Assembly (NCBI GenBank): GCA_016183435.1 | Contig: JACPEQ010000011.1 | Location: 1 to 54,355, forward strand | Source: Chloroflexota bacterium | GTDB lineage: Bacteria; Chloroflexota; Limnocylindria; P2-11E | DNA length: 54,355 nt | Direction: 5' to 3' | Part shown: positions 1 through 54,355 of the stretch, in pieces | Layout: each line of letters opens with the position of its first letter | Position numbering within the stretch: position 1 is the stretch's first letter | Notes under the pieces: model-generated | The model's database searches: none | Told to the model about the DNA's origin: nothing | Seen by the model: the letters and a program-made list of their open reading frames with translations, nothing else | Program-made: the position numbers and the translations under genes

Positions 1-241
1 CGCGCGCTCGAGGGCCGCGGACGGCGCGCCGACCGCCTCCGCCCCACCGGGCGGGAGCGGCGCTCCGCGGTAGCGGGGGCGCACGCGCTCGGGCCGCTCG
101 CGCTCCGCGCGCTCGACCCGCTGGCTGGACGCTGCGTCGATCGGGCGGCGCGCGCGCGCGCGCACCCGGTTTCGCTTCGGCACGGGACCGCAGCATAGCG
201 AAGAGGACCGGCGTCTGAGGGGGCGGAGCCCCTCATGGTCT

Positions 242-751
242 ATGGTGCCCGCCGTGACGCTCGACCAGGGGACGCTCTCGACGGTGGCCCTGATCCTCGC
301 GGCCGCGGTCGTGGCGCTCGCGGTCTGGGTGGCGCTCCTCCAGCGCTCGTCGTCACAGCTGCGGCGCCGGCTGCGCTCGGTGTTCGGGAGCGGCGGTGAG
401 CAGGGCCTCGACGAGGTCCTCGACACGATCGTGAAGCGCCTGGACCACGCGGGGCAGCGCATCGACGCGCTGAACGACCTCCAGCAGGACCTCGAGGCGC
501 TCCTGCGCCACGGGACGATCCGCAACGTGGGCGTCGTCCGCTTCAACCCCTTCCCCGACGCCGGCGGGGACCAGTCCTTCGCGATCGCGCTGCTGGCTTC
601 GGAAGGCTCGGGCGTCGTCATCTCGAGCCTCCACGCTCGCACGGATACGCGCGTCTTCGCGAAGCAGATCGAAGGCGGCCGCTCCCGGTACCCGCTGAGC
701 GAGGAAGAGCAGGACGCGATCCGCCGCGCACAAGCCCACCGCGGGGCCTGA
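242..751 (+). CDS. DUF4446 family protein
   Basis: 169-aa ORF with an N-terminal TM helix, a coiled middle segment and a C-terminal block VVRFNPFPDAGGDQSFAIALL..GVVISSLH..R.FAK typical of DUF4446. Its stop overlaps the next start (TGATG). Confidence 0.75.
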   Translation: MVPAVTLDQGTLSTVALILAAAVVALAVWVALLQRSSSQLRRRLRSVFGSGGEQGLDEVLDTIVKRLDHAGQRIDALNDLQQDLEALLRHGTIRNVGVVRFNPFPDAGGDQSFAIALLASEGSGVVISSLHARTDTRVFAKQIEGGRSRYPLSEEEQDAIRRAQAHRGA

Positions 752-1656
752 TGCGGGAGCGGCCGCGGGCGTACGCGATCGTGAACCCCGCGGCCGGCCA
801 TGGCAGGGGGGCGCGCCTCGCGCGGACGATCGGCGCGGAGTTCGAGGCGGCCGGCATGACGCTCGAGGTCGCGGTGAGCCCGGGACCCGGCGAGGCCGCG
901 CGTCTCGCGAGCGGCGCGGTCGACGACGGGCACACCGTCGTGCTCGCGGTCGGTGGAGACGGGACGGCGAACGAGGTGGCGAACGGGATGGTCGGCGGCG
1001 CGGCGGCACTGGCGCTCTACCCGATCGGGTCGGGCAACGACCTCGCTCGCTCGCTCGGCTACCCGCGCGGTCGCGCCCGTCGGCGCATCGCGCAGTGGCT
1101 CGCGACCGAGGCGCGCCGGCGCACGATCGACGTGGGCGAGGTGAACGGGCGGATCTTCCTCAACGCCGCGGGGATCGGCATCGACGGCCATGTCGCGGAG
1201 CGCGTGGTCGCGGCCGAGCGCGTGATCGGCCCGCGCTGGGCGGCATACCTCATCGGCTCGGTGATCTCGATCGCGACGTATCGTCCACAGCGGATGGAGG
1301 TCCGCATCGACGGCGAGACCCAGCTCGGGGACTTCCTCACGATCGTCGCGTCGAACGGCCGCTTCTTCGGGAGCGGCATGCAGCCCGCCCCTCGTGCGCG
1401 GCTCGACGACGGGATGCTCGACGTCACCGTGGCCGGCGATCTCTCGAGGCTCCAGTCGCTCGGGGCGCTCGCACGGCTCTACTTCGGGAAGCACGAGAAC
1501 GGCACGACCATCGTCACGAGGACGGCGCGCCGGGTCGAGATCGACCTGCCGCGCACGCTCCCGATGGAGCTCGATGGCGAGGTCGGGCACGTGGATCACC
1601 TGAGGATCGCCGTGCGTCCGGGCGCACTGGACGTCATGGCGGCGCCCGTGCCGTGA
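751..1656 (+). CDS. Diacylglycerol/lipid kinase family protein (YegS/BmrU type)
   Basis: 301 aa with the AVGGDGTANEV (GGDGT) motif and GSGNDLAR. The length fits DAGK-catalytic-domain lipid kinases. Confidence 0.85.
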   Translation: MRERPRAYAIVNPAAGHGRGARLARTIGAEFEAAGMTLEVAVSPGPGEAARLASGAVDDGHTVVLAVGGDGTANEVANGMVGGAAALALYPIGSGNDLARSLGYPRGRARRRIAQWLATEARRRTIDVGEVNGRIFLNAAGIGIDGHVAERVVAAERVIGPRWAAYLIGSVISIATYRPQRMEVRIDGETQLGDFLTIVASNGRFFGSGMQPAPRARLDDGMLDVTVAGDLSRLQSLGALARLYFGKHENGTTIVTRTARRVEIDLPRTLPMELDGEVGHVDHLRIAVRPGALDVMAAPVP

Positions 1657-1816
1657 AAGCGCCTGCGGCTAAAGGCGGCGCGCGCAGCGCGACCGCCGAG
1701 AAGAAAGCGCCTGCGCCGTGAAAGCGCCTGCGGCCAAAGGCGGCGCGCGCAGCGCGACCGCCGAGAGGAAAGCGGCTGCGGCTAAAGGCGGCGCGCGCAG
1801 CGCGACCGCCGAGAGG
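1656..1816 (+). repeat. 48-bp tandem repeat, about 3.3 units, each unit containing a GC-rich bulged hairpin
   Basis: Units aaagcgSctgcggcYaaaggcggcgcgcgcagcgcgaccgccgagaRg lie at 1656-1703, 1721-1768 and 1769-1816, with a 17-nt partial unit at 1704-1720. The core ggcggcgcgcgcagcgcgaccgcc folds as 5+5 bp with a gca triloop. Confidence 0.9.
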
Positions 1817-3160
1817 AAAGAAGACGCGCGGCGGCGCCTCCCGTCCGTCGACGCCGTCCTGCGTGAGGCGGGACCGCTCGACGCGCGCGCGCGCGAGCGG
1901 CTGACCGCGGCGGTGCGGGACCTGCTCGCCGAGCGGCGCGCGAGCGGCGAAGGCCTCGGTGCCGGCGCCGCCGCGCGGCTCGCGCGCGAGCGCCTCGCCG
2001 AGCGCGACCGGCCCACGCTCCGCCGGGTCCTCAACGCCACCGGCGTGGTGCTCCACACGAACCTCGGCCGCGCGCCGCTCTCCGCGCGGGCGATCGACGC
2101 GATGCGCGACGCGGCCGCCGCCGTGAGCGTCGAGTACGACCTCGCCGCCGGACGCCGTGGCGAGCGGCATGGCCACGCCGCGCGGATCCTCGCCGAGGTG
2201 ACCGGCGCCGAGGACGGCGTCGTGGTGAACAACAACGCCGCCGCGGTGCTGCTCGCGCTCGCCGCGCTCGCGGCGCGCCGCGAGGTCATCGTCGCCCGCG
2301 GCGAGCTCGTCGAGATCGGCGGCGCGTTCCGCATCCCGGACGTCCTCGCGCGGTCGGGTGCCAAGCTCGTCGAGGTCGGGACCACGAATCGCACGTACGC
2401 GCGCGACTACGCCGCCGCGATGGGCGGCCGGACCGCGGCGATCCTCCGCGTCCACGCGAGCAACTTCCGCGTGATCGGCTTCACCGCGAGCGCGTCATCG
2501 AAGGAGCTCGCGGCGCTCGCGCGGGAGCGCGGCGTCGCGTTCGTGCACGACCTGGGCAGTGGAACGCTGCTGGACACCGCGCGCCACGGGCTGAGCGAGG
2601 AGGAGACGGTGCAGGAGGCCGTGCGCGCCGGCGCGGACGTCGTGACGTTCAGCGGGGACAAGCTGCTCGGCGGGCCGCAGGCCGGCCTCGCCGTGGGCCG
2701 GGCGGCCGCGATCGCGAAGATGCGCTCGCATCCGCTGATGCGCGCCATGAGACCCGACAAGATCACGATCGCCGCTCTCGTGGCCACGCTCGCCTCGTAT
2801 CGCGACGGCACCGCTGAGCGCGAGCTGCCCGTCTGGCGGATGATCGCCGCGACGACCGCGTCGATCGGCCGCCGCGCGAAGGCGCTCGCCTCGGCGCTGA
2901 CCGCCGCCGGGGTCCGTGCGAGCGTGATCGAGACCCGTTCCACGGTGGGCGGCGGATCGCTGCCCGAGGAGACGCAGCCCTCGCGCGCGGTCGCCCTCGA
3001 CGGTCACGCGACGCGGCTCGCGCAGCGGCTACGGCGCGCGGACCCACCCGTGATCGGCCACGTGATCGAGGAGCGCTTCGTGCTCGACCTGCGCACCGTC
3101 CTCCCGGAGGACGACGAGCTGCTCGCGCGCACGGTGATCAAGGCCCTGAAGGAGATGTAG
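1718..3160 (+). CDS. selA: L-seryl-tRNA(Sec) selenium transferase
   Basis: LPSVDAVL N-terminal motif, VLNATGVVLHTNLGRAPLS, and the PLP-lysine block FSGDKLLGGPQAG. The only canonical start upstream of the conserved N-terminus is GTG 1718, which puts two repeat units in frame (KAPAAKGGARSATAER x2). Confidence 0.9.
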   Translation: MKAPAAKGGARSATAERKAAAAKGGARSATAERKEDARRRLPSVDAVLREAGPLDARARERLTAAVRDLLAERRASGEGLGAGAAARLARERLAERDRPTLRRVLNATGVVLHTNLGRAPLSARAIDAMRDAAAAVSVEYDLAAGRRGERHGHAARILAEVTGAEDGVVVNNNAAAVLLALAALAARREVIVARGELVEIGGAFRIPDVLARSGAKLVEVGTTNRTYARDYAAAMGGRTAAILRVHASNFRVIGFTASASSKELAALARERGVAFVHDLGSGTLLDTARHGLSEEETVQEAVRAGADVVTFSGDKLLGGPQAGLAVGRAAAIAKMRSHPLMRAMRPDKITIAALVATLASYRDGTAERELPVWRMIAATTASIGRRAKALASALTAAGVRASVIETRSTVGGGSLPEETQPSRAVALDGHATRLAQRLRRADPPVIGHVIEERFVLDLRTVLPEDDELLARTVIKALKEM

Positions 3161-3162
3161 CG

Positions 3163-3546
3163 ATGGAGATCCGACCCAGCCACAGCGAGGACGCGCCGAA
3201 GGCCGTCGGCCCGTACAGCCAGGCGATCGTCGCGGGAGAGCTCATCTTCTGCTCCGGTCAGATCCCGCTCGATCCCGCGACCGGCAAGATCGTCGAAGGC
3301 GACATCGCGGTCCAGACCGGGCGCGTGCTCGACAACCTCGCGGCCGTCCTCAGCGCCGCCGGCAGCGGGCTCGCGCAGGTCGTCAAGACGACCGTCTTCC
3401 TCGCGGACCTGAGCGACTTCAACGCCATGAACGAGGCGTACGCGCTCAAGTTCGGGCAGCACCGGCCCGCGCGCTCGACCTTCCAGGTCGCGGCGCTGCC
3501 GCGCGGTGCGCGCATCGAGATCGAATGCGTCGCGATAAGGAGGTAG
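3163..3546 (+). CDS. ridA: RidA family reactive-intermediate (enamine/imine) deaminase
   Basis: 127 aa with APKAVGPYSQAI, GQIPLDPATG and a C-terminal ARIEIE block typical of YjgF/RidA. Confidence 0.9.
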   Translation: MEIRPSHSEDAPKAVGPYSQAIVAGELIFCSGQIPLDPATGKIVEGDIAVQTGRVLDNLAAVLSAAGSGLAQVVKTTVFLADLSDFNAMNEAYALKFGQHRPARSTFQVAALPRGARIEIECVAIRR

Positions 3547-3607
3547 CGGGCGAAGGCCCCGAGCGACCTTCCCTCCCGCCGCTCGCGACGGGGATCTCGC
3601 TCGGCCT

Positions 3608-5716
<2,109 letters not shown>

Positions 5717-5770
5717 GCGGATCCGGCTCTGCCGGGCCAGAGCGAACTCCTGAAGAGCGAGCGAAGCGAC

Positions 5771-5791
5771 TATCCGGGCGAAGCCCGGATA
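5771..5791 (+). terminator. Possible selB terminator or stabiliser hairpin (weak U tract)
   Basis: Perfect 9-bp stem tatccgggc/gcccggata with a gaa loop, followed only by tt. A second hairpin gctctg-ccgggc-cagagc lies about 30 nt upstream. Confidence 0.3.
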
Positions 5792-5812
5792 TTGAGCAGG
5801 GAGGGACACCGC

Positions 5813-7288
5813 GTGAAGTTCCGTGCCGTACGCGCGTCCGATCTCGGTAACGTGGACGCGCTCATCGTCCCGGTGTTCGAGTCCGGCGAGGCGCCGGCCG
5901 TGGTCTCGAGACCCGTGCGCTCCGCCGTCGAGCGCGTCCGCCGCGAGACGGGCAGGCACAAGCTCTACACCGCGACGACGCACATCGGTGGGGAGCGCGG
6001 CGTCCCGACGTGCCTCGTGATCGTCGACGCCGGCGACAGGGGCGACTGGAGCGCCGAGCGCGCCCGCAACGTCGCGGCCGCCGGCGTGAAGAGCCTGTGG
6101 CGCTCGACGGCGAAACGGGCGGCGGTCGTCCTCAGCGCCGACGGCATCGGCGCCGATCGCGCCGCGCAGGCCACGGTCGAGGGCGCGATCTATTCGATGT
6201 GGAGACCTGAGGTGCACCGTTCGGCCGCGGCCGACCGCAAGCTGCCGCCCCTGGCGAGCCTGGCGCTCGTCACGACCGAGAAGGCGGACCTCAAGGCGGC
6301 GATCCGCCGGGGCGAGGCTGTCGGCGACGCCGTGAACGTCGCGCGCCGGCTCGCGAACGAGCCGGCCAACAAGATGACCCCGACGATCCTCGCGGACGAG
6401 GCACGGGTGCTCGCGAAGGAGCACGGCATCGAGATCGACGTCTTCGACCGCGAGCGCTGCCGCAAACTCGGCATGAACTCGTACCTCTCGGTCGCACAGG
6501 GGAGCCACGAGCCGCCCCGCTTCATCGTCATGCGCTGGCGCGGGCGCGGCGGGCGCGGCTACGACATCGCGTTCGTGGGGAAGGGGATCACGTTCGACTC
6601 CGGTGGGATCTCCATCAAGGGGGCCGAGGGCCTGCACCACATGAAGGCGGACATGACCGGGGCGGCGTCGGTGGTGGCCGCGATCGCCGCCGTGGCGCGC
6701 CTGGGCACGAAGGCCAACGTCCTCGCCGTCGCCCCGTGCACCGAGAACCTGCCAGGCGGCGGCGCGACGAAGCCGGGCGACGTGTTCACGTCGATGAGCG
6801 GCCGCACCGTCGAGGTGATCAACACCGACGCGGAGGGGCGGCTCGTGCTCGTGGACGGCGTCACCTACGCGCAGCGCGAGGGCGCGCGCCGCGTCGTCGA
6901 CGTGGCCACGCTCACCGGCGCGATCCAGATCGCGCTCGGCAACCACTTCACCGGGCTGTTCGGGCGGCCCGACGGCTTCGTGCAGGAGGTCCGCGCCGCC
7001 GGGACGGCCGCGGGCGATCGGCTCTGGCCGATGCCGCTCACAGACGAGTACCGCGAGGAGATCCGCAGCGAGATCGCCGACATCGCGAACAGCGCCGGGC
7101 GCGAGGGCGGCGCGATCAAGGGGGCGGCGTTCATCGACTCCGTCGTCGACGACGGCACCGAGTGGGCACACCTCGACATCGCCAGCACCTACTGGTCGGA
7201 CAAGGATCGCCCGCAGTCGCCGAAGGGACCGCAGGGTCCCGCCGTCCGCACGCTCATCGAGCTGGCGGCGCGTGCGGCGCGCGAGTAA
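5813..7288 (+). CDS. pepA: Leucyl aminopeptidase (M17)
   Basis: [15 protein letters not shown] and [10 protein letters not shown] motifs. GTG 5813 is preceded by gggaggg at SD distance. The ORF also opens at TTG 5792. Confidence 0.9.
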
Positions 7289-10200
7289 CGGACCCCGCTC
7301 AGGGGTAGGACCGGCCGGCGCCGCAGGCGGGATACAGGAGGAGCTCCCGCTCCGGATCGCGGAGCCCGCTCCCGACATCCTGCGCACGCTCACGGACGAG
7401 CAGCGCCAGGCGGTCGAGCATGGCGACGGACCGCTGCTCGTGATCGCCGGCGCGGGCACCGGCAAGACGCACGTGATCACGGCGCGCATCGTCCATCTCA
7501 TCCAGAGCGGCGCCGCGAAGCCGCACGAGATCCTCGCGCTGACGTTCACCGAGAGGGCCGCGGCGGCGATGCAGGAGCGCGTCGACCTCAGCACGCCGAT
7601 CGGACAGAACGACGCCGCGATCCGCACGTTCCACGCGTTCGGGGACGACGCCTTCCGCGAGTTCGCGCTCGAGCTCGGCCGGGCGGGGGAGCTGCGTGTG
7701 CTGTCGCCGGCGGAGCAGGTCATCTTCGTGCGCGAGAACCTGTACGAGCTGCCTTTGCGCAGGTACAGGCCCGCCGCCGATCCGCTGCGCCACGTCCGCG
7801 CGCTCCTCGATCTCTTCGCACGCGCGCGCGACGACGACATCTCGCCCGAGCAGTACCTCTCGTTCGCGCGTGGCCTGCGCTCCATCGTCGGCAGCGCCGA
7901 CGATCCGGCGGCCGCCGCCGACGAGGCCGACGCGCAGGAGGAGCTCGCCGCGGTGTACGCCGCGTACGACGACCTCAAGCGCAAGAAGGGCGTGATCGAC
8001 TTCGGCGACCAGATCGCGCTCACGCTCGAGCTGCTCCGGGACCGGCCCGCCGCCGCGGCCCGCCTCCAGGCGCGCTACCGGTACGTGCTCGTCGACGAGT
8101 TCCAGGACACGAACGAGGCGCAGTTCGACCTGGTGCGCCGCCTGGTCGAGCCGCACCGCAACATCACGGTCGTCGGCGACGACGACCAGTCCATCTTCGG
8201 CTGGCGCGGCGCGACGCTCGGGAACTTCGACGCCTTCATCGCGACGTATCCGGAGCACCGCGTCATCACGCTCGTCGAGAACCGCCGCTCGCCGCAGGGC
8301 CTGCTCGACGCGGCGTACCGGCTCATCCAGAACGACCGCGATCGCCTCGAGACCAAGCTCGGCGTGTCGAAGCACCTCCAGGGGCGCCCGTCGCCGGAGG
8401 GCGAGGAGGTCGAGCACCTCGCGTTCCTCACCGCCGCCGACGAGGCCGAGGCCGTGGCCACGGGTATCGCGACGGCCGCTATGCGCGAGGGGCGGAAGTA
8501 CGGCGACTTCGCGGTCCTGGTGCGGAACAACCGCGATGCCGACCGCGTCCTGAACGCCCTCGCCGCGCGCGGCATCCCCGCGCACTTCTCCGGCGGCGGA
8601 CAGCTGTACGACCGCCCCGAGATCCGGCTGCTCATCTCGTTCCTGTCGGCGGTCGCGCAGCCCAACGAGTCGACGCACGTCTACAACCTCGCGACCTCTT
8701 CGCTCTACGCGTTCCCGCCTGGGGAGCTCGCGCGGGCCACCGAGGCCGAGCGCCGCGCGCACAAGCCGCTGCGGCGGCTCTTCGACGAGGTCGCCGCGGG
8801 CGCGGCGGCGGGCTATGGTGACGAGGCGGTGGCCGCCGCGGCGCGGCTCGTCGAGGACCTCCGGCACTACGAGGCGCGGGCCACGGAGCTCTCGACCGCG
8901 GAGCTCCTGTTCGAGTTCCTCGAGCGCACCCAGCTCCTGAAGCGCTACATCGATCCCGACTCGGCGCTCGCGGAGGAGCAAGGGAGGAACGTCGCCAAGT
9001 TCTTCCGCCTCGTCACCAGCGCCGGCCGCGCGCTGCCGACGGACCGCGCCGCGTACTTCGTCCCGTACCTCGAGCTCCTGCGCGAGGCGGGGGACGACCC
9101 GGCCGCGGCCGACTTCGAGGCGAGCCTCGCGGCCGTGAACGTCCTGACGGTCCACAAAGCCAAGGGGCTCGAGTTCGGCGTCGTGTACCTCGCCGTCGCG
9201 ACCGACGAGCGGCTGCCGGGAGCGCTGCGGCGGCCGGACCTGCCGCTCCCGGACGGCCTCGCCCGCACACCCTCGTTCGACCGCGACCGGCACGTGGCCG
9301 AGGCACGCCGGCTGACCTACGTGGCGATGACGAGGGCGAAGGACCGCTTCTCCTTCACGAGCGCGACCGACTACGGCGGGCTGCGGGCGCATCGCCCCAG
9401 CCGGTACATCGCCGAGGCGCTCGGGCGGAAGGTCGAGCCGGTGCGCGGCCGGCTCTCGGCGCAGGTCGAGCTTGAGCGGTCGCGGCCGGCGGCGGCGGAG
9501 GCCGACGCGCGGCTGCCCGCGATGAACGCGGAGGACGTGCTCACGATCTCCTACAGCCAGATCGAGGACTACCGGCGGTGCCCGCTGCGGTACCGGTTCG
9601 CTCACGTGCTCCAGATCCCCGTGCTGCCGACGCCGCAGCTCATCTACGGCAATGCGCTGCACCGGGCCGTCGGCGACTTCCTCCAGCGAAAGCGAGAGGG
9701 CCTGAAGCCGAGCCTCGACGACCTCGAGCGAACGTTCCGCGCGACGTGGCTGAGCGAGGGGTTCATCTCCCCGGAGCACGAGGCCGAGCGGTTCGAGGCG
9801 GGTCTTGCCGCACTACGCCGGTTCTTCGATCAGGAGAAGGGTGCGCCCGCGCCCGACCTCGTCGAGCAGCGCTTCTCGTTCATGCTCGGGAAGGACCGCG
9901 TGGTCGGTCGCTGGGACCGCGTCGACCGGACGCCGGACGGCGCGATCGTCATCGACTACAAGTCGACGGCGCTCGAGGACGACGAGGGCGAGAAGGCGCA
10001 GCGGAAGGCGATGACCGACCTGCAGCTGCTCGTGTACGCCATCGCCTACGAGCGCATGTACGGCGAGCCGCCGGCGAAGGTCGCGCTGCACTTCCTGGAG
10101 ACGGGGGAGCGCGGCGAGGTCGCGCCGCGGCCCGACGCGGTGAACGCGGTGCGCGCGCAGATCACCGCGACGGCGCAGCGGGTCCGCGAGCGGCACTTCC

Positions 10201-10307
10201 CCGCGGAACCGCTGAAGCCGGAGGCGCGGACGTGCCGCGCGTGTCCGTTCGAGCGCATCTGCCCCGAGTCGTGGTTCACGCGCGCCGTCGCGGGGACGAT
10301 CTCCTAG
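7272..10307 (+). CDS. UvrD/PcrA-type superfamily 1 helicase fused to a C-terminal PD-(D/E)XK (Cas4/AddB-like) nuclease with a 4-Cys cluster
   Basis: Walker A AGAGTGKT and UvrD helicase motifs ([27 protein letters not shown]). The C-terminal domain has Cys in YRRCPLRY plus [10 protein letters not shown] and a DYKS nuclease block. Confidence 0.85.
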
Positions 10308-10360
10308 CGCGCGTTCGCGCCATGTGCCTTTGCGCACGGACGCGATAGGGTGGCGGCTCA

Positions 10361-11584
10361 ATGGCTGGGGTTGAGGAGAGGGAGGAGGCTGCGGCGCAGT
10401 TCGGCGCCGCGCGCGCGATCGCGTACGGCGGCGGCAACGCGGGAGCGGGGTTCCTCTTCGCGTTCATGAACACGGCGGTCCCGCTGTACCTCAGCAGCTA
10501 TGGGATGCCCAACACGTGGATCGGTCTCTTCTCGCAGGAGCGTCCGCCGACGGCGGGCATCGGGCAGATCGTCATCGGCGCGCTGTCGGACCGGACGCGC
10601 GCTCGTCTCGGGCGACGCCGCCCCTACATCCTCATCGGGATCCCGCTCACCATCCTCGCCCTGCTGGGGCTCATCCCGCATCCGCCCCTCTCGGTCGTCG
10701 TCGCGCTTCTGCTCCTCCTCACGATGGCGTTCGCGATCGGCTACGGTCCATACCTCGCGCTGCTCGCCGACCTTGTGCCGCCCGATCGCCGTTCGCGGGT
10801 GGGCGGCGTGCTGAACATCACGAACATGCTCGGGCAGCTCGCGATCCTCGTCCTCGCGATGCAGCTGTGGAGCTCGAACGAGCGGCTGGTGTTCTTTGTC
10901 GTCGCGGCCGCGCTGCTGGTCGGCTTCGCGATCACGGTCCTCTTCGTCCCCGAGCGCCCTCTCCGCGCAGCACCGCCCGCCGGGCGTATGGACCTCGGTG
11001 ACTACGTGCGCGATGTGTTCGCGCACCGTGAGGTGATGAAGTACCTGCTCGCCACACTCCTGTTCTGGCTGGGCACTGCTGGTGTGGTCCCGTTCATCAC
11101 GCGATTCGCCGTCACGGAGCTCGAGACGACGGAGGGGGTCGCGTTCCAGTTATTCATCGTCGCGGTCGCCGGAACCGCGCTCGGCACGCTGCCGGTCGGA
11201 TGGTTAGCGGACCGCGTCGGCAAGAAGCCCGTGATGATGGTTGGGCTTGCGGTCTTCGGCCTCAGCGCGCTCGCTGGCTCGCAGGTCCGCACGGTCGAGT
11301 CCGCGATGGTCGTGATGGCGGTGATCGGGCTCGCGAATGCCGCCTGCACCACGCCACTCCTTCCGCTGCTCGCGGACCTCATCCCGCGCGACCGGGCGGG
11401 CGAGTTCAGTGGTATCGGCACCGGTGTGTGGGAGTTCGCTCAGCCCTTTGGCGCGATCATGGGTGGAGCGATCGCCGACGCGACCGGCTCGCTGCGCTCG
11501 ACGCTGGTCATCGCCGGCGTGCTTGTGCTCCTCGCGAGCGTGCTCCTCACTCCGGTCCGCGCACCGCGCATCACGACCGGGTGA
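10361..11584 (+). CDS. MFS transporter
   Basis: 407 aa with about 12 predicted TM helices and the loop 2-3 motif GALSDRTRARLGRRRPYIL. Confidence 0.8.
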   Translation: MAGVEEREEAAAQFGAARAIAYGGGNAGAGFLFAFMNTAVPLYLSSYGMPNTWIGLFSQERPPTAGIGQIVIGALSDRTRARLGRRRPYILIGIPLTILALLGLIPHPPLSVVVALLLLLTMAFAIGYGPYLALLADLVPPDRRSRVGGVLNITNMLGQLAILVLAMQLWSSNERLVFFVVAAALLVGFAITVLFVPERPLRAAPPAGRMDLGDYVRDVFAHREVMKYLLATLLFWLGTAGVVPFITRFAVTELETTEGVAFQLFIVAVAGTALGTLPVGWLADRVGKKPVMMVGLAVFGLSALAGSQVRTVESAMVVMAVIGLANAACTTPLLPLLADLIPRDRAGEFSGIGTGVWEFAQPFGAIMGGAIADATGSLRSTLVIAGVLVLLASVLLTPVRAPRITTG

Positions 11585-11832
11585 ACGTTGCCGGAAATGC
11601 AGCTGCGTGAACGGCGCGAAAGAGAAAGGCGGGGTTCGCCATGATCGCCGGGCGGTAGACGACATGACCCTCTGCCTGCCGGTCAACGGAGTGCCGCAGT
11701 TCCGGCAGGTGAATGGTTCCGCGGCCGCCACGGCCGCGTATGGTAGAACACCTGTGCTATTCTGCCGTGTCTGACGAGTAGCACAATCGCCATGCGCGGG
11801 GCGGCGCGACGAAGGGCCGGAGGAGTAGCGCC

Positions 11833-12942
11833 GTGATGGAGATCGTCGCCGCGTCCGCGCTCCTGTTCGCGGGTCTCGCGCTCGTCGCCGTTGCGCTCTT
11901 CGTGCGTCGCGGGCGGACGCACGACGACGCCGCGGCGGCCGGCAGCCGAACCGCCTTCGAGCTCCTCCAGGCGCAGGTCGCCGAGCTCACGCGCGCGACG
12001 ACGACGAGCGTGGGCGAGCTCCGCGGTGAGCTGCAGCGCACCCTCACGACGGCAGAGGAGCGCATGGGCACGCAGTCCGGCGCGACGCAGCGCGCGCTCA
12101 CGGATCTCGCGCGGCAGCTCGGTGAGCTCTCGGCGCGCAGCGAGCGGATCGGCGAACTCGCGCGCGAGGTCGGCTCGCTGCACGATCTGTTGAAGGTCCC
12201 GCAGCCGCGCGGCGGCTTCGGGGAGCTGATGCTCGAGCGGCTCCTCGCGGACAACCTGCCGGCCGGGGCGTTCGAGCTCCAGCACACCTTCCGAGACGGC
12301 CTGCGCGTCGACGCGATCGTGCGATCCGGCGGGCGCATCGTGCCGATCGACGCGAAGTTCCCGCTGGAGGCGTTCCAGGCGCTCCTCGCGGCGAAGACCG
12401 ATGACGAGCGCCGCTCGAAGCGAAGCGCGTTCCTGCAGCAGGTGAAGCGGCACGTGGACGCGGCGGGTCGGTACGTGCGACCGGAGGAATCCACGATCGA
12501 CTTGGCATTCATGTACGTGCCCTCCGAGCAGGTCTTCTATTCGGGCTTCGTCGTGCTGGAAGAGGGCGAGGACATGCGCGCCTACTGCGCGCAGCACCGA
12601 GTCGTTCCGGTGTCCCCGAACACGCTCGTCGCCTACCTGCACCTCGTCGCGCTCGGGCTGCGCGGACTCGCCATCGAGCAGCGCTCGCGCGAGATGCACG
12701 AGCAGATCCGCCGCGCGGCGCTCGAGCTCGACCGCTTCCGCGAGCTGTACGACCAGCTCGGGCGGCACGTGGAGAACGCGTCGAAGAAGTTCACCGAGTC
12801 GCTGCGCGCGCTCGACCGCGCGACCGACGCGGTTGAGACGCTCGGACAGACGCAGCTCGCCGCTCCCGCGCAGGGCACGCTCCCGCTGGAGATCGCGAAC
12901 GGCGCGACGCACGAGCGGCCGCGCGTCGGCACCGAGGTCTAG
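11833..12942 (+). CDS. rmuC: DNA recombination protein RmuC
   Basis: N-terminal TM helix, long coiled coil and a C-terminal nuclease-like block VDAIVRSGGRIVPIDAKFPLEAF typical of RmuC. Confidence 0.85.
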   Translation: MMEIVAASALLFAGLALVAVALFVRRGRTHDDAAAAGSRTAFELLQAQVAELTRATTTSVGELRGELQRTLTTAEERMGTQSGATQRALTDLARQLGELSARSERIGELAREVGSLHDLLKVPQPRGGFGELMLERLLADNLPAGAFELQHTFRDGLRVDAIVRSGGRIVPIDAKFPLEAFQALLAAKTDDERRSKRSAFLQQVKRHVDAAGRYVRPEESTIDLAFMYVPSEQVFYSGFVVLEEGEDMRAYCAQHRVVPVSPNTLVAYLHLVALGLRGLAIEQRSREMHEQIRRAALELDRFRELYDQLGRHVENASKKFTESLRALDRATDAVETLGQTQLAAPAQGTLPLEIANGATHERPRVGTEV

Positions 12943-12993
12943 GTCCTGGCGCGGCTCCTGGTCGTCGCGCTCGTCCTCGCCCTCGCCACGCTC

Positions 12994-13302
12994 GTGCTGA
13001 TCGTCCTCACGCAGGAGCCAGTGGGACCGGTCGTGATAGCGGCCATCGTCGCGATCGCGGTGGCCGTCGCGTCGGCGGCGAGCCTCCTGATGCTCCGCTT
13101 CGCCACCGCCGGCCGGAGCACGCGGGCGCGCTCGTCGCGGGCGCGGGCCCTGCGCCGCGGCGGCGAGCTCGGCGCGATCGTCGGCTTGATCGCAGCGCTC
13201 CAGGTCGTCGGCGGGCTCACGCCGCTCACGGTCCTCTTCATCGTCCTCTCCTTCGCGATCGCCGAGTACGTGCTCTCGGCGGGCGCCACTCCCTCGCGCT
13301 AG
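12994..13302 (+). CDS. Small hypothetical membrane protein
   Basis: 102 aa with two or three hydrophobic helices. The frame is open back to the rmuC stop and encodes another hydrophobic stretch (VLARLLVVALVLALATL) with no canonical start. Confidence 0.45.
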   Translation: MLIVLTQEPVGPVVIAAIVAIAVAVASAASLLMLRFATAGRSTRARSSRARALRRGGELGAIVGLIAALQVVGGLTPLTVLFIVLSFAIAEYVLSAGATPSR

Positions 13303-13381
13303 CGTCACCTCCATCAGCACCCTGCTCCTGCGTGGTGGCACGGTCATCGACGGGACCGGCGCGTCCCGCCGCGAGACGGAC

Positions 13382-14893
13382 GTGGCCGTGCGCGACGGGC
13401 GCATCGCCTCGATCGCGGTCGAGCTCAGCGCGAGCGGCGCGGATCGCGTCATCGACGCGCGCGGCATGGCCGTCGTCCCCGGCTTCATCGACATCCACTC
13501 CCACTCGGACGAGGCCATGTTCGTGAGCTCCGCGCTCGAGAGCGCAGTGCATCAGGGCGTCACCACGGTGGTGTGCGGGAACTGCGGCGGCGCGTCCGCA
13601 CCGGTGCTCGGGCTCGCCGCGTCGGAGCTGGACCGCGACCTGAGGCGGTACGACGTCGAGCGCACGTGGACGTCGTTCGGCGAGTACGCGCGCGCCGTCG
13701 AGCGCAGCGGCGCGTCGATCAACGTGTGCTCGTTCGTCGGCCACGGGACGCTCCGCATGTGCGTCATGGGCGCGGAGGCGCGCGAGGCCCGGGCGGGCGA
13801 GCTCGCGGCGATGAAGGCGCTGCTGGCGTCCTCGCTGAAGGAAGGCGCGATCGGGATGTCGACCGGCCTGATCTATCCGCCGAGCGCGTACGGGACGACC
13901 GACGAGATCGTGGCGCTCGCGTCGGTGGTGCGGGAGCACGGCGGGCTGTACGCGAGCCACATCCGGAACGAGGGCGATCGCCTCCTCGACGCCGTCGGGG
14001 AGGGGATCGAGATCGGCCGGCGCGCCGGCGTCCGCGTCCAGCTGTCGCACCACAAGGCATCCGGGAAGCGGAACTGGGGTCGCGTCAAGGACTCGACCGC
14101 TCTCGTCGAGCGGGCGCGCGCGGACGGATCCGACGTGACCGCCGACCAGTATCCGTACACCGCGTCGTCGACGGGGCTCGCGGTGACGATCCCGAACTGG
14201 GCGCACGAGGGCGGACCGCTCGCGATGGTCGAGCGCCTGCGGGACCCGACCGTGCGCGTGCGCATCCGCGACGAGTACGTCGAGACCGGGCGCGACTGGG
14301 ACGCCATCGTCATCGCCCGGGCGCAGAGGCATCCCGAGTGGAGCGGGACGAGCGTCGCGGCGCTCGCGGGCGCCGCCGAGCAGGATCCGCTCGAGTGGAC
14401 CTGCGACGCGCTCGTCGCGCACGACGGCGCCATCGACATCGTCCACCACAGCATGTGCGAGGACGACGTGCGGTACGTCATGGCGAAGGACTGGATCGCG
14501 ATCGGCAGCGACTCGCGCGCGAACGCTCCCTCCGGTCCGCTTTCGTTCGGGAAGCCGCACCCGCGGTCGTACGGAACGTTCCCGCGCGTGCTCGGCCGCT
14601 ACGCGCGCGACGAGCGGGTCGTGTCGCTGGAGGACGCGGTGCGGAAGATGACCTCGCTGCCGGCGTCGCGCCTGCGGCTGCGCGACCGCGGCGTCTTGCG
14701 CGAAGGCGCGGCGGCGGACGTGGTCGTCTTCGATCCCCAGGGCGTGGCCGATCGCGCGACGTACGACGATCCGCACCGGTACCCCGAGGGCCTCCCCTTC
14801 GTGATCGTGAACGGCGCGGTCGTCATCGACGCGGGAGAGGCGACCGCCGCGCGGCCGGGCCGGTTCCTGCGCCTGGGGGTCGACGCGGGATGA
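13382..14893 (+). CDS. D-aminoacylase (N-acyl-D-amino-acid / N-acyl-D-glutamate deacylase family amidohydrolase); N-terminus probably extends upstream
   Basis: FIDIHSHSD metal motif and the length and blocks of the D-aminoacylase family. The conserved N-terminal LLLRGGTVIDGTG is encoded in frame at 13322-13360, upstream of the first canonical start. Confidence 0.85.
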   Translation: MAVRDGRIASIAVELSASGADRVIDARGMAVVPGFIDIHSHSDEAMFVSSALESAVHQGVTTVVCGNCGGASAPVLGLAASELDRDLRRYDVERTWTSFGEYARAVERSGASINVCSFVGHGTLRMCVMGAEAREARAGELAAMKALLASSLKEGAIGMSTGLIYPPSAYGTTDEIVALASVVREHGGLYASHIRNEGDRLLDAVGEGIEIGRRAGVRVQLSHHKASGKRNWGRVKDSTALVERARADGSDVTADQYPYTASSTGLAVTIPNWAHEGGPLAMVERLRDPTVRVRIRDEYVETGRDWDAIVIARAQRHPEWSGTSVAALAGAAEQDPLEWTCDALVAHDGAIDIVHHSMCEDDVRYVMAKDWIAIGSDSRANAPSGPLSFGKPHPRSYGTFPRVLGRYARDERVVSLEDAVRKMTSLPASRLRLRDRGVLREGAAADVVVFDPQGVADRATYDDPHRYPEGLPFVIVNGAVVIDAGEATAARPGRFLRLGVDAG

Positions 14894-15969
14894 AGGTCGC
14901 GATCCTCGCCGCGGGCCTGTTCACGCGGATGACCGCCAAGACGGCGATCGGCGTCCTGCGCTACGCGCCGTATCCGGTCGTCGCCATCATCGATCCCGAT
15001 CGGGCGGGCACCGACGCCGCCGCTCACGTCGGTGTGGGCGCGGGGATCCCGGTCGTCGCCACGGTCGCCGACGCGGTCGCCCGCAGTGCCGACACCATCC
15101 TCATCGGGACGGCCGCGGCCGGCGGTCACATCGCCGACGCCGACCGGCCGTTCCTCGCGGACGCGCTCCGTCGCGGCCTCGAGGTGTGGAACGGCCTGCA
15201 CGAGCGCGTCCTCGACGATCCCGCGCTCCGCGCGGCGGCCGAAGCGGGCCGGGGCCGCGTCCGCGAAATGCGCGAGCCGCCCCGAGATCTCCCGATCGGC
15301 GGTCATCGCGCTCCGCGCGCGGGCGCGACGACCGTGCTCACGGTCGGCACCGACGCCGCCGTGGGCAAGATGACCGCGTCGCTCGAGATCGTCGCCGCGC
15401 TGCGGCGCGCGGGGCAGCACGCGGCCTTCGTCGCCACTGGACAGACCGGCATCGCCATCGCCGGGGAGGGGATCTCCGTCGATGCGGTCGTCGCGGACTT
15501 CATCGCCGGCGCGGCCGAGCGCATGGTCTGCGACGCTGCGGAGCAGGCGGACTGGGTGATCGTCGAAGGCCAGGGCTCGCTCACGCACCCGGGCTTCTCC
15601 GGCGTGACGCTCGGCCTGCTGCACGGGACCGGGCCGGACCTCATGGTCCTGTGCCACGACGCCGCGCGGCGGGTGATGAAGGGCTACGACGCGGAAGGCC
15701 TTCCGGTGCGCACGCTGCGGGAGTGCGTCGCGATCTACGAGGACGCAGCGTCGTGGCGGCGCGCCGCAGGCCATCCGCGCGCGCGCGTCGCCGCCGTCGC
15801 GCTGAACACCGTCGCGCTTGACGAGCGTGCGGCCTCGCGCGCCATCTTCGACGCGTCCGCCCTCACGGGCCTGCCCGCTGCGGACCCGATCCGCGAGGGC
15901 GCCGCCGGCGCGGACCGGCTGGCCACAGCGCTGATCGGAGCGCGCAGCGGCGAGCCGGCGCTGTCGTGA
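14890..15969 (+). CDS. DUF1611 domain protein (DgcN-like, putative D-glutamate N-acetyltransferase family)
   Basis: The start overlaps the previous stop (ATGA). Blocks VGTDAAVGKMT, ATGQTGIAI, DFIAGAAE and VEGQGSLTHPGFSGVTLGLLHG are characteristic of DUF1611. Confidence 0.8.
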   Translation: MKVAILAAGLFTRMTAKTAIGVLRYAPYPVVAIIDPDRAGTDAAAHVGVGAGIPVVATVADAVARSADTILIGTAAAGGHIADADRPFLADALRRGLEVWNGLHERVLDDPALRAAAEAGRGRVREMREPPRDLPIGGHRAPRAGATTVLTVGTDAAVGKMTASLEIVAALRRAGQHAAFVATGQTGIAIAGEGISVDAVVADFIAGAAERMVCDAAEQADWVIVEGQGSLTHPGFSGVTLGLLHGTGPDLMVLCHDAARRVMKGYDAEGLPVRTLRECVAIYEDAASWRRAAGHPRARVAAVALNTVALDERAASRAIFDASALTGLPAADPIREGAAGADRLATALIGARSGEPALS

Positions 15970-16988
15970 ACGCGACGATCCGCGCGGTCGACCTGCACCT
16001 CGAGGTGCCGTTCGCCATCTCGCGCGCGGTGCGCACCGAGAAGCGCGTCATCCTCGTGGAGCTCGACGAGGGCGGCGGCGTCTCCCGCGGCGAGGCGTGC
16101 CCCGACGCGTTCTTCGGCGAGAGCGCGGAGAGCGTCGAGCGCGACGTGCGCGACGCGCTCGCGCTGCTGCCGGATGACGCCAGCGATCTCGCGACGCTTC
16201 GAGTGCGCCTCGACGAGCGCTTCCCGCACGGAGGCGCGGCCGCGGCGGCGATCGACATCCTCGCGCACGACCGCGCGGCACAGGAGGCCGGCGTCCCGCT
16301 GCGGACGTTCCTCGGCCTCGCGCCGGCGGAGGCGCCTCCGACGTCGTTCACGCTCGGGATCGCCGAGCCGGAGGTGATGGGCCAGCGGGCCGAAGCCGCC
16401 GCCGCGAAAGGCTTCGGCGTGCTGAAGGTCAAGCTCGGGAAGGGGGACGACGTCGCGATCCTCTCGGCGGTCCGGTCGCGCTTCGGCGGCACGATCCGCG
16501 TGGATCCGAACGCGGCCTGGACCCCGCAGGAGTCGCCCGCGCGGATCGAGCGCATCGTTCCGTTCGGGATCGAGTTCGTCGAGCAGCCGGTGCCGCCCGA
16601 GGACATCGAGGGCCTGCGCTACGTCCGCGAGCGCTCGGCGCTGCCGATCGTCGCCGACGAGGCCGCCGTGCGGCTGCCCGACGTCGATCGTCTCGCGGGG
16701 GCGTGCGACGGCATCAACGTGAAGCTGCAGAAGTGCGGCGGCGTCGCCGAGGCGCGCGACATGGTCGCCCGCGCGCACGAGCTCGGCCTCAAAGTGATGC
16801 TCGGCTGCCGTGCCGCGGAGACGAGCGTCGGCATCGCCGCGGCCGCGCATCTCGCGCCCGCGGTCGAGTGGGCGGACCTCGACGGCAACCTCCTGATCGT
16901 CGACGACCCGTTCATCGCGGTGCCCGTCGAACGGGGCCGCTTCGTGTTCAGCGACCGTCCGGGCCTCGGCGCGATCCCGCGTTCATGA
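15966..16988 (+). CDS. Enolase-superfamily dipeptide epimerase / N-acyl amino acid racemase (DgcA-like)
   Basis: GTGA overlap with the previous gene. 340 aa with LKVKLG, RVDPNAAW, EQP and ADE metal/catalytic blocks of the MLE/dipeptide-epimerase subgroup. Confidence 0.8.
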   Translation: MNATIRAVDLHLEVPFAISRAVRTEKRVILVELDEGGGVSRGEACPDAFFGESAESVERDVRDALALLPDDASDLATLRVRLDERFPHGGAAAAAIDILAHDRAAQEAGVPLRTFLGLAPAEAPPTSFTLGIAEPEVMGQRAEAAAAKGFGVLKVKLGKGDDVAILSAVRSRFGGTIRVDPNAAWTPQESPARIERIVPFGIEFVEQPVPPEDIEGLRYVRERSALPIVADEAAVRLPDVDRLAGACDGINVKLQKCGGVAEARDMVARAHELGLKVMLGCRAAETSVGIAAAAHLAPAVEWADLDGNLLIVDDPFIAVPVERGRFVFSDRPGLGAIPRS

Positions 16989-17680
16989 CCGCTCCGCGAT
17001 GGACGGTCGCAGCGTTCGCGATCGCGCTCGCGGGGTGGGGCTTGGTCGCGCTCGCGATCTACTTCGCAGGCGGCGGAACGTATGCCGCCATCGCGCGCGA
17101 GAGCGGCTTCGCCGAGACGCAGTTCCTCTACCCGCCGGGGGACCCCGGAGCGCAGCCTCGACGCACCGATCTCACGAGTCTTCTGGAGTGGCACGAGCGC
17201 TGGACCGCGTACGTCCTGGGGCGTTCGGAAGATCCTCTGCTGAACGCGGAGGAGCCCGCGTTCACGGCCGATGAGGTGAGCCACATGGCCGACGTGCGCC
17301 GCGTGTTCATCGGGGCGCAGGCGCTGATGTACGCCTCCGCGGTCCTGGCGATCCTCCTCGTCGCGCTCGCGCTGCGGCGGGGCCGGCGTGCCGCGGCTCG
17401 GCTGCTGCGGAACGGCGCGCTCGCCGCGGGCGCGACCGTCCTGGTCGTCGGCGTCGCCGCCGCCGTCGCCTTCGAGCCGGCGTTCCTCGCCTTCCATTAC
17501 GTGTTGTTCCCGCAGGGCAACTTCCTGTTCGGGCCGGGCTCCAACCTCATCCGCCTGTATCCCGAGGCGTACTGGTACGCGGTCACGCTCAGGGTCGGCG
17601 CCGCGTTCGTGCTCATGACGGCCGTGATCGCCCTCATTGGATGGCTCATGTCGCGCTCCGGTATCGTCACGCGGCCATGA
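16985..17680 (+). CDS. TIGR01906/DUF1461 family integral membrane protein
   Basis: ATGA overlap. N-terminal TM helix, an extracytoplasmic segment with FTADEVSHMADVRRVF (E..H..DV motif), and three C-terminal TM helices. Confidence 0.7.
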   Translation: MTAPRWTVAAFAIALAGWGLVALAIYFAGGGTYAAIARESGFAETQFLYPPGDPGAQPRRTDLTSLLEWHERWTAYVLGRSEDPLLNAEEPAFTADEVSHMADVRRVFIGAQALMYASAVLAILLVALALRRGRRAAARLLRNGALAAGATVLVVGVAAAVAFEPAFLAFHYVLFPQGNFLFGPGSNLIRLYPEAYWYAVTLRVGAAFVLMTAVIALIGWLMSRSGIVTRP

Positions 17681-18783
17681 GGCGCGTTCTCGTCGTCGAG
17701 GATCTCCCCCAGGTCGCGGAGCACCTCAAGGGTCTGCTCGGGCGCGACCAGGAGATGCAGATCACCGGTGTCCAGACGCAGCCGGACGCGGCCGTCGCGC
17801 AGGCGACGACCGAGAAGCCGGAGATCGTCCTCGTCGACTACTTCCTGGGCGGCAAGGAGAACATCGGCCTCCAGGTCGCGAAGCGCATCCGCGCCGGTTC
17901 GCCGGGGACGCGGATCGTGATGATCACCGTGCCGCAGAAGCCGGTCACCCCCCGCCCGGAAGAGGGTATCGACGCGGTGTTCGTCCTGCCGGGCGGAGCG
18001 AACGAGATGGTGCAGGTCCTCGGCGGCGAGAAGCCGGGCGGGGGGGCCAAGGGCGGCGCGACCGCCGTGTACTCGCCCAAGGGCGGGTCGGGGAAGACGC
18101 TCATCGCCGTGAACCTCGCGACGGTCCTTCGCCGCCAGGGATCCTCCGTCGCCGTGATGGACGGGGTGATGCAGTTCGGCTCGGTGCGCCATCTCGTGCA
18201 GGTGCCTCCCGACGCGCGTTCGATCGTCGACCTGCCTCCGGGTGGCGCGATGAAGGGGGCCATGCCCGAGGCGCTGTGGGAAGGCCCGGCGGGCGTGCAC
18301 TATCTGCTCGCGCCGCCGCGGCCGGAGCAGGCTGACCTCGTCGCGGCCTCGGAGGTCCAGACCGCGGTCACGATCCTCTCGGAGACGCATGACCACGTCG
18401 TCGTCGACACGCCCAGCCGGCTCGGTGACGACGCGCTGGGGATCCTCGACGCGGCGAAGACCATCCTCCTCGTAGTGACGTACAGCGGGCCGGCGATCGC
18501 CACGGCGCGGGCGGCGATCGAGACGTTCGACATGCTCGGCTATCGGAAGCAGAAGCCGATCCTCGCGGTGATCTCGCAGTCGGACGAGACCGGCGGGCTG
18601 ACGCGCGGCGCCCTGGAGCATGCCCTCGGCCTGCCGGTCGCGGTGGAGATCCCGACGGATCGCAAGCTCGTCGCCGAATCACTGGCGCGGCAGGAGCCGT
18701 TCACGGTGGCGGCGCCGACGGCACCGATCTCCCAGGCGTTCGGCGCGCTCGCCACCGCGCTCGTCGCACAGCAGCGGAAGTGA
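17677..18783 (+). CDS. Response-regulator receiver domain fused to a CpaE/TadZ-like ParA/MinD-family ATPase
   Basis: ATGA overlap. Receiver fold with RVLVVEDL and IVLVDY, followed by the deviant Walker A YSPKGGSGKTLIAVNLA. Confidence 0.8.
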   Translation: MRRVLVVEDLPQVAEHLKGLLGRDQEMQITGVQTQPDAAVAQATTEKPEIVLVDYFLGGKENIGLQVAKRIRAGSPGTRIVMITVPQKPVTPRPEEGIDAVFVLPGGANEMVQVLGGEKPGGGAKGGATAVYSPKGGSGKTLIAVNLATVLRRQGSSVAVMDGVMQFGSVRHLVQVPPDARSIVDLPPGGAMKGAMPEALWEGPAGVHYLLAPPRPEQADLVAASEVQTAVTILSETHDHVVVDTPSRLGDDALGILDAAKTILLVVTYSGPAIATARAAIETFDMLGYRKQKPILAVISQSDETGGLTRGALEHALGLPVAVEIPTDRKLVAESLARQEPFTVAAPTAPISQAFGALATALVAQQRK

Positions 18784-19601
18784 GCGGGCCCGACCGACCC
18801 ATCGGGGTCTTCGACTCCGGTGTCGGCGGCCTCACGGTCCTCAAGGAGCTTCGCCGCCAGCTGCCGAACGAGTCGACGGTCTACCTCGGGGACGAGGCGC
18901 GCATGCCCTACGGCGAGCGCGAGGCCGCGGAGGTCGTGGAATTCACACGCAAAGCCGTGCAATGGTTCGAGCGCGAAGCACAGCCAAAGTTGATCCTCAT
19001 CGCGTGTAACACGGCGACGGCCGTCGCGCTCGAGATAGTGCGTGAGGAGTCATCCGTGCCGGTGATCGGCGTGATCCGTCCAGGTGCTTCGGCGGCGCTG
19101 ACCGCCACCTCCAGGCGAGCAGTTGGCGTCTTGGCCACGCGATTGACCGTGCGATCGGGCGCCTATTTCCGGGCACTGCGGGATCTCGACCCTCTGATCG
19201 ACGTCATCCAGCAGCCGGCGCCGAAGCTCGTGCCGCTGATCGAGGCCGGCGGCGCGCGGTCGGACGAGGCGCGCGCCGCGGTCCGTGAATACATCGCGCC
19301 GATGCTGAGCGAAGGCGCAGTAGTGGCGCCAGGTGTCGACACGATCCTTCTCGGCTGCACGCACTATCCGTTGGTAAGGTGGGCCATCGAGCAGATCACG
19401 GGCCCGGTCGTGCGCGTCGTCGACTCCGCGACCACGACAGCGCTTGCGGTGCGAGAGGTCCTGGACTCGCATCGTCTGCGTGCGACGGGAGACACGCCGA
19501 CCCAACGCGTTCACGCGACCGGCTCCTTGGACACGTTCGTGCAAGTCGCGCGCGCAATGTTCGGTCAGGCGACTGAGGTACATCCTGCGACTTTGTCCTA
19601 A
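18780..19601 (+). CDS. murI: Glutamate racemase (compositionally mosaic)
   Basis: IGVFDSGVGGLTVLKEL, ACNTA and GCTHYP catalytic blocks with a GTGA overlap. By hand count, GC drops from about 71% (18781-18880) to about 58% (18941-19040). Confidence 0.9.
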   Translation: MSGPDRPIGVFDSGVGGLTVLKELRRQLPNESTVYLGDEARMPYGEREAAEVVEFTRKAVQWFEREAQPKLILIACNTATAVALEIVREESSVPVIGVIRPGASAALTATSRRAVGVLATRLTVRSGAYFRALRDLDPLIDVIQQPAPKLVPLIEAGGARSDEARAAVREYIAPMLSEGAVVAPGVDTILLGCTHYPLVRWAIEQITGPVVRVVDSATTTALAVREVLDSHRLRATGDTPTQRVHATGSLDTFVQVARAMFGQATEVHPATLS

Positions 19602-20087
19602 GGCTCCCGCCTTCGAGATACTGGTTTCCCGAACTGGTGCGCCGTCGTCCTGGCTTCGGAGAAATTCCGAAGCTCAGGCCTTTCCACTCTCAGGTGGTCC
19701 ACGAAAGCCGGGTCAACTCCACTCCTATGCGGCCTCGCCTGTAGCGCGCCACACGCCGCCAGCTTCTGAGAACTGCTCCTCCTTGGTCCGGACATCGCGG
19801 GAACGATCGCATTGACAGCCAGGACAGTGGTAGTCCGCCGCCCGTACTCCGCTTGGCTGCGCTTGGCGCCAGAGCTCGAGGTTCTCCGGCCGGTTGTCGT
19901 CCCGACGCCCATTCTTGTGATGCACGCGCTCATTGGGCTCGAGGTAGCGTCCCTGGATGGAGTGGCAAGCGCCCGCGAGCGCGCTCGCGTTCTACGAACG
20001 CCTTGGTTTGAAGGGTGATGCCTGTCCCGATCCAGGTCACCCGTTCTTCGAGATCGACTTCGCTAGGACCGACAAGTCCCGTCCAGC
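19602..20087. mobile_element. Low-GC insertion remnant carrying a decayed HNH endonuclease gene
   Basis: About 59% GC (19601-19700, hand count). It lies between intact murI and a displaced native murI 3' fragment. Hairpin gcttcgga-gaaat-tccgaagc at about 19653-19675. Confidence 0.55.
19725..20060 (-). pseudogene. HNH endonuclease, truncated and frameshifted
   Basis: Minus-strand translation ACHSIQGRYLEPNERVHHKNGRRDDNRPENLELWRQAQPSG matches the HNH core. The frame is closed by TAG at 19992-19994 with no start, and the upstream part (..TKAFVERERARG) is in another frame. Confidence 0.7.
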
Positions 20088-20306
20088 GTGAAGCCGCCAG
20101 GTGCGCCGAAGCTCGTCCCGCTCATCGAGGCCGTCGGTGCGAGGTCGGAAGAGGCTCGCGAGGTGCTGGACTCGCACGGCCTGCGCGCGCTCGGCGGCAT
20201 GGCGACACATGAGGTGTTCGCCACGGGGGAAGGCCGCCGCTTCCGGGAGATCGCGAAGACGATGTTCCGCGAGGACGTGATCGTGAACGAGGCGGTCCTC
20301 GCGTGA
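20088..20306 (+). pseudogene. Displaced native 3' fragment of murI with an internal deletion
   Basis: APKLVPLIEAVGARSEEAR joined directly to EVLDSHGLRA..ATG....F..IAKTMF parallels murI residues APKLVPLIEAGGARSDEAR ... EVLDSHRLRA..ATG. It has host-like high GC, and its TGA overlaps the ychF GTG (GTGA). Confidence 0.75.
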
Positions 20307-21403
20307 ACGTCGTCACCACGATCACCGGGCTGCCGTTCGTCGGGAAGACGACGCTGTTCGACCTTCTCACCGGGCAGCACGTCGCGACCGGGACGTTCGC
20401 CGGCGCCGAGGCGGAGACGAACGTCGGCGTGGCCAAGGTCCCCGACGAGCGGCTCGACAGGCTCGTCCCGCTCTTCAAGCCGAAGAAGACCACCCACGCC
20501 GAGATCACCTATCGCGACCTCGGCCTCGCGAAGGGCGGGGGAGAGATCAGCACGAAGAAGCTCGGCGACCTACGCACGTCCGACGCGCTGCTGCACGTGG
20601 TGCGGGCGTTCCGTGATCCGACCGTGCCGCATCCGGAGGGCTCGGTCGATCCCGTGCGCGACCTCGCGACGCTCGATCTCGAGCTCGTGGTGTCCGACCA
20701 CTCCGTCGTCGAACGGCGGATCGAGCGGATCGAGCCGGAGATCCGCGGCGCGCGCGCGGGAGGGGAGCGCGAGGCGAAGGAGCGCGAGCGGGACCTGCTG
20801 CGGCGGTGCCTCGCGGCGCTCGACGCGGAGACGCCGCTACGCGAGCTCGACCTCGAGGCGGAGGAGCTGAAGGTACTGCGCGGCTACCGCTTCCTGACGC
20901 TCATGCCGCAGCTGGTCGTCGTGAACCTGGATGAGGCCGACGTCGCCGCTCCGGACGCGACGCTCGCGCCGGTCCGTGCGGCGGCGTCGACGCACCGCTC
21001 GACCGGGGTCGTCCACGTCTGCGCGAAGCTCGAGGCCGAGATCGCCGAGCTGTCACCGGAGGAGGCGACGGCCTTCCGCGAAGAGGCCGGCCTGCACGAG
21101 CCGGCGCTCGACCGCGTGCTGCGCGCGACGTACGACCTGCTCGGGCTCATCTCCTTCTTCACGGTCGGCCCCGACGAATGCCGCGCGTGGACGGTCCGCA
21201 AGGGCGCCACGGCCCCTGAAGCGGCCGGGGCGATCCACTCGGACCTCGAGCGCGGCTTCATCCGCGCGGAGGTCACGAAGTGGGACGACATGCTCCGTGC
21301 CGGCTCCGAGGCGGAGGCGAAGAAACACGCGCTGACGAGAACGATCGGCAAAGACGCGGTCGTGAACGACGGCGAGATCGTCCACGTGCTGTTCAACGTG
21401 TGA
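20303..21403 (+). CDS. ychF: YchF-type (Obg family) GTPase/ATPase, divergent
   Basis: P-loop GLPFVGKTTLFDLLTG and the C-terminal DUF933/TGS-like block ECRAWTVRKGATAPEAAGAIHSDLERGFIRAEV. Confidence 0.85.
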   Translation: MNVVTTITGLPFVGKTTLFDLLTGQHVATGTFAGAEAETNVGVAKVPDERLDRLVPLFKPKKTTHAEITYRDLGLAKGGGEISTKKLGDLRTSDALLHVVRAFRDPTVPHPEGSVDPVRDLATLDLELVVSDHSVVERRIERIEPEIRGARAGGEREAKERERDLLRRCLAALDAETPLRELDLEAEELKVLRGYRFLTLMPQLVVVNLDEADVAAPDATLAPVRAAASTHRSTGVVHVCAKLEAEIAELSPEEATAFREEAGLHEPALDRVLRATYDLLGLISFFTVGPDECRAWTVRKGATAPEAAGAIHSDLERGFIRAEVTKWDDMLRAGSEAEAKKHALTRTIGKDAVVNDGEIVHVLFNV

Positions 21404-21419
21404 TCTCGAGCGTCCCGCT

Positions 21420-22097
21420 CTAGTCCTCGGTCAGGTGGAAGAACTCCTTCCGCAGCTCGGGGTCCTCGGCGTAGAACCCGCGCCACGTCTGGGTCCGCGT
21501 CTTCGGGCTGACCTCACGGACACCGCGCATCTGGGTGCACAGGTGGTGGGCCTCGATGTGCACCGCGACGCCGTGCGCATTCACGAGCGACTGGAGCGCC
21601 TCGGCGATCTGATCGCCCATGCGCTCCTGCACCGTGAAGCGCTTCGCGAACACGCGCACGATCCTGGTCAGCTTCGAGATCCCGATGATCTGCTCGTGGG
21701 CGATGTAGCACACGTACGCCTGTCCGTGGAAGGGGAAGGCGTGGTGCTCGCACAGGGCGAAGAAGGGGATGGGCCCTTCGACGATCTGGTCGACGTGGCA
21801 CGCCGCGCCGCCCTTGCACTCGGTCGGGAAGGCCGTGAGCACCTTGGGGTCACCCTCGTAACCCTCGGTCGCGTCGTAGAGCGCGCGGACGAAGCGGCGC
21901 GGAGTGTCGCGCGTGCCGGGCTCGTCGACGGCCATGCCGAACGCCTCGAAGAGCTCGCGGACATAGCCCTCGAAGGTCGCCCACTGCTCGTCGGAGAGCT
22001 CGCGCCTGCGGACGAGCAGGGGCGAGCGGACCTCCTCGTCGTCCGCGGGCAGATGGGAGTGCGCGACGGCCTGCGGTGGCGTGGCTCCGCGGTCCAC
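21420..22097 (-). CDS. folE: GTP cyclohydrolase I (type 1)
   Basis: ALCEHHAFPFHG, ISKLTRIVRVFAKRFTVQERM and HHLCTQMRGV blocks. The start is assigned to GTG 22097; the longer ORF to 22355 is Arg/Pro-rich and runs into the repeat. Confidence 0.85.
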   Translation of the reverse strand: MDRGATPPQAVAHSHLPADDEEVRSPLLVRRRELSDEQWATFEGYVRELFEAFGMAVDEPGTRDTPRRFVRALYDATEGYEGDPKVLTAFPTECKGGAACHVDQIVEGPIPFFALCEHHAFPFHGQAYVCYIAHEQIIGISKLTRIVRVFAKRFTVQERMGDQIAEALQSLVNAHGVAVHIEAHHLCTQMRGVREVSPKTRTQTWRGFYAEDPELRKEFFHLTED

Positions 22098-22169
22098 TGC
22101 GTCCCAGTATGTCCGCCTGCGAGACTGAGCGTCGTGGTGCCGGACTGAGCGAGCGCGCCCGATCCCTCT

Positions 22170-22332
22170 CGATCGGCCACGTCGCACGGGACGAGTTCCC
22201 CGACGGGGCCCACCGGCTCGGCGGCACGGCGCTCTACGCGGCGGCGACCGCCGCTCATCTGGGCGTCCCGAGCGCTCTCGTGACGCGCGTCGGCCCGAAC
22301 GAGAGGGCCGAGCTGACGCGCACGTGTGCCGA
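22170..22332 (+). repeat. Direct repeat copy 1 (start-less pfkB 5' fragment)
   Basis: 163 nt matching 24864-25026 with one mismatch by my alignment. It encodes IGHVARDEFPDGAHRLGGTALYAAATAAHLGVPSALVTRVGPNERAELTRTCAE but lacks the start region. Confidence 0.95.
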
Positions 22333-22358
22333 ATCCTGAGCGCGCTGCTCTTCAACGT

Positions 22359-22694
22359 CTAGGGAGCGCCGAGGCCGATGACCTCCTCGACGGGCAGCAC
22401 GAAGAGGAACCCGACCCCCGGCTGATCGAGGTCGCCGGCCCGGACCATCGCGCGAACCACCGCCTCGGCGTCGCGTTCCGGCACGACGACGAGCACGATC
22501 TCCTTCTCCGGCTCGACGGCGAGCCCGAGCAGGCCGAGCCGCTCGCGGATACCCAGCCCGCGACCGAAGAACGCGACCGCGCTCTGCGCGCCCGCCTTCA
22601 GCGCGGCCCTGATCGGCCGTTCGGCGCGTCCACGCTGGACGATGGCCACGATCATCCGGCTCGCACCGTTCGCGCCTCGCGCCATGTCGCTCAT
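22359..22694 (-). CDS. PII-like (GlnB superfamily) small signalling protein B
   Basis: 111 aa with the beta-alpha-beta-beta-alpha-beta pattern MIVAIVQRGRAE..AALKAGA....F.GRGLGIRE...PEKEIVLVVV...GFLFVLPVEEV. Its ATG overlaps the upstream stop (ATGA). Confidence 0.8.
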   Translation of the reverse strand: MSDMARGANGASRMIVAIVQRGRAERPIRAALKAGAQSAVAFFGRGLGIRERLGLLGLAVEPEKEIVLVVVPERDAEAVVRAMVRAGDLDQPGVGFLFVLPVEEVIGLGAP

Positions 22695-23032
22695 CGCGCG
22701 TCCTCCCTGATCGCTTCGAGCAGCCCGACGACGTGCGCGACCGGCACCGTGATCACGCGGTCGGATGCTCCGTACCCGTCGGCCGCCGCCCCGACCATCG
22801 CCCGCGCGACATCGCCCGCTATGCCTGGATCGACCACAGTGAGCAGGACCTCCTTCTCGGCCTGGATCGCGAGCCCGGACGCGCCGACCTGCTGATGAGC
22901 GTCGTATCCACGGCCCACGAACACCGTCGCCGCCTGAGCGCCGGCGCGTATCGCCGCGCCCGCGTGGCGGTCACCTTCTCCCCTCGGGACCACGGCGATG
23001 ATGAGCCGCGGGCGGGCGCCGGCCGCGCTCAC
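22691..23032 (-). CDS. PII-like (GlnB superfamily) small signalling protein A
   Basis: 113 aa, RLIIAVVPRGEGDR..AIRAGAQAATVFVGRGYDAHQQ...AEKEVLLTVV...VITVPVAHVVGL. The GTG start overlaps the DUF1538 stop (GTGA). Confidence 0.75.
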   Translation of the reverse strand: MSAAGARPRLIIAVVPRGEGDRHAGAAIRAGAQAATVFVGRGYDAHQQVGASGLAIQAEKEVLLTVVDPGIAGDVARAMVGAAADGYGASDRVITVPVAHVVGLLEAIREDAR

Positions 23033-24717
23033 GGCGAGGGTCCGGTCTGTGGCGACATGGACACCGACCGGTCGTGCTCGAGCACCGCGGAGGGCCGGAC
23101 GCTGGTATGCGACACGACGAGCCCGAGCCCGAGCACGGTGAGGATCGGCCCGATCGAGGCCAGCGCCAGCATGCCGAACGCGTCTGAGACGCCGACGCTC
23201 CCGCCGATCCCGAGTCCCATGGCGAGCACGAGCGGGACCGTGATCGGGCCGGTCGTCACGCCGGCGCTGTCCCAGCCCACGTTCGTGTACTTCTCGTCCG
23301 AGACCGCCGTCACGACCATCAGCGCGAGGTACGGTGGGATCACCAGGACCGCGATCGGGACGTCGAACATGACCTTCGCGATCCCCGCCGCGAGGCCGAG
23401 GCCGACCCCGACCGCGACGGCCTGGATGAGGAGGGTCTTGCGGAAGGCGCCGGCGGTCACCTCCTCGACGGTGATGCCCATCGCGTTGAGCGCCGGCTCC
23501 GCCATCGTGGCCCCATATCCGAGGACGAAGGCGAACGCGACCGTGACCAGACGGCCGCCGACCTCGCCGTACAGCGCGACAGGCGGGGAGAACGCGTTCG
23601 GGACGTTGCTGCCGACCTGCTGGCCGAGCGTGACCAGGCCGGTGCTCAGCCCGAGGTTGAACAGCCCGAGGCCGATGACGGCGAGGATGAGACCGAGCGT
23701 GATCTGGTCGAGTCGGCGCACTCGCTCGCGCAGGACGATGCGCTGGATGACCAGGAGGAACGCTGCCAGCGGGATGACCGCCTGGAGGGCGGACTGCATC
23801 GAGACGAGCATCAGCTCGGCGAGCGACGGAGCCGGACCGCTCGCGGAGGCGGACGGAGCGAGCACGCTCGCCATCGCCGCTCCGCCGCCGACGTAGAAGA
23901 CGGCGAGCGCCAGCGACAGCACCGTCGCGACCGGCCACAGTGACGCGAGCGTCACGATCCCGAAGCCGCTCATCCCGGTGTCCGACCTGCCTAGCACCGC
24001 GGACACGCCCAGGCCGAGCGCGAGCACGAGAGGGACGGTCACCGGTCCGGTCGTGATCCCGCCGGTGTCCCATGCGAGCGCGACGACGTCGCGTGTGTCG
24101 GGATGCATCTGCGCGATCACGGTCAGCGCGAGGCAGCCGGCGAGCGATGGGAACAGCAGCAGCTTCAGGCTCCAGCCGCGCGCGAACCGGTACACACCGA
24201 GCACCGTGGCGATCCCAACTCCGATGCCGATCATGAGGATGAGCAGCGGAGAGCTCCGTCCGAGCAGCTCGTGGAGCAGCGGAGCGTCCTCCGCGCTGAT
24301 GCCCGAGCCGGCTGCTTTGAGCGTGCTGATCGCCGGCTCGGCGTAGGTCGCGCCCAGGCCGATCACGAACGCGATCGCGAGGATCACCCACATCCTCGCT
24401 CGTCGGGGCAGCGTCGCGCCGATGTTCTCGCCGAGCGGCATGAGCCCGAGGCGGAGGCCCTCCATGAAGAACATCAGGCCGAGGATCACGAGGGTCAGTC
24501 CGAGGGCGATGCCGACGGCGCCCGCGACGCTCAGGCGCAGTGCGACCAGCTGGAAGAGGAGGAGGAACAGCGAGATCGGTGCGACCGCGATCACCTGTGC
24601 CTTGATCCGATCCATCACGAACGGGCCGAGGATCGAAAGGACGAGACGCGGTGTGATGGGAATGCGGTAGCGGACCGCGGCCGACCGAGTGTGGTCGGCG
24701 GTGGAATGGGCCTCCAC
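23029..24717 (-). CDS. DUF1538 family integral membrane protein (internally duplicated)
   Basis: Two homologous halves, each with a GATYAEPA / GYGATMAEPA block and a WDTGGITTGPVTVPLVLALGLG / WDSAGVTTGPITVPLVLAMGLG block. The start is taken as GTG 24717 (agggggcagc upstream), with ATG 24615 as an alternative. The ORF-track extension to 24921 runs into the repeat and is Arg-rich. Confidence 0.8.
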   Translation of the reverse strand: MEAHSTADHTRSAAVRYRIPITPRLVLSILGPFVMDRIKAQVIAVAPISLFLLLFQLVALRLSVAGAVGIALGLTLVILGLMFFMEGLRLGLMPLGENIGATLPRRARMWVILAIAFVIGLGATYAEPAISTLKAAGSGISAEDAPLLHELLGRSSPLLILMIGIGVGIATVLGVYRFARGWSLKLLLFPSLAGCLALTVIAQMHPDTRDVVALAWDTGGITTGPVTVPLVLALGLGVSAVLGRSDTGMSGFGIVTLASLWPVATVLSLALAVFYVGGGAAMASVLAPSASASGPAPSLAELMLVSMQSALQAVIPLAAFLLVIQRIVLRERVRRLDQITLGLILAVIGLGLFNLGLSTGLVTLGQQVGSNVPNAFSPPVALYGEVGGRLVTVAFAFVLGYGATMAEPALNAMGITVEEVTAGAFRKTLLIQAVAVGVGLGLAAGIAKVMFDVPIAVLVIPPYLALMVVTAVSDEKYTNVGWDSAGVTTGPITVPLVLAMGLGIGGSVGVSDAFGMLALASIGPILTVLGLGLVVSHTSVRPSAVLEHDRSVSMSPQTGPSP

Positions 24718-24850
24718 GCTGCCCCCTTGGGCCCCCTTCACTTCGGCGCGGAGCCTAGCGGCCCTCCGTACGCTCGGGATACGGGCGAACGGTCGTTCGA
24801 GCGAGCGCGCCGACCGCGCGGGCCTGATGCTTCGCCTCGTGCGGGACCGG

Positions 24851-25687
24851 GTGCGCTTCCTCGCGATCGGCCACGTCGCACGGGACGAGTTCCCCGACGG
24901 GGCACACCGGCTCGGCGGCACGGCGCTCTACGCGGCGGCGACCGCCGCTCATCTGGGCGTCCCGAGCGCTCTCGTGACGCGCGTCGGCCCGAACGAGAGG
25001 GCCGAGCTGACGCGCACGTGTGCCGAGCTTGGCATCGACCTCCGCGCGCTCGACGCGCTCGTCACGACGACGTTCGCCTTCCGCTGGGACGGGACCGGCA
25101 AGCGGATCCTGCGCCTGAAGGCGCGCGCGAAGGCGATCGCGCTCGCCGACGTCCCCGATGACCTGCGCGCGGCCGATGCGCTCGTCCTCGGATCGATCGC
25201 GCGCGAGCTGTCGGAGGACCTGCTGCTCGGCGAGACCGCACGGATCTCGGTGCTCGCCGCGCAGGGTCTCTTGCGGACATGGGACGCGGACGGCACGGTC
25301 CGGCCGGCGACCTGGGACCGCGCCGAGCAGGACATCCGCGCCCTGTCCGCGGTCGTGCTCAGCGACGAGGACGTCGCGGGCGATGCGGGCGCGGTGGCGC
25401 GCTGGTCGGCGGTCGTGCCCGTGGTGCTGACCCTCGCCGATCGGGGCTGCCGCATCTACGAGCGCGGGCATCCGACCGTCGAGCTCCGTGCGTATCCGCC
25501 GGCGCGCATGGTGGACACGACCGGGGCGGGCGACACGTTCGCGGCGGGCCTGGCCGTCGCGCTCGGTGAGGGCCGCGCTCTCGCCGATGCATGCCGGTTC
25601 GCCAATGCCGTCGCGTCCTTCGGGCTCGAAGGGCCCGGCATCGCGGGCCTGGCGACGCGTGAGGCCGTGGAGCGGCGGCTAGGCTAG
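24851..25687 (+). CDS. PfkB-family carbohydrate kinase
   Basis: N-terminal VRFLAIGHVARD and the C-terminal anion-hole motif DTTGAGDTFAAG. The start is GTG 24851, in frame with the track ORF. Confidence 0.85.
   Translation: MRFLAIGHVARDEFPDGAHRLGGTALYAAATAAHLGVPSALVTRVGPNERAELTRTCAELGIDLRALDALVTTTFAFRWDGTGKRILRLKARAKAIALADVPDDLRAADALVLGSIARELSEDLLLGETARISVLAAQGLLRTWDADGTVRPATWDRAEQDIRALSAVVLSDEDVAGDAGAVARWSAVVPVVLTLADRGCRIYERGHPTVELRAYPPARMVDTTGAGDTFAAGLAVALGEGRALADACRFANAVASFGLEGPGIAGLATREAVERRLG
24864..25026 (+). repeat. Direct repeat copy 2 (5' end of the intact pfkB-family gene)
   Basis: See copy 1. A further 13-nt match, gagcgagcgcgcc, lies upstream of both copies (22147 and 24799). Confidence 0.95.
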
Positions 25688-25694
25688 ATCGCGC

Positions 25695-28600
25695 ATGCTG
25701 CGGTGCCCCGTCTGCAACGCCGACAACCCTGAGGCCGCGCGTTTCTGCAACAGCTGCGGGAACCGCCTGCCCGAGCGGAAGACGACGGGCACGTCCGAAC
25801 GCAAGGTCGTGACCGTCCTCTTCTGCGACGTGAAGGGCTCGACCGCGCTGGCGGAGAAGCTCGATCCCGAGGAGTGGACCGAGGTCATCGACGGCGCGTT
25901 CCGGACGCTGACCCCGCCGATCCAGCGCTACGGCGGCACGGTCGCGCGGCTCCTCGGCGACGCGGTCCTGGCGTTCTTCGGCGCGCCGGTCGCGCATGAG
26001 GACGATCCTGAGCGCGCGCTCCGCGCGGGGCTCGAGATGCTCCAGGCGACGGTGGCCTACCGCGAGCGGCTGGTGCGCGAGCGCGGCGCGTCCTTCAGCG
26101 AGTTCGACATCCGCATCGGCATCAACACCGGCCTCGCGGTCATCGGCGACGTCGGCGGCGGCCAGGCGGTCGAGTACACGGGGATGGGGGACGCCGTGAA
26201 CGTCGCCGCGCGGCTGCAGTCGCTCGCGAAGCCCGGGGCCATGCTCGTGTCCGAGCACACCCTGAAGCTCGTTCCGCCGGTCTTCGACTGGGAGCCGGCG
26301 GGCCAGCTCGACCTCACGGGCCGCGAGGGGAAGCTCGAGGCCTTCGTCGTCCGCGGGCTCGCGGCGGCGGTCACGCGCGCGAAGCCGCGCGGGCTCATTA
26401 CGCCGCTCGTCGGTCGCGATCGCGAGATGGCTGCGCTGCGGGACGCGCTCGCCGAGCTGCGTCGCGGCGGCGGCCGCATCGTCTCGGTGATCGGCGACGC
26501 CGGGCTGGGGAAGACCCGCCTCATCGACGAGTTCCGGCGAGAGTGGGAGGCGGCGCCCGTCGACGGCCAGCGCTGGAGCGAAGCGCGCGGGCAGTCGTAC
26601 GAGCAGGCGCGGCCGTACGGCCTCATCCGTCAGCATCTCCTCTCGCTCGGAGGCGCGAGCGAGGCCGACCCGCCCGACGTCATCCGCGGGCGCGTGACGG
26701 CCCTGCTGCCCGAGGAGCGTCGCGCCGACGAGCGGTCCCTCCGCACCCTGGAGGTCTTCCTCGCCGTCGAGCCGGTCGCCGCGACTCCCGGGCCGGAGGG
26801 CCAGGAGCTGCGCGCCGAGCTGCACGCGCTCATGCGCGACGTCGCGCGCGGCCTCGCGGCGTGCCAGGCCGTGTTCGTCTTCGACGACCTGCAGTGGTCG
26901 GATCCCGCGTCCGCCGAGCTGCTGATGGAGACGCTCGAGATCGCTGACGAGCTGCCGGTGCTGTTCATCTGCTCCTTTCGCCCTGACCGCCAGGCGCCGT
27001 CGTGGCGGGTGAAGCAGAAGCTCGAGACGGACTTCCCGCATCGCTCGCGCGAGCTGGTGCTCGAGCCGCTCTCCGGTACGGACAGCGCGTCGCTCCTGGA
27101 CCATCTGCTGCCGGGGCGAGGGGTCCCGGAGGACCTTCGCGAGCTGATCCTCGAGAAGGCCGAGGGGAACCCCATGTTCCTCGAGGAGATCGTGCGGACC
27201 CTCATGGACGATGGGACGATCGTTCGTGACGGAGCGGGCTGGCGGGTCACGCGTGAGGTCGCGGCGATCGCGCTCCCGGGATCGCTGCGGGCGGTGCTCG
27301 CGGCGCGCATCGACCGCCTCGACGCCGATGCGCGCGAGACGCTTCAGGCGGCCTCGGTCATCGGCCGCACCTTCCTGTACCGGATCCTCGCGTCCATTCG
27401 CGAGGCGAGCGCGACGCTCGATCGTCAGCTGCTGGCGCTGCAGCGTCTCGAGCTCGTCCGCGAGCAGGCCCGCGAGCCCGAGCGGGAGTACGCGTTCCGC
27501 CATGCGCTCACCCAGGAGGCCGCGTACGGGTCGATCCTCCAGCGCCGGAGGCGCGAGCTCCACGCGCGCGTCGGGGAAGCGCTCCAGCGGCTCTTCCCGG
27601 ACCGCATGGAGGAGCTGGCGGCGATCGTCGGACACCACTACGCGGAGGCCGGGGACGCCCGCGCGGTCGGGCTCCTGCGCATCGCCGGCGATCGGGCCTC
27701 GCGTCTCTTCGCCGTCGACGACGCGATCATGCACTACCGGCGCGCCGTCTCGCTCCTTCGCCCGGCCGAGGAAGAGCCCGAGCTGCTGTGCGCCATCTAC
27801 GCGAAGTACGGTCGCGCCCTCGAGCTCCAGGGCTCCTATCCCGAGGCGCTCGCGCTTTATCGCGACCTCGAGCGGATCGGCCAGGAGCGCGGCGACCTCG
27901 GCATCGAGGCGGCCGCGCTCTCGAGCCAGATCACGGTGCACTCGAACCCGACGCCGCTCATCGACCCGAAGCGCGCCGCGGAGCTCGCCGAGCGGTCGAT
28001 CGGGGTCGCTCGGAAGCGCGGCGACCGCCGCCTCCTCGCGCGGCTGCTGTGGAACAAGGGGCAGGCGGGCATGTGGCGGGGGGAGCCGGACGCGGGCAGC
28101 GAGGCGGGCATCGAGTCGGTCACGATCGCTCGCGAGATCGGCGACACGGAGCAGCTCGCGTACTCGCTGAACGGGCTCGGGCAGTCGTACCGCGAGCTCG
28201 CGCGCCTCGACGACGCGGAGCGCGTGCTCACGGAGTCGGTCGCGCTCTTCCGCGAGGTGGGGAACCGCGCGATGGAGGCGGACAGCCTGAGCACGCTCGC
28301 GTTCATCCACGTCGGCCGCGGCGACCTCGAGAGGGCGCTCCGGTCAGGCGAAGAGGCGTACCGCATCAGCGACGAGATCGACAACGCGTGGGGCCGCGGC
28401 TACGGGCTGTTCACGCCGTCGTACGTGCACGCCATCCGCGGTGACCTCGGAAAGGCGCTCGACACCTATGAGGAGTGCGTGCGGTGGGCGGAGCTCGGCG
28501 GCTTCTACGCCGCGGTCACCGGCCCCGGGTCGGACCTCGGCTGGCTCTACGTCGCGTGCGGCGACACCGATCGAGGCCTCGCGCACCTCGAGCGGGTCGC

Positions 28601-29213
28601 CGAGCTGTCACGGCGGCAGTTCCCCAGATGGCAGGCGTGGCCGCTCGCGCAGACGGCGAGGGCCCTCCTCCTCGTCGGCCAGGTCGCGCGGGCGAGCCAG
28701 GTGCTCGCCACCGCGAAAGAGGTCGCCGCCGAGGGTGAGAGCGGGCCGCGCCGCCGAGAGGTGTTCATGGCCACGTACCTGTCGCTGGCGTCGGCGGAGC
28801 TCGCGCTCGCGGCCGGGCGCTTCGGCGAGGCCGCGAGGGTCGCCGCCGAAGGGGCCGTCCAGCTCGCTGCGCTCAAGGTCCGCCCGGACACGCTCGAGTT
28901 CTACCTGCTCGAGGCCGAGGCGCGCGTCTCCGCGGGTGACCTGTCCGGGGCCGAGGCAGCGATCGCGCGCGCACAGGAGAACGCCGACGCGCTCGGTGCT
29001 CGGGCGCAGGTGTGGCGGATCCTCGCGGTCCGCGCACGCGTGGCCGAGTCGCGCGGACAGGCCGATGCGGCGATGCGCCACTGGCGGGACGCCGCCGCCG
29101 CCGCCGAGGAGATCGCGGCCACGCTGCGCCCGCGGGGTCTCGACGATCGCTTCCGGGCCCGGCCCGACGTGAGCGCGGTCCTGTCACGGGCCCGGGTCGC
29201 TCCCGGGCGATGA
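25695..29213 (+). CDS. Zinc-ribbon / class III adenylate-guanylate cyclase / AAA(STAND) ATPase / TPR multidomain protein
   Basis: CPVCNADNPEAARFCNSCG ribbon, cyclase block VVTVLFCDVKGST..GDAVLAFFG..IGINTG, P-loop GDAGLGKTRL, and a long C-terminal TPR-like repeat region. Confidence 0.85.
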   Translation: MLRCPVCNADNPEAARFCNSCGNRLPERKTTGTSERKVVTVLFCDVKGSTALAEKLDPEEWTEVIDGAFRTLTPPIQRYGGTVARLLGDAVLAFFGAPVAHEDDPERALRAGLEMLQATVAYRERLVRERGASFSEFDIRIGINTGLAVIGDVGGGQAVEYTGMGDAVNVAARLQSLAKPGAMLVSEHTLKLVPPVFDWEPAGQLDLTGREGKLEAFVVRGLAAAVTRAKPRGLITPLVGRDREMAALRDALAELRRGGGRIVSVIGDAGLGKTRLIDEFRREWEAAPVDGQRWSEARGQSYEQARPYGLIRQHLLSLGGASEADPPDVIRGRVTALLPEERRADERSLRTLEVFLAVEPVAATPGPEGQELRAELHALMRDVARGLAACQAVFVFDDLQWSDPASAELLMETLEIADELPVLFICSFRPDRQAPSWRVKQKLETDFPHRSRELVLEPLSGTDSASLLDHLLPGRGVPEDLRELILEKAEGNPMFLEEIVRTLMDDGTIVRDGAGWRVTREVAAIALPGSLRAVLAARIDRLDADARETLQAASVIGRTFLYRILASIREASATLDRQLLALQRLELVREQAREPEREYAFRHALTQEAAYGSILQRRRRELHARVGEALQRLFPDRMEELAAIVGHHYAEAGDARAVGLLRIAGDRASRLFAVDDAIMHYRRAVSLLRPAEEEPELLCAIYAKYGRALELQGSYPEALALYRDLERIGQERGDLGIEAAALSSQITVHSNPTPLIDPKRAAELAERSIGVARKRGDRRLLARLLWNKGQAGMWRGEPDAGSEAGIESVTIAREIGDTEQLAYSLNGLGQSYRELARLDDAERVLTESVALFREVGNRAMEADSLSTLAFIHVGRGDLERALRSGEEAYRISDEIDNAWGRGYGLFTPSYVHAIRGDLGKALDTYEECVRWAELGGFYAAVTGPGSDLGWLYVACGDTDRGLAHLERVAELSRRQFPRWQAWPLAQTARALLLVGQVARASQVLATAKEVAAEGESGPRRREVFMATYLSLASAELALAAGRFGEAARVAAEGAVQLAALKVRPDTLEFYLLEAEARVSAGDLSGAEAAIARAQENADALGARAQVWRILAVRARVAESRGQADAAMRHWRDAAAAAEEIAATLRPRGLDDRFRARPDVSAVLSRARVAPGR

Positions 29214-30025
29214 GGCCGCGGCGCACGCTCCTCGTCGCGCTGGCGCATCCGGACGACGAGACGTTCGGCGTCGGCGGTGTCATGGCCCGCGCGGTCGACG
29301 AGGGTCATCACGTCGTCATCGTGTGCGCGACTCGCGGCGAGGCCGGTGAGATCGCGGATCCGTCCCTGGCGACGCCGGAGACGCTCGGCGCGGTGCGTGA
29401 GCGGGAGCTGCGCAGCGCGGCGCGGGCCCTAGGCGTCGACGACGTGCGCTTCCTGGGACACCGCGACTCCGGGATGGCCGGCACGCCGGAGAACCAGCAC
29501 CCCGCCGCGCTGCTGAACGCGGATCCGCAGCTGGTCGTGGGGCAGCTCGTGGGCGTGATACGCGACGTGCGCCCCGACGTGCTCGTGACGTTCGAGCCGG
29601 GCGGGATCTACGGGCACCCGGACCACGTCACGATCAGCGAGCGCGCGACGGCCGCGGTCGAGGCGGCGGGTGACGCGACGCACTGGCCTGAAGCGGGGAA
29701 GCCGCACCGCGTGCCGCGCCTGTACTACGTCGCGCTGCCGCGCAGCGTGCTCCGCGAGTTCCGGAGCGCCGCCGAAGCCGCCGGTGTGCAGTGGGGCCTC
29801 GCTGACGCGATGCGGGTCGAGCAGGCGGTGGACGACAAGGACATCGACGCCGCGCTCGACGTCACGCCGTGGATCGCCCGCAAGAAGGCCGCGGTCGCCG
29901 CGCATGCGACACAGCTCGGGACGATGCAGAAGATGCCGGAAGGCTTCACCGAGCGCATGTTCTCGCGCGAGTGGTTCGTCCTCGCGCGCGGCGAGCGCGA
30001 CGGGGAGCTGCTGGCCGGGCTGTAG
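29210..30025 (+). CDS. PIG-L/LmbE family deacetylase
   Basis: ATGA overlap with the cyclase gene. It carries the AHPDDETFG motif and HPDH. Confidence 0.85.
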   Translation: MRPRRTLLVALAHPDDETFGVGGVMARAVDEGHHVVIVCATRGEAGEIADPSLATPETLGAVRERELRSAARALGVDDVRFLGHRDSGMAGTPENQHPAALLNADPQLVVGQLVGVIRDVRPDVLVTFEPGGIYGHPDHVTISERATAAVEAAGDATHWPEAGKPHRVPRLYYVALPRSVLREFRSAAEAAGVQWGLADAMRVEQAVDDKDIDAALDVTPWIARKKAAVAAHATQLGTMQKMPEGFTERMFSREWFVLARGERDGELLAGL

Positions 30026-30029
30026 GGCG

Positions 30030-30818
30030 CTACGCGACCTGGTCGCGGAGCTGGACCTCTTCGATCTTGATCCGCGCCTCCACAGGTGCGCGCAGCTCGA
30101 GGCGGCGCGACGCCTGTGAGAGCGCGAAGCAGATGACGAAGTAGATGACGGCGATATAGAGGAAGACCTCGAGCGGATTGAAGAACTGCGTGTAAATGAC
30201 GCGGCCCTGGCGCACGAGCTCGAACACGCCGATGGTCGCGACGAGCGAGGTGTCCTTGATCACCGTCGTGAGCTGGCCCATCATCGCCGGGACCATGAGC
30301 CGCAGCGCCTGCGGCAGGACCACGAAGCGCATCGACCCGACGTAGCTCAGGCCGAGCGCCGAGGCGGCCTCGGTCTGGCCCTTCGGCAGCGCGGTGATCC
30401 CGGCGCGGATGATCTCGGCGAGGACCGCGGAGGTGTACAGCGACAGGCCGAGGACGCCCGCCCAGAAGCGCGACAGCTCGAAGTCCTCGCCGAAGATCGG
30501 GGTCATGATCGGCCGGAAGAGCGCCGTCCCCTTGATGCCGAAGTACACGATCAGCAGCAGGACGGGCAGCGCCCGGATCGTCTCGATGTACAGGATCGAC
30601 GGCCAGCGGATCCACGGCCGCGTGGAGAGGCGCCCGAGCGCGAAGAGCAGCCCGACGACGAACGAGAGCAGGACCGATGCGACGGACAGCTTGAGCGTCT
30701 CGCCGAGGCCCTCCCCGAAGAACCGGACGATCGCGGGATCGACGAACAGGTACCACGTGTCGCAGCGGATGCCGGGCGTGGCGCAGACGGCGGCACGGAG
30801 GAGATCGAACGGGTTCAT
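30030..30818 (-). CDS. Amino-acid ABC transporter permease
   Basis: Polar amino-acid (His/Glu/Gln/Arg) permease blocks EIIRAGITALPKGQTEAASALGLS. Confidence 0.85.
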   Translation of the reverse strand: MNPFDLLRAAVCATPGIRCDTWYLFVDPAIVRFFGEGLGETLKLSVASVLLSFVVGLLFALGRLSTRPWIRWPSILYIETIRALPVLLLIVYFGIKGTALFRPIMTPIFGEDFELSRFWAGVLGLSLYTSAVLAEIIRAGITALPKGQTEAASALGLSYVGSMRFVVLPQALRLMVPAMMGQLTTVIKDTSLVATIGVFELVRQGRVIYTQFFNPLEVFLYIAVIYFVICFALSQASRRLELRAPVEARIKIEEVQLRDQVA

Positions 30819-31486
30819 CGGGCGACCAGCAGCCTTCGCTCGAGCCAGTTCACTCCGAGGCTCGCCGGGATCGTGAGGACGAGGTAGAGGAGGACGACGG
30901 CGCCGAACGCCTCCTCGGTGCGGAACGTCCGTGACTCCACGATCTCGGCGGCCTGCAGCAACTCCGCGACGCCGATCGTGGAGGCGAGCGACGTGTTCTT
31001 GATGAGGGCGATCCCGATGTTCCCGAGCGGCGGGATCGTCGCGCGGAAGGTCTGCGGCAGCTGCACGTAGCGGAGGGTCTGCACGTACGACAGGCCGAGC
31101 GATCGGGCCGCCTCGATCTGACCCTTGTCGACGCCGAGGAGGCCGCCGCGGATGACCTCCGCCACGTACGCGCCGTGGTACAGCGCCATCCCCGCCGCCC
31201 CCGCGCGGAAGATCGACTCGAACGTGTCCGTCGTCCAGAACCGGAAGCCGAGGGCGCCGAGGCCGAGGAACAGGAAGAAGAGCTGCACCAGGAGCGGCGT
31301 GTTCCGGAAGAACTCGACGTAGGCGACCCCGACCCAGCGCAGCGGAGGGATGGGGGAGATGCGGAACAGCGCGATGAGAGTACCGGCGGCGAGCGCGCCG
31401 ATCGACCCGAGGACCGACAGCTGGACCGTGAGGAACAGGCCGGTGAAGAAGAGGTCGGGGAACTCGAACATGATCGCGCCAGGCAT
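30815..31486 (-). CDS. Amino-acid ABC transporter permease
   Basis: EVIRGGLLGVDKGQIEAARSLGLS block. ATG 31486 is preceded by ggaagga; the track ORF starts 60 nt further upstream. Confidence 0.85.
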   Translation of the reverse strand: MPGAIMFEFPDLFFTGLFLTVQLSVLGSIGALAAGTLIALFRISPIPPLRWVGVAYVEFFRNTPLLVQLFFLFLGLGALGFRFWTTDTFESIFRAGAAGMALYHGAYVAEVIRGGLLGVDKGQIEAARSLGLSYVQTLRYVQLPQTFRATIPPLGNIGIALIKNTSLASTIGVAELLQAAEIVESRTFRTEEAFGAVVLLYLVLTIPASLGVNWLERRLLVAR

Positions 31487-31502
31487 CGTCAGGTCCTTCC
31501 GT

Positions 31503-31590
31503 CCCCCACGCGCGCAGACCGAGGCGCGCACGCCGAGGTCGGGCACGTGGGCCTGAGGGAGGGCTTTGCCCGACCGAGGGTCGGAACAGG
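31503..31590 (+). repeat. Dispersed repeat family, copy E1
   Basis: cgcgcgcagaccgaggcgcgc ... cccgaccgagggtcggaacagg shares its 5' and 3' ends with the copies at 36742, 43466 and 47750. Confidence 0.75.
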
Positions 31591-31593
31591 AAC

Positions 31594-31618
31594 GGGGGCC
31601 GGCATCACGCCGGCCCCC
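31594..31618 (-). promoter_or_regulatory. Intercistronic 10-bp GC hairpin between the binding-protein and permease genes
   Basis: Perfect stem gggggccggc/gccggccccc with a 5-nt loop, 24 nt downstream of the binding-protein stop codon. No U tract, so more likely an mRNA stabiliser or attenuator than a full terminator. Confidence 0.5.
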
Positions 31619-31642
31619 GCCTCTGGAACTTCGCTCTCAGCG

Positions 31643-32566
31643 CTAGCCGCCCGGACGGCCCTTGTCGTGGGGTCCGTCCTTGACGTCGCCGGACACCGGG
31701 GTGATGTGCTTCTTGTAGAGCGCGGCCCAGCGGCCGTCGGCGATCATGTCGGCGATCACCTTGTTGAGGAACGGGGCGAACCCGGTCCGGCCCTTGGCGA
31801 TGCCGATGCCGTACGGCTCGTCGGAGAAGTAGCCGCCCACGATCTTCGTGTTCGGGTCCTGCTTCACGAGGCCGAAGAGGATCGTCTCGTCGGTCGAGAC
31901 GGCGTCGGCCTGGCCCTGCTGGAGCGCGATGAGGCACGGCGGGTAGCTGTCGAGCAGCAGGAGCTTGGCGTCCTTGTTCTTGGCCGCGATGTTCTTCTCG
32001 CTCGTCGAGCCCTTGGCCGTGCAGACCGTCTTGCCCTTGAGGTCCGCGACCTCCTTGATCGTCGTGTCCGACTTCTTCACGAGGATCTTCTGGCCCGTGC
32101 GGAAGTACACGGTGCTGAAGTCGATCTCCTTGAGGCGCTCCTCGTTGACGGTGAACGTGGCAGCGACGATGTCGGCCTTGTTGTCCTTCAGCGTCGGGAT
32201 GCGGGTCGCGGAGACGACCGGCACGTACTCGATGAACTTGTCCGGGTCGGCCTTCCCCTCGGCCCCGAAGATGGCGATGGCGAACTCGCGCACGACGTCG
32301 ACGTCGAAGCCTTCGAACTTGCAGGTGGCGGGGTTCTTCAGCCCGAACGGCACGTTGTCCTCGCGCGTGCCGACCTTGAGCTTGCCCTTGGTCTGGATGG
32401 CGTACTGGTACGACGCGAGCTCGAACTTGGGCTTGGCGGCCGCCGTCGCGGCCGGGGCCGCGGTCGGCGACGGCTGTGTGGGAGCACCACCTCCGCCGCC
32501 GCACGCCGCCGCGAGGACGGCGACGGCCGCGCCGAGGGCGGTGATGCGTACGAGGATGCTGCGCAT
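31643..32566 (-). CDS. Amino-acid ABC transporter substrate-binding lipoprotein
   Basis: Signal peptide with lipobox LAAACGG and a family-3 solute-binding fold (DVDVVREFA, STDETILFG). Confidence 0.85.
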   Translation of the reverse strand: MRSILVRITALGAAVAVLAAACGGGGGAPTQPSPTAAPAATAAAKPKFELASYQYAIQTKGKLKVGTREDNVPFGLKNPATCKFEGFDVDVVREFAIAIFGAEGKADPDKFIEYVPVVSATRIPTLKDNKADIVAATFTVNEERLKEIDFSTVYFRTGQKILVKKSDTTIKEVADLKGKTVCTAKGSTSEKNIAAKNKDAKLLLLDSYPPCLIALQQGQADAVSTDETILFGLVKQDPNTKIVGGYFSDEPYGIGIAKGRTGFAPFLNKVIADMIADGRWAALYKKHITPVSGDVKDGPHDKGRPGG

Positions 32567-32593
32567 GGACCCCTCCTTGCCCTTGCCTACTAC

Positions 32594-33328
32594 CTAGTGG
32601 TGGATGACCTTGCTCAAGAACTGCCGCGCCCGCTCCTCGCGGGCCCCGGCGAAGAACTCCCCGGTCGGCGAGTCCTCAATGATGCGCCCTGCGTCCATGA
32701 ACACAACACGGTCGGACGCCTCCCGGGCGAAGCCGATCTCGTGCGTCACGACGACCATCGTCATGCCCTCTTGGGCCAACTGGCGCATCACGTCGAGCAC
32801 CTCCCGGATCATCTCGGCGTCGAGGGCGCTCGTCGGCTCGTCGAACAGCATGATCTTGGGGTCCATGGCGAGCGCGCGCGCGATCGCGACCCGCTGCTGT
32901 TGGCCTCCCGACAGGCGCACCGGGAGCTGGTCGGCCTTCTCGGGGATGCCCACCTTCGCGAGCAGCTCCTGCGCCCGCTTGCGCGAGGCGGCAGCGTTCA
33001 GGCCCTTCACCTTCCGCGGCGCCAGCATGATGTTCTCGACCGCGGTGAGGTGGGGGAACAGGTTGAACTGCTGGAACACCATCCCGACCCGGCGCCGCAG
33101 CGCGTTCACGTCCGCCTTTGGATCGTGCACCGGCATGCCGTCGACGACGAGGCTGCCGCGCTGGATGGGCTCGAGCCGGTCGATGGTGCGGATCAGCGTG
33201 CTCTTCCCGGACCCGGACGGGCCGATGACGACGACGACCTCACCCTCGTCGACCTTCAGGTCGATCCCGTTCAGGACGTGAAGCGGCCCGAACCACTTGT
33301 GGACGTCGTGGAACTCGATGATCGGCAT
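32594..33328 (-). CDS. Amino-acid ABC transporter ATP-binding protein
   Basis: Walker A GPSGSGKST, signature LSGGQQQRVAIARAL and Walker B MLFDEPTSALD. Confidence 0.92.
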   Translation of the reverse strand: MPIIEFHDVHKWFGPLHVLNGIDLKVDEGEVVVVIGPSGSGKSTLIRTIDRLEPIQRGSLVVDGMPVHDPKADVNALRRRVGMVFQQFNLFPHLTAVENIMLAPRKVKGLNAAASRKRAQELLAKVGIPEKADQLPVRLSGGQQQRVAIARALAMDPKIMLFDEPTSALDAEMIREVLDVMRQLAQEGMTMVVVTHEIGFAREASDRVVFMDAGRIIEDSPTGEFFAGAREERARQFLSKVIHH

Positions 33329-33399
33329 GCGCTCGGCGGAGCCTAGCGGGCGAGCGCCGGTGCCGCGAGCCGGCGGGGGCGGCGGCTAGCCTTGCCAGC

Positions 33400-34212
33400 G
33401 TGAGCAGCGTGCTCGGGCGCTTCGCGGATCGCGCGCGGTCGGCGGGCGGCCGCGTCGGCGCGATCGTGATAGGCGAGGACGGCAGCGAGGCGCTCGCGCT
33501 CGATCCCGACGGCATCTATCCCGCGGCCTCGGTCATCAAGCTGCCGCTCGTGATGACGCTGTACGCCGACGCGGCGGCGGGCCGCCTGTCGCTCGAGGAG
33601 CGCGTGCCGGTGGGCGAGCGCGTCGACGGCTCGGGCGTCCTGCGGGACCTGATCGACGTCGCGCCGATGTCGCTCCGCGATCTCGCCGCGCTCTCCATGA
33701 CGGTGAGCGACAACACCGCCACGAACCGGCTCATCGAGCGCATCGGCACGGACCGGGTCGCCGATCGGCTGCGGGAGTGGGGATGTTCGGCGACACGCCT
33801 GCACCGCGGGATGTTCGACGTCGAGCGGAAGGCGAAGGGGCTCGAGAACCTCATGACGCCGCGAGAGACCGCATCGCTCCTGATGCGCGTGCTGCGCGAC
33901 ACCGACGCCGGCGCGGCGCCCGGTGCCTCGATGATGCGCCTGCTCGGGCGGAACACCGACCTCCTGCGTTTGGGCCGCTACCTGCCGGGCGACGTGAAGC
34001 TCGCGCACAAGGACGGCTGGGGCGAGGACCCCGATCCGGTGAACAACGACGCCGGGATCGTGACCGCGCGCCGTCGGGTCATCGTCGCCGGGTTCACGCA
34101 CCGCGTCGGGACGCTCGTCGCGCGCCCGCTGCTCGGGCTCCTCGGCCTCGCCGCGGCGGAGCTCGCCGGAGCAGAGGTGTCCCTTCCGGAGGAGATGGCC
34201 GGCGGCGCATGA
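33400..34212 (+). CDS. Class A beta-lactamase-related serine hydrolase
   Basis: SVIK (SxxK), SDN (VSDNTATN) and a KDG (HKDGWG) triad. Confidence 0.75.
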   Translation: MSSVLGRFADRARSAGGRVGAIVIGEDGSEALALDPDGIYPAASVIKLPLVMTLYADAAAGRLSLEERVPVGERVDGSGVLRDLIDVAPMSLRDLAALSMTVSDNTATNRLIERIGTDRVADRLREWGCSATRLHRGMFDVERKAKGLENLMTPRETASLLMRVLRDTDAGAAPGASMMRLLGRNTDLLRLGRYLPGDVKLAHKDGWGEDPDPVNNDAGIVTARRRVIVAGFTHRVGTLVARPLLGLLGLAAAELAGAEVSLPEEMAGGA

Positions 34213-34604
34213 TGCTCGCGATGCCGCGCCGCCGTGCCCGCTCGTCCCTCGCGCGGTCGATCCGCCCGCTGATCTCGGTCGGCGTGCTCGCCTTCGGCCT
34301 CGTGCTGAGCGGCGCGTTCGTCGGCATCGCGGTGCGGCAGAACGCCGTGCAGCAGGAGGGGCGCGCGGCGCAGCAGCAGATCGACGCGGAGCTCGCGCGC
34401 CAGGCGCAGCTGCGGGCGCAGATCGCGGAGCGCAAGACGGACACGTACGTGATCGACAAGGCGCGCGAGCTCGGCTACGTGCGGCCGGGGGAGGGCTTGA
34501 TCGCCGTCGAGCGTGGTCCATCGGGCGAGCCGGTGGTGCGGATCAACGCATCGGACGGCGGGCGGCTCGGTCGCTGGCTCGCGGTGTTCTTCGGGACGCG
34601 ATAG
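34209..34604 (+). CDS. Septum formation initiator (FtsB/DivIC-like) family protein
   Basis: ATGA overlap. A single TM helix followed by a Gln/Ala-rich coiled coil and YVIDKARELGYVRPGE. Confidence 0.7.
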   Translation: MMLAMPRRRARSSLARSIRPLISVGVLAFGLVLSGAFVGIAVRQNAVQQEGRAAQQQIDAELARQAQLRAQIAERKTDTYVIDKARELGYVRPGEGLIAVERGPSGEPVVRINASDGGRLGRWLAVFFGTR

Positions 34605-34667
34605 CGATCGCATTCTCACGCGGTCGGATCCGCTTGAGCGATCGCACGTCGTCACGTAGAATGGCCG

Positions 34668-34739
34668 AGCGGGGTAGTGGAGTGGCACCACGGAGGGCTC
34701 ATAACCCTCAGACCGGGCGTTCGAATCGCCCCCCCGCAA
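34668..34739 (+). tRNA. Initiator tRNA-fMet (anticodon CAT), CCA not encoded
   Basis: Manual cloverleaf: AGCGGGG TA GTGG AGTGGCA CCAC G GAGGG CTCATAA CCCTC AGACC GGGCG TTCGAAT CGCCC CCCCGCA A. It has a 1:72 mismatch and three G:C pairs closing the anticodon stem, and the 3' half resembles E. coli tRNA-fMet (..CCCCCGCAA). Confidence 0.88.
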
Positions 34740-34751
34740 CAGCGAGACGAA

Positions 34752-34800
34752 GTCCTTCAGTTGTGGACCATGGAGGACCGGACTGGAGGGCTTTTCTTTG
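34752..34800 (+). terminator. Probable intrinsic terminator after tRNA-fMet
   Basis: ccttcagt ... actggagg stem (one G:U) followed by gcttttctttg. Confidence 0.5.
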
Positions 34801-35181
34801 CCATACAAGGATCGGGACCGCCGAAGGGAATACGGCCGCGAGTGGATCAGGAGGAACGGGGAGAGAGCGCGTGCGGCGATGCGTCGTTGGCGCGCGCGCC
34901 ATCCTGAGGCACACAACGCTGAGTCACGTCTCTTCTACTCGCGACACTCAGACCGGATCCTCGCTCGTTCGAGCGCGTACCACAGGGCGAATCTGCACGT
35001 ACTGCACAAGCACAAGCTCACCGAGGACGAGTACCGCGAGCGGCGACGCAGGGAGGGCCTCTACGTCCGCCCGCGCGTGCGGCTTCCCCTTCGCTGGGTG
35101 GTGGACCGGCTCGATGACACCGGCTGGCTGGGGGAGACCTCGGGCTCCTTCTCCGCCTCGCTCATGAGCTTCGAGGGATAG
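34798..35181 (+). pseudogene. Phage-type recombination endonuclease VII-like gene fragment (catalytic part lost)
   Basis: MPYKDRDRRREYGREWIRRN...HKLTEDEYRERRRREG resembles the N-terminal part of phage Endo VII/HNH-associated proteins. The expected Cys-rich continuation after ..QGG is absent, and the tail overlaps the XRE gene on the other strand. Confidence 0.4.
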
Positions 35182-35360
35182 ACCCCGAGGGCTTCGGCGA
35201 TCTGCGAGAGCGCGTCGACCGAGATGTTCCGGTGACCGCGCTCCACGAGCGAGATGTACGTGCGGTGCAGCCCCGACTCCTCGGCGAGCGCCTCCTGTGA
35301 CAGTCCGACGTTCTCGCGGTACTTCCTGATCACGCGGCCGACGCGCGGAGCCAGCGCCAC
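35061..35360 (-). CDS. XRE-family helix-turn-helix transcriptional regulator
   Basis: IRKYRENVGLSQEALAEESGLHRTYISLVERGHRNISVDALSQIAEALGV is a classic Cro/C1-type HTH. Confidence 0.8.
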   Translation of the reverse strand: MALAPRVGRVIRKYRENVGLSQEALAEESGLHRTYISLVERGHRNISVDALSQIAEALGVYPSKLMSEAEKEPEVSPSQPVSSSRSTTQRRGSRTRGRT

Positions 35361-35407
35361 AGCGTGAGGGTCGCGGTGGCCGTTACACCGGGTCTACAGA
35401 CCATAGT

Positions 35408-35662
35408 GTGCAAGCGCATGCCGATCATCGCAGCGTGCGGTACAGCATCAGGAGCGCAGGCGCCTGGGGCGACCTCGCGGACGTGCGGCATGACGAGGCG
35501 GACCGGCTCGGCTTCGCGCTCGCCATCTTCGGGGCCGAGGCGACGCTGCGCTGTGTCGCGCGGGTCGGCACGGTGACGCTGTACGACCGGCGCGGGCGCG
35601 AGCTGCTGGCCTACGACGCCGAGCGGCTGTCGATGCTCGGTGGCCCGTTCTTCGAGAGGTAG
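35408..35662 (+). CDS. Hypothetical protein divergent from the XRE regulator
   Basis: 84-aa ORF with host-like third-position GC from about 35470 onward and an alternative GTG start at 35483. I recognise no family. Confidence 0.35.
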   Translation: MQAHADHRSVRYSIRSAGAWGDLADVRHDEADRLGFALAIFGAEATLRCVARVGTVTLYDRRGRELLAYDAERLSMLGGPFFER

Positions 35663-35699
35663 CCCGAGTTCTACGATAGGATCGACTTCCCGAGCACTC

Positions 35700-35771
35700 G
35701 GCTGGGTAGCTCAGTGGCAGAGCAGCGGCGTCATAATCCGCTGGCCGTGGGTTCGAATCCCACCCCAGCCA
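35700..35771 (+). tRNA. tRNA with anticodon CAT (elongator Met or Ile2/lysidine type), atypical anticodon arm
   Basis: GGCTGGG TA GCTC AGTGGCA GAGC A GCGGC GTCATAA TCCGC TGGCC GTGGG TTCGAAT CCCAC CCCAGCC A. It has a C31:U39 mismatch and G32, and ends 4 nt before the tilS ATG. Confidence 0.8.
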
Positions 35772-35775
35772 CTCG

Positions 35776-36732
35776 ATGACCTCCTCGACGACCTCCCAGC
35801 AGATCCGCGACACCGTGCGCCGCTTCGCCCTGGAGCACGACCTCTTCAAGCCGGGCGGGCTCGTCGTCGCCGTCTCCGGCGGCGTCGACTCGACCGCGCT
35901 TCTCCTCCTGCTGGCCGACCTCGCGCCCGGCATCGGGCTCGTCCTGCACGTCGCCCACTTCGATCACCGCCTGCGCCGCACCGGTGCGGCCGACGCGCAG
36001 TTCGTCTCCGGCCTCGCCGCGAGGGTCGGCGCCACGATCCGCGCCGGGCGCGCCGAGCGCGCGCCCAAGAGCGAGGACGACGCGCGCCGGGCGCGCTACG
36101 CCTTCCTCGAGCGGGTGGCCGCCGAGCGGCGGGCGACCGCGATCGCGACGGGCCATACGCGGGACGACCAGGCCGAGACCGTGCTCCTCCACTTGACGCG
36201 GGGGAGCGGCATCGGCGGCCTCGCCGGCATGCGGCCGTCGCGGGAGGGCATCGTGCGTCCGCTGCTGTGCATCGGCCGCGCGGAGACGGCCGCGGTGTGC
36301 GCCGCGGCGGGCATCGCCCCGCGAGAGGACCCGACGAACCGCTCGCTGCGATACGCGCGCAACCGCATCCGCAGACGCGTCCTTCCGGAGCTCGCCGCGA
36401 TCAACCCGCAGGTGAGCAGCGCGCTCGCGCGCGTCGCGGACGCCGCGGCGGACATCGCCGCATCGCACCGCGAGCGCGCGGTCGCACTGCTCGACGCCGC
36501 CACGCGTGACGGCGCGATCGACCTCGACGCGCTCGGCGCCGATCCGGCGGTGCGCGAGGAGGCCCTCGCGGTGGCCTGGGAGCGAGCGACCGGGCGCGTG
36601 CTCAGCGCGCGCCATCGCGAGGCCGTGGGGGCACAGGGAGCGCGCGGCGACGGGCACGCGGCGCTGGACCTACCGGGCGGACGCCTTACTCGTGAGCACC
36701 GCGAAGTGCGCATCCAGGTACACACGGAATGA
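35776..36732 (+). CDS. tilS: tRNA(Ile)-lysidine synthetase
   Basis: PP-loop VAVSGGVDSTALL and the blocks HFDHRLR, ATGHTRDDQAETVLL and RPLL. Confidence 0.88.
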   Translation: MTSSTTSQQIRDTVRRFALEHDLFKPGGLVVAVSGGVDSTALLLLLADLAPGIGLVLHVAHFDHRLRRTGAADAQFVSGLAARVGATIRAGRAERAPKSEDDARRARYAFLERVAAERRATAIATGHTRDDQAETVLLHLTRGSGIGGLAGMRPSREGIVRPLLCIGRAETAAVCAAAGIAPREDPTNRSLRYARNRIRRRVLPELAAINPQVSSALARVADAAADIAASHRERAVALLDAATRDGAIDLDALGADPAVREEALAVAWERATGRVLSARHREAVGAQGARGDGHAALDLPGGRLTREHREVRIQVHTE

Positions 36733-36741
36733 GACTGCGTA

Positions 36742-36840
36742 CCCGGGCGCGCAGACCGAGGCGCCGCAGCGCGCTACGCGCACAGGGCTCCTACCCCTGG
36801 GCACTCGCGAGGGGTTCCCCCGAGCGACGGTCGGAATAGG
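36742..36840 (+). repeat. Dispersed repeat family, copy E2
   Basis: cccgggcgcgcagaccgaggcgccgcagcg ... ggttcccccgagcgacggtcggaatagg. The interior differs from E3/E4. Confidence 0.75.
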
Positions 36841-36963
36841 GCCGGAATGCCGTGTCGGACCGGTACGTTCTGGTGGCATATCCGCCACGGCATGACGGAT
36901 GCCCTCACAAATGCCGTGTCCCGACGGTTAGCATCTTCACAGGTAGGTGAATAGGAGAGCGAG

Positions 36964-38910
<1,947 letters not shown>

Positions 38911-38927
38911 ACCGAGGCTCGGTCTCC

Positions 38928-39521
38928 GTGCCGCGGATCTTCGTCGCGATCCCGCTTCCCGCTGACGTCGCCTCCGCGCTGGACCGGCTCCTCCCGCCGC
39001 TGCCTTCCCTGAGACGTGTCGCTCCGGAGCTGATGCACGTCACCCTCGCCTTCGTCGGCCAGGTGGCGGAGGAGCACGTTCGGGTCGTGATCGACTCGGC
39101 GAAGGTCGCCGCGAGGTCGCATGGCCCCTTCGACATCGAGCTGAACGCGGTCGGGCGGTTCCCCGAGCACGGCCGACCTCGGATCGTGTGGGTCGGGACG
39201 GATACCCGCACGGTGGACGCGATCGTCGGCCTCGGCGCGTCCGTGCGCGCCGAGCTCCTGCGGCATCGGGTCCGGTTCGACCCGAAGCCCCTCCGCGCGC
39301 ACGTCACGCTCGCGCGCGTCCGCGACGACGCCGGCGACGACGACGCGCGAGCGATCTCCTCCGCGCTGGCGCGCGCGTGCGTCGATGGAGCGCTGAGGTT
39401 CACGGCGGCGAGCCTGCATGTGATGGAAAGCAAGCTCTCGGCGACGGGTCCCCCCGGGCGGATCAGAGGCCCGCTGTACTCTTCGCGCGAAGAGGTCCCC
39501 CTTGCGGGACCGCCGAGGTAG
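38928..39521 (+). CDS. thpR: RNA 2',3'-cyclic phosphodiesterase (2H phosphoesterase, LigT/ThpR)
   Basis: Two HxT motifs (HVTLAFVG and HVTLARV) at the correct spacing. Confidence 0.85.
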   Translation: MPRIFVAIPLPADVASALDRLLPPLPSLRRVAPELMHVTLAFVGQVAEEHVRVVIDSAKVAARSHGPFDIELNAVGRFPEHGRPRIVWVGTDTRTVDAIVGLGASVRAELLRHRVRFDPKPLRAHVTLARVRDDAGDDDARAISSALARACVDGALRFTAASLHVMESKLSATGPPGRIRGPLYSSREEVPLAGPPR

Positions 39522-39527
39522 GTAGGG

Positions 39528-39791
39528 ATGTCCGCCGAGCAAGTCCAGGCGATCGTCGACCGCGCCATCGCCGAGGCTCCGTTCCGGGAGCTGCTGTCGC
39601 GCGACCCCGCGACCGCGCTCGCCGAGTACGACCTCACACCCGATGAGCGCGCGAGGTTCGGAAGCGGTACCGCCCGGGCGGAGCGGCTCGAGCCTCGCGT
39701 CTCACGCAACGACCTCTCGGCAGCGCTCGGTGTGAAGACCGGCACCGTGGACATCCGCCCGCCCTCCAAGACGCTGCGACCGGAACGCTGA
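39528..39791 (+). CDS. Small protein with an NHLP/Nif11-like leader-type N-terminal domain
   Basis: MSAEQVQAIVDRAIAEAPFRELLSRDPATALAEYDLTPDERARF resembles RiPP leader-type domains. It is followed by a 40-aa Cys-free polar tail. Third-position GC fits the coding frame. Confidence 0.55.
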   Translation: MSAEQVQAIVDRAIAEAPFRELLSRDPATALAEYDLTPDERARFGSGTARAERLEPRVSRNDLSAALGVKTGTVDIRPPSKTLRPER

Positions 39792-39795
39792 GCCG

Positions 39796-41739
39796 TCAGG
39801 CCAGGCCTGGCTCCGGGCGCCGGCGGGCCTCGACCGCTTCGAGCACGAAGGGCAGGACGAGCATGATCGCGAGGATCACCCCGAGGGCGAGGGCGACGAG
39901 CGCACGGGTGTCGGCGTCCATCGTCGGAGGCAGCACCGTACGTACCACGCTCGGCAGCCCCGCGATCGCCACGGCGCACATGGCGAGGACGTAGGCGATC
40001 GAGGCGACCACGTAGACGAGGGCGCCGGCCTCGCGGCGCGACGCCGGCCGCCGCGGCCGGCCGAGGTCGCCGAACACGGATCGCATCGCCTTGCGGCGGA
40101 GCGCGTTGGTGTCGGTGAGGTCGGCGAGGACGTAGTAGCCGTCGAACTCCAGCAGCGGTGAGAGGTTGAAGACGACGAGGACCACGTTCGTCAGCGCGAG
40201 CCACGCGAGCACGTCCTGCGGCGTGCCGCTCGCGAGCCGCGCGCCGAGGCCGAACACGCCCGCGAGCGCGAGGTTGAACAGCGGACCGGCGGCGTTCACG
40301 CGGATGCGTCCCCAGCGTGGGATCGCCCACGTCGCCGAGGTGTCGACGTACACGACGGGCGTGAACCAGAAGAGGCCGATCCCGGCGCGCCCGAGCCGGG
40401 CGCCCTCCGCCTTCGCGGCCAGCGCGTGCGCGATCTCGTGTCCGACCCCGGCCAGCAGGAGCGCGACGAACGCCACGAGGATCCCGGCGATGCCGAAGTC
40501 CAGCGGTGACGCCGTGCGGAGCGCGGGGATCGCCGCGATGAGGCCGCCGACGCCCAGGGCCGTCGCGCCGATCGCGGCCGGCGCGCTGAACGCCGGCGCG
40601 ACGATCCGCAGCAGCCCGGCGACGAGCCCATCCGGGTCGCCGATCTCGATCCGCGGCGCGAGCACCGCGTCGAGCGCCCGCAGGAGCCGGCCGTCGGGGG
40701 CGTCGGCCGCCATGCGAGGGGCCGTCGCGAATCCCGCGACCTGGAGGGCGGCGACCGTCGAGAAGACCGCGTGCGGGTCGAGCGTTCCGGTGCGCTCGAA
40801 GTGCCGGAGCGAGAGGTCGCGCAGGGTGTGCTCGCCGTCGAGGTCCCGGTAGATCGCGAGCGCCTGGCGGTCGAGCCGCAGGTACGCGCCACGCTCGGGA
40901 TCCTCGAGGATCACCGCGTTCGGGTCGTCGGGTGCGGGCTCGATGCGATGCTCGCCGGTGCGCAGCGGCGAGTGGCGCGCCTGCATGACCGAGGTGACGC
41001 GGTCGAGCAACGCGCGGTGGCGCTTCACGACGTCGCGGACGTCCTCGCCGCTGACGACGAGCGCGTCGACGTCGGTGAGCGCACGCACGGTCGCCGTGCG
41101 GGGCGATCCGGTGAGCGCGGCGATCTCCCCGACCAGCGTGCCCGGTCCGAGGCGCGCCAGCGGCCGCTCGCCGTCGGCGTCCTCTCTTGCGGCCTCGACC
41201 TGGCCCTCGCGGAGGAGCAGCACGTCGTCGCCGCGCTCGCCCTGCCGCATGAGGACGGACCCCGCCGCGAAGCGCTGTGGCCGGAGCCTCGCCCCGAGAC
41301 GCTCGATCTCCTCCGACGGGAGGTCCGAGAACGGTCCCTGGGTGCGGAGGAACCGGCTCGCGCGTCGCGCGTCGGCGAAGGCGTGCAGCGTCCGCGCGAA
41401 GCCCTCGTGCGACGCGACGACCCGGCGGACCTCCCCAGCGTCGATGCGGAGCGCGCGCACCGGCTCGAGCGCCACGACGTCGGCGGAGCGCCGGCGGCCT
41501 TCGAGGACCGCGAGCTCGCCGACGAGGGCCGGCGCGGTCAACGTCGCGAGGACATTCCCGTCCGGAGCGCTGACCCGGACGCGCCCCGCGAGGATCGCGT
41601 AGGCGGCGCGGGGCTCGTCGCCGGCGCGCAGGAGGTGCTCTCCCTTGACCACGCGGATCTCGGGGGCCGCCGCGAGCGCGAGCGCCCCGCGGACCGCCTC
41701 CGGAAGCTCGAGGAAAGGTCCGAAGTCCAAGGCGCCCAT
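39796..41739 (-). CDS. Tandem cyclic-nucleotide-binding domains fused to an M50 (site-2 protease) membrane metalloprotease
   Basis: Two cNMP blocks (GELAVLEGRRRSADVVA and GEIAALTGSPRTATVRA), then TM helices with HEIAHAL (HExxH) and NLSPLLEFDGYY (NxxPxxxxDG). Confidence 0.85.
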   Translation of the reverse strand: MGALDFGPFLELPEAVRGALALAAAPEIRVVKGEHLLRAGDEPRAAYAILAGRVRVSAPDGNVLATLTAPALVGELAVLEGRRRSADVVALEPVRALRIDAGEVRRVVASHEGFARTLHAFADARRASRFLRTQGPFSDLPSEEIERLGARLRPQRFAAGSVLMRQGERGDDVLLLREGQVEAAREDADGERPLARLGPGTLVGEIAALTGSPRTATVRALTDVDALVVSGEDVRDVVKRHRALLDRVTSVMQARHSPLRTGEHRIEPAPDDPNAVILEDPERGAYLRLDRQALAIYRDLDGEHTLRDLSLRHFERTGTLDPHAVFSTVAALQVAGFATAPRMAADAPDGRLLRALDAVLAPRIEIGDPDGLVAGLLRIVAPAFSAPAAIGATALGVGGLIAAIPALRTASPLDFGIAGILVAFVALLLAGVGHEIAHALAAKAEGARLGRAGIGLFWFTPVVYVDTSATWAIPRWGRIRVNAAGPLFNLALAGVFGLGARLASGTPQDVLAWLALTNVVLVVFNLSPLLEFDGYYVLADLTDTNALRRKAMRSVFGDLGRPRRPASRREAGALVYVVASIAYVLAMCAVAIAGLPSVVRTVLPPTMDADTRALVALALGVILAIMLVLPFVLEAVEARRRPEPGLA

Positions 41740-41900
41740 CGCGGACCGCAGCGTAGGACCGGCGGACGTCCGCCGGCCCGCTCACACCGTCGCTCCCGGA
41801 TGTTCGCGACCGACGTGGGAAGGGCGAGAAGTGGGCATCTTGTCCATTGCGGCGCGAATTCCGACCGTTAGACTCGGAAATACCTCAAGGGGGGGTGCCG

Positions 41901-42632
41901 ATGCGTCTGATCACCGCAGCGCTCCCGCGGCGCCGGGAGCGCACCGCCGACCCGTACCGCGACATCGACGTCATCGATGCCTACGCGCCACGCACCAACC
42001 AGAGCGTGGTCGGCCTGGTGTCGCTCGTCGCGGTCCTCACGGGATGGTGGCCGCTGCTGTGGGTGGTCGCGGCGCAGCTCGCGATCGGCCTGACGTTCGG
42101 CCGCCGGTACTGCGTGCCGTGCCTCCTGTACTTCGAGATCGTCCAGCCGCGCATCGGTGAGGGTCCGATCGAAGATTCTCGTCCGCCACGCTTCGCGAAC
42201 ATGGTCGGCACCGTCTTCCTCGGCGCGGCGAGCCTGGCCTATGGCCTCGGCGCGCCGGTCGCCGGCGCGGCCCTCGGCCTGATGGTCGCCGCGCTCGCGC
42301 TGCTGGCGGCAGCGACGGGCCTCTGCGTCGGCTGCGAGATGTACAAGATCGTCGCGCGCCTGCGAGGCATCGGCCACCGTCAGTTCGACCGCATCGACCT
42401 CGCGCAGATCGGCGTGGGCGACGTGACGGGCGAGATCGTCGTGGAGTTCACGCATCCGCTGTGCACCGATTGCCGGCAGCTGGAGCGCGAGCTGCGCCAT
42501 GCCGGCCGGCGCGTCGTCACCGTCGACGTCTCGCGCCGCCCCGAGCTCGCGCGCCGCTACGGCATCGCGTACGTCCCGACGGCGGTCGCCGTCGACGCGA
42601 CGGGATCGGTGACCGCCCGCATCGCGGGATGA
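41901..42632 (+). CDS. DUF4395 membrane domain fused to a thioredoxin/glutaredoxin-like CxxC domain
   Basis: ATG 41901 is preceded by aaggggggg. DUF4395-like features are IDVIDAYAPRTNQ, CVPC and CVGCEMY; the C-terminal part has FTHPLCTDCRQL ... YGIAYVPT. Confidence 0.7.
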   Translation: MRLITAALPRRRERTADPYRDIDVIDAYAPRTNQSVVGLVSLVAVLTGWWPLLWVVAAQLAIGLTFGRRYCVPCLLYFEIVQPRIGEGPIEDSRPPRFANMVGTVFLGAASLAYGLGAPVAGAALGLMVAALALLAAATGLCVGCEMYKIVARLRGIGHRQFDRIDLAQIGVGDVTGEIVVEFTHPLCTDCRQLERELRHAGRRVVTVDVSRRPELARRYGIAYVPTAVAVDATGSVTARIAG

Positions 42633-42636
42633 CCCG

Positions 42637-43107
42637 CTAGGCCGAGGCGCGGCCCCGGGCGCCGATCGCCAGCGTCGCCACCGCGAGCCGCTGGCCCCGC
42701 CGGCGGATCCGGGGTGGCATCACGATGCCGCGGCGTCGGTAGTGCGCGAAGGCGTAGCGGTCGCACTGGACCTCGGCGGCGGTGCCCCACCCGTGCACGA
42801 GGTACAGCCAGTAGTGGCAGTACTCGTGGAGGTAGAGGAACCGCATGACGTCGCGCCGGGTGCGGAGCTGCACCAGCGGCCGCCCCCAGGACCCGAGATC
42901 GACGACCTCGGCGAACGGGACGAACGGCTCCGGCACCTGGATGACCATCTCCGGCCGGTCCCAGAACGTGAACGCCTGCAGGTGCGGCCGGGTGCGGTAC
43001 CGGAGCGACTTGACGGTCAGCCGGTAGCCCGTCGCCATCGGCAGGCCGCCCAGGACGTCCCGGACCCGCCCCGCGGGGTGGCTGGGCAGCGTCGATCGGA
43101 CGGCCAT
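42637..43107 (-). CDS. Hypothetical protein with an HExxH metallopeptidase-like motif
   Basis: 156 aa with LYLHEYCHYWLYLVHGWG. An alternative start is ATG 43038. The longer track ORF upstream is Arg/Pro-rich and overlies the T-box leader. Confidence 0.5.
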   Translation of the reverse strand: MAVRSTLPSHPAGRVRDVLGGLPMATGYRLTVKSLRYRTRPHLQAFTFWDRPEMVIQVPEPFVPFAEVVDLGSWGRPLVQLRTRRDVMRFLYLHEYCHYWLYLVHGWGTAAEVQCDRYAFAHYRRRGIVMPPRIRRRGQRLAVATLAIGARGRASA

Positions 43108-43262
43108 GGGGCCGAGCGGGCGACCTGGGCCCTGGCGGGCTGGGGCGATGGCCACGGAGCCAATGTACGGACGGGGCTCGCGCGTCCGTTCCTGGTGGCT
43201 GGGGCCTCCTTCCTGGTCCGCCCCCGACCCCTGCGAAATGGCCGAAAAGGGGCTCGGACGCC

Positions 43263-43292
43263 TTGCCTGATGGGCGGGATCGGTCATACCAT
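43263..43292 (+). promoter_or_regulatory. Candidate sigma-70-type promoter for the T-box leader
   Basis: TTGCCT (43263-43268), an 18-nt spacer and TACCAT (43287-43292). This would place the transcript start at the base of Stem I. Confidence 0.3.
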
Positions 43293-43465
43293 CGCCACCA
43301 GCGTCGCTCGAGCGGGAGCGAGTAGCCCGGCGGAGGCCGTTCAGAGAACCCCGGCTGGTGCGAAGGGGGACGGCGGAGCCAGGCGAATGGGTCCCGCGAG
43401 ACGCCGCCTCGAACGCGCAAGCCAGTAGAGGCGGCCGGAAGCCCTCCGTTACCTGGGCATCCGTA

Positions 43466-43556
43466 CCCCCCGGGCGCGCGGACCGAGGCGCGAAGCGACG
43501 AGGTCGAGCACCCGGGCCAAGCGAGCGGGTCTCCCGCGAGCGAGGTCGGAACAAGG
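43466..43556 (+). repeat. Dispersed repeat family, copy E3 (inside the T-box leader)
   Basis: ccccccgggcgcgcggaccgaggcgcgaagcgacgaggtcgagcacccggg ... gcgagcgaggtcggaacaagg. It is about 80% identical to E4 by eye. Confidence 0.75.
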
Positions 43557-43598
43557 TCCTCGGCGCGAGCCGTGGACGAGTTCGGGTGGCACCACGAG

Positions 43599-43634
43599 CC
43601 CTCGTCCCGAAGGTGGGGCGAGGGTCTTTGTTTT
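43599..43634 (+). terminator. T-box attenuator (intrinsic terminator) upstream of trpE(G)
   Basis: 10-bp stem ccctcgtccc/ggggcgaggg (one G:U) with loop gaaggt, followed by tctttgtttt. It lies 19 nt before the trpE(G) ATG. Confidence 0.8.
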
Positions 43635-43652
43635 CGCGGAGGTGGTGCGCAG

Positions 43653-45875
43653 ATGGCGGTCATCGCGGAGGCAGGGCAGCGTTCGCTGCGGTACCGGACG
43701 CGCGGTGGCGTCGAGGTCCAGCGGCTGACCACGCCGCTGCCCGTCGCCGGCGCGATCGAGCCGATCGTTGACGCCCTGGACGAGCACCTGGGGGTGCTCC
43801 TGGCGTCGAGCTATGAATACCCCGGCCGCTACACGCGCTGGGATATCGGCTTCATCGACCCTCCGCTCCAGCTCGTGACGCGCGAGCGGTCCTTCGCCGT
43901 CGATGCGCTGAACGAGCGCGGACAGGTGCTCGTGCCGTCGATCGCCGAAGCCATCGCCGGCCTCGAGGCGGTCGAGGATCTCGAGGTCTCGGCGGCGCGC
44001 CTCCGCGGGCGGATCCGGGAGCCCGAGCGCCGGTTCGCCGAGGAGGAGCGCAGCAAGCAGCGGTCGGCGTTCTCGCTGGTGCGCGGCCTCGTCGACCTCT
44101 TCTGGTCGGCGGAGGATCCCCATCTCGGCCTGTATGGCGCGTTCGCCTACGACCTCGCGTTCCAGTTCGAGCCGATCCCGTACGGCCTGCCGCGGCCCGC
44201 GGACAAGCGCGATCTGGTGCTCTTCCTGGCGGACGAGCTCGTCGTCGTCGACCACACGCGCGGCGTCGCGGTACGCCATGAGTACGAGATGTCCGCCGGC
44301 GGCCGCTCGACGCGCGGACTGCCGCGGACCGGCGTGCGCGTCCCGTTCCGGACGGCCGAGTCGGTCGATCGTGCGAGCGATCTCGAGCCCCGCGAGTACG
44401 CCGTGACGGTGCGCCTCGCGCACGAGGCCTTCCGGCGTGGCGACCTCTTCGAGGTCGTGCCCGGCCGGACGTTCTTCGAGCCGTGCCGCGTCCCGCCGTC
44501 GGAGCTGTTCCGCCGCCTGCGCGAGCGGAACCCGGCGCCGTACGGGGCTCTGATGAATCTCGGCCGAGGTTGGATGGACTTGGGTGCGGGGGAGCATCTC
44601 GTGAGCGCCTCGCCGGAGATGTACGTCCGCGTGGACGGCTCGCGCGTGGAGACCTGCCCGATCTCGGGCACGATCGCCCGCGGCAGCGACGTCATGGGCG
44701 ACGCCGAGGCCATCGTCGAGCTGCTCAACTCGGAGAAGGACGAGTCGGAGCTCACGATGTGCACCGACGTCGACCGCAACGACAAGTCGCGCATCTGCGT
44801 TCCCGGCAGCGTCCGGGTCATCGGGCGGCGGCAGATCGAGATGTACTCGCGCGTCATCCACACGGTCGACCACGTCGAGGGGATCCTGCGCGAGGGCTAC
44901 GACGCGATCGACGCGTTCCTGACGCACGCGTGGGCCGTGACCGTGACCGGCGCGCCGAAGCTGTGGGCCATGCGATTCATCGAGGAGCGCGAGCGCTCGC
45001 CCCGCGGCTGGTACGGCGGCGCGATCGGGTTCGTCGGGTTCGACGGGAACATGAACACCGGGCTCACGCTGCGCACCATCCAGGTGAAGGATGGCGTCGC
45101 CAGCGTCCGCGCCGGCGCCACGCTCCTCATCGACTCCGATCCCGACGCCGAGGAGCGGGAGATCGACCTGAAGGCCGCCGCGTTCCTCGACGCGATCCGC
45201 CGGCCCCGCGGCACGACCGCCGTGCGGGCCGCCGCCGCGCATCCCGGGGCGGGACGCCGCGTGCTGCTGGTGGATCACGAGGACTCCTTCGTCCACACGC
45301 TCGCGAACTACCTGCGGCAGACGGGCACCGACGTGCTCACGGTCCGCGCGGCCACGCGCGAGCGCCTCGAGGAGGTCATCCGCTCGTACCGCCCGGACGG
45401 GATCGTCCTGTCACCGGGCCCCGGGCGGCCCTCCGACTTCGACGTCGCGGGCGCGGTCGACGCCGCCGTGAGCGCGGAGATCCCGCTCTTCGGCGTGTGC
45501 CTGGGGCTCCAGGGCATCGTGGAGCGCTTCGGCGGCGAGCTCGGTGTCCTTCCGTACCCGATGCACGGGAAGACCTCGGAGATCAGCGTGCTCGGCGGCG
45601 CGATCTTCCAAGGCCTGCCGCGCACCTTCCGCGCCGGCCGCTATCACTCGCTGTACGCGGTGCGGGAGACGCTGCCGCGGGAGCTGCGGATCACGGCCGT
45701 CGCCGACGACGGCGTGATCATGGCGATCGAGCACGAGCGCCTGCCCATCGCCGCCGTGCAGTTCCACCCGGAGTCGATCCTCACGCTCAAGGACGAGGTC
45801 GGGTCGAAGATCGTCCACAACGTCGTCGCGCGGCTGATCGGTGGAGGACCAGTGATAGGGAAGAGCGGAGATTGA
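43653..45875 (+). CDS. trpE: Fused anthranilate synthase TrpE(G) (component I plus glutamine amidotransferase)
   Basis: ATG 43653 is preceded by ggaggtgg. The TrpE blocks are SSYEYPGRYTRWDIGF and GWYGGAIGF. The C-terminal GATase has VLLVDHEDSFV, GVCLGLQ and HPES. Confidence 0.9.
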   Translation: MAVIAEAGQRSLRYRTRGGVEVQRLTTPLPVAGAIEPIVDALDEHLGVLLASSYEYPGRYTRWDIGFIDPPLQLVTRERSFAVDALNERGQVLVPSIAEAIAGLEAVEDLEVSAARLRGRIREPERRFAEEERSKQRSAFSLVRGLVDLFWSAEDPHLGLYGAFAYDLAFQFEPIPYGLPRPADKRDLVLFLADELVVVDHTRGVAVRHEYEMSAGGRSTRGLPRTGVRVPFRTAESVDRASDLEPREYAVTVRLAHEAFRRGDLFEVVPGRTFFEPCRVPPSELFRRLRERNPAPYGALMNLGRGWMDLGAGEHLVSASPEMYVRVDGSRVETCPISGTIARGSDVMGDAEAIVELLNSEKDESELTMCTDVDRNDKSRICVPGSVRVIGRRQIEMYSRVIHTVDHVEGILREGYDAIDAFLTHAWAVTVTGAPKLWAMRFIEERERSPRGWYGGAIGFVGFDGNMNTGLTLRTIQVKDGVASVRAGATLLIDSDPDAEEREIDLKAAAFLDAIRRPRGTTAVRAAAAHPGAGRRVLLVDHEDSFVHTLANYLRQTGTDVLTVRAATRERLEEVIRSYRPDGIVLSPGPGRPSDFDVAGAVDAAVSAEIPLFGVCLGLQGIVERFGGELGVLPYPMHGKTSEISVLGGAIFQGLPRTFRAGRYHSLYAVRETLPRELRITAVADDGVIMAIEHERLPIAAVQFHPESILTLKDEVGSKIVHNVVARLIGGGPVIGKSGD

Positions 45876-45880
45876 ACGAG

Positions 45881-46915
45881 ATGGACGCGATCGCGGCGCT
45901 CGGAGCGATCATCGGTGGGCGGACGCTCACGCGCGAGGAAGCGCGGGCGACGATGGCGTCCGTGATGGCCGGTGAGGCCACGGCGGCGCAGCTCGGCGCG
46001 CTCCTCGCGACGCTGCACCTGCGCGGCGAGACGGTCGACGAGATCGTCGGGTTCGCGGAAGCGATGCGGTCCGCCGCCGTCCCGGTGCGCCTCGCGGGTG
46101 AGGCGGTCGACATCGTGGGCACGGGCGGATCGCGGATCGACCCGTTCAACATCTCGACCGTCTCGAGCATCGTCACGGCCGCCGCGGGCGGGAAGGTCGC
46201 GAAGCACGGGAACCGCGCGGCCACGGGCAAGTGCGGGAGCGCGGACGTGCTCGAGGCCCTCGGCGTGAAGATCGACCTTGGCCCGGAGGAGGCCGCCCGG
46301 TGCGTCGACGAGGTCGGCGTCGCCTTCCTGTTCGCGCCGCGGTATCACCCCGCCATGCGCCACGCGAGCCCCGTCCGGCGCGAGATCCGCATCCGCACGG
46401 TCTTCAACATCCTGGGGCCGATCTCGAATCCCGCAGGCGTGCGCCGCATGGTCCTCGGCGTCGCCACGCCACAGGTGGGCGAGAGCATCGCTCGCGCTCT
46501 CGGGGAGCTCGGCGCGGACCACGTCATCGTCGTCCACGGCGAGGACGGCCTCGACGACATCAGCCCGACGGGACCGACCCGGACGTGGGAGCTGCGCGAC
46601 GGATCGCTGACGATCGGGACGATCGAGCCCGCGGCGCTCGGCCTGCCCGTGGGCACGGTCCTCGACATCCAGAGCGGCGACGCGGCGGCGAACGCCGCGA
46701 CGGCGCGTTCGGTGCTCGGCGGAGAGACCGGAGCGCGGCGCACGGCGGTGCTGCTGAACGCCGGCGCCGGCCTCTTCATCGGTGGCATCGCGGAGAGCCT
46801 GCGCGAAGGCGTGCTGCTCGCGGCCGCCGCGATCGACAGCGGCGCGGCGACGGCGACCCTCGACCGCTTCGTCGAGACCAGCCAGCGGCTCGGGTCAGCG
46901 GCGGCGACCGCATGA
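45881..46915 (+). CDS. trpD: Anthranilate phosphoribosyltransferase
   Basis: [29 protein letters not shown] and LGPISNPAG blocks. Confidence 0.9.
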
Positions 46916-47838
46916 CCGACTTCCTCGACCAGGTCGTCGCGGAACGGCGAGCGGACGCCGCGCGCGCCAGGCGCGACCGGACGGAGGCCGCGGTGTACGA
47001 AGAGGCGCTGCTGCGCGGCTGCACGGCGATCGCGCGGCACGGCAGCGGCGGCGACGCGTTCACGCAGGCGTTCCGGCGGCGGCGCGACCGCGAACAGCTC
47101 GCGGTCATCGCCGAGGTGAAGCGCGTCTCTCCCGCGCTCGGAACGCTCCGCGCGGACGCCGACGTCCGCGCGATCGCACGGCGCTACGAACGCGCCGGCG
47201 CGACGGCGATCTCCGTCCTGTGCGAGCCTCGCCACTGGGGCGGATCGCTGAAGGACCTCGCGACCGTCCGGGAAGTCGTGGGGATCCCGGTGTTGTGCAA
47301 GGACGTGATCGTCGACGAACGGCAGATCGTCGAGGCCTGGGCCTCAGGCGCGCACGCCGTCCTCCTGATCGCGGAGGCGCTGGAGGACGCCGAGCTGCGG
47401 CGTCTGATGGAGCGCGCCCGGGAGCTCGGCATGGGCGTGCTGGTCGAGGCGCACGAGACGCGGGCCTTCGAGCGTGCGGCCGCGAGCGGCGCGAGCGTCC
47501 TCGGCGTGAACGCTCGCGACCTGCGCTCGCCGAAGGAGATCCATCCGGAGCGCATCGGGCTGCTGCACGACATCGCGAAGCCGTCGCAGATCCTCGTCGC
47601 GGAGTCGGGCATCGGCAGTGTCGACGACGCGCTCGCGCTGCCCGCGCGCGTCGATGCCGTCCTCGTGGGCACGGCGCTCATGCGCGCGGACGATCCCACG
47701 GCGCTCATCCGCCATCTCGCGGCGCTGCCGCGGGAGAGTCGAGCGGTACCCGCGGGCGCGCAGACCGAGGCGCCGCAGCGACGAGGTCGAGCACCCGTGC
47801 CCGAGGGAGGGGTCCCCCCGAGCGAGGGTGGAAATTGA
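46912..47838 (+). CDS. trpC: Indole-3-glycerol-phosphate synthase with a repeat-derived C-terminal extension
   Basis: ATGA overlap. Blocks [36 protein letters not shown] and AESGI. The last roughly 35 codons (..[30 protein letters not shown]) are read through repeat copy E4. Confidence 0.88.
47750..47834 (+). repeat. Dispersed repeat family, copy E4 (inside the trpC 3' end, abutting the trpB start)
   Basis: cccgcgggcgcgcagaccgaggcgccgcagcgacgaggtcgagcacccgtgcccgagggaggggtccccccgagcgagggtggaa. Confidence 0.8.
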
Positions 47839-48998
47839 AAGGCCGATTCGGCGTTTTCGGCGGCCAGTACGTGCCGGAGACGCTCATGCCGGCGGTCATC
47901 GAGCTCGAGGCTGCCTTCGACGAGGCCTGGAGTGACGCGGCGTTCCGCGACGAGCTCGACCGCCTGTTGCGGACGTACGTCGGCCGGCCCACGCCGCTCA
48001 CCGACGCGCGGCGGCTCGCCGCGGCGGTCGGGCTCCGGCGCGTGCTCCTGAAGCGCGAGGACCTCACGCACACGGGGGCGCACAAGATCAACAGCGCGCT
48101 CGGCCAGGCGCTCCTCGCCAAGCGGATGGGGAAGCGGCGCGTCATCGCCGAGACCGGCGCGGGACAGCACGGCGTCGCGACCGCCACGGCGTGCGCGCTC
48201 CTGGGGATCGAGTGCGTCGTGTACATGGGCACGCTCGACATGGAGCGCCAGCGGCCGAACGTCTTCCGCATGCGTCTGCTCGGAGCGGAGGTGCGCGCCG
48301 TCGATGCCGGCAGCCGCACGCTCAAGGACGCCGTGAACGAGGCGATCCGCGACTGGGTCACGAACGTGCGTGGCACGTACTACCTGCTGGGGTCCGCGAT
48401 CGGGATGCACCCGTATCCGACGATCGTGCGCGAGCTGCAGTCGGTGATCGGACGTGAGGCCCGCGCGCAGGCGGTGGACCTGCTCGGGCGCCTGCCGGAC
48501 GTCGTGACGGCGTGCGTCGGCGGTGGATCGAACGCCATCGGCACCTTCGCGGCGTTCCTCGACGACCGTGGCGTCGCCCTGCGCGGCGTCGAGGCGGGCG
48601 GCGCGGGCCTGGAGACCGGCAGGCACGCCGCGTCCATCACGGGCGGCACCGTCGGCGTGCTCCACGGCACCAAGACCTACGTGCTGCAGGATGACGCGGG
48701 TCAGATCCGGGAGACGCACTCGGTCTCTGCCGGCCTCGACTACCCCGGCGTCGGACCGGAGCACGCGGCGCTGCACGACAGCGGCCGCGTGACCTACGTC
48801 GCGCGCACCGACGCCGAGGCGCTCGAGGGCTTCGGCCTCCTCTGCCGGACCGAGGGGATCATCCCCGCGCTCGAGCCCGCGCACGCGATCGCCGACCTGC
48901 CCTTCGTCGCCCGCGAGCACGGCCACGACGTCGACGTCGTGGTGTGCCTGTCGGGCCGCGGCGACAAGGACCTCGATACCGTGATGCGGTCGGCATGA
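47835..48998 (+). CDS. trpB: Tryptophan synthase beta chain
   Basis: TTG start overlapping the trpC stop (TTGA). Blocks [29 protein letters not shown] and GGGSNAIG. Confidence 0.92.
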
Positions 48999-49801
48999 CA
49001 CTGACGACGATCACCGGTAGCGAGCGGATCTCGCGGGCATTCGGTCGCGCACGCGCGGAAGGCCGGATGGCCATCGCCATCTACCTCACGGTGGGGTTCC
49101 CGGACCGCGCGACGACGCCCGCCCTATTGCGCGCGGCGCTGGACGGCGGCGCGGACCTCATCGAGCTCGGTGTTCCGTTCAGCGACCCGATGGCCGACGG
49201 CACGACCATCCAGCGCGCCGGTGAAGCGGCGCTGCGCGGAGGGGTCCGGCTCGAGGACTGCGTCGCGGACGGCGCGTCGCTCGTGAGCGAGCGCGACGCG
49301 ACGGTCCTGCTCATGGGGTACCTCAATCCGTTCCTGCGCTTCGGGCCGGAGCGCCTCGCCGCGGAGTGCGTCCGGAGCGGCATCGCCGGGGTGATCGTCC
49401 CCGACCTCCCGGCGGAGGAGAGCGGTGAGCTCGACACGGTCCTCGTCCCGGCGGACGTCGCGCGCATCGACCTGTACGCACCGACGACGCCCGACGAGCG
49501 CCTCGCGCGCCTGCTTCCGGCGGCGCGAGGCTTCGTCTACTGCGTCTCGCTCACGGGCGTGACCGGCGCACGCGCCGGCCTGTCCGACGACGTGCGCCCG
49601 TTCGTGCAGCGCGTGCGCGGGCACACGACGCTGCCGGTCGCCGTCGGATTCGGCATCGGCCGGCCGGAGCACGTCCGCGCGCTGCGCGGGATCGCCGACG
49701 GGGTCATCGTCGGCAGCGCGGCGATCGACGCCGTCGCGCAGGGCGGCGAGCGCGCTCTCCGCGACCTCGTGCGCTCGTTGCGCGAAGCGGGGGCGGCATG
49801 A
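48995..49801 (+). CDS. trpA: Tryptophan synthase alpha chain
   Basis: ATGA overlap. Blocks [13 protein letters not shown] and [13 protein letters not shown]. Confidence 0.9.
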
Positions 49802-50163
49802 CCGCGGTGCGCGGTATCCGCGGCGCCACCACGGTCGCCGCGAACGAGCGCGGCGCGATCCTCGCCGCGACGCGCGAGCTCCTCGAGGAGATCGTGCGCC
49901 TGAACGAGCTCGCGCCCGCGGACGTCGCCAGCGTCTGGTTCACCGTCACGTCCGACCTCGACGCGGAGTTCCCCGCGTTCGCGGCGCGCGAGATCGGCTG
50001 GGGCGAGGTCCCGCTCATCTGCGGCCGCGAGATACCGGTGCCGGGAGCGCTCGAGCGGTGCATCCGCGTCCTCGTCCACTGGAACACGGCGCGGTCGCAG
50101 CGCGAGATCCGCCACGTGTTCCTGCACGGTGCGCGGGCACTCCGGCCGGAGTGGGCCGTCTGA
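49798..50163 (+). CDS. aroH: Chorismate mutase, AroH class
   Basis: ATGA overlap. [10 protein letters not shown] ... [10 protein letters not shown] ... [15 protein letters not shown] parallels B. subtilis AroH. Confidence 0.85.
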
Positions 50164-51269
50164 TGCTCGTCGTCATGAAACGGGACGCGACGCCCGACGA
50201 GATCGACGGCGTGATCCGGCGCGTGGCCGAGCTCGGGCTCACGGCGGTGCCGCTGCCGGGCGCGGAGCGCACCGCGATCGGCACCTTCGGGGTCGCGGCG
50301 CGCGAGGCGGAGGAGCAGCTCGAGTCGATGCCCGGCGTGCAGGAGATCGTCTACGTGTCCAAGCCGTTCAAGCTCAGCTCGCGCGAGGTCCGCCCGCAGG
50401 ACACCGTCGTGCGGGTCGGTGGCGTGGACATCGGTGCCGGCCGGCCGCTCGTCGTCGCCGCCGGCCCGTGCTCGGTCGAGACCAAGGAGCAGACGACCGC
50501 GACCGCGATCGCCGTGCGCGACGCGGGCGCGACGCTGCTCCGGGCCGGCGCGTACAAGCCGAGCACGTCGCCCTACAGCTTCCGCGGCCTCGGCGAATCC
50601 GGCCTGCGGATCCTGTCGGAAGCGGCGCGCGCCGCGGGCCTGCCCATCGTGACGGAAGTGCTCACGCCCGCCGACGTCGACCTCGTGGCGCACTTCGCCG
50701 ACTGCTTGCAGATCGGGACGCGCAACATGCAGAACTTCTCGCTCCTCGACGCGGTCGGGGAGCAGCGCAAGCCCGTGCTCCTCAAGCGCGGGATGTCCGC
50801 GACGATCGAGGAGCTGCTGCTGTCGGCCGAGTACGTCCTCGCGAAGGGGAACCCGAACGTCATCCTCTGCGAGCGTGGGATCCGGACGTTCGAGAAGTAC
50901 ACCCGGAACACGTTCGACGTGAGCGCCATCCCCCTGCTGAAGCGCCTGTCGCACCTGCCCGTCCTCGCCGATCCGTCGCACGGGACGGGGAAGTGGTATC
51001 TCGTGGCGCCGGTCGCGCTCGCCGCGGTCGCCGCCGGCGCCGACGGGCTGATGATCGAAGTGCATCCCAGCCCCGACCACGCGCTGAAGGACGGCTTCGA
51101 GTCGCTGACGTTCGAGAACTTCGCTTCGCTGATGCGGACCGTCCCCGCGGTGGCCGCGGCCATCGGCCGGCCGGTCGCGACGCCTTCTTCGCAGGGGGCC
51201 GTTGACGCGGGGCCTGAGCGGCCCCGCGACCCGGGGCCCCCTTCCACCCCCGCGGGGGCGACCGTCTAG
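50163..51269 (+). CDS. 3-deoxy-7-phosphoheptulonate (DAHP) synthase, type I-beta, with an N-terminal regulatory domain
   Basis: TGATG overlap. N-terminal ferredoxin-like domain ([18 protein letters not shown]), then [33 protein letters not shown] and DPSHG. Confidence 0.88.
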
Positions 51270-52067
51270 TTGCGCATCGCGGTCGTCGGCCTCGGCCTGA
51301 TCGGCGGCTCGATCGCCCTCGCGCTCCGCGACGGCCACGATGCGCGCGGCTTCGATACGGATGCGCGCACGCGGGAGGCCGCGCGCACCCGCGGGCTGGC
51401 CGTGGTCGATCGGCTCGACGACGTGCTGCCGGCGGACGCGGTCGTGGTCGCGACGCCGCTGGCGAGCGTCGTGCCGACGCTCGAGGCCATCGTCGCGCGC
51501 GCCGGCCGCGCGGTCCTGATCGAGGTCGGCTCCCTGAAGGGACCCGTCGGCGCGTTCGCGGAGCGCGCGCGAGAGGACGCGCGCATCGTCGGCCTGCATC
51601 CGATGGCGGGCAGCACCGCATCCGGCTTCGCGGCGGCCGATCCGGGGATCTTCCGCGGCCGTCCGTTCCTCGTGGTCCCGACGGCGCGGACCGACGCGGC
51701 CGCGATGGCGATGACGGGCGACCTCGCGCGGGAGCTCGGCGGCACGGTCACCGTGTGCTCGGTGCAGATCCACGACCGCGTGATCGCCGCCGTGTCCGCC
51801 CTGCCGCTGGCGACCGCGGTCGCGCTCGCGCGTGTCGCGGGCGCCGGGGTGCCGATGCCGCTGGAGGACGTCGCGGGTCCGGGGCTGCGTGATGCCACGC
51901 GCCTGGCGTCGACACCTCTCGAGCTCGCGCTGCCGCTCCTCGCCGCGCCCGGCGTGGCGGAGCGCATCGCCTCGCTCCGGGCGGCGCTCGGCGACATCGA
52001 GCGCGCCATCGGCGACGAGGCGGCGCTGCGCGCGCTCCTCGACCGCGCAGGGAGCCCGCGGACGTGA
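51270..52067 (+). CDS. tyrA: Prephenate dehydrogenase
   Basis: The TTG start abuts the upstream stop. Rossmann motif IAVVGLGLIGGS and the HPMAG block. Confidence 0.85.
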   Translation: MRIAVVGLGLIGGSIALALRDGHDARGFDTDARTREAARTRGLAVVDRLDDVLPADAVVVATPLASVVPTLEAIVARAGRAVLIEVGSLKGPVGAFAERAREDARIVGLHPMAGSTASGFAAADPGIFRGRPFLVVPTARTDAAAMAMTGDLARELGGTVTVCSVQIHDRVIAAVSALPLATAVALARVAGAGVPMPLEDVAGPGLRDATRLASTPLELALPLLAAPGVAERIASLRAALGDIERAIGDEAALRALLDRAGSPRT

Positions 52068-52822
52068 CCGTCCCCCCGAGCGACGGTCGGACAGGCCGGC
52101 TCGGATTCGGCATCGCGGCCGCGCTCGGACCGGGCGTCGCCGGCGACGTCGCGGGAGAGGTCGAACGTCTCGGCTACGAGACGATCTGGACGACCGACGG
52201 CACAGCGGGAACGGGTCTGCCGCTCCTGGCCGCCGCCCAACGCTCGTCGCACGCCATGCTGTTGGGCGTCGGCGTCATCCCGTGCGATCTGCGAGGAGCG
52301 CGCGAGATCGCGGAGACGATCACGAACCTCGGGATCGACACCTCGCGCGCGATCGTCGGCATCGGATCCGGGCGCGCCGAGCATCCCGCCGAGGCCGTGC
52401 GCGCTGCCGTGACGGACCTTCGGGCTCTCCTGCCGCCCGGGTCGGCGATCGGCATCGCGGCGCTCGGTCCGCGGATGTGCCGCCTCGCCGGCGAGATCGC
52501 CGACGTGGTGCTGCTCAACTGGATGACGCCGCAGAGGATCCGCTGGGCGCGCGAGCGCATCGCGGAGGGCGCGCGGCGTGGTGGTCGGAAGGGCGGCCCC
52601 GTGATCGCGTCGTACGTCCGCGTCGCGATCGGAGCCGATGCGTCCGATCGCCTTGCGGCGGAAGCGGACCGCTACGCGCGGGTCCCCGCGTACGGGCGCA
52701 GCTTCGCCGGGATGGCGGTCGAGCCGGAGTGGTGCGGCGGGCCGCACCTTCAGCCGATGAAGTTGCCGATCACGAACTCGTTCGCGAGCGCCCCGAGCAG
52801 GAGCAGCGACAGGATCACGTAG
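52064..52822 (+). CDS. LLM-class (luciferase-like) flavin/F420-dependent oxidoreductase
   Basis: GTGA overlap. It has LGFGI...VERLGYETIWTTD and LNWMTPQR. The first roughly 10 codons come from a half copy of the repeat family (52070-52095). The 3' end overlaps the convergent gene by 73 nt, so the C-terminus is uncertain. Confidence 0.7.
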   Translation: MTVPPSDGRTGRLGFGIAAALGPGVAGDVAGEVERLGYETIWTTDGTAGTGLPLLAAAQRSSHAMLLGVGVIPCDLRGAREIAETITNLGIDTSRAIVGIGSGRAEHPAEAVRAAVTDLRALLPPGSAIGIAALGPRMCRLAGEIADVVLLNWMTPQRIRWARERIAEGARRGGRKGGPVIASYVRVAIGADASDRLAAEADRYARVPAYGRSFAGMAVEPEWCGGPHLQPMKLPITNSFASAPSRSSDRIT

Positions 52823-53850
52823 GACCAGCGCGCCCGCCGGTCGCCCAGGAGCAGCGCGAGCACGATGAACATCGGGAAGATGACGAGCAGATAACGGCCG
52901 ACCGACGTCAGCGGGGTCGGCAGGATCCGCGCCCACGCGAGGTACAGCTGCGGAGCCGCGTACAGCGTCAGCTCGACCGGCAGGCGCCGCACCCCGACGG
53001 CGAACAGCGCAGCGAAGACGATGAGCATCGCGAGCTGCAGAGCCTGGAGCGGGTCGCCGGTGCGGCGCACCCAGTCGAGCGTGGCGCCGATCAGATCCCA
53101 TGGCGGGTGGAACGCGGAACCCGTCCACTCGGCCGACGCCTGGAACATGGATCGTCCGACGACGCGGATCGTGTACACGACGTACAGCGCCGCGCTCACC
53201 GGGGCGGCGAGCGTCGCGACGGCGGGCCAGATCCGATCGGCGGCGCGCGGAGCATGCCGCAGCTGCCGCCAGGCGAGCCAGGCGAGCGGGAGAGCGATCG
53301 TGCCGCCCACCGGACGTGACAGGCCGATGAGCGTGGCGAGGAGCGCCGCGGTGCCCCACTCTCCTCGTCGTGCGCGCTCGATGCTCCAGACCCCGAGCGC
53401 GAGGAAGACCGCCTCGGAGAACGGGGCCAGCAGGAAGAACGCCGTGGGGAAGATCGCCAGGAGCAGCATCGTCCGGCGTGCGACGACTTCCCCGTGGTCG
53501 TCCGCTGCGAGCCGGTACAGGCCCCAGAGCGCGAGCACCGTCGCGACGACGTTGACGACCATCCCCGCGATCGCGACGTGCGGGCCGGCGACCGCGACAG
53601 TGCGCTCGAGCGCCGGGAACAGCGGGAAGAACGCGGTCGAGCCGTCGGGCGTGTACCCGACGGTCGCGATGCGCGCGTACCAGCACGCATCCCACCGCTC
53701 CCAGACGCCGACGAGCTTGAACGCGAGCTCGTCCTTGTACTGGAGCGGCATCTCCGCCCAGCCGTTGCGCGCTTCCTCGAAGTGGCAGGGATGGGGGATG
53801 ACGCGCTCGCTCGCGACATAGAGGCCGAACAGCCAGAGGGCCGCGCGCAT
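52750..53850 (-). CDS. PIG-V-like mannosyltransferase family integral membrane protein
   Basis: A multi-TM protein with WERWDACWYARIATVGY....AFFPLFPAL, typical of bacterial PIG-V/GT-C-like membrane glycosyltransferases. Confidence 0.65.
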   Translation of the reverse strand: MRAALWLFGLYVASERVIPHPCHFEEARNGWAEMPLQYKDELAFKLVGVWERWDACWYARIATVGYTPDGSTAFFPLFPALERTVAVAGPHVAIAGMVVNVVATVLALWGLYRLAADDHGEVVARRTMLLLAIFPTAFFLLAPFSEAVFLALGVWSIERARRGEWGTAALLATLIGLSRPVGGTIALPLAWLAWRQLRHAPRAADRIWPAVATLAAPVSAALYVVYTIRVVGRSMFQASAEWTGSAFHPPWDLIGATLDWVRRTGDPLQALQLAMLIVFAALFAVGVRRLPVELTLYAAPQLYLAWARILPTPLTSVGRYLLVIFPMFIVLALLLGDRRARWSYVILSLLLLGALANEFVIGNFIG

Positions 53851-53963
53851 GGTGAGCGTGAGCCAGATCGCCTCGATCAGGCCGGGGGGCAGGGACCCCA
53901 GGGGTAGGGGCCCTTGTGGGCGGTAGCCCGCGCGATAGCGCGAGAGCGGCGGGATGCGATGCC

Positions 53964-54355
53964 TCAGTGGCCGAGCTCCCGCACCATGTCGTAGAAGCCG
54001 GGGAACGTCTTCGAGACCGTGTCCGCGCCGTCGATCGTCACGCCCGGGACGGCCAGGCCGAGGATCGAGAACGCCATCGCGATCCGATGGTCGCCGGCCG
54101 CGTCGACGTTGCCGCCGTGGAGCGTAACGGGATCGATCGCGATGCCGTCCGCGTATTCCGTGACGCGCCCGCCGAGCGCGCGCAGGCCGCTCGCGACGGC
54201 GGCGATGCGATCGCTCTCCTGCCTCCGCGTGTGGCCGATCCCCAAGATCTCGCTGCGACCCTCCGCGCAGGCGGCGACGATCGCGAGCGTTGGGAAGGTG
54301 TCGGAGATGTCCCGCACGTTCTCGCGGATGCCGAAGGGCGCGCCGGTGCGGCGGA
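53964..54355 (-). CDS. aroA: 3-phosphoshikimate 1-carboxyvinyltransferase (EPSP synthase), C-terminal part; the gene continues beyond the window
   Basis: RRQESDRIAAV, GDHRIAMAF and VSKTFPGFYD blocks. The frame is open to the window edge. Confidence 0.88.
   Translation of the reverse strand, partial: RRTGAPFGIRENVRDISDTFPTLAIVAACAEGRSEILGIGHTRRQESDRIAAVASGLRALGGRVTEYADGIAIDPVTLHGGNVDAAGDHRIAMAFSILGLAVPGVTIDGADTVSKTFPGFYDMVRELGH

What the first reader, a model, noticed from the sequence alone, without database searches (positions are those of the whole stretch)
18935..20306. Mosaic murI: low-GC replacement 3' part plus a decayed HNH endonuclease, with the native murI 3' end displaced
- GC by hand count drops from about 71% (18781-18880) to about 58% (18941-19040) inside murI. 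It stays at about 59% (19601-19700) through a 486-nt spacer.
- That spacer carries a start-less, frameshifted HNH endonuclease remnant on the minus strand (..GRYLEPNERVHHKNGRRDDNRPENLELW..).
- A high-GC fragment follows at 20088-20306. It encodes APKLVPLIEAVGARSEEAR fused to EVLDSHGLRA...MFREDVIVNEAVLA. This is a diverged second copy of the murI C-terminus with an internal deletion. Its TGA overlaps the ychF GTG, the same coupling style as the rest of the operon.

The simplest reading is that an HNH-bearing mobile DNA carrying its own murI 3' portion recombined into murI. That kept the essential gene intact while displacing the resident end, which has since decayed along with the endonuclease.
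Basis: partly seen in the sequence, partly recalled or inferred. Interest (0 to 1): 0.7.

Follow-up and report, generated by a model that had tools for sequence, protein, structure and literature searches.

The report
Endonuclease cassette scar in murI
A soil Chloroflexota genome had the back two-thirds of its essential cell-wall gene murI overwritten by foreign DNA that travels with a phage-type HNH endonuclease gene, leaving the old gene end and a truncated endonuclease as a scar. Related genomes carry the intact cassette at the same spot.

Summary

**What is in the window**
- murI (18780-19601) is a chimera. Up to about 18927 it matches its closest orthologous relative, L001, at about 90% nt. 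After that identity falls to about 60% and GC3 falls from 0.94 to 0.77.
- 18936-20087 is the lowest-GC stretch of its length in the 54-kb contig.
- Downstream lie four gene fragments:
  - the last 77 codons of an HNH_3 endonuclease on the minus strand, 19725-19958. It is truncated, not frameshifted.
  - the last 44 codons of an unrelated GNAT acetyltransferase gene, 19957-20091. This is a new finding.
  - two murI pieces, 20103-20160 and 20157-20306.
- The last murI piece is 88% identical to L001's murI end. It is therefore the displaced resident end, and its TGA still overlaps the ychF GTG.

**What relatives show**
- Five independent metagenome contigs carry an HNH gene, or in L251 only its 3' tail at the contig end, between murI and ychF.
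- None of 78 species-representative genomes does.
- All HNH-bearing loci with measurable flanks show the same low-GC3 murI 3' part, and those alleles cluster in a tree despite distant hosts.

**Reading and rating**
The best reading is a free-standing homing-type endonuclease cassette that co-converts murI, here caught in an aberrant and degenerating state. It is a new variant of a known kind, of moderate interest.

The parts
18780..18927 (+). murI 5' part (codons 1 to about 49), resident type
   Evidence: GC3 is 0.94, like the flanking genes. Identity to the closest host relative L001 is 89-96% in 18850-18924 and collapses to about 60% after 18925.
18880..18927 (+). Left junction zone: codons for GDEARMPYGER, the likely site of the homologous crossover
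   Evidence: This is the most conserved 24-mer of murI among 88 HNH-less alleles (mean column conservation 0.94). It is unchanged at its conserved columns in the HNH-linked alleles that cover it. The alignment shows the switch from resident-like to cassette-like bases at 18923-18928.
18928..19601 (+). murI 3' part (codons about 50-273 plus stop), foreign cassette type; now the working end of the gene
   Evidence: GC3 is 0.77. The closest DNA match is the HNH-bearing L002 (82% for 18936-19175). Cassette-like informative sites outnumber resident-like ones 23 to 6 between 18928 and 19202. It carries both catalytic-cysteine motifs, ACNTA 19002-19016 and GCTHYP 19353-19370. The whole protein scores Pfam Asp_Glu_race at E=6.7e-23. 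It clusters with other HNH-linked alleles.
19602..19724 (.). Spacer between the convergent murI and HNH stop codons
   Evidence: No similarity to any held locus. No Rfam, promoter or terminator signal.
19725..19958 (-). 3' fragment of an HNH_3 endonuclease gene (last 77 codons plus stop); the 5' three-quarters, start and promoter are missing
   Evidence: Pfam HNH_3 at E=3.4e-7. One-frame tblastn match to residues 230-299 of 354 in the L002 protein at 71% aa. 84% nt to L002 and L008. The family-invariant residues of this part and the '...W-x5/6-AA*' tail are kept. Against L002, 20 of 48 aligned codons differ synonymously and 2 non-synonymously.
19957..20091 (+). 3' fragment (44 codons plus stop) of a GNAT acetyltransferase gene, abutting the HNH fragment
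   Evidence: phmmer against 1.84 billion representatives gave 24 hits, best E=5e-10. Identity is 58-69% to residues about 113-149 of 156-162-aa proteins, which score Pfam Acetyltransf_1. tblastn places the match at 19954-20064.
20103..20160 (+). murI fragment A (codons 146-165, APKLVPLIEAVGARSEEAR)
   Evidence: 88% identical over 58 nt to 19218-19275. 17 of 19 aa are identical. Too short to assign to resident or donor.
20157..20306 (+). murI fragment B (codons about 224-273 plus stop): the displaced resident 3' end, with its TGA overlapping the ychF GTG
   Evidence: 88% nt to L001's murI end, the same level as the flanking genes; the next best locus is 75%. 92% aa to P0062 (the L001 protein), against 38% aa to the functional C-terminus over the aligned tail columns (40% in the BLASTP alignment). 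12 codons differ synonymously and 4 non-synonymously.
20088..20306 (+). 72-codon open frame made of fragments A and B; its GTG overlaps the GNAT-fragment TGA and its TGA overlaps the ychF GTG
   Evidence: ORF list and sequence. No Pfam hit and no catalytic cysteines.
20303..21403 (+). ychF (GTPase), resident; the right flank of the locus
   Evidence: Pfam YchF-GTPase_C at E=1.4e-33. GC3 is 0.93. 89% nt to L001.

Best explanation
The locus is the scar of an invasion by a free-standing, phage-type HNH (HNH_3) homing-style endonuclease cassette. In related Candidatus Limnocylindria (Chloroflexota) this cassette occupies the murI-ychF junction.

**The cassette.** It is a lower-GC3 unit. It consists of the last two-thirds of murI plus an antisense HNH gene. 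In relatives it also includes a GAAC-N4-GTTC box upstream of the HNH start.

**Entry.** In this genome the left end entered by homologous crossover in the most conserved 24-mer of murI, around 18880-18927. The foreign segment therefore now supplies codons about 50-273 of an intact chimeric glutamate racemase. The right end did not resolve in ychF as it did in the clean relatives. It was joined illegitimately inside the resident murI near codon 146. As a result the resident 3' end was displaced rather than replaced.

**Later deletions.** One deletion removed the HNH 5' three-quarters together with the 5' part of a divergently oriented GNAT gene. Another removed 171 nt in frame from the displaced end.

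**Present state.** murI works, the endonuclease is dead, and a 72-codon relic frame still overlaps the ychF start.

**Shown.** The mosaic, the orthology of the remnant, the truncations, and the existence, composition and phylogenetic incongruence of the cassette in relatives.

**Inferred.** That spread is driven by endonuclease cleavage (homing), the order of events, the illegitimate-joining mechanism, and SOS control.
For: **The mosaic**
- Identity to the nearest host relative L001 is 89.6% in the upstream gene and 89-96% up to 18924. It is about 60% from 18925, then 88% again in the remnant and 89% in ychF.
- GC3 runs 0.94, 0.77, 0.88 and 0.93 across these parts.
- 18936-20087 is the global GC minimum of the contig.

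**The cassette in relatives**
- L002, L008, L007 and L252 carry full-length HNH genes between murI and ychF. L251 shows the HNH C-terminal tail at its contig end.
- Across 89 murI loci, the four then-known HNH-between loci are the four extreme outliers in GC3 deficit of the murI 3' part. Their values are -0.14 to -0.22, against -0.04 to +0.07 for the rest (sd 0.045).
- HNH genes themselves have GC3 of about 0.69-0.72, against about 0.92 for host genes.

**A prediction that was fulfilled**
- In an NJ tree of MurI residues 53-273 (120 sequences), the window, L002's, L007's and P0042's proteins form a 4-member clade.
- P0042's contig L251 then proved to have the low-GC3 3' part, no ychF overlap, and an antisense HNH-type tail.

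**Horizontal movement**
- The flank protein is 91% identical between the window and L001, but the MurI C-part only 72%.
- The same figures are 89% and 76% for L003 and L251.
- L007's flank is only 64% identical to the window's.

**Locus specificity and sporadic presence**
- 12 of the 18 closest HNH relatives in JGI metagenomes lie just downstream of ychF.
- Of 78 species-representative genomes, none has an HNH gene between murI and ychF and 2 have one after ychF.

**Phage-type family**
- PHROG HNH families score at E=1e-34.
- At least 458 relatives occur in IMG/VR.

**Recent disabling**
- Differences in the HNH remnant and in the displaced murI end are mostly synonymous: 20 vs 2 and 12 vs 4 codons.
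Against: - No cleavage activity, target site or immunity of HNH-bearing alleles has been shown. My attempt to infer a target from allele differences gave nothing inside murI.
- The cassettes differ from one another by about 25% nt, more than the host flanks do. Recent transfer between the sampled lineages is therefore not demonstrated. The tree clustering could be helped by shared low-GC amino-acid bias.
- The displaced-end architecture and the GNAT fragment are seen only in this window.
- GNAT homologues elsewhere are not linked to HNH or murI.
- The window is a metagenome-assembled contig, and read support could not be checked.
Confidence: 0.6

Rival explanations
1. Passive cassette exchange. 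The HNH gene is cargo, for example an SOS-induced nuclease or defence gene in a variable spot. It and the adjacent murI segment are swapped between genomes by ordinary homologous recombination through conserved flanks, after transformation or another transfer route. The endonuclease makes no break that drives the event.
For: - All the comparative evidence fits this equally well: the mosaic, GC3, tree incongruence and sporadic presence.
- The left junction lies simply in the most conserved stretch of the gene, where any recombination between diverged alleles must cross over.
- The murI-ychF junction also accepts unrelated insertions. L094 has a small membrane-protein ORF there, and L007 has a P-loop gene next to the HNH gene.
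Against: - The gene belongs to the HNH_3 and PHROG families typical of phage free-standing homing endonucleases.
- Divergent family members (50-70% aa) recur at exactly two positions flanking ychF. A site-specific nuclease predicts this; random cargo does not.
- Tandem double copies and truncated copies match the known life cycle of homing endonuclease genes.
Confidence: 0.27
2. Assembly artefact. The contig is a chimera of co-existing strains (HNH-bearing and HNH-less), and the duplicated murI pieces were stitched together by the assembler.
For: - The window is a MAG contig, and its exact MurI protein is on no other record.
- Related contigs often break at this locus. L251 ends 86 nt after murI, and L086 ends at murI codon 150.
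- The left junction lies in a block identical among strains.
Against: - The longest exact word shared by the functional murI and the remnant is 14 nt, too short to mislead a k-mer assembler.
- The HNH/GNAT junction and the fragment A/fragment B junction share no repeats.
- The remnant is physically followed by a ychF of the same (L001-like) lineage as the upstream gene.
- The core pattern (low-GC3 murI 3' part plus HNH) is reproduced in five independent assemblies from other samples.
Confidence: 0.05
3. Site-specific integrative element. A small island integrated into murI through an integrase, using an attachment site that carries a replacement 3' end, as tRNA- and gene-end-targeting islands do.
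For: The gross architecture is the same: gene 5' part, then a replacement 3' end, then cargo, then the displaced 3' end. A 58-nt 88% direct repeat (19218-19275 and 20103-20160) could be read as attL and attR.
Against: - There is no integrase or recombinase anywhere in the about 1.2-kb insert or in the intact cassettes of relatives.
- The foreign tract starts about 290 nt upstream of the repeat.
- Clean relatives have no displaced end and no repeats.
Confidence: 0.02
4. Local tandem duplication of murI followed by divergence and decay of the downstream copy, with an HNH gene later landing between the copies.
For: Two murI-derived stretches lie in tandem on the same strand.
Against: - The functional 3' part is not a diverged copy of the remnant. 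It is 38-40% aa identical at the C-terminus, while the remnant is 92% identical to the orthologue P0062.
- The functional part has foreign composition and groups with HNH-linked alleles of distant hosts.
Confidence: 0.02

Closest known systems
Free-standing homing endonucleases of T-even phages (SegF, SegG, SegB, MobE): 'intronless homing' with co-conversion and marker exclusion (review PMC2988022; PMC2790892)
   Same: - An endonuclease gene outside any intron or intein, in an intergenic spot next to conserved essential genes.
- Sporadic presence among close relatives.
- Inheritance of the gene together with a tract of the neighbouring gene.
- An HNH-family catalytic domain, as in MobE.
   Different: - Here the host is a bacterial chromosome (a housekeeping operon of uncultivated Chloroflexota), not a phage.
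- The co-travelling tract has its own composition (GC3 about 0.75 against 0.92).
- Relatives carry a GAAC-N4-GTTC box at the gene's 5' end.
- Activity is untested.
- In the window the event left a displaced gene end, which simple homing does not produce.
Nuclease genes at boundaries of genetic exchange, or 'HEG islands', in phages (Barth, Dunham and Seed, PMC10055350)
   Same: Homing endonuclease genes (HEGs) cluster beside essential genes and mark the edge of recombined tracts. HEG proteins have repetitive DNA-binding modules; here these are 2-6 zinc-ribbon repeats.
   Different: That work describes phage genomes, and its families (T5orf172, IPA-HNH) are not shown to be the same as this one.
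Homology-facilitated illegitimate recombination (one homologous anchor, one illegitimate end; PMC3240628)
   Same: The window's insert has a homologous left junction in a conserved block and a non-homologous right junction. It also carries a deletion of recipient DNA (resident murI codons about 50-145).
   Different: The mechanism is inferred from the product only. Junction microhomology could not be established, and the route of DNA entry is unknown.
Displaced 'orphan' 3' modules behind Rhs, CdiA and T6SS effector genes (for example PMC5361080)
   Same: A new 3' end plus an accompanying gene is recombined onto a conserved 5' part. This pushes the old 3' end downstream as a start-less relic.
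   Different: Those are polymorphic toxin systems under diversifying selection with immunity genes. Here the gene is an essential housekeeping enzyme and the companion is a nuclease.
LexA-regulated HNH genes of actinobacteria (REP13E12 family of Mycobacterium tuberculosis); recalled from memory, not checked here
   Same: HNH-domain genes preceded by the Gram-positive-type SOS box GAAC-N4-GTTC. The motif is documented in PMC3323433.
   Different: A different HNH subfamily and architecture, multi-copy repeats rather than a locus-specific single gene. The window itself has lost this region.

Membership tests
HNH endonuclease, HNH_3 (PF13392) | Profile match above the curated cut-off over the beta-beta-alpha-metal core (HH...N...N) | tested here: met
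   The remnant scores 30.2 bits against a cut-off of 24.8, E=3.4e-7. VHHKNGRRDDNRPENLELW and the downstream invariant P, G, R, D, H and C-x2-C-x-C residues are kept.
HNH endonuclease, HNH_3 (PF13392) | Complete, expressible gene (start codon, N-terminal DNA-binding part) | tested here: not met
   Only residues equivalent to 230-299 of 354 remain. Nothing upstream of 19958 matches any family member. The window copy is a dead fragment.
Free-standing homing endonuclease gene | Nuclease gene not embedded in an intron or intein, lying between host genes | tested here: met
   In L002, L008 and L252 it is intergenic between murI and ychF. No Rfam intron family occurs in the window region.
Free-standing homing endonuclease gene | Presence/absence polymorphism at the same locus among related genomes | tested here: met
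   Six loci have the gene or a remnant between murI and ychF. None of 78 species-representative loci does; 2 of the 78, plus about 13 metagenome contigs, have it just after ychF.
Free-standing homing endonuclease gene | Co-conversion of flanking host sequence with the endonuclease gene | tested here: met
   The murI 3' part of HNH-linked loci are GC3 outliers. They form a clade, and they are incongruent with the host flanks.
Free-standing homing endonuclease gene | Site-specific cleavage of the endonuclease-less allele, with immunity of the carrier allele | not testable with these tools
   This needs a biochemical assay. The sequence contrast between allele classes gave no candidate site inside murI.
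Glutamate racemase MurI (Asp_Glu_race, PF01177) | Full-length profile match and both catalytic cysteine motifs | tested here: met
   82 bits, E=6.7e-23. ACNTA is at codon 75 and GCTHYP at codon 192. About 80% identity to many 270-285-aa homologues. The 72-codon relic has neither motif and no Pfam hit.
Homology-facilitated illegitimate recombination product | One junction in homology, the other without, with short microhomology at the illegitimate joint | tested here: inconclusive
   The left junction lies in the most conserved 24-mer. The right junction lies between 20092 and 20102, with no donor sequence available to define microhomology.
Integrase-mediated island with a replacement gene end | Tyrosine or serine recombinase gene and att repeats bounding the insert | tested here: not met
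   No recombinase ORF or domain in the insert or in the intact relatives. The foreign tract begins about 290 nt before the only repeat.
LexA (SOS) regulated gene, Gram-positive-type box | GAAC-N4-GTTC palindrome in the promoter region | tested here: not met
   The window remnant lacks the 5' region. The only box in the window is at 24787, which is unrelated. Relatives do have it: about 18 of the 25 boxes in 915 kb of held loci lie within about 180 nt of an HNH ORF start. Binding by LexA was not tested.

The most novel reading that the evidence does not exclude
A lineage of phage-type HNH homing endonucleases has colonised the chromosome of an uncultivated soil Chloroflexota class. It cycles persistently through the two ends of ychF. 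It is switched on by the SOS response through a LexA box. It carries with it a private, presumably cleavage-immune, low-GC allele of the last two-thirds of the essential gene murI. Under this reading an essential cell-wall enzyme is repeatedly rewritten by a selfish nuclease. The window would preserve a rare aborted homing event: one homologous end, one end-joined end near murI codon 146. That could mark the actual break site.
Probability: 0.35. Interest if true: 0.7.

Novelty: new variant of a known kind. Interest (0 to 1): 0.55.

Why it matters
- Free-standing homing endonucleases and their co-conversion of neighbouring genes are textbook for T-even and other phages. The papers retrieved in my literature searches described them in phages, not in bacterial housekeeping operons.
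- Here, six independent contigs show such a gene tied to the murI-ychF junction. It comes with a compositionally distinct piece of an essential gene travelling alongside. This would make selfish nucleases a driver of allele turnover in core bacterial genes.
- The window adds the degenerate, mis-resolved stage. It shows how an essential gene stays intact while its old end is left as a relic, and it offers a candidate break position to test.
- The GAAC-N4-GTTC boxes suggest damage-induced expression. That would time cleavage to when recombination repair is active.
- For annotation: the 66-aa 'hypothetical protein' and the 72-codon ORF in this contig are gene fragments, and murI here is a chimera.

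Tried and rejected
- **RNA elements.** An Rfam scan of 18000-21000 at E<=1 and of the whole window at gathering scores found no intron or other RNA element at the locus, only two tRNAs elsewhere.
- **Promoters and terminators.** The scan of 18600-20500 found nothing above shuffled expectation.
- **The 123-nt spacer 19602-19724.** It matched nothing.
- **Exact-protein look-up of the window's MurI.** It found no other contig.
- **Inferring the endonuclease target.** I contrasted 88 HNH-less with 6 HNH-linked alleles. The only signal was the trivial loss of the ychF start after the murI stop.
- **Do HNH genes downstream of ychF drag a low-GC3 ychF 3' end in the same way?** Only a weak shift appeared (mean -0.037 against -0.004), not outliers.
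- **Is the GNAT gene normally linked to HNH or murI?** Two homologues sit in unrelated contexts, so the origin of that fragment stays open.
- **A closer full-length relative of the window's own HNH type.** The search returned mostly short HNH_3 ORFs and nothing closer than L002 and L008.
- **A third murI patch (codons 96-102) just upstream of fragment A.** This was not supported once gap penalties were considered.
- **Tandem duplication, integrase island and assembly chimera.** All were considered and given low weight (see rival explanations).
Full report
**What is there**

The window is a contig of a Chloroflexota MAG of the Candidatus Limnocylindria group (source names, genome titles). murI occupies 18780-19601 (273 codons, Pfam Asp_Glu_race E=6.7e-23) and ychF 20303-21403. 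A response-regulator/ParA-like gene ends at 18783. In this clade these three genes form a conserved block.

By codon position, GC3 is:
- 0.94 in murI 18780-18935
- 0.77 in 18936-19601
- 0.88 in 20088-20306
- 0.91-0.93 in the flanking genes

The 1152 nt from 18936 to 20087 is the lowest-GC window of that length in the whole 54-kb contig. Its GC is 0.645 against a mean of 0.719 (sd 0.023), and the minimum begins at 18931.

**Anatomy of the 701 nt between the murI stop and the ychF start**

1. **19725-19958, minus strand.** These are the last 77 codons and the stop of an HNH_3 endonuclease.
   - It scores above the Pfam cut-off.
   - It aligns in a single frame to residues 230-299 of a 354-aa relative.
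   - It keeps the family's invariant residues and its characteristic C-terminal tail.
   - Nothing upstream of 19958 belongs to the family, so the gene is 5'-truncated, not frameshifted.
2. **19957-20091, plus strand.** These are the last 44 codons and the stop of a GNAT acetyltransferase gene.
   - Identity is 58-69% to residues about 113-149 of 156-162-aa Acetyltransf_1 proteins.
   - The two fragments are the 3' parts of genes that would have been divergently oriented. One deletion across their 5' halves explains both truncations (inference).
3. **20103-20160.** This copies murI codons 146-165, at 88% nt to 19218-19275.
4. **20157-20306.** This copies murI codons about 224-273 with the stop. 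Its TGA overlaps the ychF GTG.

Pieces 3 and 4 are fused in frame, with 57 codons missing between them. Together they form a 72-codon ORF.

**Which end is resident?**

The closest available host relative is the JGI contig L001. It is 89.6% nt identical in the upstream gene and 89% across the remnant and ychF.
- Piece 4 is 88% identical to L001's murI end, and the next best locus is 75%.
- At protein level piece 4 is 92% identical to the L001 protein P0062. It is only 38% identical to the window's own functional C-terminus over the aligned tail columns, or 40% in the pairwise BLASTP alignment.
- Its differences from L001 are mostly synonymous (12 codons against 4). It diverged as a working gene end and has decayed little since.

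The functional murI behaves differently. It tracks L001 at 89-96% up to 18924 and then falls to about 60%.
- L001 and L086 share a 3-nt indel just after the junction that the window lacks.
- The best DNA match for 18936-19175 is L002 at 82%.
- The switch falls in the codons for GDEARMPYGER. This is the most conserved 24-mer of the gene among 88 HNH-less alleles, and it is unchanged at its conserved columns in the HNH-linked alleles that cover it. It is the natural place for a crossover between diverged sequences.
- Both catalytic-cysteine motifs lie in the foreign part, and the chimera is full length.

**Relatives**

In 78 loci from GTDB species representatives the order is response regulator, murI, ychF, with murI and ychF overlapping or directly adjacent. 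None has anything between them, and two carry an HNH gene just downstream of ychF.

Five metagenome contigs from other samples carry an HNH gene, or part of one, between murI and ychF:

| Locus | What it shows |
|---|---|
| L002 | 354-aa intact HNH gene, antisense, cleanly between the murI stop and the ychF start; no displaced end |
| L008 | 301-aa intact HNH gene, same clean arrangement |
| L007 | HNH gene followed by a P-loop gene |
| L252 | Full-length HNH gene |
| L251 | HNH tail at the contig end |

**The murI 3' part travels with the HNH gene**

- Across 89 murI loci I computed GC3 of the 3' part minus GC3 of the flanking genes. The window, L002, L008 and L007 are the four most extreme values (-0.14 to -0.22). 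All others lie between -0.04 and +0.07 (sd 0.045).
- The HNH genes have GC3 of about 0.69-0.72.
- An NJ tree of MurI residues 53-273 from 120 homologues puts the window with L002's and L007's proteins and one more, P0042.
- I took this as a prediction and looked up P0042's contig, L251. It has the same low-GC3 3' part (0.64-0.74), no ychF at the murI stop, and an antisense '...AWLNARAA*' matching the family's C-terminal tail.
- Host flanks disagree with this grouping:
  - The flank protein is 91% identical between the window and L001, while the MurI C-part is 72%.
  - The figures are 89% and 76% for L003 and L251.
  - L007's flank is only 64% identical to the window's.
- The cassette has therefore entered at least three host lineages.
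- Caveat: the cassettes differ from one another by about 25% nt, more than some host flanks do. The transfers are not recent, and shared composition may help the clustering.

**What kind of gene is the HNH?**

- It matches Pfam HNH_3 and PHROG 'HNH endonuclease' families at E down to 1e-34. It has at least 458 relatives in IMG/VR viral contigs.
- Its N-terminal part consists of two to six repeats of a C-x2-C...(F/Y)CS-x2-C zinc-ribbon unit.
- Of the 18 closest relatives in JGI metagenomes, 12 lie convergent just after ychF, several as tandem doubles.
- The family is therefore tied to the two ends of ychF, is sporadically present, is compositionally foreign, and often occurs as truncated copies.
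- This is the behaviour described for free-standing homing endonuclease genes and their co-conversion tracts in phages (PMC2988022, PMC2790892, PMC10055350).
- Cleavage, target and immunity are untested, so endonuclease-driven spread is an inference. Ordinary recombination of a variable cassette through conserved flanks explains the same comparative data, and I give it about one chance in four.

**How the window's version arose (inferred)**

A clean homing or replacement event would have replaced the resident murI end, as in L002 and L008. Here the resident end survives downstream.
- The left end must therefore have recombined homologously, at about 18880-18927.
- The right end was joined without homology inside the resident murI near codon 146, between 20092 and 20102. 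Resident codons about 50-145 were lost.
- This is the product expected of homology-facilitated illegitimate recombination (PMC3240628), or of one-ended break repair finished by end joining.
- Later deletions removed the HNH and GNAT 5' parts and 171 nt of the relic.
- The HNH fragment differs from L002 at 20 synonymous and 2 non-synonymous codons out of 48 aligned. It was under selection for most of that divergence, so it was probably disabled recently.

Other explanations fare poorly:
- **Assembly chimera.** It is unlikely. The two murI copies share at most 14 identical bases, and the core pattern recurs in independent assemblies. Reads could not be checked.
- **Integrase island.** It is contradicted.
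- **Tandem duplication.** It is contradicted by the same calls.

**Present function**

- murI is an intact chimera.
- The HNH and GNAT pieces are dead.
- The 72-codon frame has no racemase motifs. It keeps the stop-start overlap with ychF, and its own GTG overlaps the GNAT fragment's TGA. Whether this preserves translational coupling of ychF is speculation.
- No promoter, terminator or RNA family was detected.

**Novelty and score**

The mechanism class is known: a free-standing homing endonuclease, co-conversion, illegitimate joining and an orphaned gene end. Three things are new here:
- the setting in a bacterial housekeeping operon of an uncultivated phylum-level group;
- a compositionally distinct piece of an essential gene that travels with the nuclease;
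- the SOS-type boxes in relatives.

I rate it a new variant of a known kind, with interest 0.55.

Noticed in passing
L002 1856-1867; L008 919-930; L007 209-220; L252 219-230; L039 6670; L072 6944; L090 897; L092 1347; L095 295; L096 109; L097 260; L099 749; also L111-L114, L121, L132, L168: A perfect GAAC-N4-GTTC palindrome, usually TAGAAC-N4-GTTCTA, sits at the 5' end of the HNH genes. This is the Gram-positive-type LexA box (PMC3323433). About 18 of the 25 such boxes in 915 kb of held loci lie within about 180 nt of an HNH ORF start. That suggests SOS-controlled expression. The window's remnant has lost this region.
   Followed up: partly
Alignment A1; e.g. L002 769-1830 minus strand, residues 1-190: The N-terminal part of the HNH family is a variable array of 2-6 repeats of a zinc-ribbon unit, C-x2-C-G-x2-F...(Q/R)(R/K)(F/Y)CS-x2-CA. 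It gives weak Pfam hits to zf-FCS and NinG. It looks like a modular DNA-binding domain.
   Followed up: partly
L006 2261-3385; L072 about 5997-6770; L094 227-1360; L095, L096, L097, L099: Downstream of ychF the HNH family often occurs as two HNH domains in tandem, either one long ORF or two adjacent genes, convergent with ychF.
   Followed up: no
L002 1850-1906; L008 (reverse complement) just upstream of ychF: A mini-ORF, M-I-E-(Q/R)-M-F... of 18 codons, is encoded across the LexA-type box. Its TAG overlaps the ychF GTG, so the cassette re-creates a stop-start overlap for ychF.
   Followed up: no
L086 (DASWDY010000202.1), contig end at murI codon 150; same MAG also holds L082: A contig of a close relative (upstream gene 83% nt, 86% aa) stops inside murI at about codon 150. 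The window's displaced murI fragment begins at almost the same position (codon 146). The same MAG bin has a second, more distant murI locus. This could be an assembly break caused by a similar polymorphism, or coincidence.
   Followed up: no
L094 about 2490-2834 (between murI and ychF): A different insertion at the same junction: a small, very hydrophobic ORF on the opposite strand, in a locus that also has a tandem HNH after ychF.
   Followed up: no
L007 1-262 (reverse complement: after the HNH start): In this HNH-bearing locus the gene beyond the HNH start is not ychF. It is a P-loop protein (MGRPTLVIVSGPPGSGKTTLAR...), so the insert there carries extra cargo.
   Followed up: no
one search hit list (P0266-P0384): Public metagenomes hold many very short HNH_3 ORFs (57-135 aa) related to the window's remnant. 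At least one (P0266, called as 113 aa) is really part of a full-length gene in L252, so gene calls for this family are unreliable. Truncated copies may nevertheless be common.
   Followed up: partly
window 34668-35772: Two different tRNA genes with anticodon CAT lie 1 kb apart. They bracket one of the other low-GC spots of the contig, which holds an XRE-type helix-turn-helix gene (35064-35360, minus strand; HTH_3 E=1e-17) and ORFs without family matches. This may be a small inserted islet.
   Followed up: partly
window 30815-33328: Another lower-GC stretch (about 0.64-0.66) corresponds to what looks, from the ORF translations, like an ABC transporter operon: a candidate permease, a substrate-binding protein and an ATPase with Walker A and signature motifs. 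No family search was run. It appears ordinary.
   Followed up: partly

Follow-up and report, generated by a model that had tools for sequence, protein, structure and literature searches.

Why does the 5' end of a pfkB-family kinase gene occur twice in this Chloroflexota contig, once as a fragment beside folE and once as the start of an intact gene, with a three-gene DUF1538 cassette in between? An earlier note on the window (the whole 54,355-nt stretch analysed here) had read this A-X-A arrangement as the product of Campbell-type integration of a circular intermediate. Our analyses indicate that the two copies are probably the pfkB 5' ends of two haplotypes of one variable locus, now placed in series by a single non-homologous joint. 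The scar reflects genome plasticity of an ordinary sort rather than a new mobile element, and the locus opens no new kind of system.

Self-BLASTN of the window, a check that the note had proposed, recovered 22165-22332 and 24859-25026 as the strongest self-match by a wide margin (166 of 168 nt, 98.8% identity, E = 1e-81), and a separate repeat search agreed on the register and on a spacing of 2694. The near-identical 163-nt direct repeats and the A-X-A layout around the cassette were thus recovered as described, with one mismatch in the core (22170-22332 versus 24864-25026; 22210 C, 24904 A). Weaker homology extends upstream to 22160/24854 and adds three mismatches, at 22162, 22164 and 22169. 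Over the 173 aligned nt the four mismatches are confined to the first 51, leaving the last 122 free of any ((51/173)^4 = 0.008), and the homology between the copies stops abruptly at 22332|22333. The 13-mer GAGCGAGCGCGCC lies upstream of both copies (22147-22159 and 24799-24811); the chance of a common 13-mer is 8e-4 for random pairs of 60-nt windows drawn from the same sequence.

The features of the locus are collected in Table 1. Copy 2 (24854/24859-25026, pfkB codons 2-59) belongs, as reported earlier, to an intact PfkB-family gene, which is 83% identical to the L003 ortholog and has the same GTG start (24851). Copy 1 is a fragment that begins at the N-terminal extension codons CTG-AGC-GAG-CGC-GCC, matches copy 2 from 22160/22165 and ends its reading frame at a stop codon two codons past the joint. 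The protein of folE, a folate-pathway gene, is 91-93% identical to FolE of L020 and L021, where folE is divergent from an intact pfkB. The GC content of 0.68-0.74 over the cassette is similar to that of the flanks, in agreement with the host-like composition that had been judged by eye.

Table 1. Features of the folE-cassette-pfkB locus in window coordinates
Feature	Coordinates	Strand	Basis
ychF, left flank of the hotspot	20303..21403	+	Pfam YchF-GTPase_C, E = 1e-33; tblastn against relatives' loci
folE (GTP cyclohydrolase I), cargo of the folE-type haplotype	21420..22097	-	Pfam GTP_cyclohydroI, E = 1e-51
folE-pfkB intergenic region of the folE-type haplotype, with conserved TCCGCCTGCGAGACTGAGCGTCGTGG	22098..22144	.	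Three-way alignment with L021 and L020
Copy 1, folE-type pfkB 5' fragment, to codon 59	22145..22332	+	Self-BLAST; alignments with L016, L020 and L021
Illegitimate joint	22332..22333	.	Register alignment; crossed by unitigs L001 and L002; present in L017
12 nt ATCCTGAGCGCG, filler or decayed ychF codons	22333..22344	.	7/12 match the window's own ychF at the corresponding codons, alone not significant
ychF 3'-terminus remnant CTGCTCTTCAACGTCTAG, encodes ..LLFNV*	22345..22362	+	Comparison with L016, L006 and L018
P-II-like protein b, 111 aa, cassette gene 3	22359..22694	-	Pfam P-II, E = 1e-5
Small protein a, 113-114 aa, cassette gene 2	22691..23035	-	ORF list
Membrane protein with two DUF1538 domains, cassette	23029..24741	-	Pfam DUF1538 (PF07556), E = 2e-107, two stretches
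DUF1538-pfkB divergent intergenic region of the cassette-type haplotype	24742..24850	.	Alignment with L018
Intact pfkB-family kinase gene	24851..25687	+	Pfam PfkB, E = 7e-23

The cassette had been called a minus-strand DUF1538/PII/PII operon. The Pfam scan gave two DUF1538 domains and one P-II match, and the second small protein had no match in it. That protein resembles the P-II-like gene in size and position, and a gene of its size comes after DUF1538 in L017, L018, L019 and L024. P-II-like protein b is encoded as an identical protein on unitigs L001 and L002. The membrane protein is 570 aa as annotated at NCBI (P0001, also 570 aa, is 100% identical) and belongs to the UmpAB family, with putative antiport activity; the function of the DUF1538/UmpAB family is Na+(Li+,K+)/H+ antiport (PMC5484666). 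It carries the paired DUF1538 domains of the family, both in one protein, whereas UmpA and UmpB of Halomonas are two separate DUF1538 proteins (PMC5484666).

Comparison with related loci shows that the two housekeeping genes, ychF and pfkB, were ancestrally adjacent in this Limnocylindria-like (Chloroflexota) lineage. In L016 the two genes meet as ychF TAG-GCC-ATG pfkB with no cargo, and tblastn against the loci found the same order, also empty, in the more distant L008. The junction, a few bases wide, is a hotspot with at least six cargo states among relatives. L007 carries an AI-2E transporter; L006 carries PCMT, GNAT and a lipoprotein, the pfkB-proximal part of which recurs in L003; and L009 has an FMN_bind_2 gene directly upstream of pfkB, on a contig that ends before ychF. 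In L021 and L020, folE is divergent from pfkB and there is no cassette, the order in L020 being ychF, HNH_3, permease fragment, folE, pfkB. L021 aligns unbroken with window positions 21416-22332 at 89.8% and then continues into a pfkB that matches 24854-25837 at 88.3%. L018 has ychF, cassette and pfkB, with neither folE nor repeat; its ychF end overlaps the end of the P-II gene, which leaves no space for a pfkB fragment, and its cassette is approximately 76-79% identical to that of the window, the same divergence as the flanking genes. We found no conspecific genome with only one haplotype, the closest folE-type relative being approximately 89% and the closest cassette-type relative approximately 76% identical. 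Recombination with diverged DNA also happens at the locus, as seen in a 68-nt patch, 29% divergent, inside pfkB of L017.

The second haplotype can be recognized from the sequence just past the joint. The 18 nt at 22345-22362 are positioned like the true ychF terminus in L018, tail to tail with the P-II gene stop, and their last 12 nt, TTCAACGTCTAG, match the end of ychF in L016 and L006 exactly. Counting both strands, TTCAACGT occurs twice in the window, at the true ychF end and in the remnant after the joint; when the remnant is set against the ychF terminus of the window itself, 5 of the 18 positions differ. This remnant, which the earlier note had missed, shows that the joint connects pfkB codon 59 with the end of ychF from another copy of this locus.

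The regions upstream of the repeats were compared in the same way. The upstream codons of copy 1, CTG AGC GAG CGC GCC CGA, match those of the folE-type (L021, CTG AAC GAG CGC GCC CGA) and empty-site (L016, ATG AGC GGC GGC GCG CGG) orthologs. The intergenic region upstream of copy 2 contains a motif (24778-24798) shared with cassette-type L018 at 19 of 21 positions, then the 13-mer (24799-24811) and 42 nt absent from copy 1. The 33-nt spacing upstream of the RFL codons is the same in L020 and copy 1, and L018 likewise has a long stretch at the site of the extra 42 nt. Because copy 1 goes with the L020 spacing and copy 2 with the long stretch of L018, the 42-nt indel separates two haplotypes. 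Of the three differences at the left end of copy 1, those at 22164 and 22169 occur in this copy alone and are absent from folE-type relatives, and they are uninformative on the donor.

These comparisons change several parts of the earlier reading. It had held that about 40 nt were lost from copy 1 and that the original duplication was longer; the difference is instead one of haplotype, 21416-22332 being collinear with L021. The cassette is not an arrival from elsewhere, since L018 has it at the same ychF|pfkB position without a repeat and with flank-like divergence, and gene conversion is not needed to explain near-identity when the core holds 0-1 differences. Both parental arrangements exist, and the window is collinear with each. 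Because it follows the folE type, then the ychF remnant and then the cassette type, we infer that two haplotypes of the same locus were stacked by one illegitimate joint.

Under this model the window would consist of a folE haplotype that covers ychF through pfkB codon 59 (ending at 22332), the joint 22332|22333, and a cassette haplotype running from the last codons of its own ychF (22345-22362) via the cassette into the intact pfkB. The pfkB fragment would have arrived with folE as a passenger, rather than having been copied by a mobile element. To produce the structure, two closely related genomes would have undergone one homologous exchange in a flank and one illegitimate joining, and this event is older than the split of the two sampled strains (the window and L017). 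Several routes may be envisaged: a linear fragment, anchored in ychF, could have entered by homology-facilitated illegitimate recombination (de Vries and Wackernagel 2002; Prudhomme et al. 2002; Meier and Wackernagel 2003, as cited in PMC5361080), a circularised ychF'-cassette-pfkB' fragment could have made a single crossover in the pfkB 5' homology, or one cargo could have been replaced after a tandem duplication. The folE gene and the fragment could equally be the incoming piece.

For the first of these routes, the sequence runs unbroken through ychF, folE and the fragment and has its non-homologous end at 22332|22333. A short microhomology of approximately 3-10 nt would be expected at an illegitimate joint of this type; no clear microhomology is visible in the window at 22332|22333, which is followed by 12 nt (22333-22344) that are either filler or decayed ychF codons. 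Under the model, the two parents must have been almost the same in pfkB codons 5-59. Against this stand the five differences, noted above, between the ychF remnant and the ychF terminus of the window. That divergence may be haplotype-linked divergence at the hotspot edges.

The Campbell-type alternative supposes that a circle with the cassette and a pfkB 5' segment entered a folE-pfkB chromosome by one crossover in pfkB, 22332|22333 being the circle closure. We regard it as a valid but unlikely route. The A-X-A topology fits, and the insert plus one repeat form a contiguous donor-like stretch in which ychF remnant, cassette, intergenic region and pfkB 5' end are collinear with L018. The pfkB homology of 173-188 nt is long enough for a crossover and the ychF remnant, at most 30 nt, is too short, so any circle involved must have crossed over in pfkB; the remnant also shows that such a circle would come from a locus with the order ychF-cassette-pfkB, as L018 has it. 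Screens for homology-facilitated illegitimate recombination in E. coli mostly yielded circular single crossovers of the Campbell type, with partial lacZ duplications of 109-950 bp (PMC3240628). However, a linear event anchored at one end, as in homology-facilitated illegitimate recombination, gives the identical final sequence, so nothing favours a circle. No integrase was found in the Pfam-scanned neighbourhood, no excised (cassette-less) form was seen in the data examined and the structure is retained in both sampled strains. The closure point of a circle would read the same as 22332|22333 in the chromosome. Donor and recipient would also have had to agree fully along at least 122 nt of pfkB yet differ sharply just upstream.

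A two-step history, in which a cassette-type genome duplicated 2.7 kb in tandem (ychF end to pfkB codon 59) and folE-type DNA then replaced the first cassette homologously, seems improbable. It accounts for the absence of mismatches in the last 122 nt up to the joint and their clustering at the left end of copy 1, as well as for the 5/18 difference between the present ychF terminus and the remnant, and diverged patches are indeed imported at the locus. However, two rare events would have to follow each other through an unstable intermediate, the relatives examined included none that carries the cassette in duplicate, and two of the three left-end differences are private to copy 1 rather than folE-type alleles.

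The earlier note had named an assembly artefact as a possible refuter, and this is not the case. L017 (GCA_016193515.1), an independent MAG contig more than 99% identical to the window (7 SNPs over 3.66 kb), has the same architecture and the same four junctions. The Logan unitigs L001 and L002, which derive from two SRA runs, go from the cassette across the joint 22332|22333 and end at 22303, exactly 30 nt inside the repeat, where unitigs with k = 31 should break if the repeat is genuine. Although the window comes from a metagenome-assembled contig, and a 15-nt duplication and a 49-nt deletion within the L017 repeats could be assembly noise, a chimera of two strains living together, or a repeat that assembly collapsed or expanded, is scarcely credible when the junctions recur in a second MAG distinguished by SNPs, unitigs of two further runs cross 22332|22333, the ychF remnant is unlike the true ychF end so that no shared graph node could make the join, and copy-specific differences lie at most 125 nt from each junction, where ordinary reads reach them.

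Three other candidates were rejected. Among the genes between 10.3 and 36.7 kb, about 10 kb on each side, Pfam scans found no integrase, transposase or resolvase, the inverted-repeat list of the window held no inverted-repeat arms at the cassette ends, and tRNAs occur only at 34.7 and 35.7 kb, none as a target at the cassette. An integrase-mediated island was set aside for want of a site-specific recombinase and a tRNA target and for the even GC content, and a transposon or IS insertion for want of a transposase and terminal inverted-repeat arms, with a repeat of 163-188 nt. A simple tandem duplication would fit the joint from pfkB codon 59 to the ychF 3' end, but the contents of the two units differ (folE versus the DUF1538 cassette). 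The only related feature in the scanned interval is a decayed HNH_3 remnant at 19725-19925.

The stacked arrangement would have several consequences. The folE gene would keep its own upstream region, located within the pfkB fragment, and the 163-nt repeats should permit RecA-dependent loss or amplification of the cassette. Deletion by homologous recombination between the copies, as suggested earlier, is possible, since its product, folE-pfkB, exists in L020 and L021. From the repeats, variants are to be expected in nature in which a putative cation/proton antiporter with P-II-type regulators is missing or amplified. An HNH endonuclease gene or its remnants recur at the murI-ychF-pfkB interval. 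A more far-reaching reading, which we hold only as a long shot, is that this interval is an integrase-free cargo-exchange site, perhaps driven by HNH breaks, where modules are swapped and stacked by flank duplication and the cassette can be reversibly excised or amplified; if so, the repeats would make the antiporter/P-II cassette reversibly excisable or amplifiable in natural populations. The case documents how a hotspot on the chromosome gains cargo, and does not only exchange it, in a Chloroflexota lineage that is uncultured and has no mobile-element machinery; relatives still show both parental arrangements. It is also a caution for annotation, as a gene fragment beside an insert need not be the sign of a recent duplication or of a mobile element; in this case it would be a passenger of an alternative haplotype.

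As in islands and prophages with att repeats, a gene-end fragment lies on one side of the insert and the intact gene on the other; unlike them, the locus has no integrase, tRNA target or compositional shift, and its coding repeat of 163-188 nt ends at an arbitrary codon. Flexible-genome integration hotspots hold variable cargo between conserved core genes (e.g. Oliveira et al. 2017, Nat Commun). The present locus shares with them two conserved flanking genes, many alternative cargoes among relatives and a host-like composition, but it is a few bases wide, has two cargoes stacked with flank duplication, and its mobile-element genes are limited to decayed HNH endonuclease remnants. Direct repeats of a gene segment flank the insert as in Campbell-type products, and homologous recombination can revert the structure; in contrast to those products, no circular form, plasmid or phage is evident, and the ychF remnant indicates that the insert is the same chromosomal locus from another haplotype. 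The locus, in a lineage not known to undergo natural transformation, also resembles cases of homology-facilitated illegitimate recombination. That process has been proposed to leave the gene stubs in Vibrio T6SS effector-immunity arrays and Rhs loci (PMC5361080). The cargo here consists of metabolic and transport genes rather than toxin-immunity pairs, and a single stacking event is seen; as in those loci, however, a conserved locus has gained cargo that is attached by homology on one side and by an illegitimate joint on the other, the older cargo is kept and shifted, and partial copies of the flanking gene remain as integrase-free scars.

The repeat in the 5' end of pfkB described in the earlier note was confirmed by self-BLASTN of the window, which returned one outstanding direct repeat, a 168-nt pair at 22165-22332 (copy 1) and 24859-25026 (copy 2; 98.8% identity, E = 1e-81). 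A separate repeat search of the window found the same pair in register with a spacing of 2694. The copies share the proposed 163-nt core (22170-22332 and 24864-25026), which has one difference, 22210 C versus 24904 A, and the 13-mer GAGCGAGCGCGCC was found at 22147 and 24799 as claimed; two 60-nt windows drawn at random from this sequence have a 13-mer in common at a frequency of only 8e-4. Weaker homology extends the pair leftward to 22160/24854 with three additional mismatches (22162, 22164 and 22169). All four mismatches are confined to the first 51 of the 173 nt aligned, leaving the final 122 nt free of any, a clustering that comes to (51/173)^4 = 0.008 by our own calculation. Two further matches, the 7-nt GAGCGTC found on either side of folE and, upstream of copy 1, a 9-nt repeat (GACTGAGCG), were too short for interpretation.

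Features at and around the ychF-pfkB junction (window coordinates unless another contig is named)
Feature	Coordinates	Strand	Remark
murI	18780-19601	+	
HNH_3 endonuclease remnant	19725-19925	-	84% aa identity to C-terminal part of intact 352-aa HNH_3 gene of L020
GNAT C-terminal remnant	19954-20070	+	72% aa identity to intact GNAT of L006
murI 3' fragment, internally deleted	20088-20306		abuts ychF exactly like real murI end in L016
ychF	20303-21403	+	
folE	21420-22097	-	
pfkB 5' fragment (copy 1)	22145-22332	+	
P-II-like gene	22359-22694	-	
Second small gene of cassette	22691-23035	-	
Protein with two DUF1538 domains	23029-24741	-	
Intact pfkB-family kinase gene	24851-25687	+	
1172-aa cyclase/STAND ATPase/TPR gene	25695-29213	+	
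GC-rich repeats, ~80 nt	31498-31588, 36739-36771, 43460-43553, 47746-47833; L007 7561-7649		

Homology between the copies stops at 22332/22333, and the sequence just beyond this joint holds a piece of ychF that was overlooked in the earlier note. Twelve bases past the joint, at 22345-22362, lies CTGCTCTTCAACGTCTAG, which codes for ..LFNV*, the C-terminus of YchF, and agrees exactly in its last 12 nt with the end of ychF in the related contigs L016 and L006. The remnant stands tail to tail with the stop of the P-II gene, like the true ychF end in the relative L018. Across both strands of the 54-kb window TTCAACGT occurs only twice, once where ychF truly ends (21392) and once in the remnant. The remnant differs from the window's present ychF terminus at 5 of 18 positions. 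Judged by these features, the window reads as ychF, folE and pfkB codons 1-59 followed by the last ychF codons, the cassette and an intact pfkB, that is, as what would be two versions of a single locus, one after the other, with one illegitimate joint between them.

The joint itself is not confined to this assembly. A protein 100% identical to the DUF1538 protein is encoded on L017, a contig of another MAG (GCA_016193515.1), where the gene order is as in the window, the sequence is identical at all repeat boundaries and only 7 SNPs occur over 21346-25004. The Logan unitigs L001 and L002 (99.8-99.9% identical), each from a separate SRA run, extend out of the cassette, cross 22333 and stop at 22303. 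This end point is exactly 30 nt inside the repeat, at the place where a graph with k = 31 has to branch if two different sequences follow the repeat on its right. Since L017 and both unitigs carry the joint, it is present in the read data of several samples. The recombination event is older than the split of at least two strains.

Both halves have counterparts among related Chloroflexota contigs, which were retrieved by searching with PfkB, DUF1538 and FolE and include one named Candidatus Limnocylindria. The order is murI, ychF, pfkB in L016, where three bases separate the ychF TAG from the pfkB ATG, and in the more distant L008. An AI-2E transporter gene lies between ychF and pfkB in L007, and PCMT, GNAT and lipoprotein genes in L006; the short contig L003 is of the L006 type, with a lipoprotein start and then pfkB. 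L009 has an FMN_bind_2 gene immediately upstream of pfkB and stops short of ychF. In L021 and L020 folE is divergent from pfkB and the cassette is absent (folE type), and L018 has ychF, the cassette and pfkB without folE or the repeat (cassette type). These arrangements show that ychF and pfkB were ancestrally adjacent, and they give the junction at least six different states among relatives.

L021 aligns with window 21416-22332 without a break (89.8%), through folE, the intergenic region and copy 1 to its last base, beyond which it goes on as the remainder of pfkB. L020 resembles L021, except that ychF and folE are separated by an HNH_3 gene and a fragment of a permease. In L018 the ychF end overlaps the P-II gene end, so there is no room for a pfkB fragment. 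Identity of L018 to the window is about equal in the cassette (76%), ychF (79%) and the downstream genes (77%). On topology the interpretation in the earlier note is partly right; its view of the cassette as the arriving unit is wrong: L018 has the cassette between ychF and pfkB without a repeat, and its divergence matches that of the flanks. The same three-gene module in L019 and L024 (72-73% identity) is uninformative on this locus because the contexts are unrelated. To find conspecific single-haplotype contigs, the YchF and FolE sequences of the window were looked up for exact matches, and neither protein is on record.

The upstream codons also bear on the two versions. Copy 1 reads CTG AGC GAG CGC GCC CGA TCC CTC, compared with ATG AGC GGC GGC GCG CGG TTC CTC in L016 and CTG AAC GAG CGC GCC CGA TTC CTC in L021, which has an in-frame GTG three codons upstream; the spacing in L020 is 33 nt, the same as in copy 1. 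About 40 nt had been thought lost from copy 1. The 42 nt between the 13-mer and the RFL codons in copy 2 are absent from the orthologs in L016, L020 and L021 as well, which argues against their loss from copy 1 after duplication. The cassette-type L018 has a long stretch in their place, preceded by a motif conserved at 19 of 21 positions (window counterpart at 24778-24798). Compared across these contigs, the 42-nt difference separates two haplotypes and does not mark a deletion in copy 1. At window 22134-22148 and the matching L020 site, the GTG corresponding to the in-frame start of L021 is shifted out of frame and opens a 4-codon ORF whose TGA overlaps the in-frame CTG (GAC TGA / CTG AGC); the start position of folE-type pfkB genes is ambiguous because of this GTG upstream of copy 1 and the L020 pfkB.

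Both parental arrangements, the collinearity of the window with them and the joint were observed, and we infer that the locus arose from one homologous exchange in a flank plus one non-homologous joint, with two closely related genomes as partners. Three routes lead to the same product, and the sequence fits each of them. One begins with a tandem duplication, after which one cargo is replaced; it best accounts for the confinement of mismatches to the left end while identity is perfect as far as the joint, and for the divergence of the remnant from the present ychF terminus, but it requires two rare events. Alternatively, a linear folE-type fragment anchored in ychF could have entered by homology-facilitated illegitimate recombination, which is described in transformable bacteria and is a proposed source of gene stubs in T6SS/Rhs arrays (PMC5361080). 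The Campbell-type route of the earlier note would here be a single crossover in pfkB homology by a circularised ychF'-cassette-pfkB' fragment; single crossovers of circular fragments in E. coli gave duplications of 109-950 bp (PMC3240628). Ongoing gene conversion, also suggested for the near-identity, is unlikely because a conversion tract could not reach and resolve at the last base before the joint, up to which identity is perfect, and is unnecessary because the window and L017 differ by only 0.2% here.

Recombination with diverged DNA does occur at this locus, as seen from a 68-nt patch in the L017 pfkB that is 29% divergent (20 mismatches at 25464-25531, in strains otherwise >99% identical). 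The window version is 82-84% identical to relatives and the L017 version resembles none of them, so the patch appears to have been imported by L017. Where the window has its sole core mismatch, L017 (read as the reverse complement) carries C in both copies; it further has a 15-nt tandem duplication (CGAACGAGAGGGCCG) in copy 1 at window 22296-22310, and a 49-nt deletion at 25005-25053 over the right edge of copy 2 that would frameshift pfkB. The duplication and the deletion both begin after GAGAGGGCCG and could represent real instability, pfkB decay or assembly noise.

Cassette GC is 0.68-0.74 with the flanks alike, in agreement with the earlier impression of host-like composition, and no compositional island was found. 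No integrase, transposase or resolvase genes are encoded from 10.3 to 36.7 kb, approximately 10 kb around the locus. Among DUF1538 proteins is the two-component Na+(Li+,K+)/H+ antiporter UmpAB (PMC5484666), so the cassette plausibly encodes a cation/proton antiporter with P-II-type regulators. As folE and pfkB starts are close in folE-type genomes (~40-160 nt), the fragment may carry folE's own upstream signals. An Rfam search of 18.5-26 kb (E up to 1) gave only a chance miRNA match and no regulatory RNA in or near the fragment. In scans ill-suited to this high-GC organism, no sigma-70 promoters were found and the single terminator-like site lay within a coding region, no more than the shuffle expectation. 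The 163-nt repeats would allow RecA-dependent loss of the cassette, giving a folE-pfkB arrangement like that of L020, and would also allow its amplification; neither a cassette-less nor an amplified form was seen.

Other sites in the window are variable or repetitive. Self-BLAST gave several overlapping direct matches at 1642-1820 (45-74 nt, 93-98% identity), which indicate a short tandem array near the left end. The ~80-nt GC-rich repeats, with core GGGCGCGCAGACCGAGGCGC, number four in the window and one in a relative; those copies that were placed against gene calls are intergenic, and the family resembles REP- or MITE-like elements or else a small structured RNA. Downstream of pfkB, the 1172-aa gene is present in L007, L018 and L020 and absent in L003 and L006, which have a PIG-L gene immediately after pfkB, and L017 stops matching the window at 28473, beyond which a different gene lies (adh_short); this region is another variable point in the neighborhood. 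The murI-ychF spacer (19602-20306) is a graveyard of gene fragments and gives a second and older instance in which an intact gene, an insert and a fragment of a gene end lie next to the ychF-pfkB hotspot. The locus as a whole is a well-documented case of an already known process acting at a chromosomal hotspot.

Follow-up and report, generated by a model that had tools for sequence, protein, structure and literature searches.

The evidence leans toward the view that the three overlapping genes analyzed here form a cassette for a secondary ion transporter of the little-studied DUF1538/UmpAB family and a PII module dedicated to it. In the best reading, the transporter is of the cation/proton type and is gated by this PII module, which would be heteromeric and possibly under the control of cAMP, although we infer both the substrate and the ligand. 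The cassette is located in a contig of a Chloroflexota bacterium (the window, that is, the whole stretch of 54,355 nt that was analyzed) and comprises the following features:

Positions 23029 to 24717, minus strand: fused DUF1538 membrane transporter gene (UmpA-like half plus UmpB-like half), 562 aa, Pfam PF07556.
Positions 22691 to 23032, minus strand: PII-mid gene, 113 aa, diverged PII-fold paralogue.
Positions 22359 to 22694, minus strand: PII-last gene, 111 aa, DUF1538-associated PII-A type.
Positions 24722 to 24728, minus strand: Shine-Dalgarno-like AAGGGGG, 4 nt upstream of the GTG start codon of DUF1538 at 24717, read from the sequence.
Positions 22701 to 22708, minus strand: Shine-Dalgarno-like AGGGAGGA, 6 nt upstream of the ATG start codon of PII-last at 22694 and within the end of PII-mid, read from the sequence.

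The two gene overlaps had been noted in an earlier, sequence-only reading of this DNA and were recovered when the coordinates were re-read. At 23029–23032 (GTGA), the TGA stop codon of DUF1538 (23031–23029) overlaps the GTG start codon of PII-mid (23032–23030), and at 22691–22694 (ATGA), the ATG of PII-last is placed on the stop codon of PII-mid. In the NCBI annotation, DUF1538 starts at a GTG at 24741, 8 codons further upstream, resulting in a protein of 570 aa, and PII-last starts at Met14 (alternative start 22655), resulting in 98 aa; with the latter start, the ATGA overlap would give way to a 36 nt gap. The longer form is favored because N-terminal extensions are present in homologues. A scan for promoters and terminators from 21300 to 25800 yielded nothing informative, and Rfam scans for riboswitches (Na+, Li+, c-di-AMP, and others) were negative both for the region from 19000 to 30000 of the window and for the sequences preceding DUF1538 in 15 diverse loci.

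The HMM search that the sequence-only reading had proposed for the membrane protein was carried out, and the Pfam model DUF1538 matched in two stretches with 357.9 bits (E 1.8e-107; gathering cut-off 22.6 bits). In addition, residues 38–269 matched the NCBIfam model UmpA (NF041627) with 201.2 bits, and residues 303–540 matched UmpB (NF041628) with 185.9 bits, scores that fall well short of the respective equivalog cut-offs (490 and 500 bits). By these scores, the window protein is a member of the DUF1538 family, and orthology to UmpAB is not established. The N-terminal half resembles UmpA and the C-terminal half resembles UmpB, so that the protein is a fused equivalent of the UmpA/UmpB heterodimer, in contrast to UmpAB itself, which is split. 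Over 249 aa, the halves share 33.7% identity (E 2.8e-34; profile-profile E 7e-42), which corroborates, together with the two Pfam stretches, the internal duplication suggested previously. The same is true for the motif blocks described for each half: AEPA and WD..G.TTGP.TVPL are invariant in 69 homologues and coincide with helix-break-helix elements of the AlphaFold2 model, which is confident (pLDDT 88.3) and has two broken helices per repeat, with E127 and D217-TTGP in the broken helices of the first half and E407 and D483-TTGP in those of the second. As judged from the secondary structure and the K+R bias of the loops, the chain consists of two homologous 7-helix repeats, probably in opposite orientation. 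A sequence search of the PDB gave no match, and a Foldseek comparison of the model with the PDB gave no significant match (best E 0.12, TM ≤ 0.19) and no SbtA entry; therefore, the protein cannot be assigned to a known transporter superfamily.

The earlier statement that DUF1538 lacks an experimentally established function was incorrect. UmpAB of Halomonas zhaodongensis, which belongs to this family and whose NCBIfam models match both halves of the window protein, was described as a two-component Na+(Li+,K+)/H+ antiporter (Meng et al., 2017; PMC5484666). It complements the E. coli strain KNabc, which is deficient in Na+/H+ antiporters, and vesicles containing it exhibit Na+, Li+, and K+/H+ antiport with K0.5 values of 0.26–0.46 mM, although these data stem from a single laboratory that used one complementation system and dye-quenching assays (PMC5484666). 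Thus, to call the substrate unknown was an overstatement, even though the UmpA and UmpB models match the window protein well below equivalog level and the one member studied is a distant one. DUF1538 is also among the ion-transport families that are predictive of growth pH (PMC13255231). Based on the homology with UmpAB, the window protein most likely exchanges Na+, K+, or Li+ for protons. A cation function is further supported by the invariant acidic residues at the helix breaks and by the Na+/H+ exchangers and P-type cation ATPases that recur in the vicinity of DUF1538-PII modules.

The two small proteins had been predicted to adopt the ferredoxin-like fold of PII proteins, and this was borne out for both. 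The AlphaFold2 model of PII-mid (pLDDT 81.5) contains the strands, helices, and T-loop hairpin in the PII order, and its top Foldseek matches were all PII/GlnK proteins (TM 0.62–0.73, probability 1.0). PII-last aligns end-to-end with PII chains, the best PDB sequence match being NifI1 (chain 9p1x_H). The Pfam model P-II (PF00543), also proposed as a check, detected only PII-last, and by a narrow margin (26.2 bits versus a cut-off of 25), whereas PII-mid had no Pfam match; the closest homologues of PII-mid in which Pfam recognizes a P-II domain share about 50% identity with it. No NCBIfam model matched either protein. A PII-A profile built from 82 other loci scored 124 bits with PII-last and 54.5 bits with PII-mid, and a PII-B profile scored 16 bits with PII-mid. 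Orthology to the proteobacterial PII-A/PII-B pair was rejected, given that both proteins are of the A-type by score and the two genes stand in the opposite order. Instead, PII-mid and PII-last, which share 39% identity, are a Chloroflexi-specific duplication, and about 30 conserved orthologues of PII-mid were found in Chloroflexi. An assignment to SbtB, CPII, or PstA/DarA was likewise rejected, because no such sequence was retrieved in the PDB profile search (E ≤ 1).

The T-loops, described earlier as short and non-canonical, are indeed non-canonical in sequence, but the shortening is partial, the strand-loop-strand region being about 5 residues shorter than in canonical PII. The T-loop of PII-last (RGLGIRERLGLLGLAVEPEKE) is conserved, and the motif RG.G.RERLGLLG.AV..EKE is kept across phyla in the first PII protein of the loci. 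PII-mid has the T-loop GRGYDAHQQVGASG and has lost the B-loop motif. Only the equivalents of R38, K58, G87, and G89 of the canonical site for ATP/ADP and 2-oxoglutarate are retained; in alignments and consensus sequences, Q39 is replaced by G, D88 by V or M, and K90 by F, and the positions of R101 and R103 are non-basic. Nucleotide binding is uncertain, because these five residues contact the ATP phosphates or 2-oxoglutarate. The positions aligned to the canonical phosphorylation and uridylylation sites, S49 and Y51, are both Leu in PII-last. The T-loop of PII-mid has a Tyr at its base and a Ser near its end, neither of which fits the canonical motif. Both proteins are devoid of cysteine.

The pairing of DUF1538 with PII is real and general across bacterial phyla. 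In 83 of 84 homologous loci, the gene immediately after DUF1538 encodes a PII protein; the loci represent Chloroflexi, Planctomycetota, Nitrospinota, Nitrospirota, Alpha-, Beta-, Gamma-, and Zetaproteobacteria, Bdellovibrionota, and others, a taxon list that is biased by the ranking by similarity. The pairing is also present in Clostridia, and in Methylocystis PII accompanies a split, UmpA/UmpB-like form. For 82 of the loci, gene overlaps and second genes were analyzed: a 4 nt NTGA overlap is possible in 43 loci, 25 more have a gap of 0–40 nt, and in 69 a second small gene comes after the first PII gene, with homology between the two products (hhalign probability 99.3%, E 1.5e-20). Trios of the window type are found in the loci L085, L086, and L087. 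The sequence-only reading had suggested compiling the synteny of DUF1538 with two PII genes and had made the candidate module dependent on conservation elsewhere; the compilation revealed a conserved transporter-plus-PII module rather than a chance neighborhood. The two families are large, with more than 8000 DUF1538 sequence clusters at 90% identity and 693 representatives of the PII subfamily at E ≤ 1e-10. A search of the accessible literature found no paper describing a PII link of DUF1538/UmpAB. UmpAB was described without a PII partner, whereas dedicated PII genes follow DUF1538 in the window and in nearly all surveyed relatives.

In many relatives, more than one PII domain is encoded on a single chain. 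Two tandem PII domains are present in 89, and three in 41, of the 148 best representative relatives of PII-last, and a DUF1538 gene adjoins all three tri-PII and both di-PII proteins that were checked. Because PII domains are fused elsewhere in this way, a heteromeric, asymmetric PII unit is supported, and the idea of a hetero-oligomer, raised earlier on the grounds of divergent T-loops, gains independent support. The di-PII and tri-PII relatives also speak indirectly for a trimeric assembly. It is from these gene fusions that we infer a heteromer of PII-mid and PII-last. A precedent is the nitrogenase regulator NifI1/NifI2 (PDB 9P1X), which also consists of two different PII paralogues encoded in tandem. 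NifI1,2 forms a 2:1 heterotrimer on nitrogenase, which demonstrates that PII trimers of mixed composition are able to bind asymmetric targets, and it was described as the only known heteromeric PII (PMC12439982). In the present case, the presumed target is a membrane transporter, and there is no nif context.

A connection to cyclic nucleotides had been mentioned as speculative in the sequence-only reading, and it is now backed by comparative genomics. Cyclase and/or cNMP-binding genes are present within 4 kb of the module in 24 of the 80 loci surveyed for their neighbors, in some cases in the same operon; one operon has the order CHASE2-cyclase, cNMP, cNMP, DUF1538, PII, PII. Some Na+/H+ exchanger-cNMP fusions share an operon with the module, and the Chloroflexi relatives have the same kind of neighbors. 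In loci with separate cNMP-binding proteins, these, rather than PII, may sense cAMP. Two genes of the window are of relevance here:

Positions 24827 to 25687, plus strand: pfkB-family kinase gene, Pfam PfkB E 8.6e-23, divergent from the cassette.
Positions 25695 to 29213, plus strand: class III adenylate/guanylate cyclase gene, Pfam Guanylate_cyc E 2.1e-21 and AAA_16 E 5.2e-23, with zinc ribbon and TPR.

The cyclase gene is about 1 kb away from the cassette, beyond pfkB and divergently transcribed, and the cNMP-binding ORF of the window is 15 kb away. The synteny cyclase-pfkB-cassette-YchF is kept in a 79% identical relative (L087). The possibility that the cassette is a mobile insertion flanked by a 187 nt repeat was considered and is probably not correct; L087 keeps the synteny without the folE segment that bears the repeat. 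As a separate observation, codons 13–67 of pfkB are duplicated at 22169–22332.

Taken together, these features suggest a mechanism in which translational coupling would ensure that PII-mid and PII-last are made in a fixed ratio. The two proteins may assemble into one mixed, asymmetric trimer, in which PII-mid would provide the non-equivalent positions. The RERLGLLG T-loop of PII-last could then dock on the cytoplasmic face of the transporter, and upon binding of a small-molecule signal the docked loop might block or lock the transporter, comparable to GlnK on AmtB and SbtB on SbtA. As the residues that bind ATP and 2-oxoglutarate are missing, this canonical pair is not expected to be the signal; the leading candidate would be an adenine nucleotide or a cAMP-related input.

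The similarity to GlnK-AmtB, where the ammonium channel is plugged by the T-loop of PII, is that a PII-fold protein is encoded beside, and co-expressed with, a transporter, and that the conserved, arginine-bearing T-loop is a candidate plug. However, the DUF1538 transporter is unrelated to AmtB and gives no indication of three-fold symmetry, the PII proteins of the window lack the canonical ATP/2-oxoglutarate residues and the uridylylation site, and two or three non-identical PII modules take the place of a homotrimer. For SbtB-SbtA, in which a PII-like protein that binds cAMP or AMP acts on a cyanobacterial Na+/bicarbonate symporter, the precedent invoked in the sequence-only reading holds as a functional analogy, that is, an operon of a transporter and a dedicated PII-like regulator with a comparative-genomic link to cAMP. 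It does not extend to sequence or fold: SbtB was absent from the PDB profile search, the C-terminal CGPxGC redox loop is missing from the cysteine-free proteins of the window, and the DUF1538 model has no fold match to SbtA in Foldseek. A 2023 review lists only AmtB/Amt1, NrtABCD, UrtABCDE, and SbtA as transporter partners of PII, and PII regulation has so far been observed only with trimeric transporters (PMC10710835). We put forward, as a tentative generalization, that DUF1538-PII may represent a widespread, undescribed class of PII-controlled transporters that breaks this rule. In such systems, a heteromeric PII or a single-chain, triple-domain pseudo-trimer with one conserved plug T-loop, RERLGLLG, would act on a single, structurally novel 14-helix inverted-repeat transporter and would be wired to cAMP via adjacent cyclases, stand-alone cNMP-binding proteins, and cNMP-gated Na+/H+ exchangers.

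The main competing reading would imply a different substrate: the protein would be a Na+-coupled importer of bicarbonate, or of another anion, with a PII-type valve, that is, a functional analogue of SbtA/SbtB with an unrelated fold. A neighboring Na+/H+ exchanger or Na+ pump would then recycle the coupling ion, and bicarbonate-responsive class III cyclases would supply cAMP; we regard this proposal as unlikely. In several lineages, the module indeed shares an operon with, or is adjacent to, a Na+/H+ exchanger-cNMP fusion or a P-type cation ATPase, and a Na+ cycle fits this arrangement better than antiporters that would be partly redundant if DUF1538 itself exchanged Na+ for H+. The 24 loci with cyclase and cNMP genes point in the same direction, as does SbtB, a known cAMP-binding PII protein on a bicarbonate transporter (10.1101/2023.08.10.552651). 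Furthermore, as we reason, symport of Na+ and HCO3− into everted vesicles at pH 9 might look like Na+/H+ antiport when followed by dye quenching. About one quarter of the 80 loci stem from recognizable chemolithoautotroph lineages (Nitrospina, Nitrospira, Hydrogenovibrio, Thiomicrospira, Gallionellaceae, Mariprofundaceae, Thiocystis, a lucinid symbiont, and SAR324), but this list is skewed by the similarity ranking, and the module is also found in gut Clostridia, Bdellovibrionota, and heterotrophic marine Alphaproteobacteria. Genes for carbonic anhydrase, RuBisCO, or carboxysomes do not recur within 4 kb in the 80 loci, apart from one beta-carbonic anhydrase fragment in L002, and a literature search on transporters for dissolved inorganic carbon (DIC) in Hydrogenovibrio halophilus gave nothing relevant. 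The lack of any likeness to SbtA or SbtB also argues against bicarbonate, as do the invariant membrane residues, which are acidic and thus suit cations. Finally, the sole experiment on the family revealed cation/proton antiport that includes K+ and Li+ (PMC5484666).

Rather improbable, in our view, is that the chief role of DUF1538 is sensing or anchoring at the membrane, as a transceptor that sequesters PII there according to the ion or pH status, while the real PII targets lie elsewhere, for example the neighboring exchanger or cyclase. The model for such a role is AmtB-bound GlnK, which controls DraG. Several targets are common for PII proteins, and membrane sequestration is a known mode of their action (PMC10710835). 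The recurrent Na+/H+ exchanger-cNMP fusions and cyclases would be possible controlled elements, and UmpAB is active in E. coli without any PII, which its description does not mention (PMC5484666). Yet 56 of the 80 surveyed loci lack such a neighbor, and the DUF1538-PII pair is kept in 79 of the 80. The tight translational coupling and the fused multi-PII forms, which always adjoin DUF1538, also speak against such a role, and the transporter-like invariant motifs favor genuine transport. That PII-mid and PII-last are ordinary nitrogen-regulatory PII proteins (GlnB/GlnK) placed by accident next to a membrane protein, as the NCBI name “P-II family nitrogen regulator” for PII-last and the nearest PDB sequences (canonical PII and NifI1) might suggest, is hardly credible given the threshold-level or absent Pfam matches, the absence of an NCBIfam match, the loss of effector-binding and modification sites, and the adjacency of the subfamily to DUF1538, not to amtB or glnA, in 83 of 84 loci.

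The analysis corrects the existing annotation on two points: the DUF1538 protein already has a published candidate function, and a role of the small proteins in nitrogen regulation is unlikely. The DUF1538 fold is confidently predicted and has no solved relative, which makes it an attractive structural target. PII proteins are among the most widespread signaling proteins, and a conserved DUF1538-PII module, if true, would be a large new branch of PII biology. It would provide the second example of a heteromeric PII after NifI1,2, reveal single-chain triple-PII proteins, and tie ion and pH homeostasis to cyclic-nucleotide signaling in bacteria.

The window, a contig of 72% G+C from a Chloroflexi metagenome-assembled genome, carries on its minus strand three genes arranged head to tail, encoding a DUF1538 membrane protein and two PII-like proteins, denoted PII-mid and PII-last. 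The cassette and the surrounding features considered here are:

23029-24717, minus strand: DUF1538 membrane protein, 562 aa (NCBI start at GTG 24741, 8 codons further upstream)
22691-23032, minus strand: PII-mid, 113 aa
22359-22694, minus strand: PII-last, 111 aa
21420-22355, minus strand: folE (GTP cyclohydrolase I), mechanical ORF, 311 aa, Pfam domain from residue 130
25695-29213, divergent from the cassette and about 1 kb away from it: cyclase
39796-41739, minus strand, 15 kb from the cassette: cNMP-binding ORF, 647 aa, two N-terminal cNMP-binding domains

Overall, the observation of the sequence-only reading was confirmed and its interpretation found support in part; the gene overlaps that it reported, GTGA at 23029-23032 and ATGA at 22691-22694, are present exactly as described. 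Shine-Dalgarno-like sites are located upstream of GTG 24717 and ATG 22694. The NCBI start of PII-last is Met14, which results in a 36 nt gap in place of the ATGA overlap; the longer form is favored because homologs have N-terminal extensions. An Rfam scan revealed no Rfam families, including riboswitches, upstream, and the promoter and terminator scan was uninformative. The 647 aa ORF is presumably the "cNMP-binding protease" noticed previously.

The trio exemplifies a module of very wide distribution, a conserved, translationally coupled combination of a transporter with non-identical PII units, one of which has a conserved T-loop. Using profiles built in this analysis, we surveyed 80 genome loci with DUF1538 relatives and four metagenome loci, and found a PII gene directly downstream of DUF1538 in 83 of the 84. 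The same 4 nt overlap is possible in 43 of 82 loci, and in a further 25 the genes are separated by 0 to 40 nt. A second small gene (PII-B) follows right after the first PII gene (PII-A) in 69 of the 82 loci; the two products share only about 12% identity, but their homology is clear (hhalign probability 99.3%, E 1.5e-20). Conservation in PII-A is striking at the T-loop (RG.G.RERLGLLG.AV..EKE) and at the B-loop (LDTPG.G), and PII-last has both. Explicit trios of the window type were found at L085, L086 and L087. The sole surveyed locus with no PII match, L045 (3830-5632), has a DUF1538 gene split into ORFs 3830-4972 and 4982-5632, and may be disrupted by a frameshift, pseudogene formation or an assembly error. 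In the searchable literature, we found neither a paper describing the DUF1538-PII link nor a description of the biology of the module.

A 187 nt direct repeat, 95% identical, brackets the entire cassette (22146-22332 and 24840-25026), with a near-identical core of 164 nt containing 1 mismatch (22169-22332 and 24863-25026). The right copy corresponds to codons 13-67 of a pfkB-family kinase gene, and the left copy, situated between PII-last and folE, is an orphan fragment. Because L087, a 79% identical relative, has the same order of cyclase, pfkB, cassette and YchF but lacks folE, the repeat is probably a trace of the rearrangement by which folE arrived, and not a sign that the cassette is mobile. 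The folE ORF has a long N-terminal extension that is antisense to the orphan pfkB fragment and probably untranslated.

PII-last passes the Pfam P-II threshold narrowly (26.2 bits vs. 25), and a Pfam scan of PII-mid gave no match. The model of PII-mid (pLDDT 81.5) has the strand/helix order of PII, with a T-loop hairpin, and the top of its structure match list consists of PII/GlnK structures only (TM 0.62-0.73). A profile of both proteins retrieved canonical PII and NifI1 from the PDB (E about 1e-5), with SbtB, CPII and PstA absent from the matches; by sequence, PII-last is closest in the PDB to a NifI1 chain (PDB 9P1X). The strand-T-loop-strand region of both is about 5 residues shorter than in canonical PII. 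K58, R38, G87 and G89 are kept. Q39, D88, K90, R101 and R103 are lost, and so are the Y51/S49 modification sites; because of these losses, the two proteins are unlikely to be ATP/2-oxoglutarate-sensing nitrogen regulators. By profile score, PII-mid is a diverged A-type, that is, PII-A-like protein (54.5 bits to the PII-A profile, 16 to PII-B). Since its approximately 30 conserved orthologs are confined to the Chloroflexi clade of the window, and the next relatives have a single PII, the pair is a lineage-specific duplication, in which the two-PII state was reached independently.

Fused forms occur as well. On Clostridia plasmids, the DUF1538 gene is followed by a gene for a single protein of 222-224 aa that contains a pair of PII-like domains; as in the window, the diverged one precedes the A-like one. 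When PII-last was searched exhaustively against 1.84 billion representatives, 693 matches were obtained at E<=1e-10; of the 148 best of these, 89 contain two tandem PII-like domains and 41 contain three. All three triple-domain proteins that were looked up are encoded immediately downstream of a DUF1538 gene (locus-internal coordinates):

L091, 5001-6128: tri-PII protein P0244, directly after the DUF1538 gene
L092, 4001-5074: tri-PII protein P0257, directly after the DUF1538 gene
L093, 4001-5143: tri-PII protein P0247, directly after the DUF1538 gene

Each of these proteins is a single chain of 357-380 aa in which three PII-like domains follow one another; they would be covalent PII pseudo-trimers, an architecture for which no description was found in the literature searched. 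By the gene-fusion argument from the di- and tri-PII forms, the separate PIIs of one locus probably share one trimer-like body with non-equivalent positions. One heteromeric PII is documented, NifI1,2, a 2:1 trimer (PDB 9P1X; PMC12439982). The PII hetero-oligomer proposed previously is likely.

The window membrane protein matches Pfam DUF1538 in two stretches (E 1.8e-107), and the internal duplication noticed in the sequence is real, the two halves being 33.7% identical (E 2.8e-34). Both halves have AEPA and WD..G.TTGP.TVPL blocks that are invariant across 69 homologs (47-78% identity), and E127, D217, E407 and D483 are invariant in these homologs too. In a confident AlphaFold2 model (pLDDT 88.3, pTM 0.87), the invariant motifs occupy helix-break-helix positions. 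Mean K+R counts are opposite between equivalent loops of the two halves, a pattern consistent with a predicted 7+7 helix arrangement in which the halves are inverted and both termini are inside. A Foldseek search of the model against the PDB gave no match (best E 0.12, TM <= 0.19), nor did a PDB sequence search; the modeled fold has no solved relative. An SbtA-like or NhaA-like fold was rejected by the same Foldseek test.

The earlier statement that DUF1538 has no established function was wrong. The NCBIfam equivalog models are named "Na,Li,K/H(+) antiporter subunit UmpA/UmpB", and the window protein scores far below their cut-offs (UmpA vs. N-half, 201 bits, cut-off 490; UmpB vs. C-half, 186 bits, cut-off 500). 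These models originate from work on Halomonas zhaodongensis (Meng et al., 2017; PMC5484666), in which co-expressed UmpA and UmpB, which form a heterodimer, rescued E. coli KNabc and carried out antiport of Na+, Li+ and K+ against H+ in everted vesicles, optimally at pH 9 and with K0.5 values of 0.26-0.46 mM; no PII protein is mentioned there. In subsequent papers, UmpAB is cited only as a salt-adaptation antiporter, and one lists DUF1538 among ion-transport families predictive of growth pH. The published evidence concerns one member, distant from the window protein. In Methylocystis, a split UmpA/UmpB-like pair is followed by one PII.

Cation-transport and cNMP-related genes are recurrent neighbors of the module, as assessed by flanking-ORF clustering and Pfam scans. 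Most common are Na+/H+ exchangers that carry a fused cNMP-binding domain, which are co-operonic in L012, L046 and L062, probably also in L071, and divergent in Nitrospinota. Neighbors of both kinds include:

L012, 1413-3869: Na_H_Exchanger with C-terminal cNMP-binding domain
L046, 6417-8957: Na_H_Exchanger with C-terminal cNMP-binding domain
L022, 1225-3711: Na_H_Exchanger with C-terminal cNMP-binding domain
L062, 96-2582: Na_H_Exchanger with C-terminal cNMP-binding domain
L040, 38-1054: second DUF1538 gene, directly upstream of DUF1538-PII-A-PII-B
L040, 1134-3851: P-type cation ATPase, 905 aa, directly upstream of DUF1538-PII-A-PII-B

The four exchangers are about 820-850 aa long and adjoin the module or share an operon with it; in L040 (Thiomicrospira microaerophila), the ATPase gene lies between two DUF1538 genes. 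Class III cyclases, linked to CHASE2 or FHA/GAF domains, occur in 12 loci. A marine alphaproteobacterial operon consists of a CHASE2-class III cyclase, two cNMP-binding proteins, DUF1538, PII-A and PII-B, and in L013 it spans 945-6274 with gaps of <= 40 nt. This operon is also found in L011, L015, L033, L055, L056, L064 and L081, and its two stand-alone cNMP-binding proteins have 146 and 155 aa. The neighbors in Chloroflexi relatives include a GAF-cyclase, a cNMP-GGDEF protein and a cNMP-binding membrane protein. In L092, the region 5084-7248, directly after the tri-PII gene on the same strand, encodes a 522 aa MgtE_N + CBS protein, a further cation-related neighbor, and a DUF1003 protein. Altogether, among the 80 surveyed loci, 24 have cyclase/cNMP genes within 4 kb; these represent at least six lineages, and 19 of them have a cNMP-binding domain. 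The link to cyclic nucleotides, raised as speculative in the sequence-only reading, holds. This enrichment is probably real, because genes of these kinds make up little of most genomes.

Co-operonic Na+ exporters, cyclases nearby and the many autotrophs among the hosts would also suit a Na+-coupled bicarbonate importer, the main alternative, but carbon-fixation neighbors are absent, the module is present in gut Clostridia, the invariant residues are acidic, and the published data show antiport. PII gating of the DUF1538 transporter is plausible, as the sequence-only reading supposed for an unspecified substrate. In the mechanism proposed, the transporter would swap monovalent cations for protons, the PII units of a locus would form one asymmetric trimer, and the A-type T-loop would dock into the cytoplasmic face of one non-trimeric transporter and gate it according to a nucleotide-type signal. 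The only PII-controlled transporters named in a 2023 review are AmtB/Amt1, NrtABCD, UrtABCDE and SbtA, and the review remarks that PII seems to be used by trimeric transporters alone (PMC10710835). If the proposed mechanism is true, the pairing of an asymmetric PII with an asymmetric transporter would represent a new solution.

Follow-up and report, generated by a model that had tools for sequence, protein, structure and literature searches.

The window, by which we mean the whole 54,355-nucleotide stretch of Chloroflexota DNA analyzed here (72% GC), carries an amino-acid ABC operon, tilS followed by the leader of ftsH, a Trp-type T-box leader in front of a fused trpE(G), trpC and trpB, and tyrA followed by an LLM-oxidoreductase gene. 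Each of these places also holds a copy, or the remains of a copy, of one short repeat. We searched the entire window, with filters off, using a covariance model (A3/R1) built from 17 copies that lie outside it, and found four full copies, all on the plus strand: E1 at 31498-31589 (93.4 bits with R1), E2 at 36736-36839 (42.0 bits, a degenerate variant), E3 at 43462-43554 (69.6 bits, with a type B hairpin 2), and E4 at 47744-47837 (92.8 bits, gapless against the model). A fifth site on the same strand, E5 at 52067-52092, is a 26-nt, internally deleted remnant that scores 8.2 bits and retains the 3' motif with one mismatch; the best match in the window that is not a copy reaches 18.7 bits. The 18-mer GCGCGCRGACCGAGGCGC occurs exactly four times, always on the plus strand, against 0.00 expected from 100 shuffles, and the 3' motif has four matches against 0.27 expected. 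The repeat in the window is real. The first-pass annotation had reported at least four full copies on the plus strand, in settings as different as the antisense strand of an ABC operon, the downstream side of tilS, a T-box leader, trpC, and an oxidoreductase gene; the covariance model recovered all four, with boundaries ~5 nt further 5', and every one of these settings is correct.

E1 lies antisense to the ABC operon, whose genes were named by NCBIfam, between the gene for the substrate-binding protein (31643-32566, minus strand) and the permease gene (minus strand, ATG at 31486). Directly after E1, at 31594-31619, is a GC-rich hairpin that resembles a terminator for the minus-strand binding-protein gene. 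E2 starts 4 nt past the tilS stop codon (TGA, 36730-36732) and upstream of the ftsH leader; alignment of the variant reveals that the 3' strand of hairpin 1 is gone and that extra small hairpins are present instead, a variant type common to two further loci (L138 and L174) and a degenerate state that the first-pass annotation did not register. Just upstream of tilS are two tRNA-Met (CAU) genes, 34668-34740 and 35700-35772, 1 kb apart; TilS modifies the CAU-anticodon tRNA-Ile2, and one of the two genes may encode this tRNA. The window also contains other repeated sequences: a 187-nt direct repeat, 95% identical, whose copies (22146-22332 and 24840-25026) are 2.7 kb apart and overlap the ends of minus-strand ORFs; a 65-nt unit in three tandem copies that are 82-94% identical (1642-1819), probably a coding repeat; and a 58-nt repeat, 88% identical, at 19218-19275 and 20103-20160, 885 nt apart, which suggests adjacent paralogous genes.

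E3 splits the T-box leader of trpE(G) into a part with stems I-III and a part with the T-box and terminator. The 5' part, from stem I to CCGUUA (43298-43466, plus strand), is kept in relatives and matches RF00230 with 38.9 bits; the split caused by the repeat leaves it under the gathering score of 93. The T-box sequence GGGUGGCACCACG, the terminator hairpin, and the U-run together occupy 43581-43634 (plus strand), as judged from the alignment of relatives, with the second T-box fragment at 43581-43609 and the terminator at 43598-43634. The fused trpE(G) truly starts at the conserved ATG 43653; the ORF start at 43572 is spurious. The repeat is not an integral helix of the leader, as the orthologous trpE leaders of three relatives (L238, L239, and L241) are without it.

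E4 divides into a 5' tag (47746-47749), hairpin 1 (47751-47799), hairpin 2 (47800-47828), and a tail (47829-47837), and sits at the trpC/trpB junction. There, a TTGA overlap (47835-47838, plus strand) combines the TTG start of trpB (47835-47837), which lies inside the E4 tail, with the stop codon TGA of the trpC frame (47836-47838). The trpC ORF (46231-47838) has no earlier stop and runs through all of E4, so that its frame gains ~35 repeat-encoded codons; homology to TrpC extends only to residue ~500 of 535, and the TrpB model matches from residue 2-3. Automatic TrpB calls in relatives vary accordingly, from 387 to 435 aa. E5 is found at the tyrA/LLM-oxidoreductase junction, on the first codons of the oxidoreductase, and the stretch is absent from the relative L238. 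It had been taken for a 3' half copy at 52070-52095; its sequence, ACCGTCCCCCC|GAGCGACGGTCGGAC, instead joins the 5' end of the repeat to its 3' end and, judging from this join, is an internal deletion between the repeat's two C-runs.

To characterize the spread of the repeat beyond the window, we combined pattern scans with the covariance model. Scanning genome contigs with the 18-mer alone proved unspecific, since 114 of 117 loci were chance matches inside genes of unrelated high-GC bacteria; these chance loci were reused as a negative control, and the covariance model gave 0 matches in the 749 kb of unrelated high-GC loci, each of which contains the 18-mer by chance. The whole repeat is present in three loci of the genome scan, all of them Chloroflexota MAGs (L040, from Candidatus Limnocylindria, L078, and L092). 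A pattern scan of metagenomes yielded at least 120 loci with ~100 distinct copies, on contigs of median 71% GC, while viral contigs gave no matches to the more specific pattern. The model aligned 103 copies, 101 of them distinct, most of which had been gathered with an exact pattern for the hairpin 1 core, so that conservation there partly reflects ascertainment. The copies score 42-116 bits and the background at most 19 bits. In the window, TrpB shares 87-93% identity with proteins that bear the label Candidatus Limnocylindria or Chloroflexi bacterium RIFCSPLOWO2_..._71, which places the source of the window in this class and not among the actinobacteria. The Limnocylindria are abundant in soil and freshwater and known almost only from metagenomes, and literature searches returned no description of repeat content in this group. 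A search of Rfam release 15 (all 4227 families) found no match overlapping any copy, either at the gathering score or at E<=5, in line with the earlier remark that no described family could be recognized. Two of the checks proposed in the first-pass annotation, a search for further copies and a covariance model, gave ~100 additional distinct copies in metagenomes and Chloroflexota MAGs and a clear separation from background. The repeat is common in Limnocylindria-type Chloroflexota and is not specific to the source genome.

The repeat is ~94 nt long and forms two adjacent imperfect hairpins, with an unpaired 5' tag, YCGUC(C), and a 3' tail, GGUCGGAAU. The consensus of the 5' part is YCGUCC-CCCGGG-C-GC-GCA-GACC-GA-G-G-CGC-(loop)-GCG-A-C-GA-GGUC-GA-GC-A-CCCGGG, and that of the 3' part CC(C)-GA-SS-GA-GGGS-(UYY)-SCCC-GA-SS-GA-(G)GG, followed by UCGGAAU-RGG. 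The outer half of hairpin 1 comprises a variable 6-bp outer stem, GC:GC, a GCA/GA loop, and GACC:GGUC; further in are a tandem G.A, an inner stem of 4-5 bp, and a loop of 3-4 nt that varies and tolerates extra helices, as found in the long variants L132, L193, L206, and L239. Hairpin 2 consists of CC(C):(G)GG, a tandem G.A, 2 bp, another tandem G.A, 4-5 bp, and a triloop, with two pairing alternatives, GAGGGA with GACCGA or GAGCGA with GAGCGA. Variation is found in the 6-bp outer stem of hairpin 1, in both apical loops, and in the two central pairs of hairpin 2. The 5' tag stands directly 5' of the outer stem, and its positions are unpaired in the covariation-supported fold; among 86 copies, C occurs 73 times, G and T 86 times each, and the final C 67 times (A in 15). 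The recurrence of CGAGG within copies, reported earlier, is accounted for by the repeated C-GA-GG tandem G.A internal loops.

Covariation strongly supports this fold. In the 103-copy alignment, 98.0% of the stem cells hold standard pairs, compared with 89% in shuffles; compensatory change on both sides is seen in 18 of the 25 pairs, and compensated cells number 155, compared with 32 in shuffles and at most 22 in controls with slid partners. Covariation supports long-range pairing of GACC with GGUC, of GC with GC, and within the variable 6-bp outer stem, and it does so in place of the local hairpin proposed in the first-pass annotation, with a cgcgc/ggcgc stem around the loop agaccgag; neither the long-range fold nor the unpaired CGTC-type 5' tag figured in that account. 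Stem cells contain 34 G.U or U.G and 11 A.C or C.A combinations, and the G.A tandems would be C.U on the other strand; therefore, the plus strand is the folded strand, as RNA or as single-stranded DNA. Three further readings were tried and rejected. Pairing of the 5' tag region with the 3' tail as a closing stem (CCG:CGG) was dropped, as no covariation is seen in the variants GGUCC and UCAGA; a K-turn at the GCA/GA loop was rejected, as Watson-Crick pairing of GACC:GGUC explains the data; and loop-length indels break every frame between copies, which disposes of coding potential and agrees with the earlier statement that the element has no coding capacity.

All 107 distinct copies with assessable flanks lie between coding stretches called on either side. 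Co-directional gene pairs hold the repeat in sense in 32 copies and antisense in 13 (71% and ~29%; binomial p=0.0066), a sense bias that the first-pass annotation had not noted; 13 copies lie between divergent and 4 between convergent genes. The neighbors are diverse: 150 flanking ORFs matched 155 Pfam families, including ABC permeases and ATPases, ThyA, GyrB, ETF, GrpE, and methylmalonyl-CoA mutase, and no transposase is among the 25 flanking-gene families listed, each matched by at least two ORFs. Antisense and sense copies have mean covariance-model scores of 68.7 and 65.5, respectively (Mann-Whitney p=0.67), and from this equality it follows that the constraint is intrinsic to the strand of the repeat and not to the flanking mRNA. 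GC skew on the repeat strand, positive for 44 of the 81 copies assessed, follows the strand of the genes and not replication, and so carries no information on a replication-strand bias.

The repeat often fills the entire gap from a stop codon to the next start region. For sense copies, the first candidate starts of the downstream gene are concentrated between -5 and +30 relative to the tail, and at several sense loci the GAGG(G) of the hairpin 2 3' strand and an AUG or UUG of the tail are the Shine-Dalgarno sequence and the start of the downstream gene. Thus, the AUG of GGAAUGAGG is the start of thyA (L166), of a response regulator (L205), and of another gene (L222), and the UUG of GGAAUUGA is the start of etfB (L213) and of trpB in the window. 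The repeat contains no stop codon in any frame before its tail; consequently, an upstream gene without a stop of its own reads through to a UGA or UAG that overlaps the next start. Among 35 upstream genes with a callable frame, 16 have their stop at most 22 nt before the repeat or extend into its 5' end. Another 6 are read through the entire repeat to a tail stop overlapping the start that follows (AUGA or UUGA), and 4 stop 5-16 nt past that tail window, so that roughly a quarter to a third of these ORFs end in the tail or shortly beyond it. The remaining genes comprise 3 that stop inside the repeat and 6 whose frames run far past it, which is probably frame ambiguity. This tight fit of the upstream stop with the downstream Shine-Dalgarno sequence and start was likewise absent from the earlier account.

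To compare orthologous sites, we collected seven syntenic relatives (L238-L244) via their TrpB homologues. At the trpC/trpB junction, the site is filled in the window and in L239 (with an enlarged hairpin 1, 45 bits), reduced to a tail in L243, and empty in L238, L240, L241, L242, and L244. The reading frames overlap at this empty site in L238, L240, L241, and L244, by ATGA in the first three, and in L242 the genes abut. L243, the closest relative (93% TrpB identity), retains only the tail GAGGGTCGGAGTTGA, and its trpB is shortened in the same way and starts at TTG. In the T-box leader of trpE, the repeat is present in the window and in L244 (90.9 bits), a remnant with an internal deletion in L243, and absent from the three leaders mentioned above, which have a ~20-nt GC hairpin in its position, e.g., GCGCCCCG-UAGAU-GCGGGGGC; judging from these sequences, the repeat seems to substitute for the small hairpin rather than to be a clean addition. 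The tilS/ftsH site is filled in the window and empty in L244 and L241, with no remnant. A further antisense copy, which the window does not have, lies between DAHP synthase and tyrA in L239. These filled, empty, and remnant orthologous sites show that the repeat is gained and lost, on the time scale of genomes with ~90% identical TrpB. The evidence for mobility consists of these presence/absence patterns.

Decay proceeds by deletion between the repeat's own short direct repeats (GACCGAGG, GAGGTCG, and the C-runs). Six metagenome loci contain nested or partial arrays (L189, at ~13085-13290, L216, L218, L139, L186, and L135), in which a 5' fragment ending at the apex of hairpin 1 is followed by a full copy and then by repeated 3' tails, the 11-nt tail unit occurring up to three times in L186; from the order of their parts, these arrays look like nesting into the hairpin 1 loop followed by deletion. 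At the orthologous oppC/oppD, thyA, and etfB junctions, the repeat is retained with compensatory changes, and copies at orthologous sites differ by 43 compensatory and 14 disruptive stem changes, some of the pairs being doubtful. Selection in place might account for the compensatory excess, as might replacement through gene conversion.

We also examined the ends of the repeat and searched for an enzyme that might move it. Beyond YCGTCC on the 5' side (86 copies) and GGTCGGAA on the 3' side (75 copies), the flanks contain no conserved or duplicated bases, and the flank logos bear out the earlier statement that there is no target duplication. The absence of terminal inverted repeats likewise holds at the level tested; by eye, the 5' end CCGTCCCCCGG and the reverse complement of the 3' end, CCGACCCTCGG, match weakly, at ~9 of 12 positions. 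A TA or CTAG target of the IS630-like type, prompted by CTA or TAG near some ends, receives no support from the logos. No insertion-site rule emerged, and the empty sites at trpC/trpB and in the T-box leader did not reveal a target tetranucleotide. A check for a RAYT gene had been suggested. Comparison of E. coli RayT with six-frame ORFs from 1.0 Mb of repeat-bearing DNA gave a single Y1_Tnp ORF (40.5 bits) on contig L140, and no partner was identified within these contigs. Within positions 1-1202 of this contig, which contain the IS200-like Y1_Tnp gene, a truncated hydrolase, and a repeat copy, GC shifts from ~57% to ~72% near 1020; L140 is probably a chimeric assembly, with its 57% GC part foreign to the 72% GC part that bears the repeat, and a RAYT association via this ORF was set aside. 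The gene between two head-to-head copies in L206 was also discarded; it looks like one for a multi-pass membrane protein (AI-2E/PerM-like by eye) and has no transposase features.

Among described elements, the CGTC-tagged palindromic repeats come closest to the Limnocylindria repeat. This CGTC REP superfamily includes the Neisseria dRS3 and Rickettsia RPE-4/6 elements; each member has one stem of 8-9 bp with A/T pairs at its foot, a loop of 4-5 nt, and a CCA tail. The members are mostly head-to-head dimers and come from Proteobacteria, Chlorobi, Bacteroidetes, Spirochaetes, and Thermotogae, with none reported from Chloroflexi (Di Nocera et al. 2013, PMC3733652). Like these repeats, ours is dispersed and intergenic, carries an unpaired CGTC (TGTC or CCTC in variants of the superfamily) before a stem-loop, has no dedicated transposase that could be found, and is sometimes translated within an ORF; in our repeat the tag takes the form YCGTC, and its G and T do not vary among the 86 copies. 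In contrast to them, it is ~94 nt long and has two composite GC-rich hairpins with tandem G.A loops and its own characteristic tail; it has 25 Watson-Crick pairs and GC-only stems where the superfamily has single stems and dimers, and its copies are mostly solitary, an adjacent inverted fragment being found at one locus only (L136).

Other known systems resemble the repeat in part. REP/BIME (REPIN) sequences are likewise short, structured, extragenic, multicopy repeats with a strand-specific imperfect hairpin, an unpaired 5' tetranucleotide, neither terminal inverted repeats nor target-site duplication, and lineage-variable abundance, and they can affect the expression of neighboring cistrons; however, they have a GTAG tag, a length of 20-40 nt, typically inverted doublets, and a RAYT gene flanked by REPs, none of which is seen here. 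The tag is CGTC and not GTAG, and the 1.0 Mb examined contains no repeat-flanked RAYT as in a REPtron. Mycobacterial interspersed repetitive units (MIRUs) are reportedly 40-100 nt long, intercistronic in operons, and mostly in gene orientation, with an open reading frame through the unit whose stop and next start overlap the neighbors; they are also said to form tandem arrays (VNTR) and not to be defined by a covarying two-hairpin fold. E4 (UUGA) and the copies in L166, L205, L213, L127, and L178 resemble them in having an ORF through the repeat that overlaps the neighboring stop or start, whereas the Limnocylindria repeat is single-copy per site, is antisense in 13 of the 45 copies between co-directional genes, and in 16 of 35 cases follows an upstream gene that ends before it or at its 5' end. 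Tandem arrays of variable copy number were not seen; partial 5' fragments and repeated tails occur in the six loci described above. Elements of the IS200/IS605 type transpose as single strands through a Y1 HUH enzyme and insert 3' of a fixed tetra- or pentanucleotide, in an orientation tied to the lagging-strand template. With palindrome-associated elements derived from them, the repeat shares the lack of terminal inverted repeats and target-site duplication, same-strand hairpins just inside both ends, a short left-boundary sequence that is conserved, and similar tetranucleotides at the two ends (CGTC and GGTC), but no TnpA or TnpB partner is seen with it. The left-boundary CGTC could be an insertion-type site as in IS200/IS605, although empty sites do not show it. 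REP/RAYT, MITE, and MIRU each differ from the repeat in at least one tested defining feature.

Based on these data, we consider it likely that the repeat represents an undescribed, ~94-nt, non-coding, non-autonomous, dispersed family of Limnocylindria-type Chloroflexota that is broadly REP-like. The first-pass annotation had argued for a REP/MITE-like dispersed, mobile or recombinogenic element rather than a single cis-regulator, and this view is supported by the diverse neighbors and by the filled, empty, and remnant sites. Such a family would spread as DNA by means of a strand-specific, structure-recognizing enzyme supplied in trans; we found no such enzyme. Our leading guess, a tentative one, is a Y1/HUH (RAYT-like) single-strand mechanism, because of the unpaired 5' CGTC, the similar 3' GGTC, the hairpins near both ends, and the lack of terminal inverted repeats and target-site duplication. 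Once in place at a junction, the repeat might influence translation in one of two ways. Where the upstream ORF reads through the repeat, as at trpC-E4-trpB, the Shine-Dalgarno sequence GAGGG is paired at the base of hairpin 2, and the terminating ribosome would open it and so enforce translational coupling; where the upstream gene stops before the repeat, the folded rod may instead damp or insulate downstream initiation. More speculatively, and with small probability, the repeat may be a mobile "junction cassette" put to use as RNA by its host, bringing its own stop, masked Shine-Dalgarno sequence, and start. Inserted between two cistrons, this tandem G.A-rich rod would then take the place of their native overlap and make their coupling depend on ribosomes and on the fold; a dedicated RNA-binding protein might read it, and it would be moved by an enzyme of the kind likewise missing for the orphan CGTC repeats.

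Several observations can also be read as those of a host cis-acting RNA module that lies between cistrons or in a 5' UTR and either is a binding site for a global factor or acts as mRNA stabilizer or translational gate; such a module would be selected at each locus and spread only incidentally. Its fold is strand-specific and strongly covarying, with G.U in excess of A.C; co-directional copies are mostly in sense, with the 3' tail coinciding with the next gene's Shine-Dalgarno sequence and start; and the repeat is kept at orthologous junctions with an excess of compensatory changes. We nevertheless judge this explanation unlikely. The 13 antisense copies, and E1 in addition, are conserved as well as the sense copies, the neighboring genes are functionally unrelated, the closest relatives are without the repeat at the same junctions, several having a plain ATGA overlap there, and many copies are truncated, nested, or internally deleted. 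Much less probable is a MITE that descends from a DDE-type insertion sequence and moves via terminal inverted repeats with target-site duplication: the size fits, and the weak inverted match of the ends and the CTA or TAG near some of them are as one might expect, but the flanks of the 86 and 75 copies lack conserved or duplicated bases, the fold is two same-strand hairpins and not one long palindrome, and the listed flanking families include no transposase. That the repeat is a catalogued RNA family, belongs to the T-box leader itself, or is a similarity that arose by chance, as the location of E3 and the GC-rich DNA could suggest, is scarcely credible given the absence of Rfam matches even at E<=5, the orthologous T-box leaders that lack it, the shuffles without exact matches, and the silence of the covariance model on 749 kb of other high-GC DNA.

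The family matters for annotation as well as for biology. The repeat distorts gene calls, as illustrated by the 35-codon tail of trpC, the moved start of trpB, and the T-box leader that falls under its Rfam threshold, and a covariance model for it would improve the annotation of Limnocylindria genomes; its presence or absence among close relatives is a potential strain marker. It is also a large, strongly covarying addition to the CGTC-tagged repeats, for which no dedicated transposase is known. As a clear instance of a dispersed element that settles where two cistrons meet and appropriates the stop, the Shine-Dalgarno sequence, and the start, it makes the interplay between mobile DNA and translational coupling testable.

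Follow-up and report, generated by a model that had tools for sequence, protein, structure and literature searches.

A tRNA-Trp T-box before trpE(G) in a Chloroflexota metagenome-assembled genome carries a dispersed repeat, probably tolerated, between its decoding module and its discriminator

The leader of the fused anthranilate synthase gene trpE(G) described here is best read as a class-I transcriptional tRNA-Trp T-box attenuator that tolerates a REP-like insert of 95 nt in the linker between its two modules. We put the probability of this reading at roughly 0.7. The leader lies in a window of 54,355 nucleotides (assembly GCA_016183435.1, contig JACPEQ010000011.1), which is contig C179 of the metagenome-assembled genome G000 (2.22 Mb, 71% GC, 90% complete). 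The closest named relatives of its TrpE(G) are uncultured Chloroflexota, and fused trpE(G) orthologues were found in eight other genomes of the family. Ten orthologous leaders were compared, that of G000 included; one of them (L009) ends at a contig end within Stem I, and the repeat was excised from the G000 and G002 leaders before alignment. A wider sample was obtained by using the T-box core, invariant in nine genome leaders, as a pattern on metagenome contigs, which gave 80 leaders, 70 of them parsed. The parts of the leader are as follows.

43263-43292, plus strand: putative promoter, inferred by inspection, with -35 TTGCCT (43263-43268), an 18-nt spacer and -10 TACCAT (43287-43292).
43301-43404, plus strand: Stem I, from the RF00230 alignment, with pair probabilities of 0.77-0.98 and compensatory changes in its middle and top helices.
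43301-43305 and 43400-43404, plus strand: base of Stem I, GCGUC with GACGC (Rfam alignment).
43306-43311 and 43398-43399, plus strand: K-turn of Stem I, GCUCGA with GA (Rfam alignment).
43312-43317 and 43392-43397, plus strand: lower helix of Stem I, GCGGGA with UCCCGC.
43321-43324 and 43385-43387, plus strand: S-turn of the specifier loop, AGUA opposite GAA.
43388-43390, plus strand: specifier UGG (Trp), with GAA before it and the purine G43391 after it.
43342-43348, plus strand: AG bulge CAGAGAA.
43353-43364, plus strand: distal loop GGCUGGUGCGAA.
43404-43434, plus strand: Stem II, CCGCCUC (43404-43410) with GAGGCGG (43428-43434) (Rfam alignment).
43411-43413 and 43424-43427, plus strand: S-turn of Stem II, GAA and AGUA.
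43436-43458, plus strand: Stem IIA (CGG with CCG), F-box and IIB (Rfam alignment).
43446-43451, plus strand: F-box CCGUUA (Rfam alignment).
43455-43458 and 43441-43444, plus strand: IIB pseudoknot, GGGC with loop GCCC.
43461-43555, plus strand: dispersed-repeat copy, delimited by nhmmer, the flanks of 74 copies and the consensus fold.
43556-43577, plus strand: Stem III, GUCCUCGGC, loop GCGA, GCCGUGGAC; 9 bp with one U-U mismatch, then GAGUU.
43584-43596, plus strand: T-box core GGGUGGCACCACG, in the second Rfam piece.
43583-43609, plus strand: antiterminator, helices A1 and A2 around a 7-nt bulge.
43583-43586 and 43606-43609, plus strand: helix A1, CGGG with CCCG.
43587-43593, plus strand: antiterminator bulge UGGCACC, whose UGGC (43587-43590) is complementary to the tRNA 3' end GCCA.
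43594-43597 and 43602-43605, plus strand: helix A2, ACGA with UCGU.
43598-43635, plus strand: intrinsic terminator, stem 43598-43625 and tail CUUUGUUUUC, pair probability 1.00.
43638-43642, plus strand: ribosome-binding site GGAGG.
43653-45875, plus strand: trpE(G), from its ATG to the end of its stop codon, with Pfam Chorismate_bind, GATase and Anth_synt_I_N.

The sequence-only reading had taken this leader for a tryptophan T-box and proposed a cmsearch with Rfam RF00230 as a check. The outcome was divided. At the gathering score (93 bits in this release) the G000 leader gave no T-box match. With permissive filters and in E-value mode on a short region it gave two sub-threshold pieces with the repeat between them. 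The first (43298-43466, 38.9 bits, whole-genome E-value 3.5e-7) covers Stem I, the specifier loop, Stem II, IIA and the F-box; the second (43581-43609, 18.4 bits) covers the T-box core and the antiterminator. The shortfall is due to base composition and to the insert, not to absent motifs. Seven leaders of repeat-free relatives gave contiguous RF00230 matches of 41-55 bits over 238-286 nt, and G002, which holds the closest complete orthologue and also bears the repeat, gave a partial match of 21.9 bits only. None of the 11 T-box leaders scored (L001, L002, L006-L013 and L027) reached 93 bits, their range being 21.9-80.6, so that standard annotation would list no T-box in genomes of this kind.

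The architecture is nevertheless shared by the relatives and supported by covariation, with the specifier in a proper loop. Their trpE(G) leaders have the same GAAUGG specifier and GGGUGGCACC core as G000. GAAUGG(A/G) is present in 9/9 leaders that reach the specifier loop (L009 stops short of it), and GGGUGGCACCACGA(G)CCCUCGUCCC is read by all ten orthologous leaders. When the canonical structure is laid on the ten-leader alignment, 97.6% of cells pair. Compensatory changes fall at 21 pairs, compared with 11.5 +/- 2.2 in shuffled alignments (0 of 500 reaching the observed count) and 3-10 when the partners are slid. The Stem I base, the lower helix, the S-turn, the specifier UGG, the AG bulge and the distal loop had all been picked out by eye, and both the sequence and the Rfam alignment put them at the positions listed above. 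The same holds for Stem II with its GAA and AGUA, previously a candidate, which is now backed by the Rfam alignment and by compensatory changes at five of the six counted pairs. The IIB loop and its downstream strand also co-vary on inspection (GUCCG/CGGAC in L013, GCCCG/CGGGC in L007).

The K-turn Stem I, specifier loop, AG bulge and distal loop can be aligned to the model consensus. The discriminator is defined as purines followed by Stem III, directly 5' of helices A1 and A2 (Li et al. 2019, reviewed in PMC7583486). In G000 this order is present as AAG(G) at 43553-43556, Stem III at 43556-43577 and then GAGUU. Stem III itself has compensatory changes at seven of nine pairs and a pair probability of 0.99 in the full G000 leader.

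Specificity for tRNA-Trp is indicated at both contacts. The specifier UGG is complementary to the CCA anticodon of the genomic tRNA-Trp, and the downstream trpE(G) fits the pathway. It had been argued that the UGGC of the core would suit a tRNA with G73, and the genomic tRNA-Trp(CCA), on contig C21, does carry discriminator base G73. Its CCA is not encoded, which would give a 3' end GCCA complementary to UGGC. Two other T-boxes of the same genome serve as internal controls. The leuS T-box combines specifier CUC and bulge UGGU, matching tRNA-Leu(GAG) with A73 by Watson-Crick pairing, and the thrS-like T-box combines specifier ACC and bulge UGGG against tRNA-Thr(GGU) with U73, a G-U wobble. Reading the trp specifier as AUG instead misfits the UGGC bulge, since all three tRNA-Met have A73. 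On this evidence we regard the G000 leader as a genuine tRNA-Trp-specific transcriptional T-box on trpE(G), as predicted from sequence. A protein-coding reading of the leader was rejected: its four overlapping ORFs have no Pfam match, and GC3 periodicity is absent over about 43180-43600 and returns at trpE(G).

The regulatory end of the leader is likewise well defined. The terminator with its U tract before trpE(G), already seen in the first reading, proved to be the sole terminator-like site in 43100-43750 (1 found, 0.1 expected). It is conserved in relatives with G-U/A-U changes and is separated from the ATG at 43653 by 17 nt. Its 5' strand overlaps the 3' strands of A1 and A2, CUCGUCCCG being common to terminator and antiterminator, and it is the default fold of the tRNA-free leader, with probability 1.00. 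The antiterminator strands first proposed, GGACGAG/CUCGUCC (43574-43580/43601-43607), did not hold up: the pairing is not conserved, L011 and L013 are unable to form it, and its 5' strand is made up of the 3' side of Stem III and the GAG that follows. As for the start of the transcript, the leaders of relatives also have TACCAT or a TAnnnT hexamer, equally far from Stem I, and a consensus scan for a sigma-70 promoter at the G000 leader gave no match.

In the T-box model, uncharged tRNA stabilises the antiterminator and allows read-through, whereas with charged tRNA the terminator forms. Following this model, uncharged tRNA-Trp would place its CCA anticodon on the UGG in the specifier loop of Stem I and its 3' GCCA on the bulge UGGC, which would stabilise the antiterminator and let the polymerase read through. 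Charged tRNA-Trp would be unable to do so, and the terminator of 10-12 bp would then form. The target of this attenuation would be trpE(G) and the genes behind it.

One long-range structure competing with these elements was considered and discarded. RNAalifold proposed a 9-bp helix that would join the 5' side of Stem I to the T-box (columns 5-13/267-275); it consists of invariant columns only and clashes with the base of Stem I. Its two strands are GUCGCUCGA (43303-43311), from the 5' side of the base and K-turn of Stem I, and UCGGGUGGC (43582-43590) of the T-box core, which are complementary with three G-U pairs.

That a copy of a dispersed repeat lies in the leader, and that the leader is long because of it, had been noticed from the start, and both points stand: nhmmer matches the copy at 43468-43551 (E 6e-15), and the leader is about 90 nt longer than those of relatives. 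A genome search with a profile of the four window copies found 99 matches in G000, 74 of them full-length. The family comprises subfamilies, and some variants exceed the usual unit length of about 95 nt. In most of the 74 listed copies the unit starts with a CGT(C/A/T)C tag before hairpin 1, and it ends in GGTCGGA followed by a position-specific AYRRG (A 63, Y 60, R 73, R 83 and G 65 of 89). The leader copy has the 5' tag CCGUAC, hairpin 1 at 43469-43516, hairpin 2 at 43517-43545, GGUCGGA at 43544-43550 and the tail ACAAG at 43551-43555. The consensus fold of 46 copies consists of two local hairpins, with compensatory changes in 12 of 22 pairs. A helix closing the 5' tag on the 3' end of the element was dismissed, being present in one minimum free energy fold, lost with one extra nucleotide and absent from the 46-copy consensus. 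The repeat occurs in 6/6 genomes of the genus. Two genomes of one other genus have a single match each, and the remaining genomes searched gave no match. At least four copies, all of the leader-copy type, are nested in the hairpin 1 apical loop of another copy (C106:10422, C112:23869, C177:6166 and C78:9510 of G000), with halves of the host flanking the inner copy. This nesting suggests that the element lands in hairpin tips.

The closest description in the literature is that of CGTC-tagged REPs, which are single palindromes of 20-40 bp (Di Nocera et al. 2013, PMC3733652). The G000 repeat resembles them in being high-copy, mostly intergenic and palindromic, with hairpins and a terminal CGT(C/A/T)C tag that is left unpaired. 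It differs in its unit of about 95 nt with two hairpins, its conserved tail, its subfamilies and longer variants, and its self-nesting. The inserted repeat is therefore REP-like, and we do not file it as a REP because the unit is too long and complex.

The site of the insert is best seen against the repeat-free leaders. In these, the F-box is followed by the IIB strand, a linker hairpin, the purines (A/U)GAGG, a Stem III of 9 bp with a GNRA-type loop, GAGUU or GAGAU, and CGGGUGGCACC. The linker hairpin has 5-6 bp (e.g., CUCCGU-GAYN-GCGGAG), three of five pairs covary, and it is present in eight of ten genome leaders and in metagenome leaders. The order in G000 is GGGC (the IIB strand), AU, the element at 43461-43555, Stem III, GAGUU and the antiterminator. 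In 10/10 orthologous leaders, G000 included, Stem III immediately precedes the antiterminator, and the purines 5' of it in G000 (AAG, then G43556) coincide with the element's own AYRRG tail. The element takes the place of the small lineage-specific linker hairpin between the IIA/B pseudoknot and Stem III. The insert is thus between the decoding module (Stem I, II and IIA/B) and the discriminator (purines, Stem III and A1/A2), and inside neither.

The linker is of narrowly conserved length in the wider sample. The F-box and the core are 54-67 nt apart in 63 of 70 metagenome leaders (mode 60), compared with 132 nt in G000 and 139 nt in G002. Four of the 70 are at 105-108 nt owing to a 45-nt apical extension of the linker hairpin like that of L012, and the remaining three are at 72, 92 and 192 nt, the last probably a mis-parse. 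The element was found in none of the 70 parsed metagenome leaders. The 45-nt extra stem on the hairpin tip marks a sub-lineage (L012, on G006:C142, with L126, L131, L137 and L175).

G002 carries a copy of another subfamily (in hairpin 2) at the same spot as in G000. Its 5' junction is 11 nt further from the F-box, with the 5' arm of the old hairpin kept. The leader L027, repeat-free and with an intact hairpin, belongs to the closest TrpE(G) relative of G000 (87% identity over the same 407 residues, against 81% for G002), and a TrpE(G) tree groups G000 with L027 at 82/84 support. Two insertion events are favoured by the different subfamilies, the 11-nt difference in 5' junctions and the grouping of G000 with L027. 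A single event is favoured by the common 3' junction C-AAGG-UCC of the G000 and G002 leaders and by an AU test that does not reject a G000+G002 clade (p = 0.22). The shared 3' junction may be the element's tail itself, and we lean slightly toward two events rather than one. Dating by copy identity was abandoned: other copies in G000 match that of the leader at 91-95% identity, and copies just as similar are present in four other species.

The T-box bearing this insert shows no sign of decay. Measured against the 114 near-invariant columns (at least 95% conserved) across 71 unique leaders, G000 deviates at four, all in the replaced hairpin, and at 0 of 110 elsewhere, which indicates that the switch is not decaying; G002 has the same four deviations and one more in the U-tract. 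Pair probabilities of Stems I, II and III and the terminator are 0.77-1.00 with the element and 0.78-1.00 without it. A pairing of GACGAGG in the element with CCUCGUC in the terminator was rejected, its probability being 0.00 when the whole leader is folded and 0.15 while the terminator is unfinished. Since the insert has its own local fold and leaves both modules as they were, the switch of G000 most likely still works with the insertion tolerated. The linker site is permissive, as seen in the 45-nt extension (L012 and four metagenome leaders), in the nested copies and in the tRNA insert of the leuS T-box described below. What counts against a tolerated insert is the narrow linker length in most metagenome leaders, together with RF00230 scores that all fall below the gathering threshold. 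Two further points on this side are the G000-specific pairing that competes with Stem III before the terminator is finished (figures below) and the fact that no helix joining the two ends of the insert is robustly predicted. The loss of the linker hairpin may carry a cost, given that the linker is tightly constrained and several near-invariant bases are gone.

A rather unlikely alternative is that the insert tunes the switch. The roughly 70 extra nucleotides and two stable hairpins would lengthen the tRNA-binding window, add a pause or alter leader stability, and the trp operon would thereby become more or less sensitive to tRNA-Trp charging. That linker structures can modulate polymerase kinetics and extend the tRNA-binding window has been discussed, and in stem Sa of staphylococcal glyS T-boxes a lineage-specific insertion changes read-through and tRNA discrimination (PMC9177973). 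The element's presence at the same place in two species also points this way. So does the tendency of other copies to lie just upstream of gene starts in sense orientation, a long high-GC3 ORF starting within 45 nt of the repeat 3' end in 29/67 copies as opposed to 16/67 in the mirrored control. On the other side, the element is present in only two of about 90 lineage leaders, close relatives are without it, and no part of it covaries with T-box parts. A more elaborate proposal, which we consider speculative and rather unlikely, is that this hairpin-seeking repeat lands preferentially on the tip of the linker hairpin and did so separately in each of two species, that survivors are those whose AYRRG tail regenerates the purines, and that the insert acts as a co-transcriptional delay retuning the response of the aromatic operon to tRNA-Trp charging.

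It is improbable that the insertion broke tRNA-dependent antitermination, leaving a relic leader that terminates constitutively or is bypassed, with the operon otherwise controlled. The case for such a loss would be the missing linker hairpin with its near-invariant bases, a linker far longer than the usual range, and an alternative pairing that rivals Stem III while the terminator is incomplete: before its 3' strand is made, the G000-specific GGACGAG/CUCGUCC reaches 0.42 and Stem III drops to 0.55. A broken switch is hard to reconcile with the other 110 near-invariant positions, of which G000 has lost none and G002 a single one, and with an intact terminator, U-tract, ribosome-binding site and trpE(G) frame. 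The Stem III differences between G000 and G002 also preserve pairs (U-A vs U-G, a U-U mismatch vs G-C, G-C vs G-U). Finally, the repeat does form a stable hairpin structure between pseudoknot and antiterminator, but the original suggestion that it sits at the position of Stem III and acts as or replaces it is very improbable, because a separate, homologous and covarying Stem III of 9 bp with a GCGA loop is intact directly after the repeat, between it and the antiterminator.

A Trp T-box before trpE in Chloroflexi is not new, having been reported in Dehalococcoides by Wels et al. 2008 (PMC2494555). Like known Trp T-boxes (RF00230), the G000 leader has Stem I with UGG, Stem II, the IIA/B pseudoknot, the F-box and Stem III, a UGGC bulge for G73, a terminator overlapping the antiterminator, and its site before trpE. 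Unlike them, its lineage is high-GC, scores below the gathering threshold and has an extra conserved hairpin between pseudoknot and Stem III, in place of which G000 and one congener have a dispersed repeat, of 95 nt in G000. Stem Sa offers a published parallel. It is 42 nt long, lies in antiterminator helix A2 (Apostolidi 2015; Stamatopoulou 2022, PMC9177973), and is conserved in all staphylococci and required for full function (PMC9177973). Both are lineage-specific structured insertions in a T-box, the tRNA response being established for stem Sa, but the G000 insert is a multi-copy, mobile-type repeat in an inter-domain linker. Literature searches for a REP, MITE or other dispersed repeat inside a T-box found no paper.

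Another parallel is found within the same genome. In the leuS T-box (Leu, CUC; C90:7134-7438, minus strand, or L001 1501-1805, minus strand; 80.6 bits), the loop of Stem III contains a complete tRNA-Ala(GGC) on the same strand, with G3:U70 and A73 (RF00005, 65.6 bits), the only tRNA-Ala(GGC) that ARAGORN finds in G000. The leuS leader has matches in 24/24 family genomes and, in a second family of the order, in one genome, and the tRNA segment is spanned in every leader-length match listed. In both leaders the insert is of the 75-95-nt class, folds on itself and lies in the gap between decoding module and antiterminator with core motifs kept. The leuS T-box has a functional gene inside the loop of Stem III, in a leader matched in every family genome, whereas the insert of the trp leader is a repeat, lies upstream of Stem III and occurs sporadically. 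By analogy, leuS shows that large self-folding inserts between decoding module and antiterminator can be compatible with long-term upkeep of a T-box in this lineage. The trp leader of G000 is thus an uncommon structural variant of ordinary mechanism, with its insert probably tolerated.

T-boxes are thought to act as molecular rulers that span the tRNA from the anticodon to the 3' end. In this regard, G000 with its 132-nt linker, its repeat-free close relative and a second species with another copy constitute a ready-made comparison, which bears on how much structured linker RNA a T-box tolerates and on the effect on switch kinetics. In addition, a dispersed repeat can split a riboswitch match into sub-threshold pieces, and standard annotation misses the T-boxes of this lineage.

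Two minor observations concern other loci. The third T-box of G000 (C85:2798-2992, plus strand, or L002 1501-1695; 51.8 bits) precedes the thrS-like gene (tRNA_SAD and class II core). All tRNA-Thr of G000 have U73, so its UGGG contact would be a G-U wobble. In the window, a minus-strand reading frame without Pfam match (42637-43130, GC3 about 0.98) runs divergently from the trp leader; it probably begins at about 43100-43150 rather than at the listed 43554.
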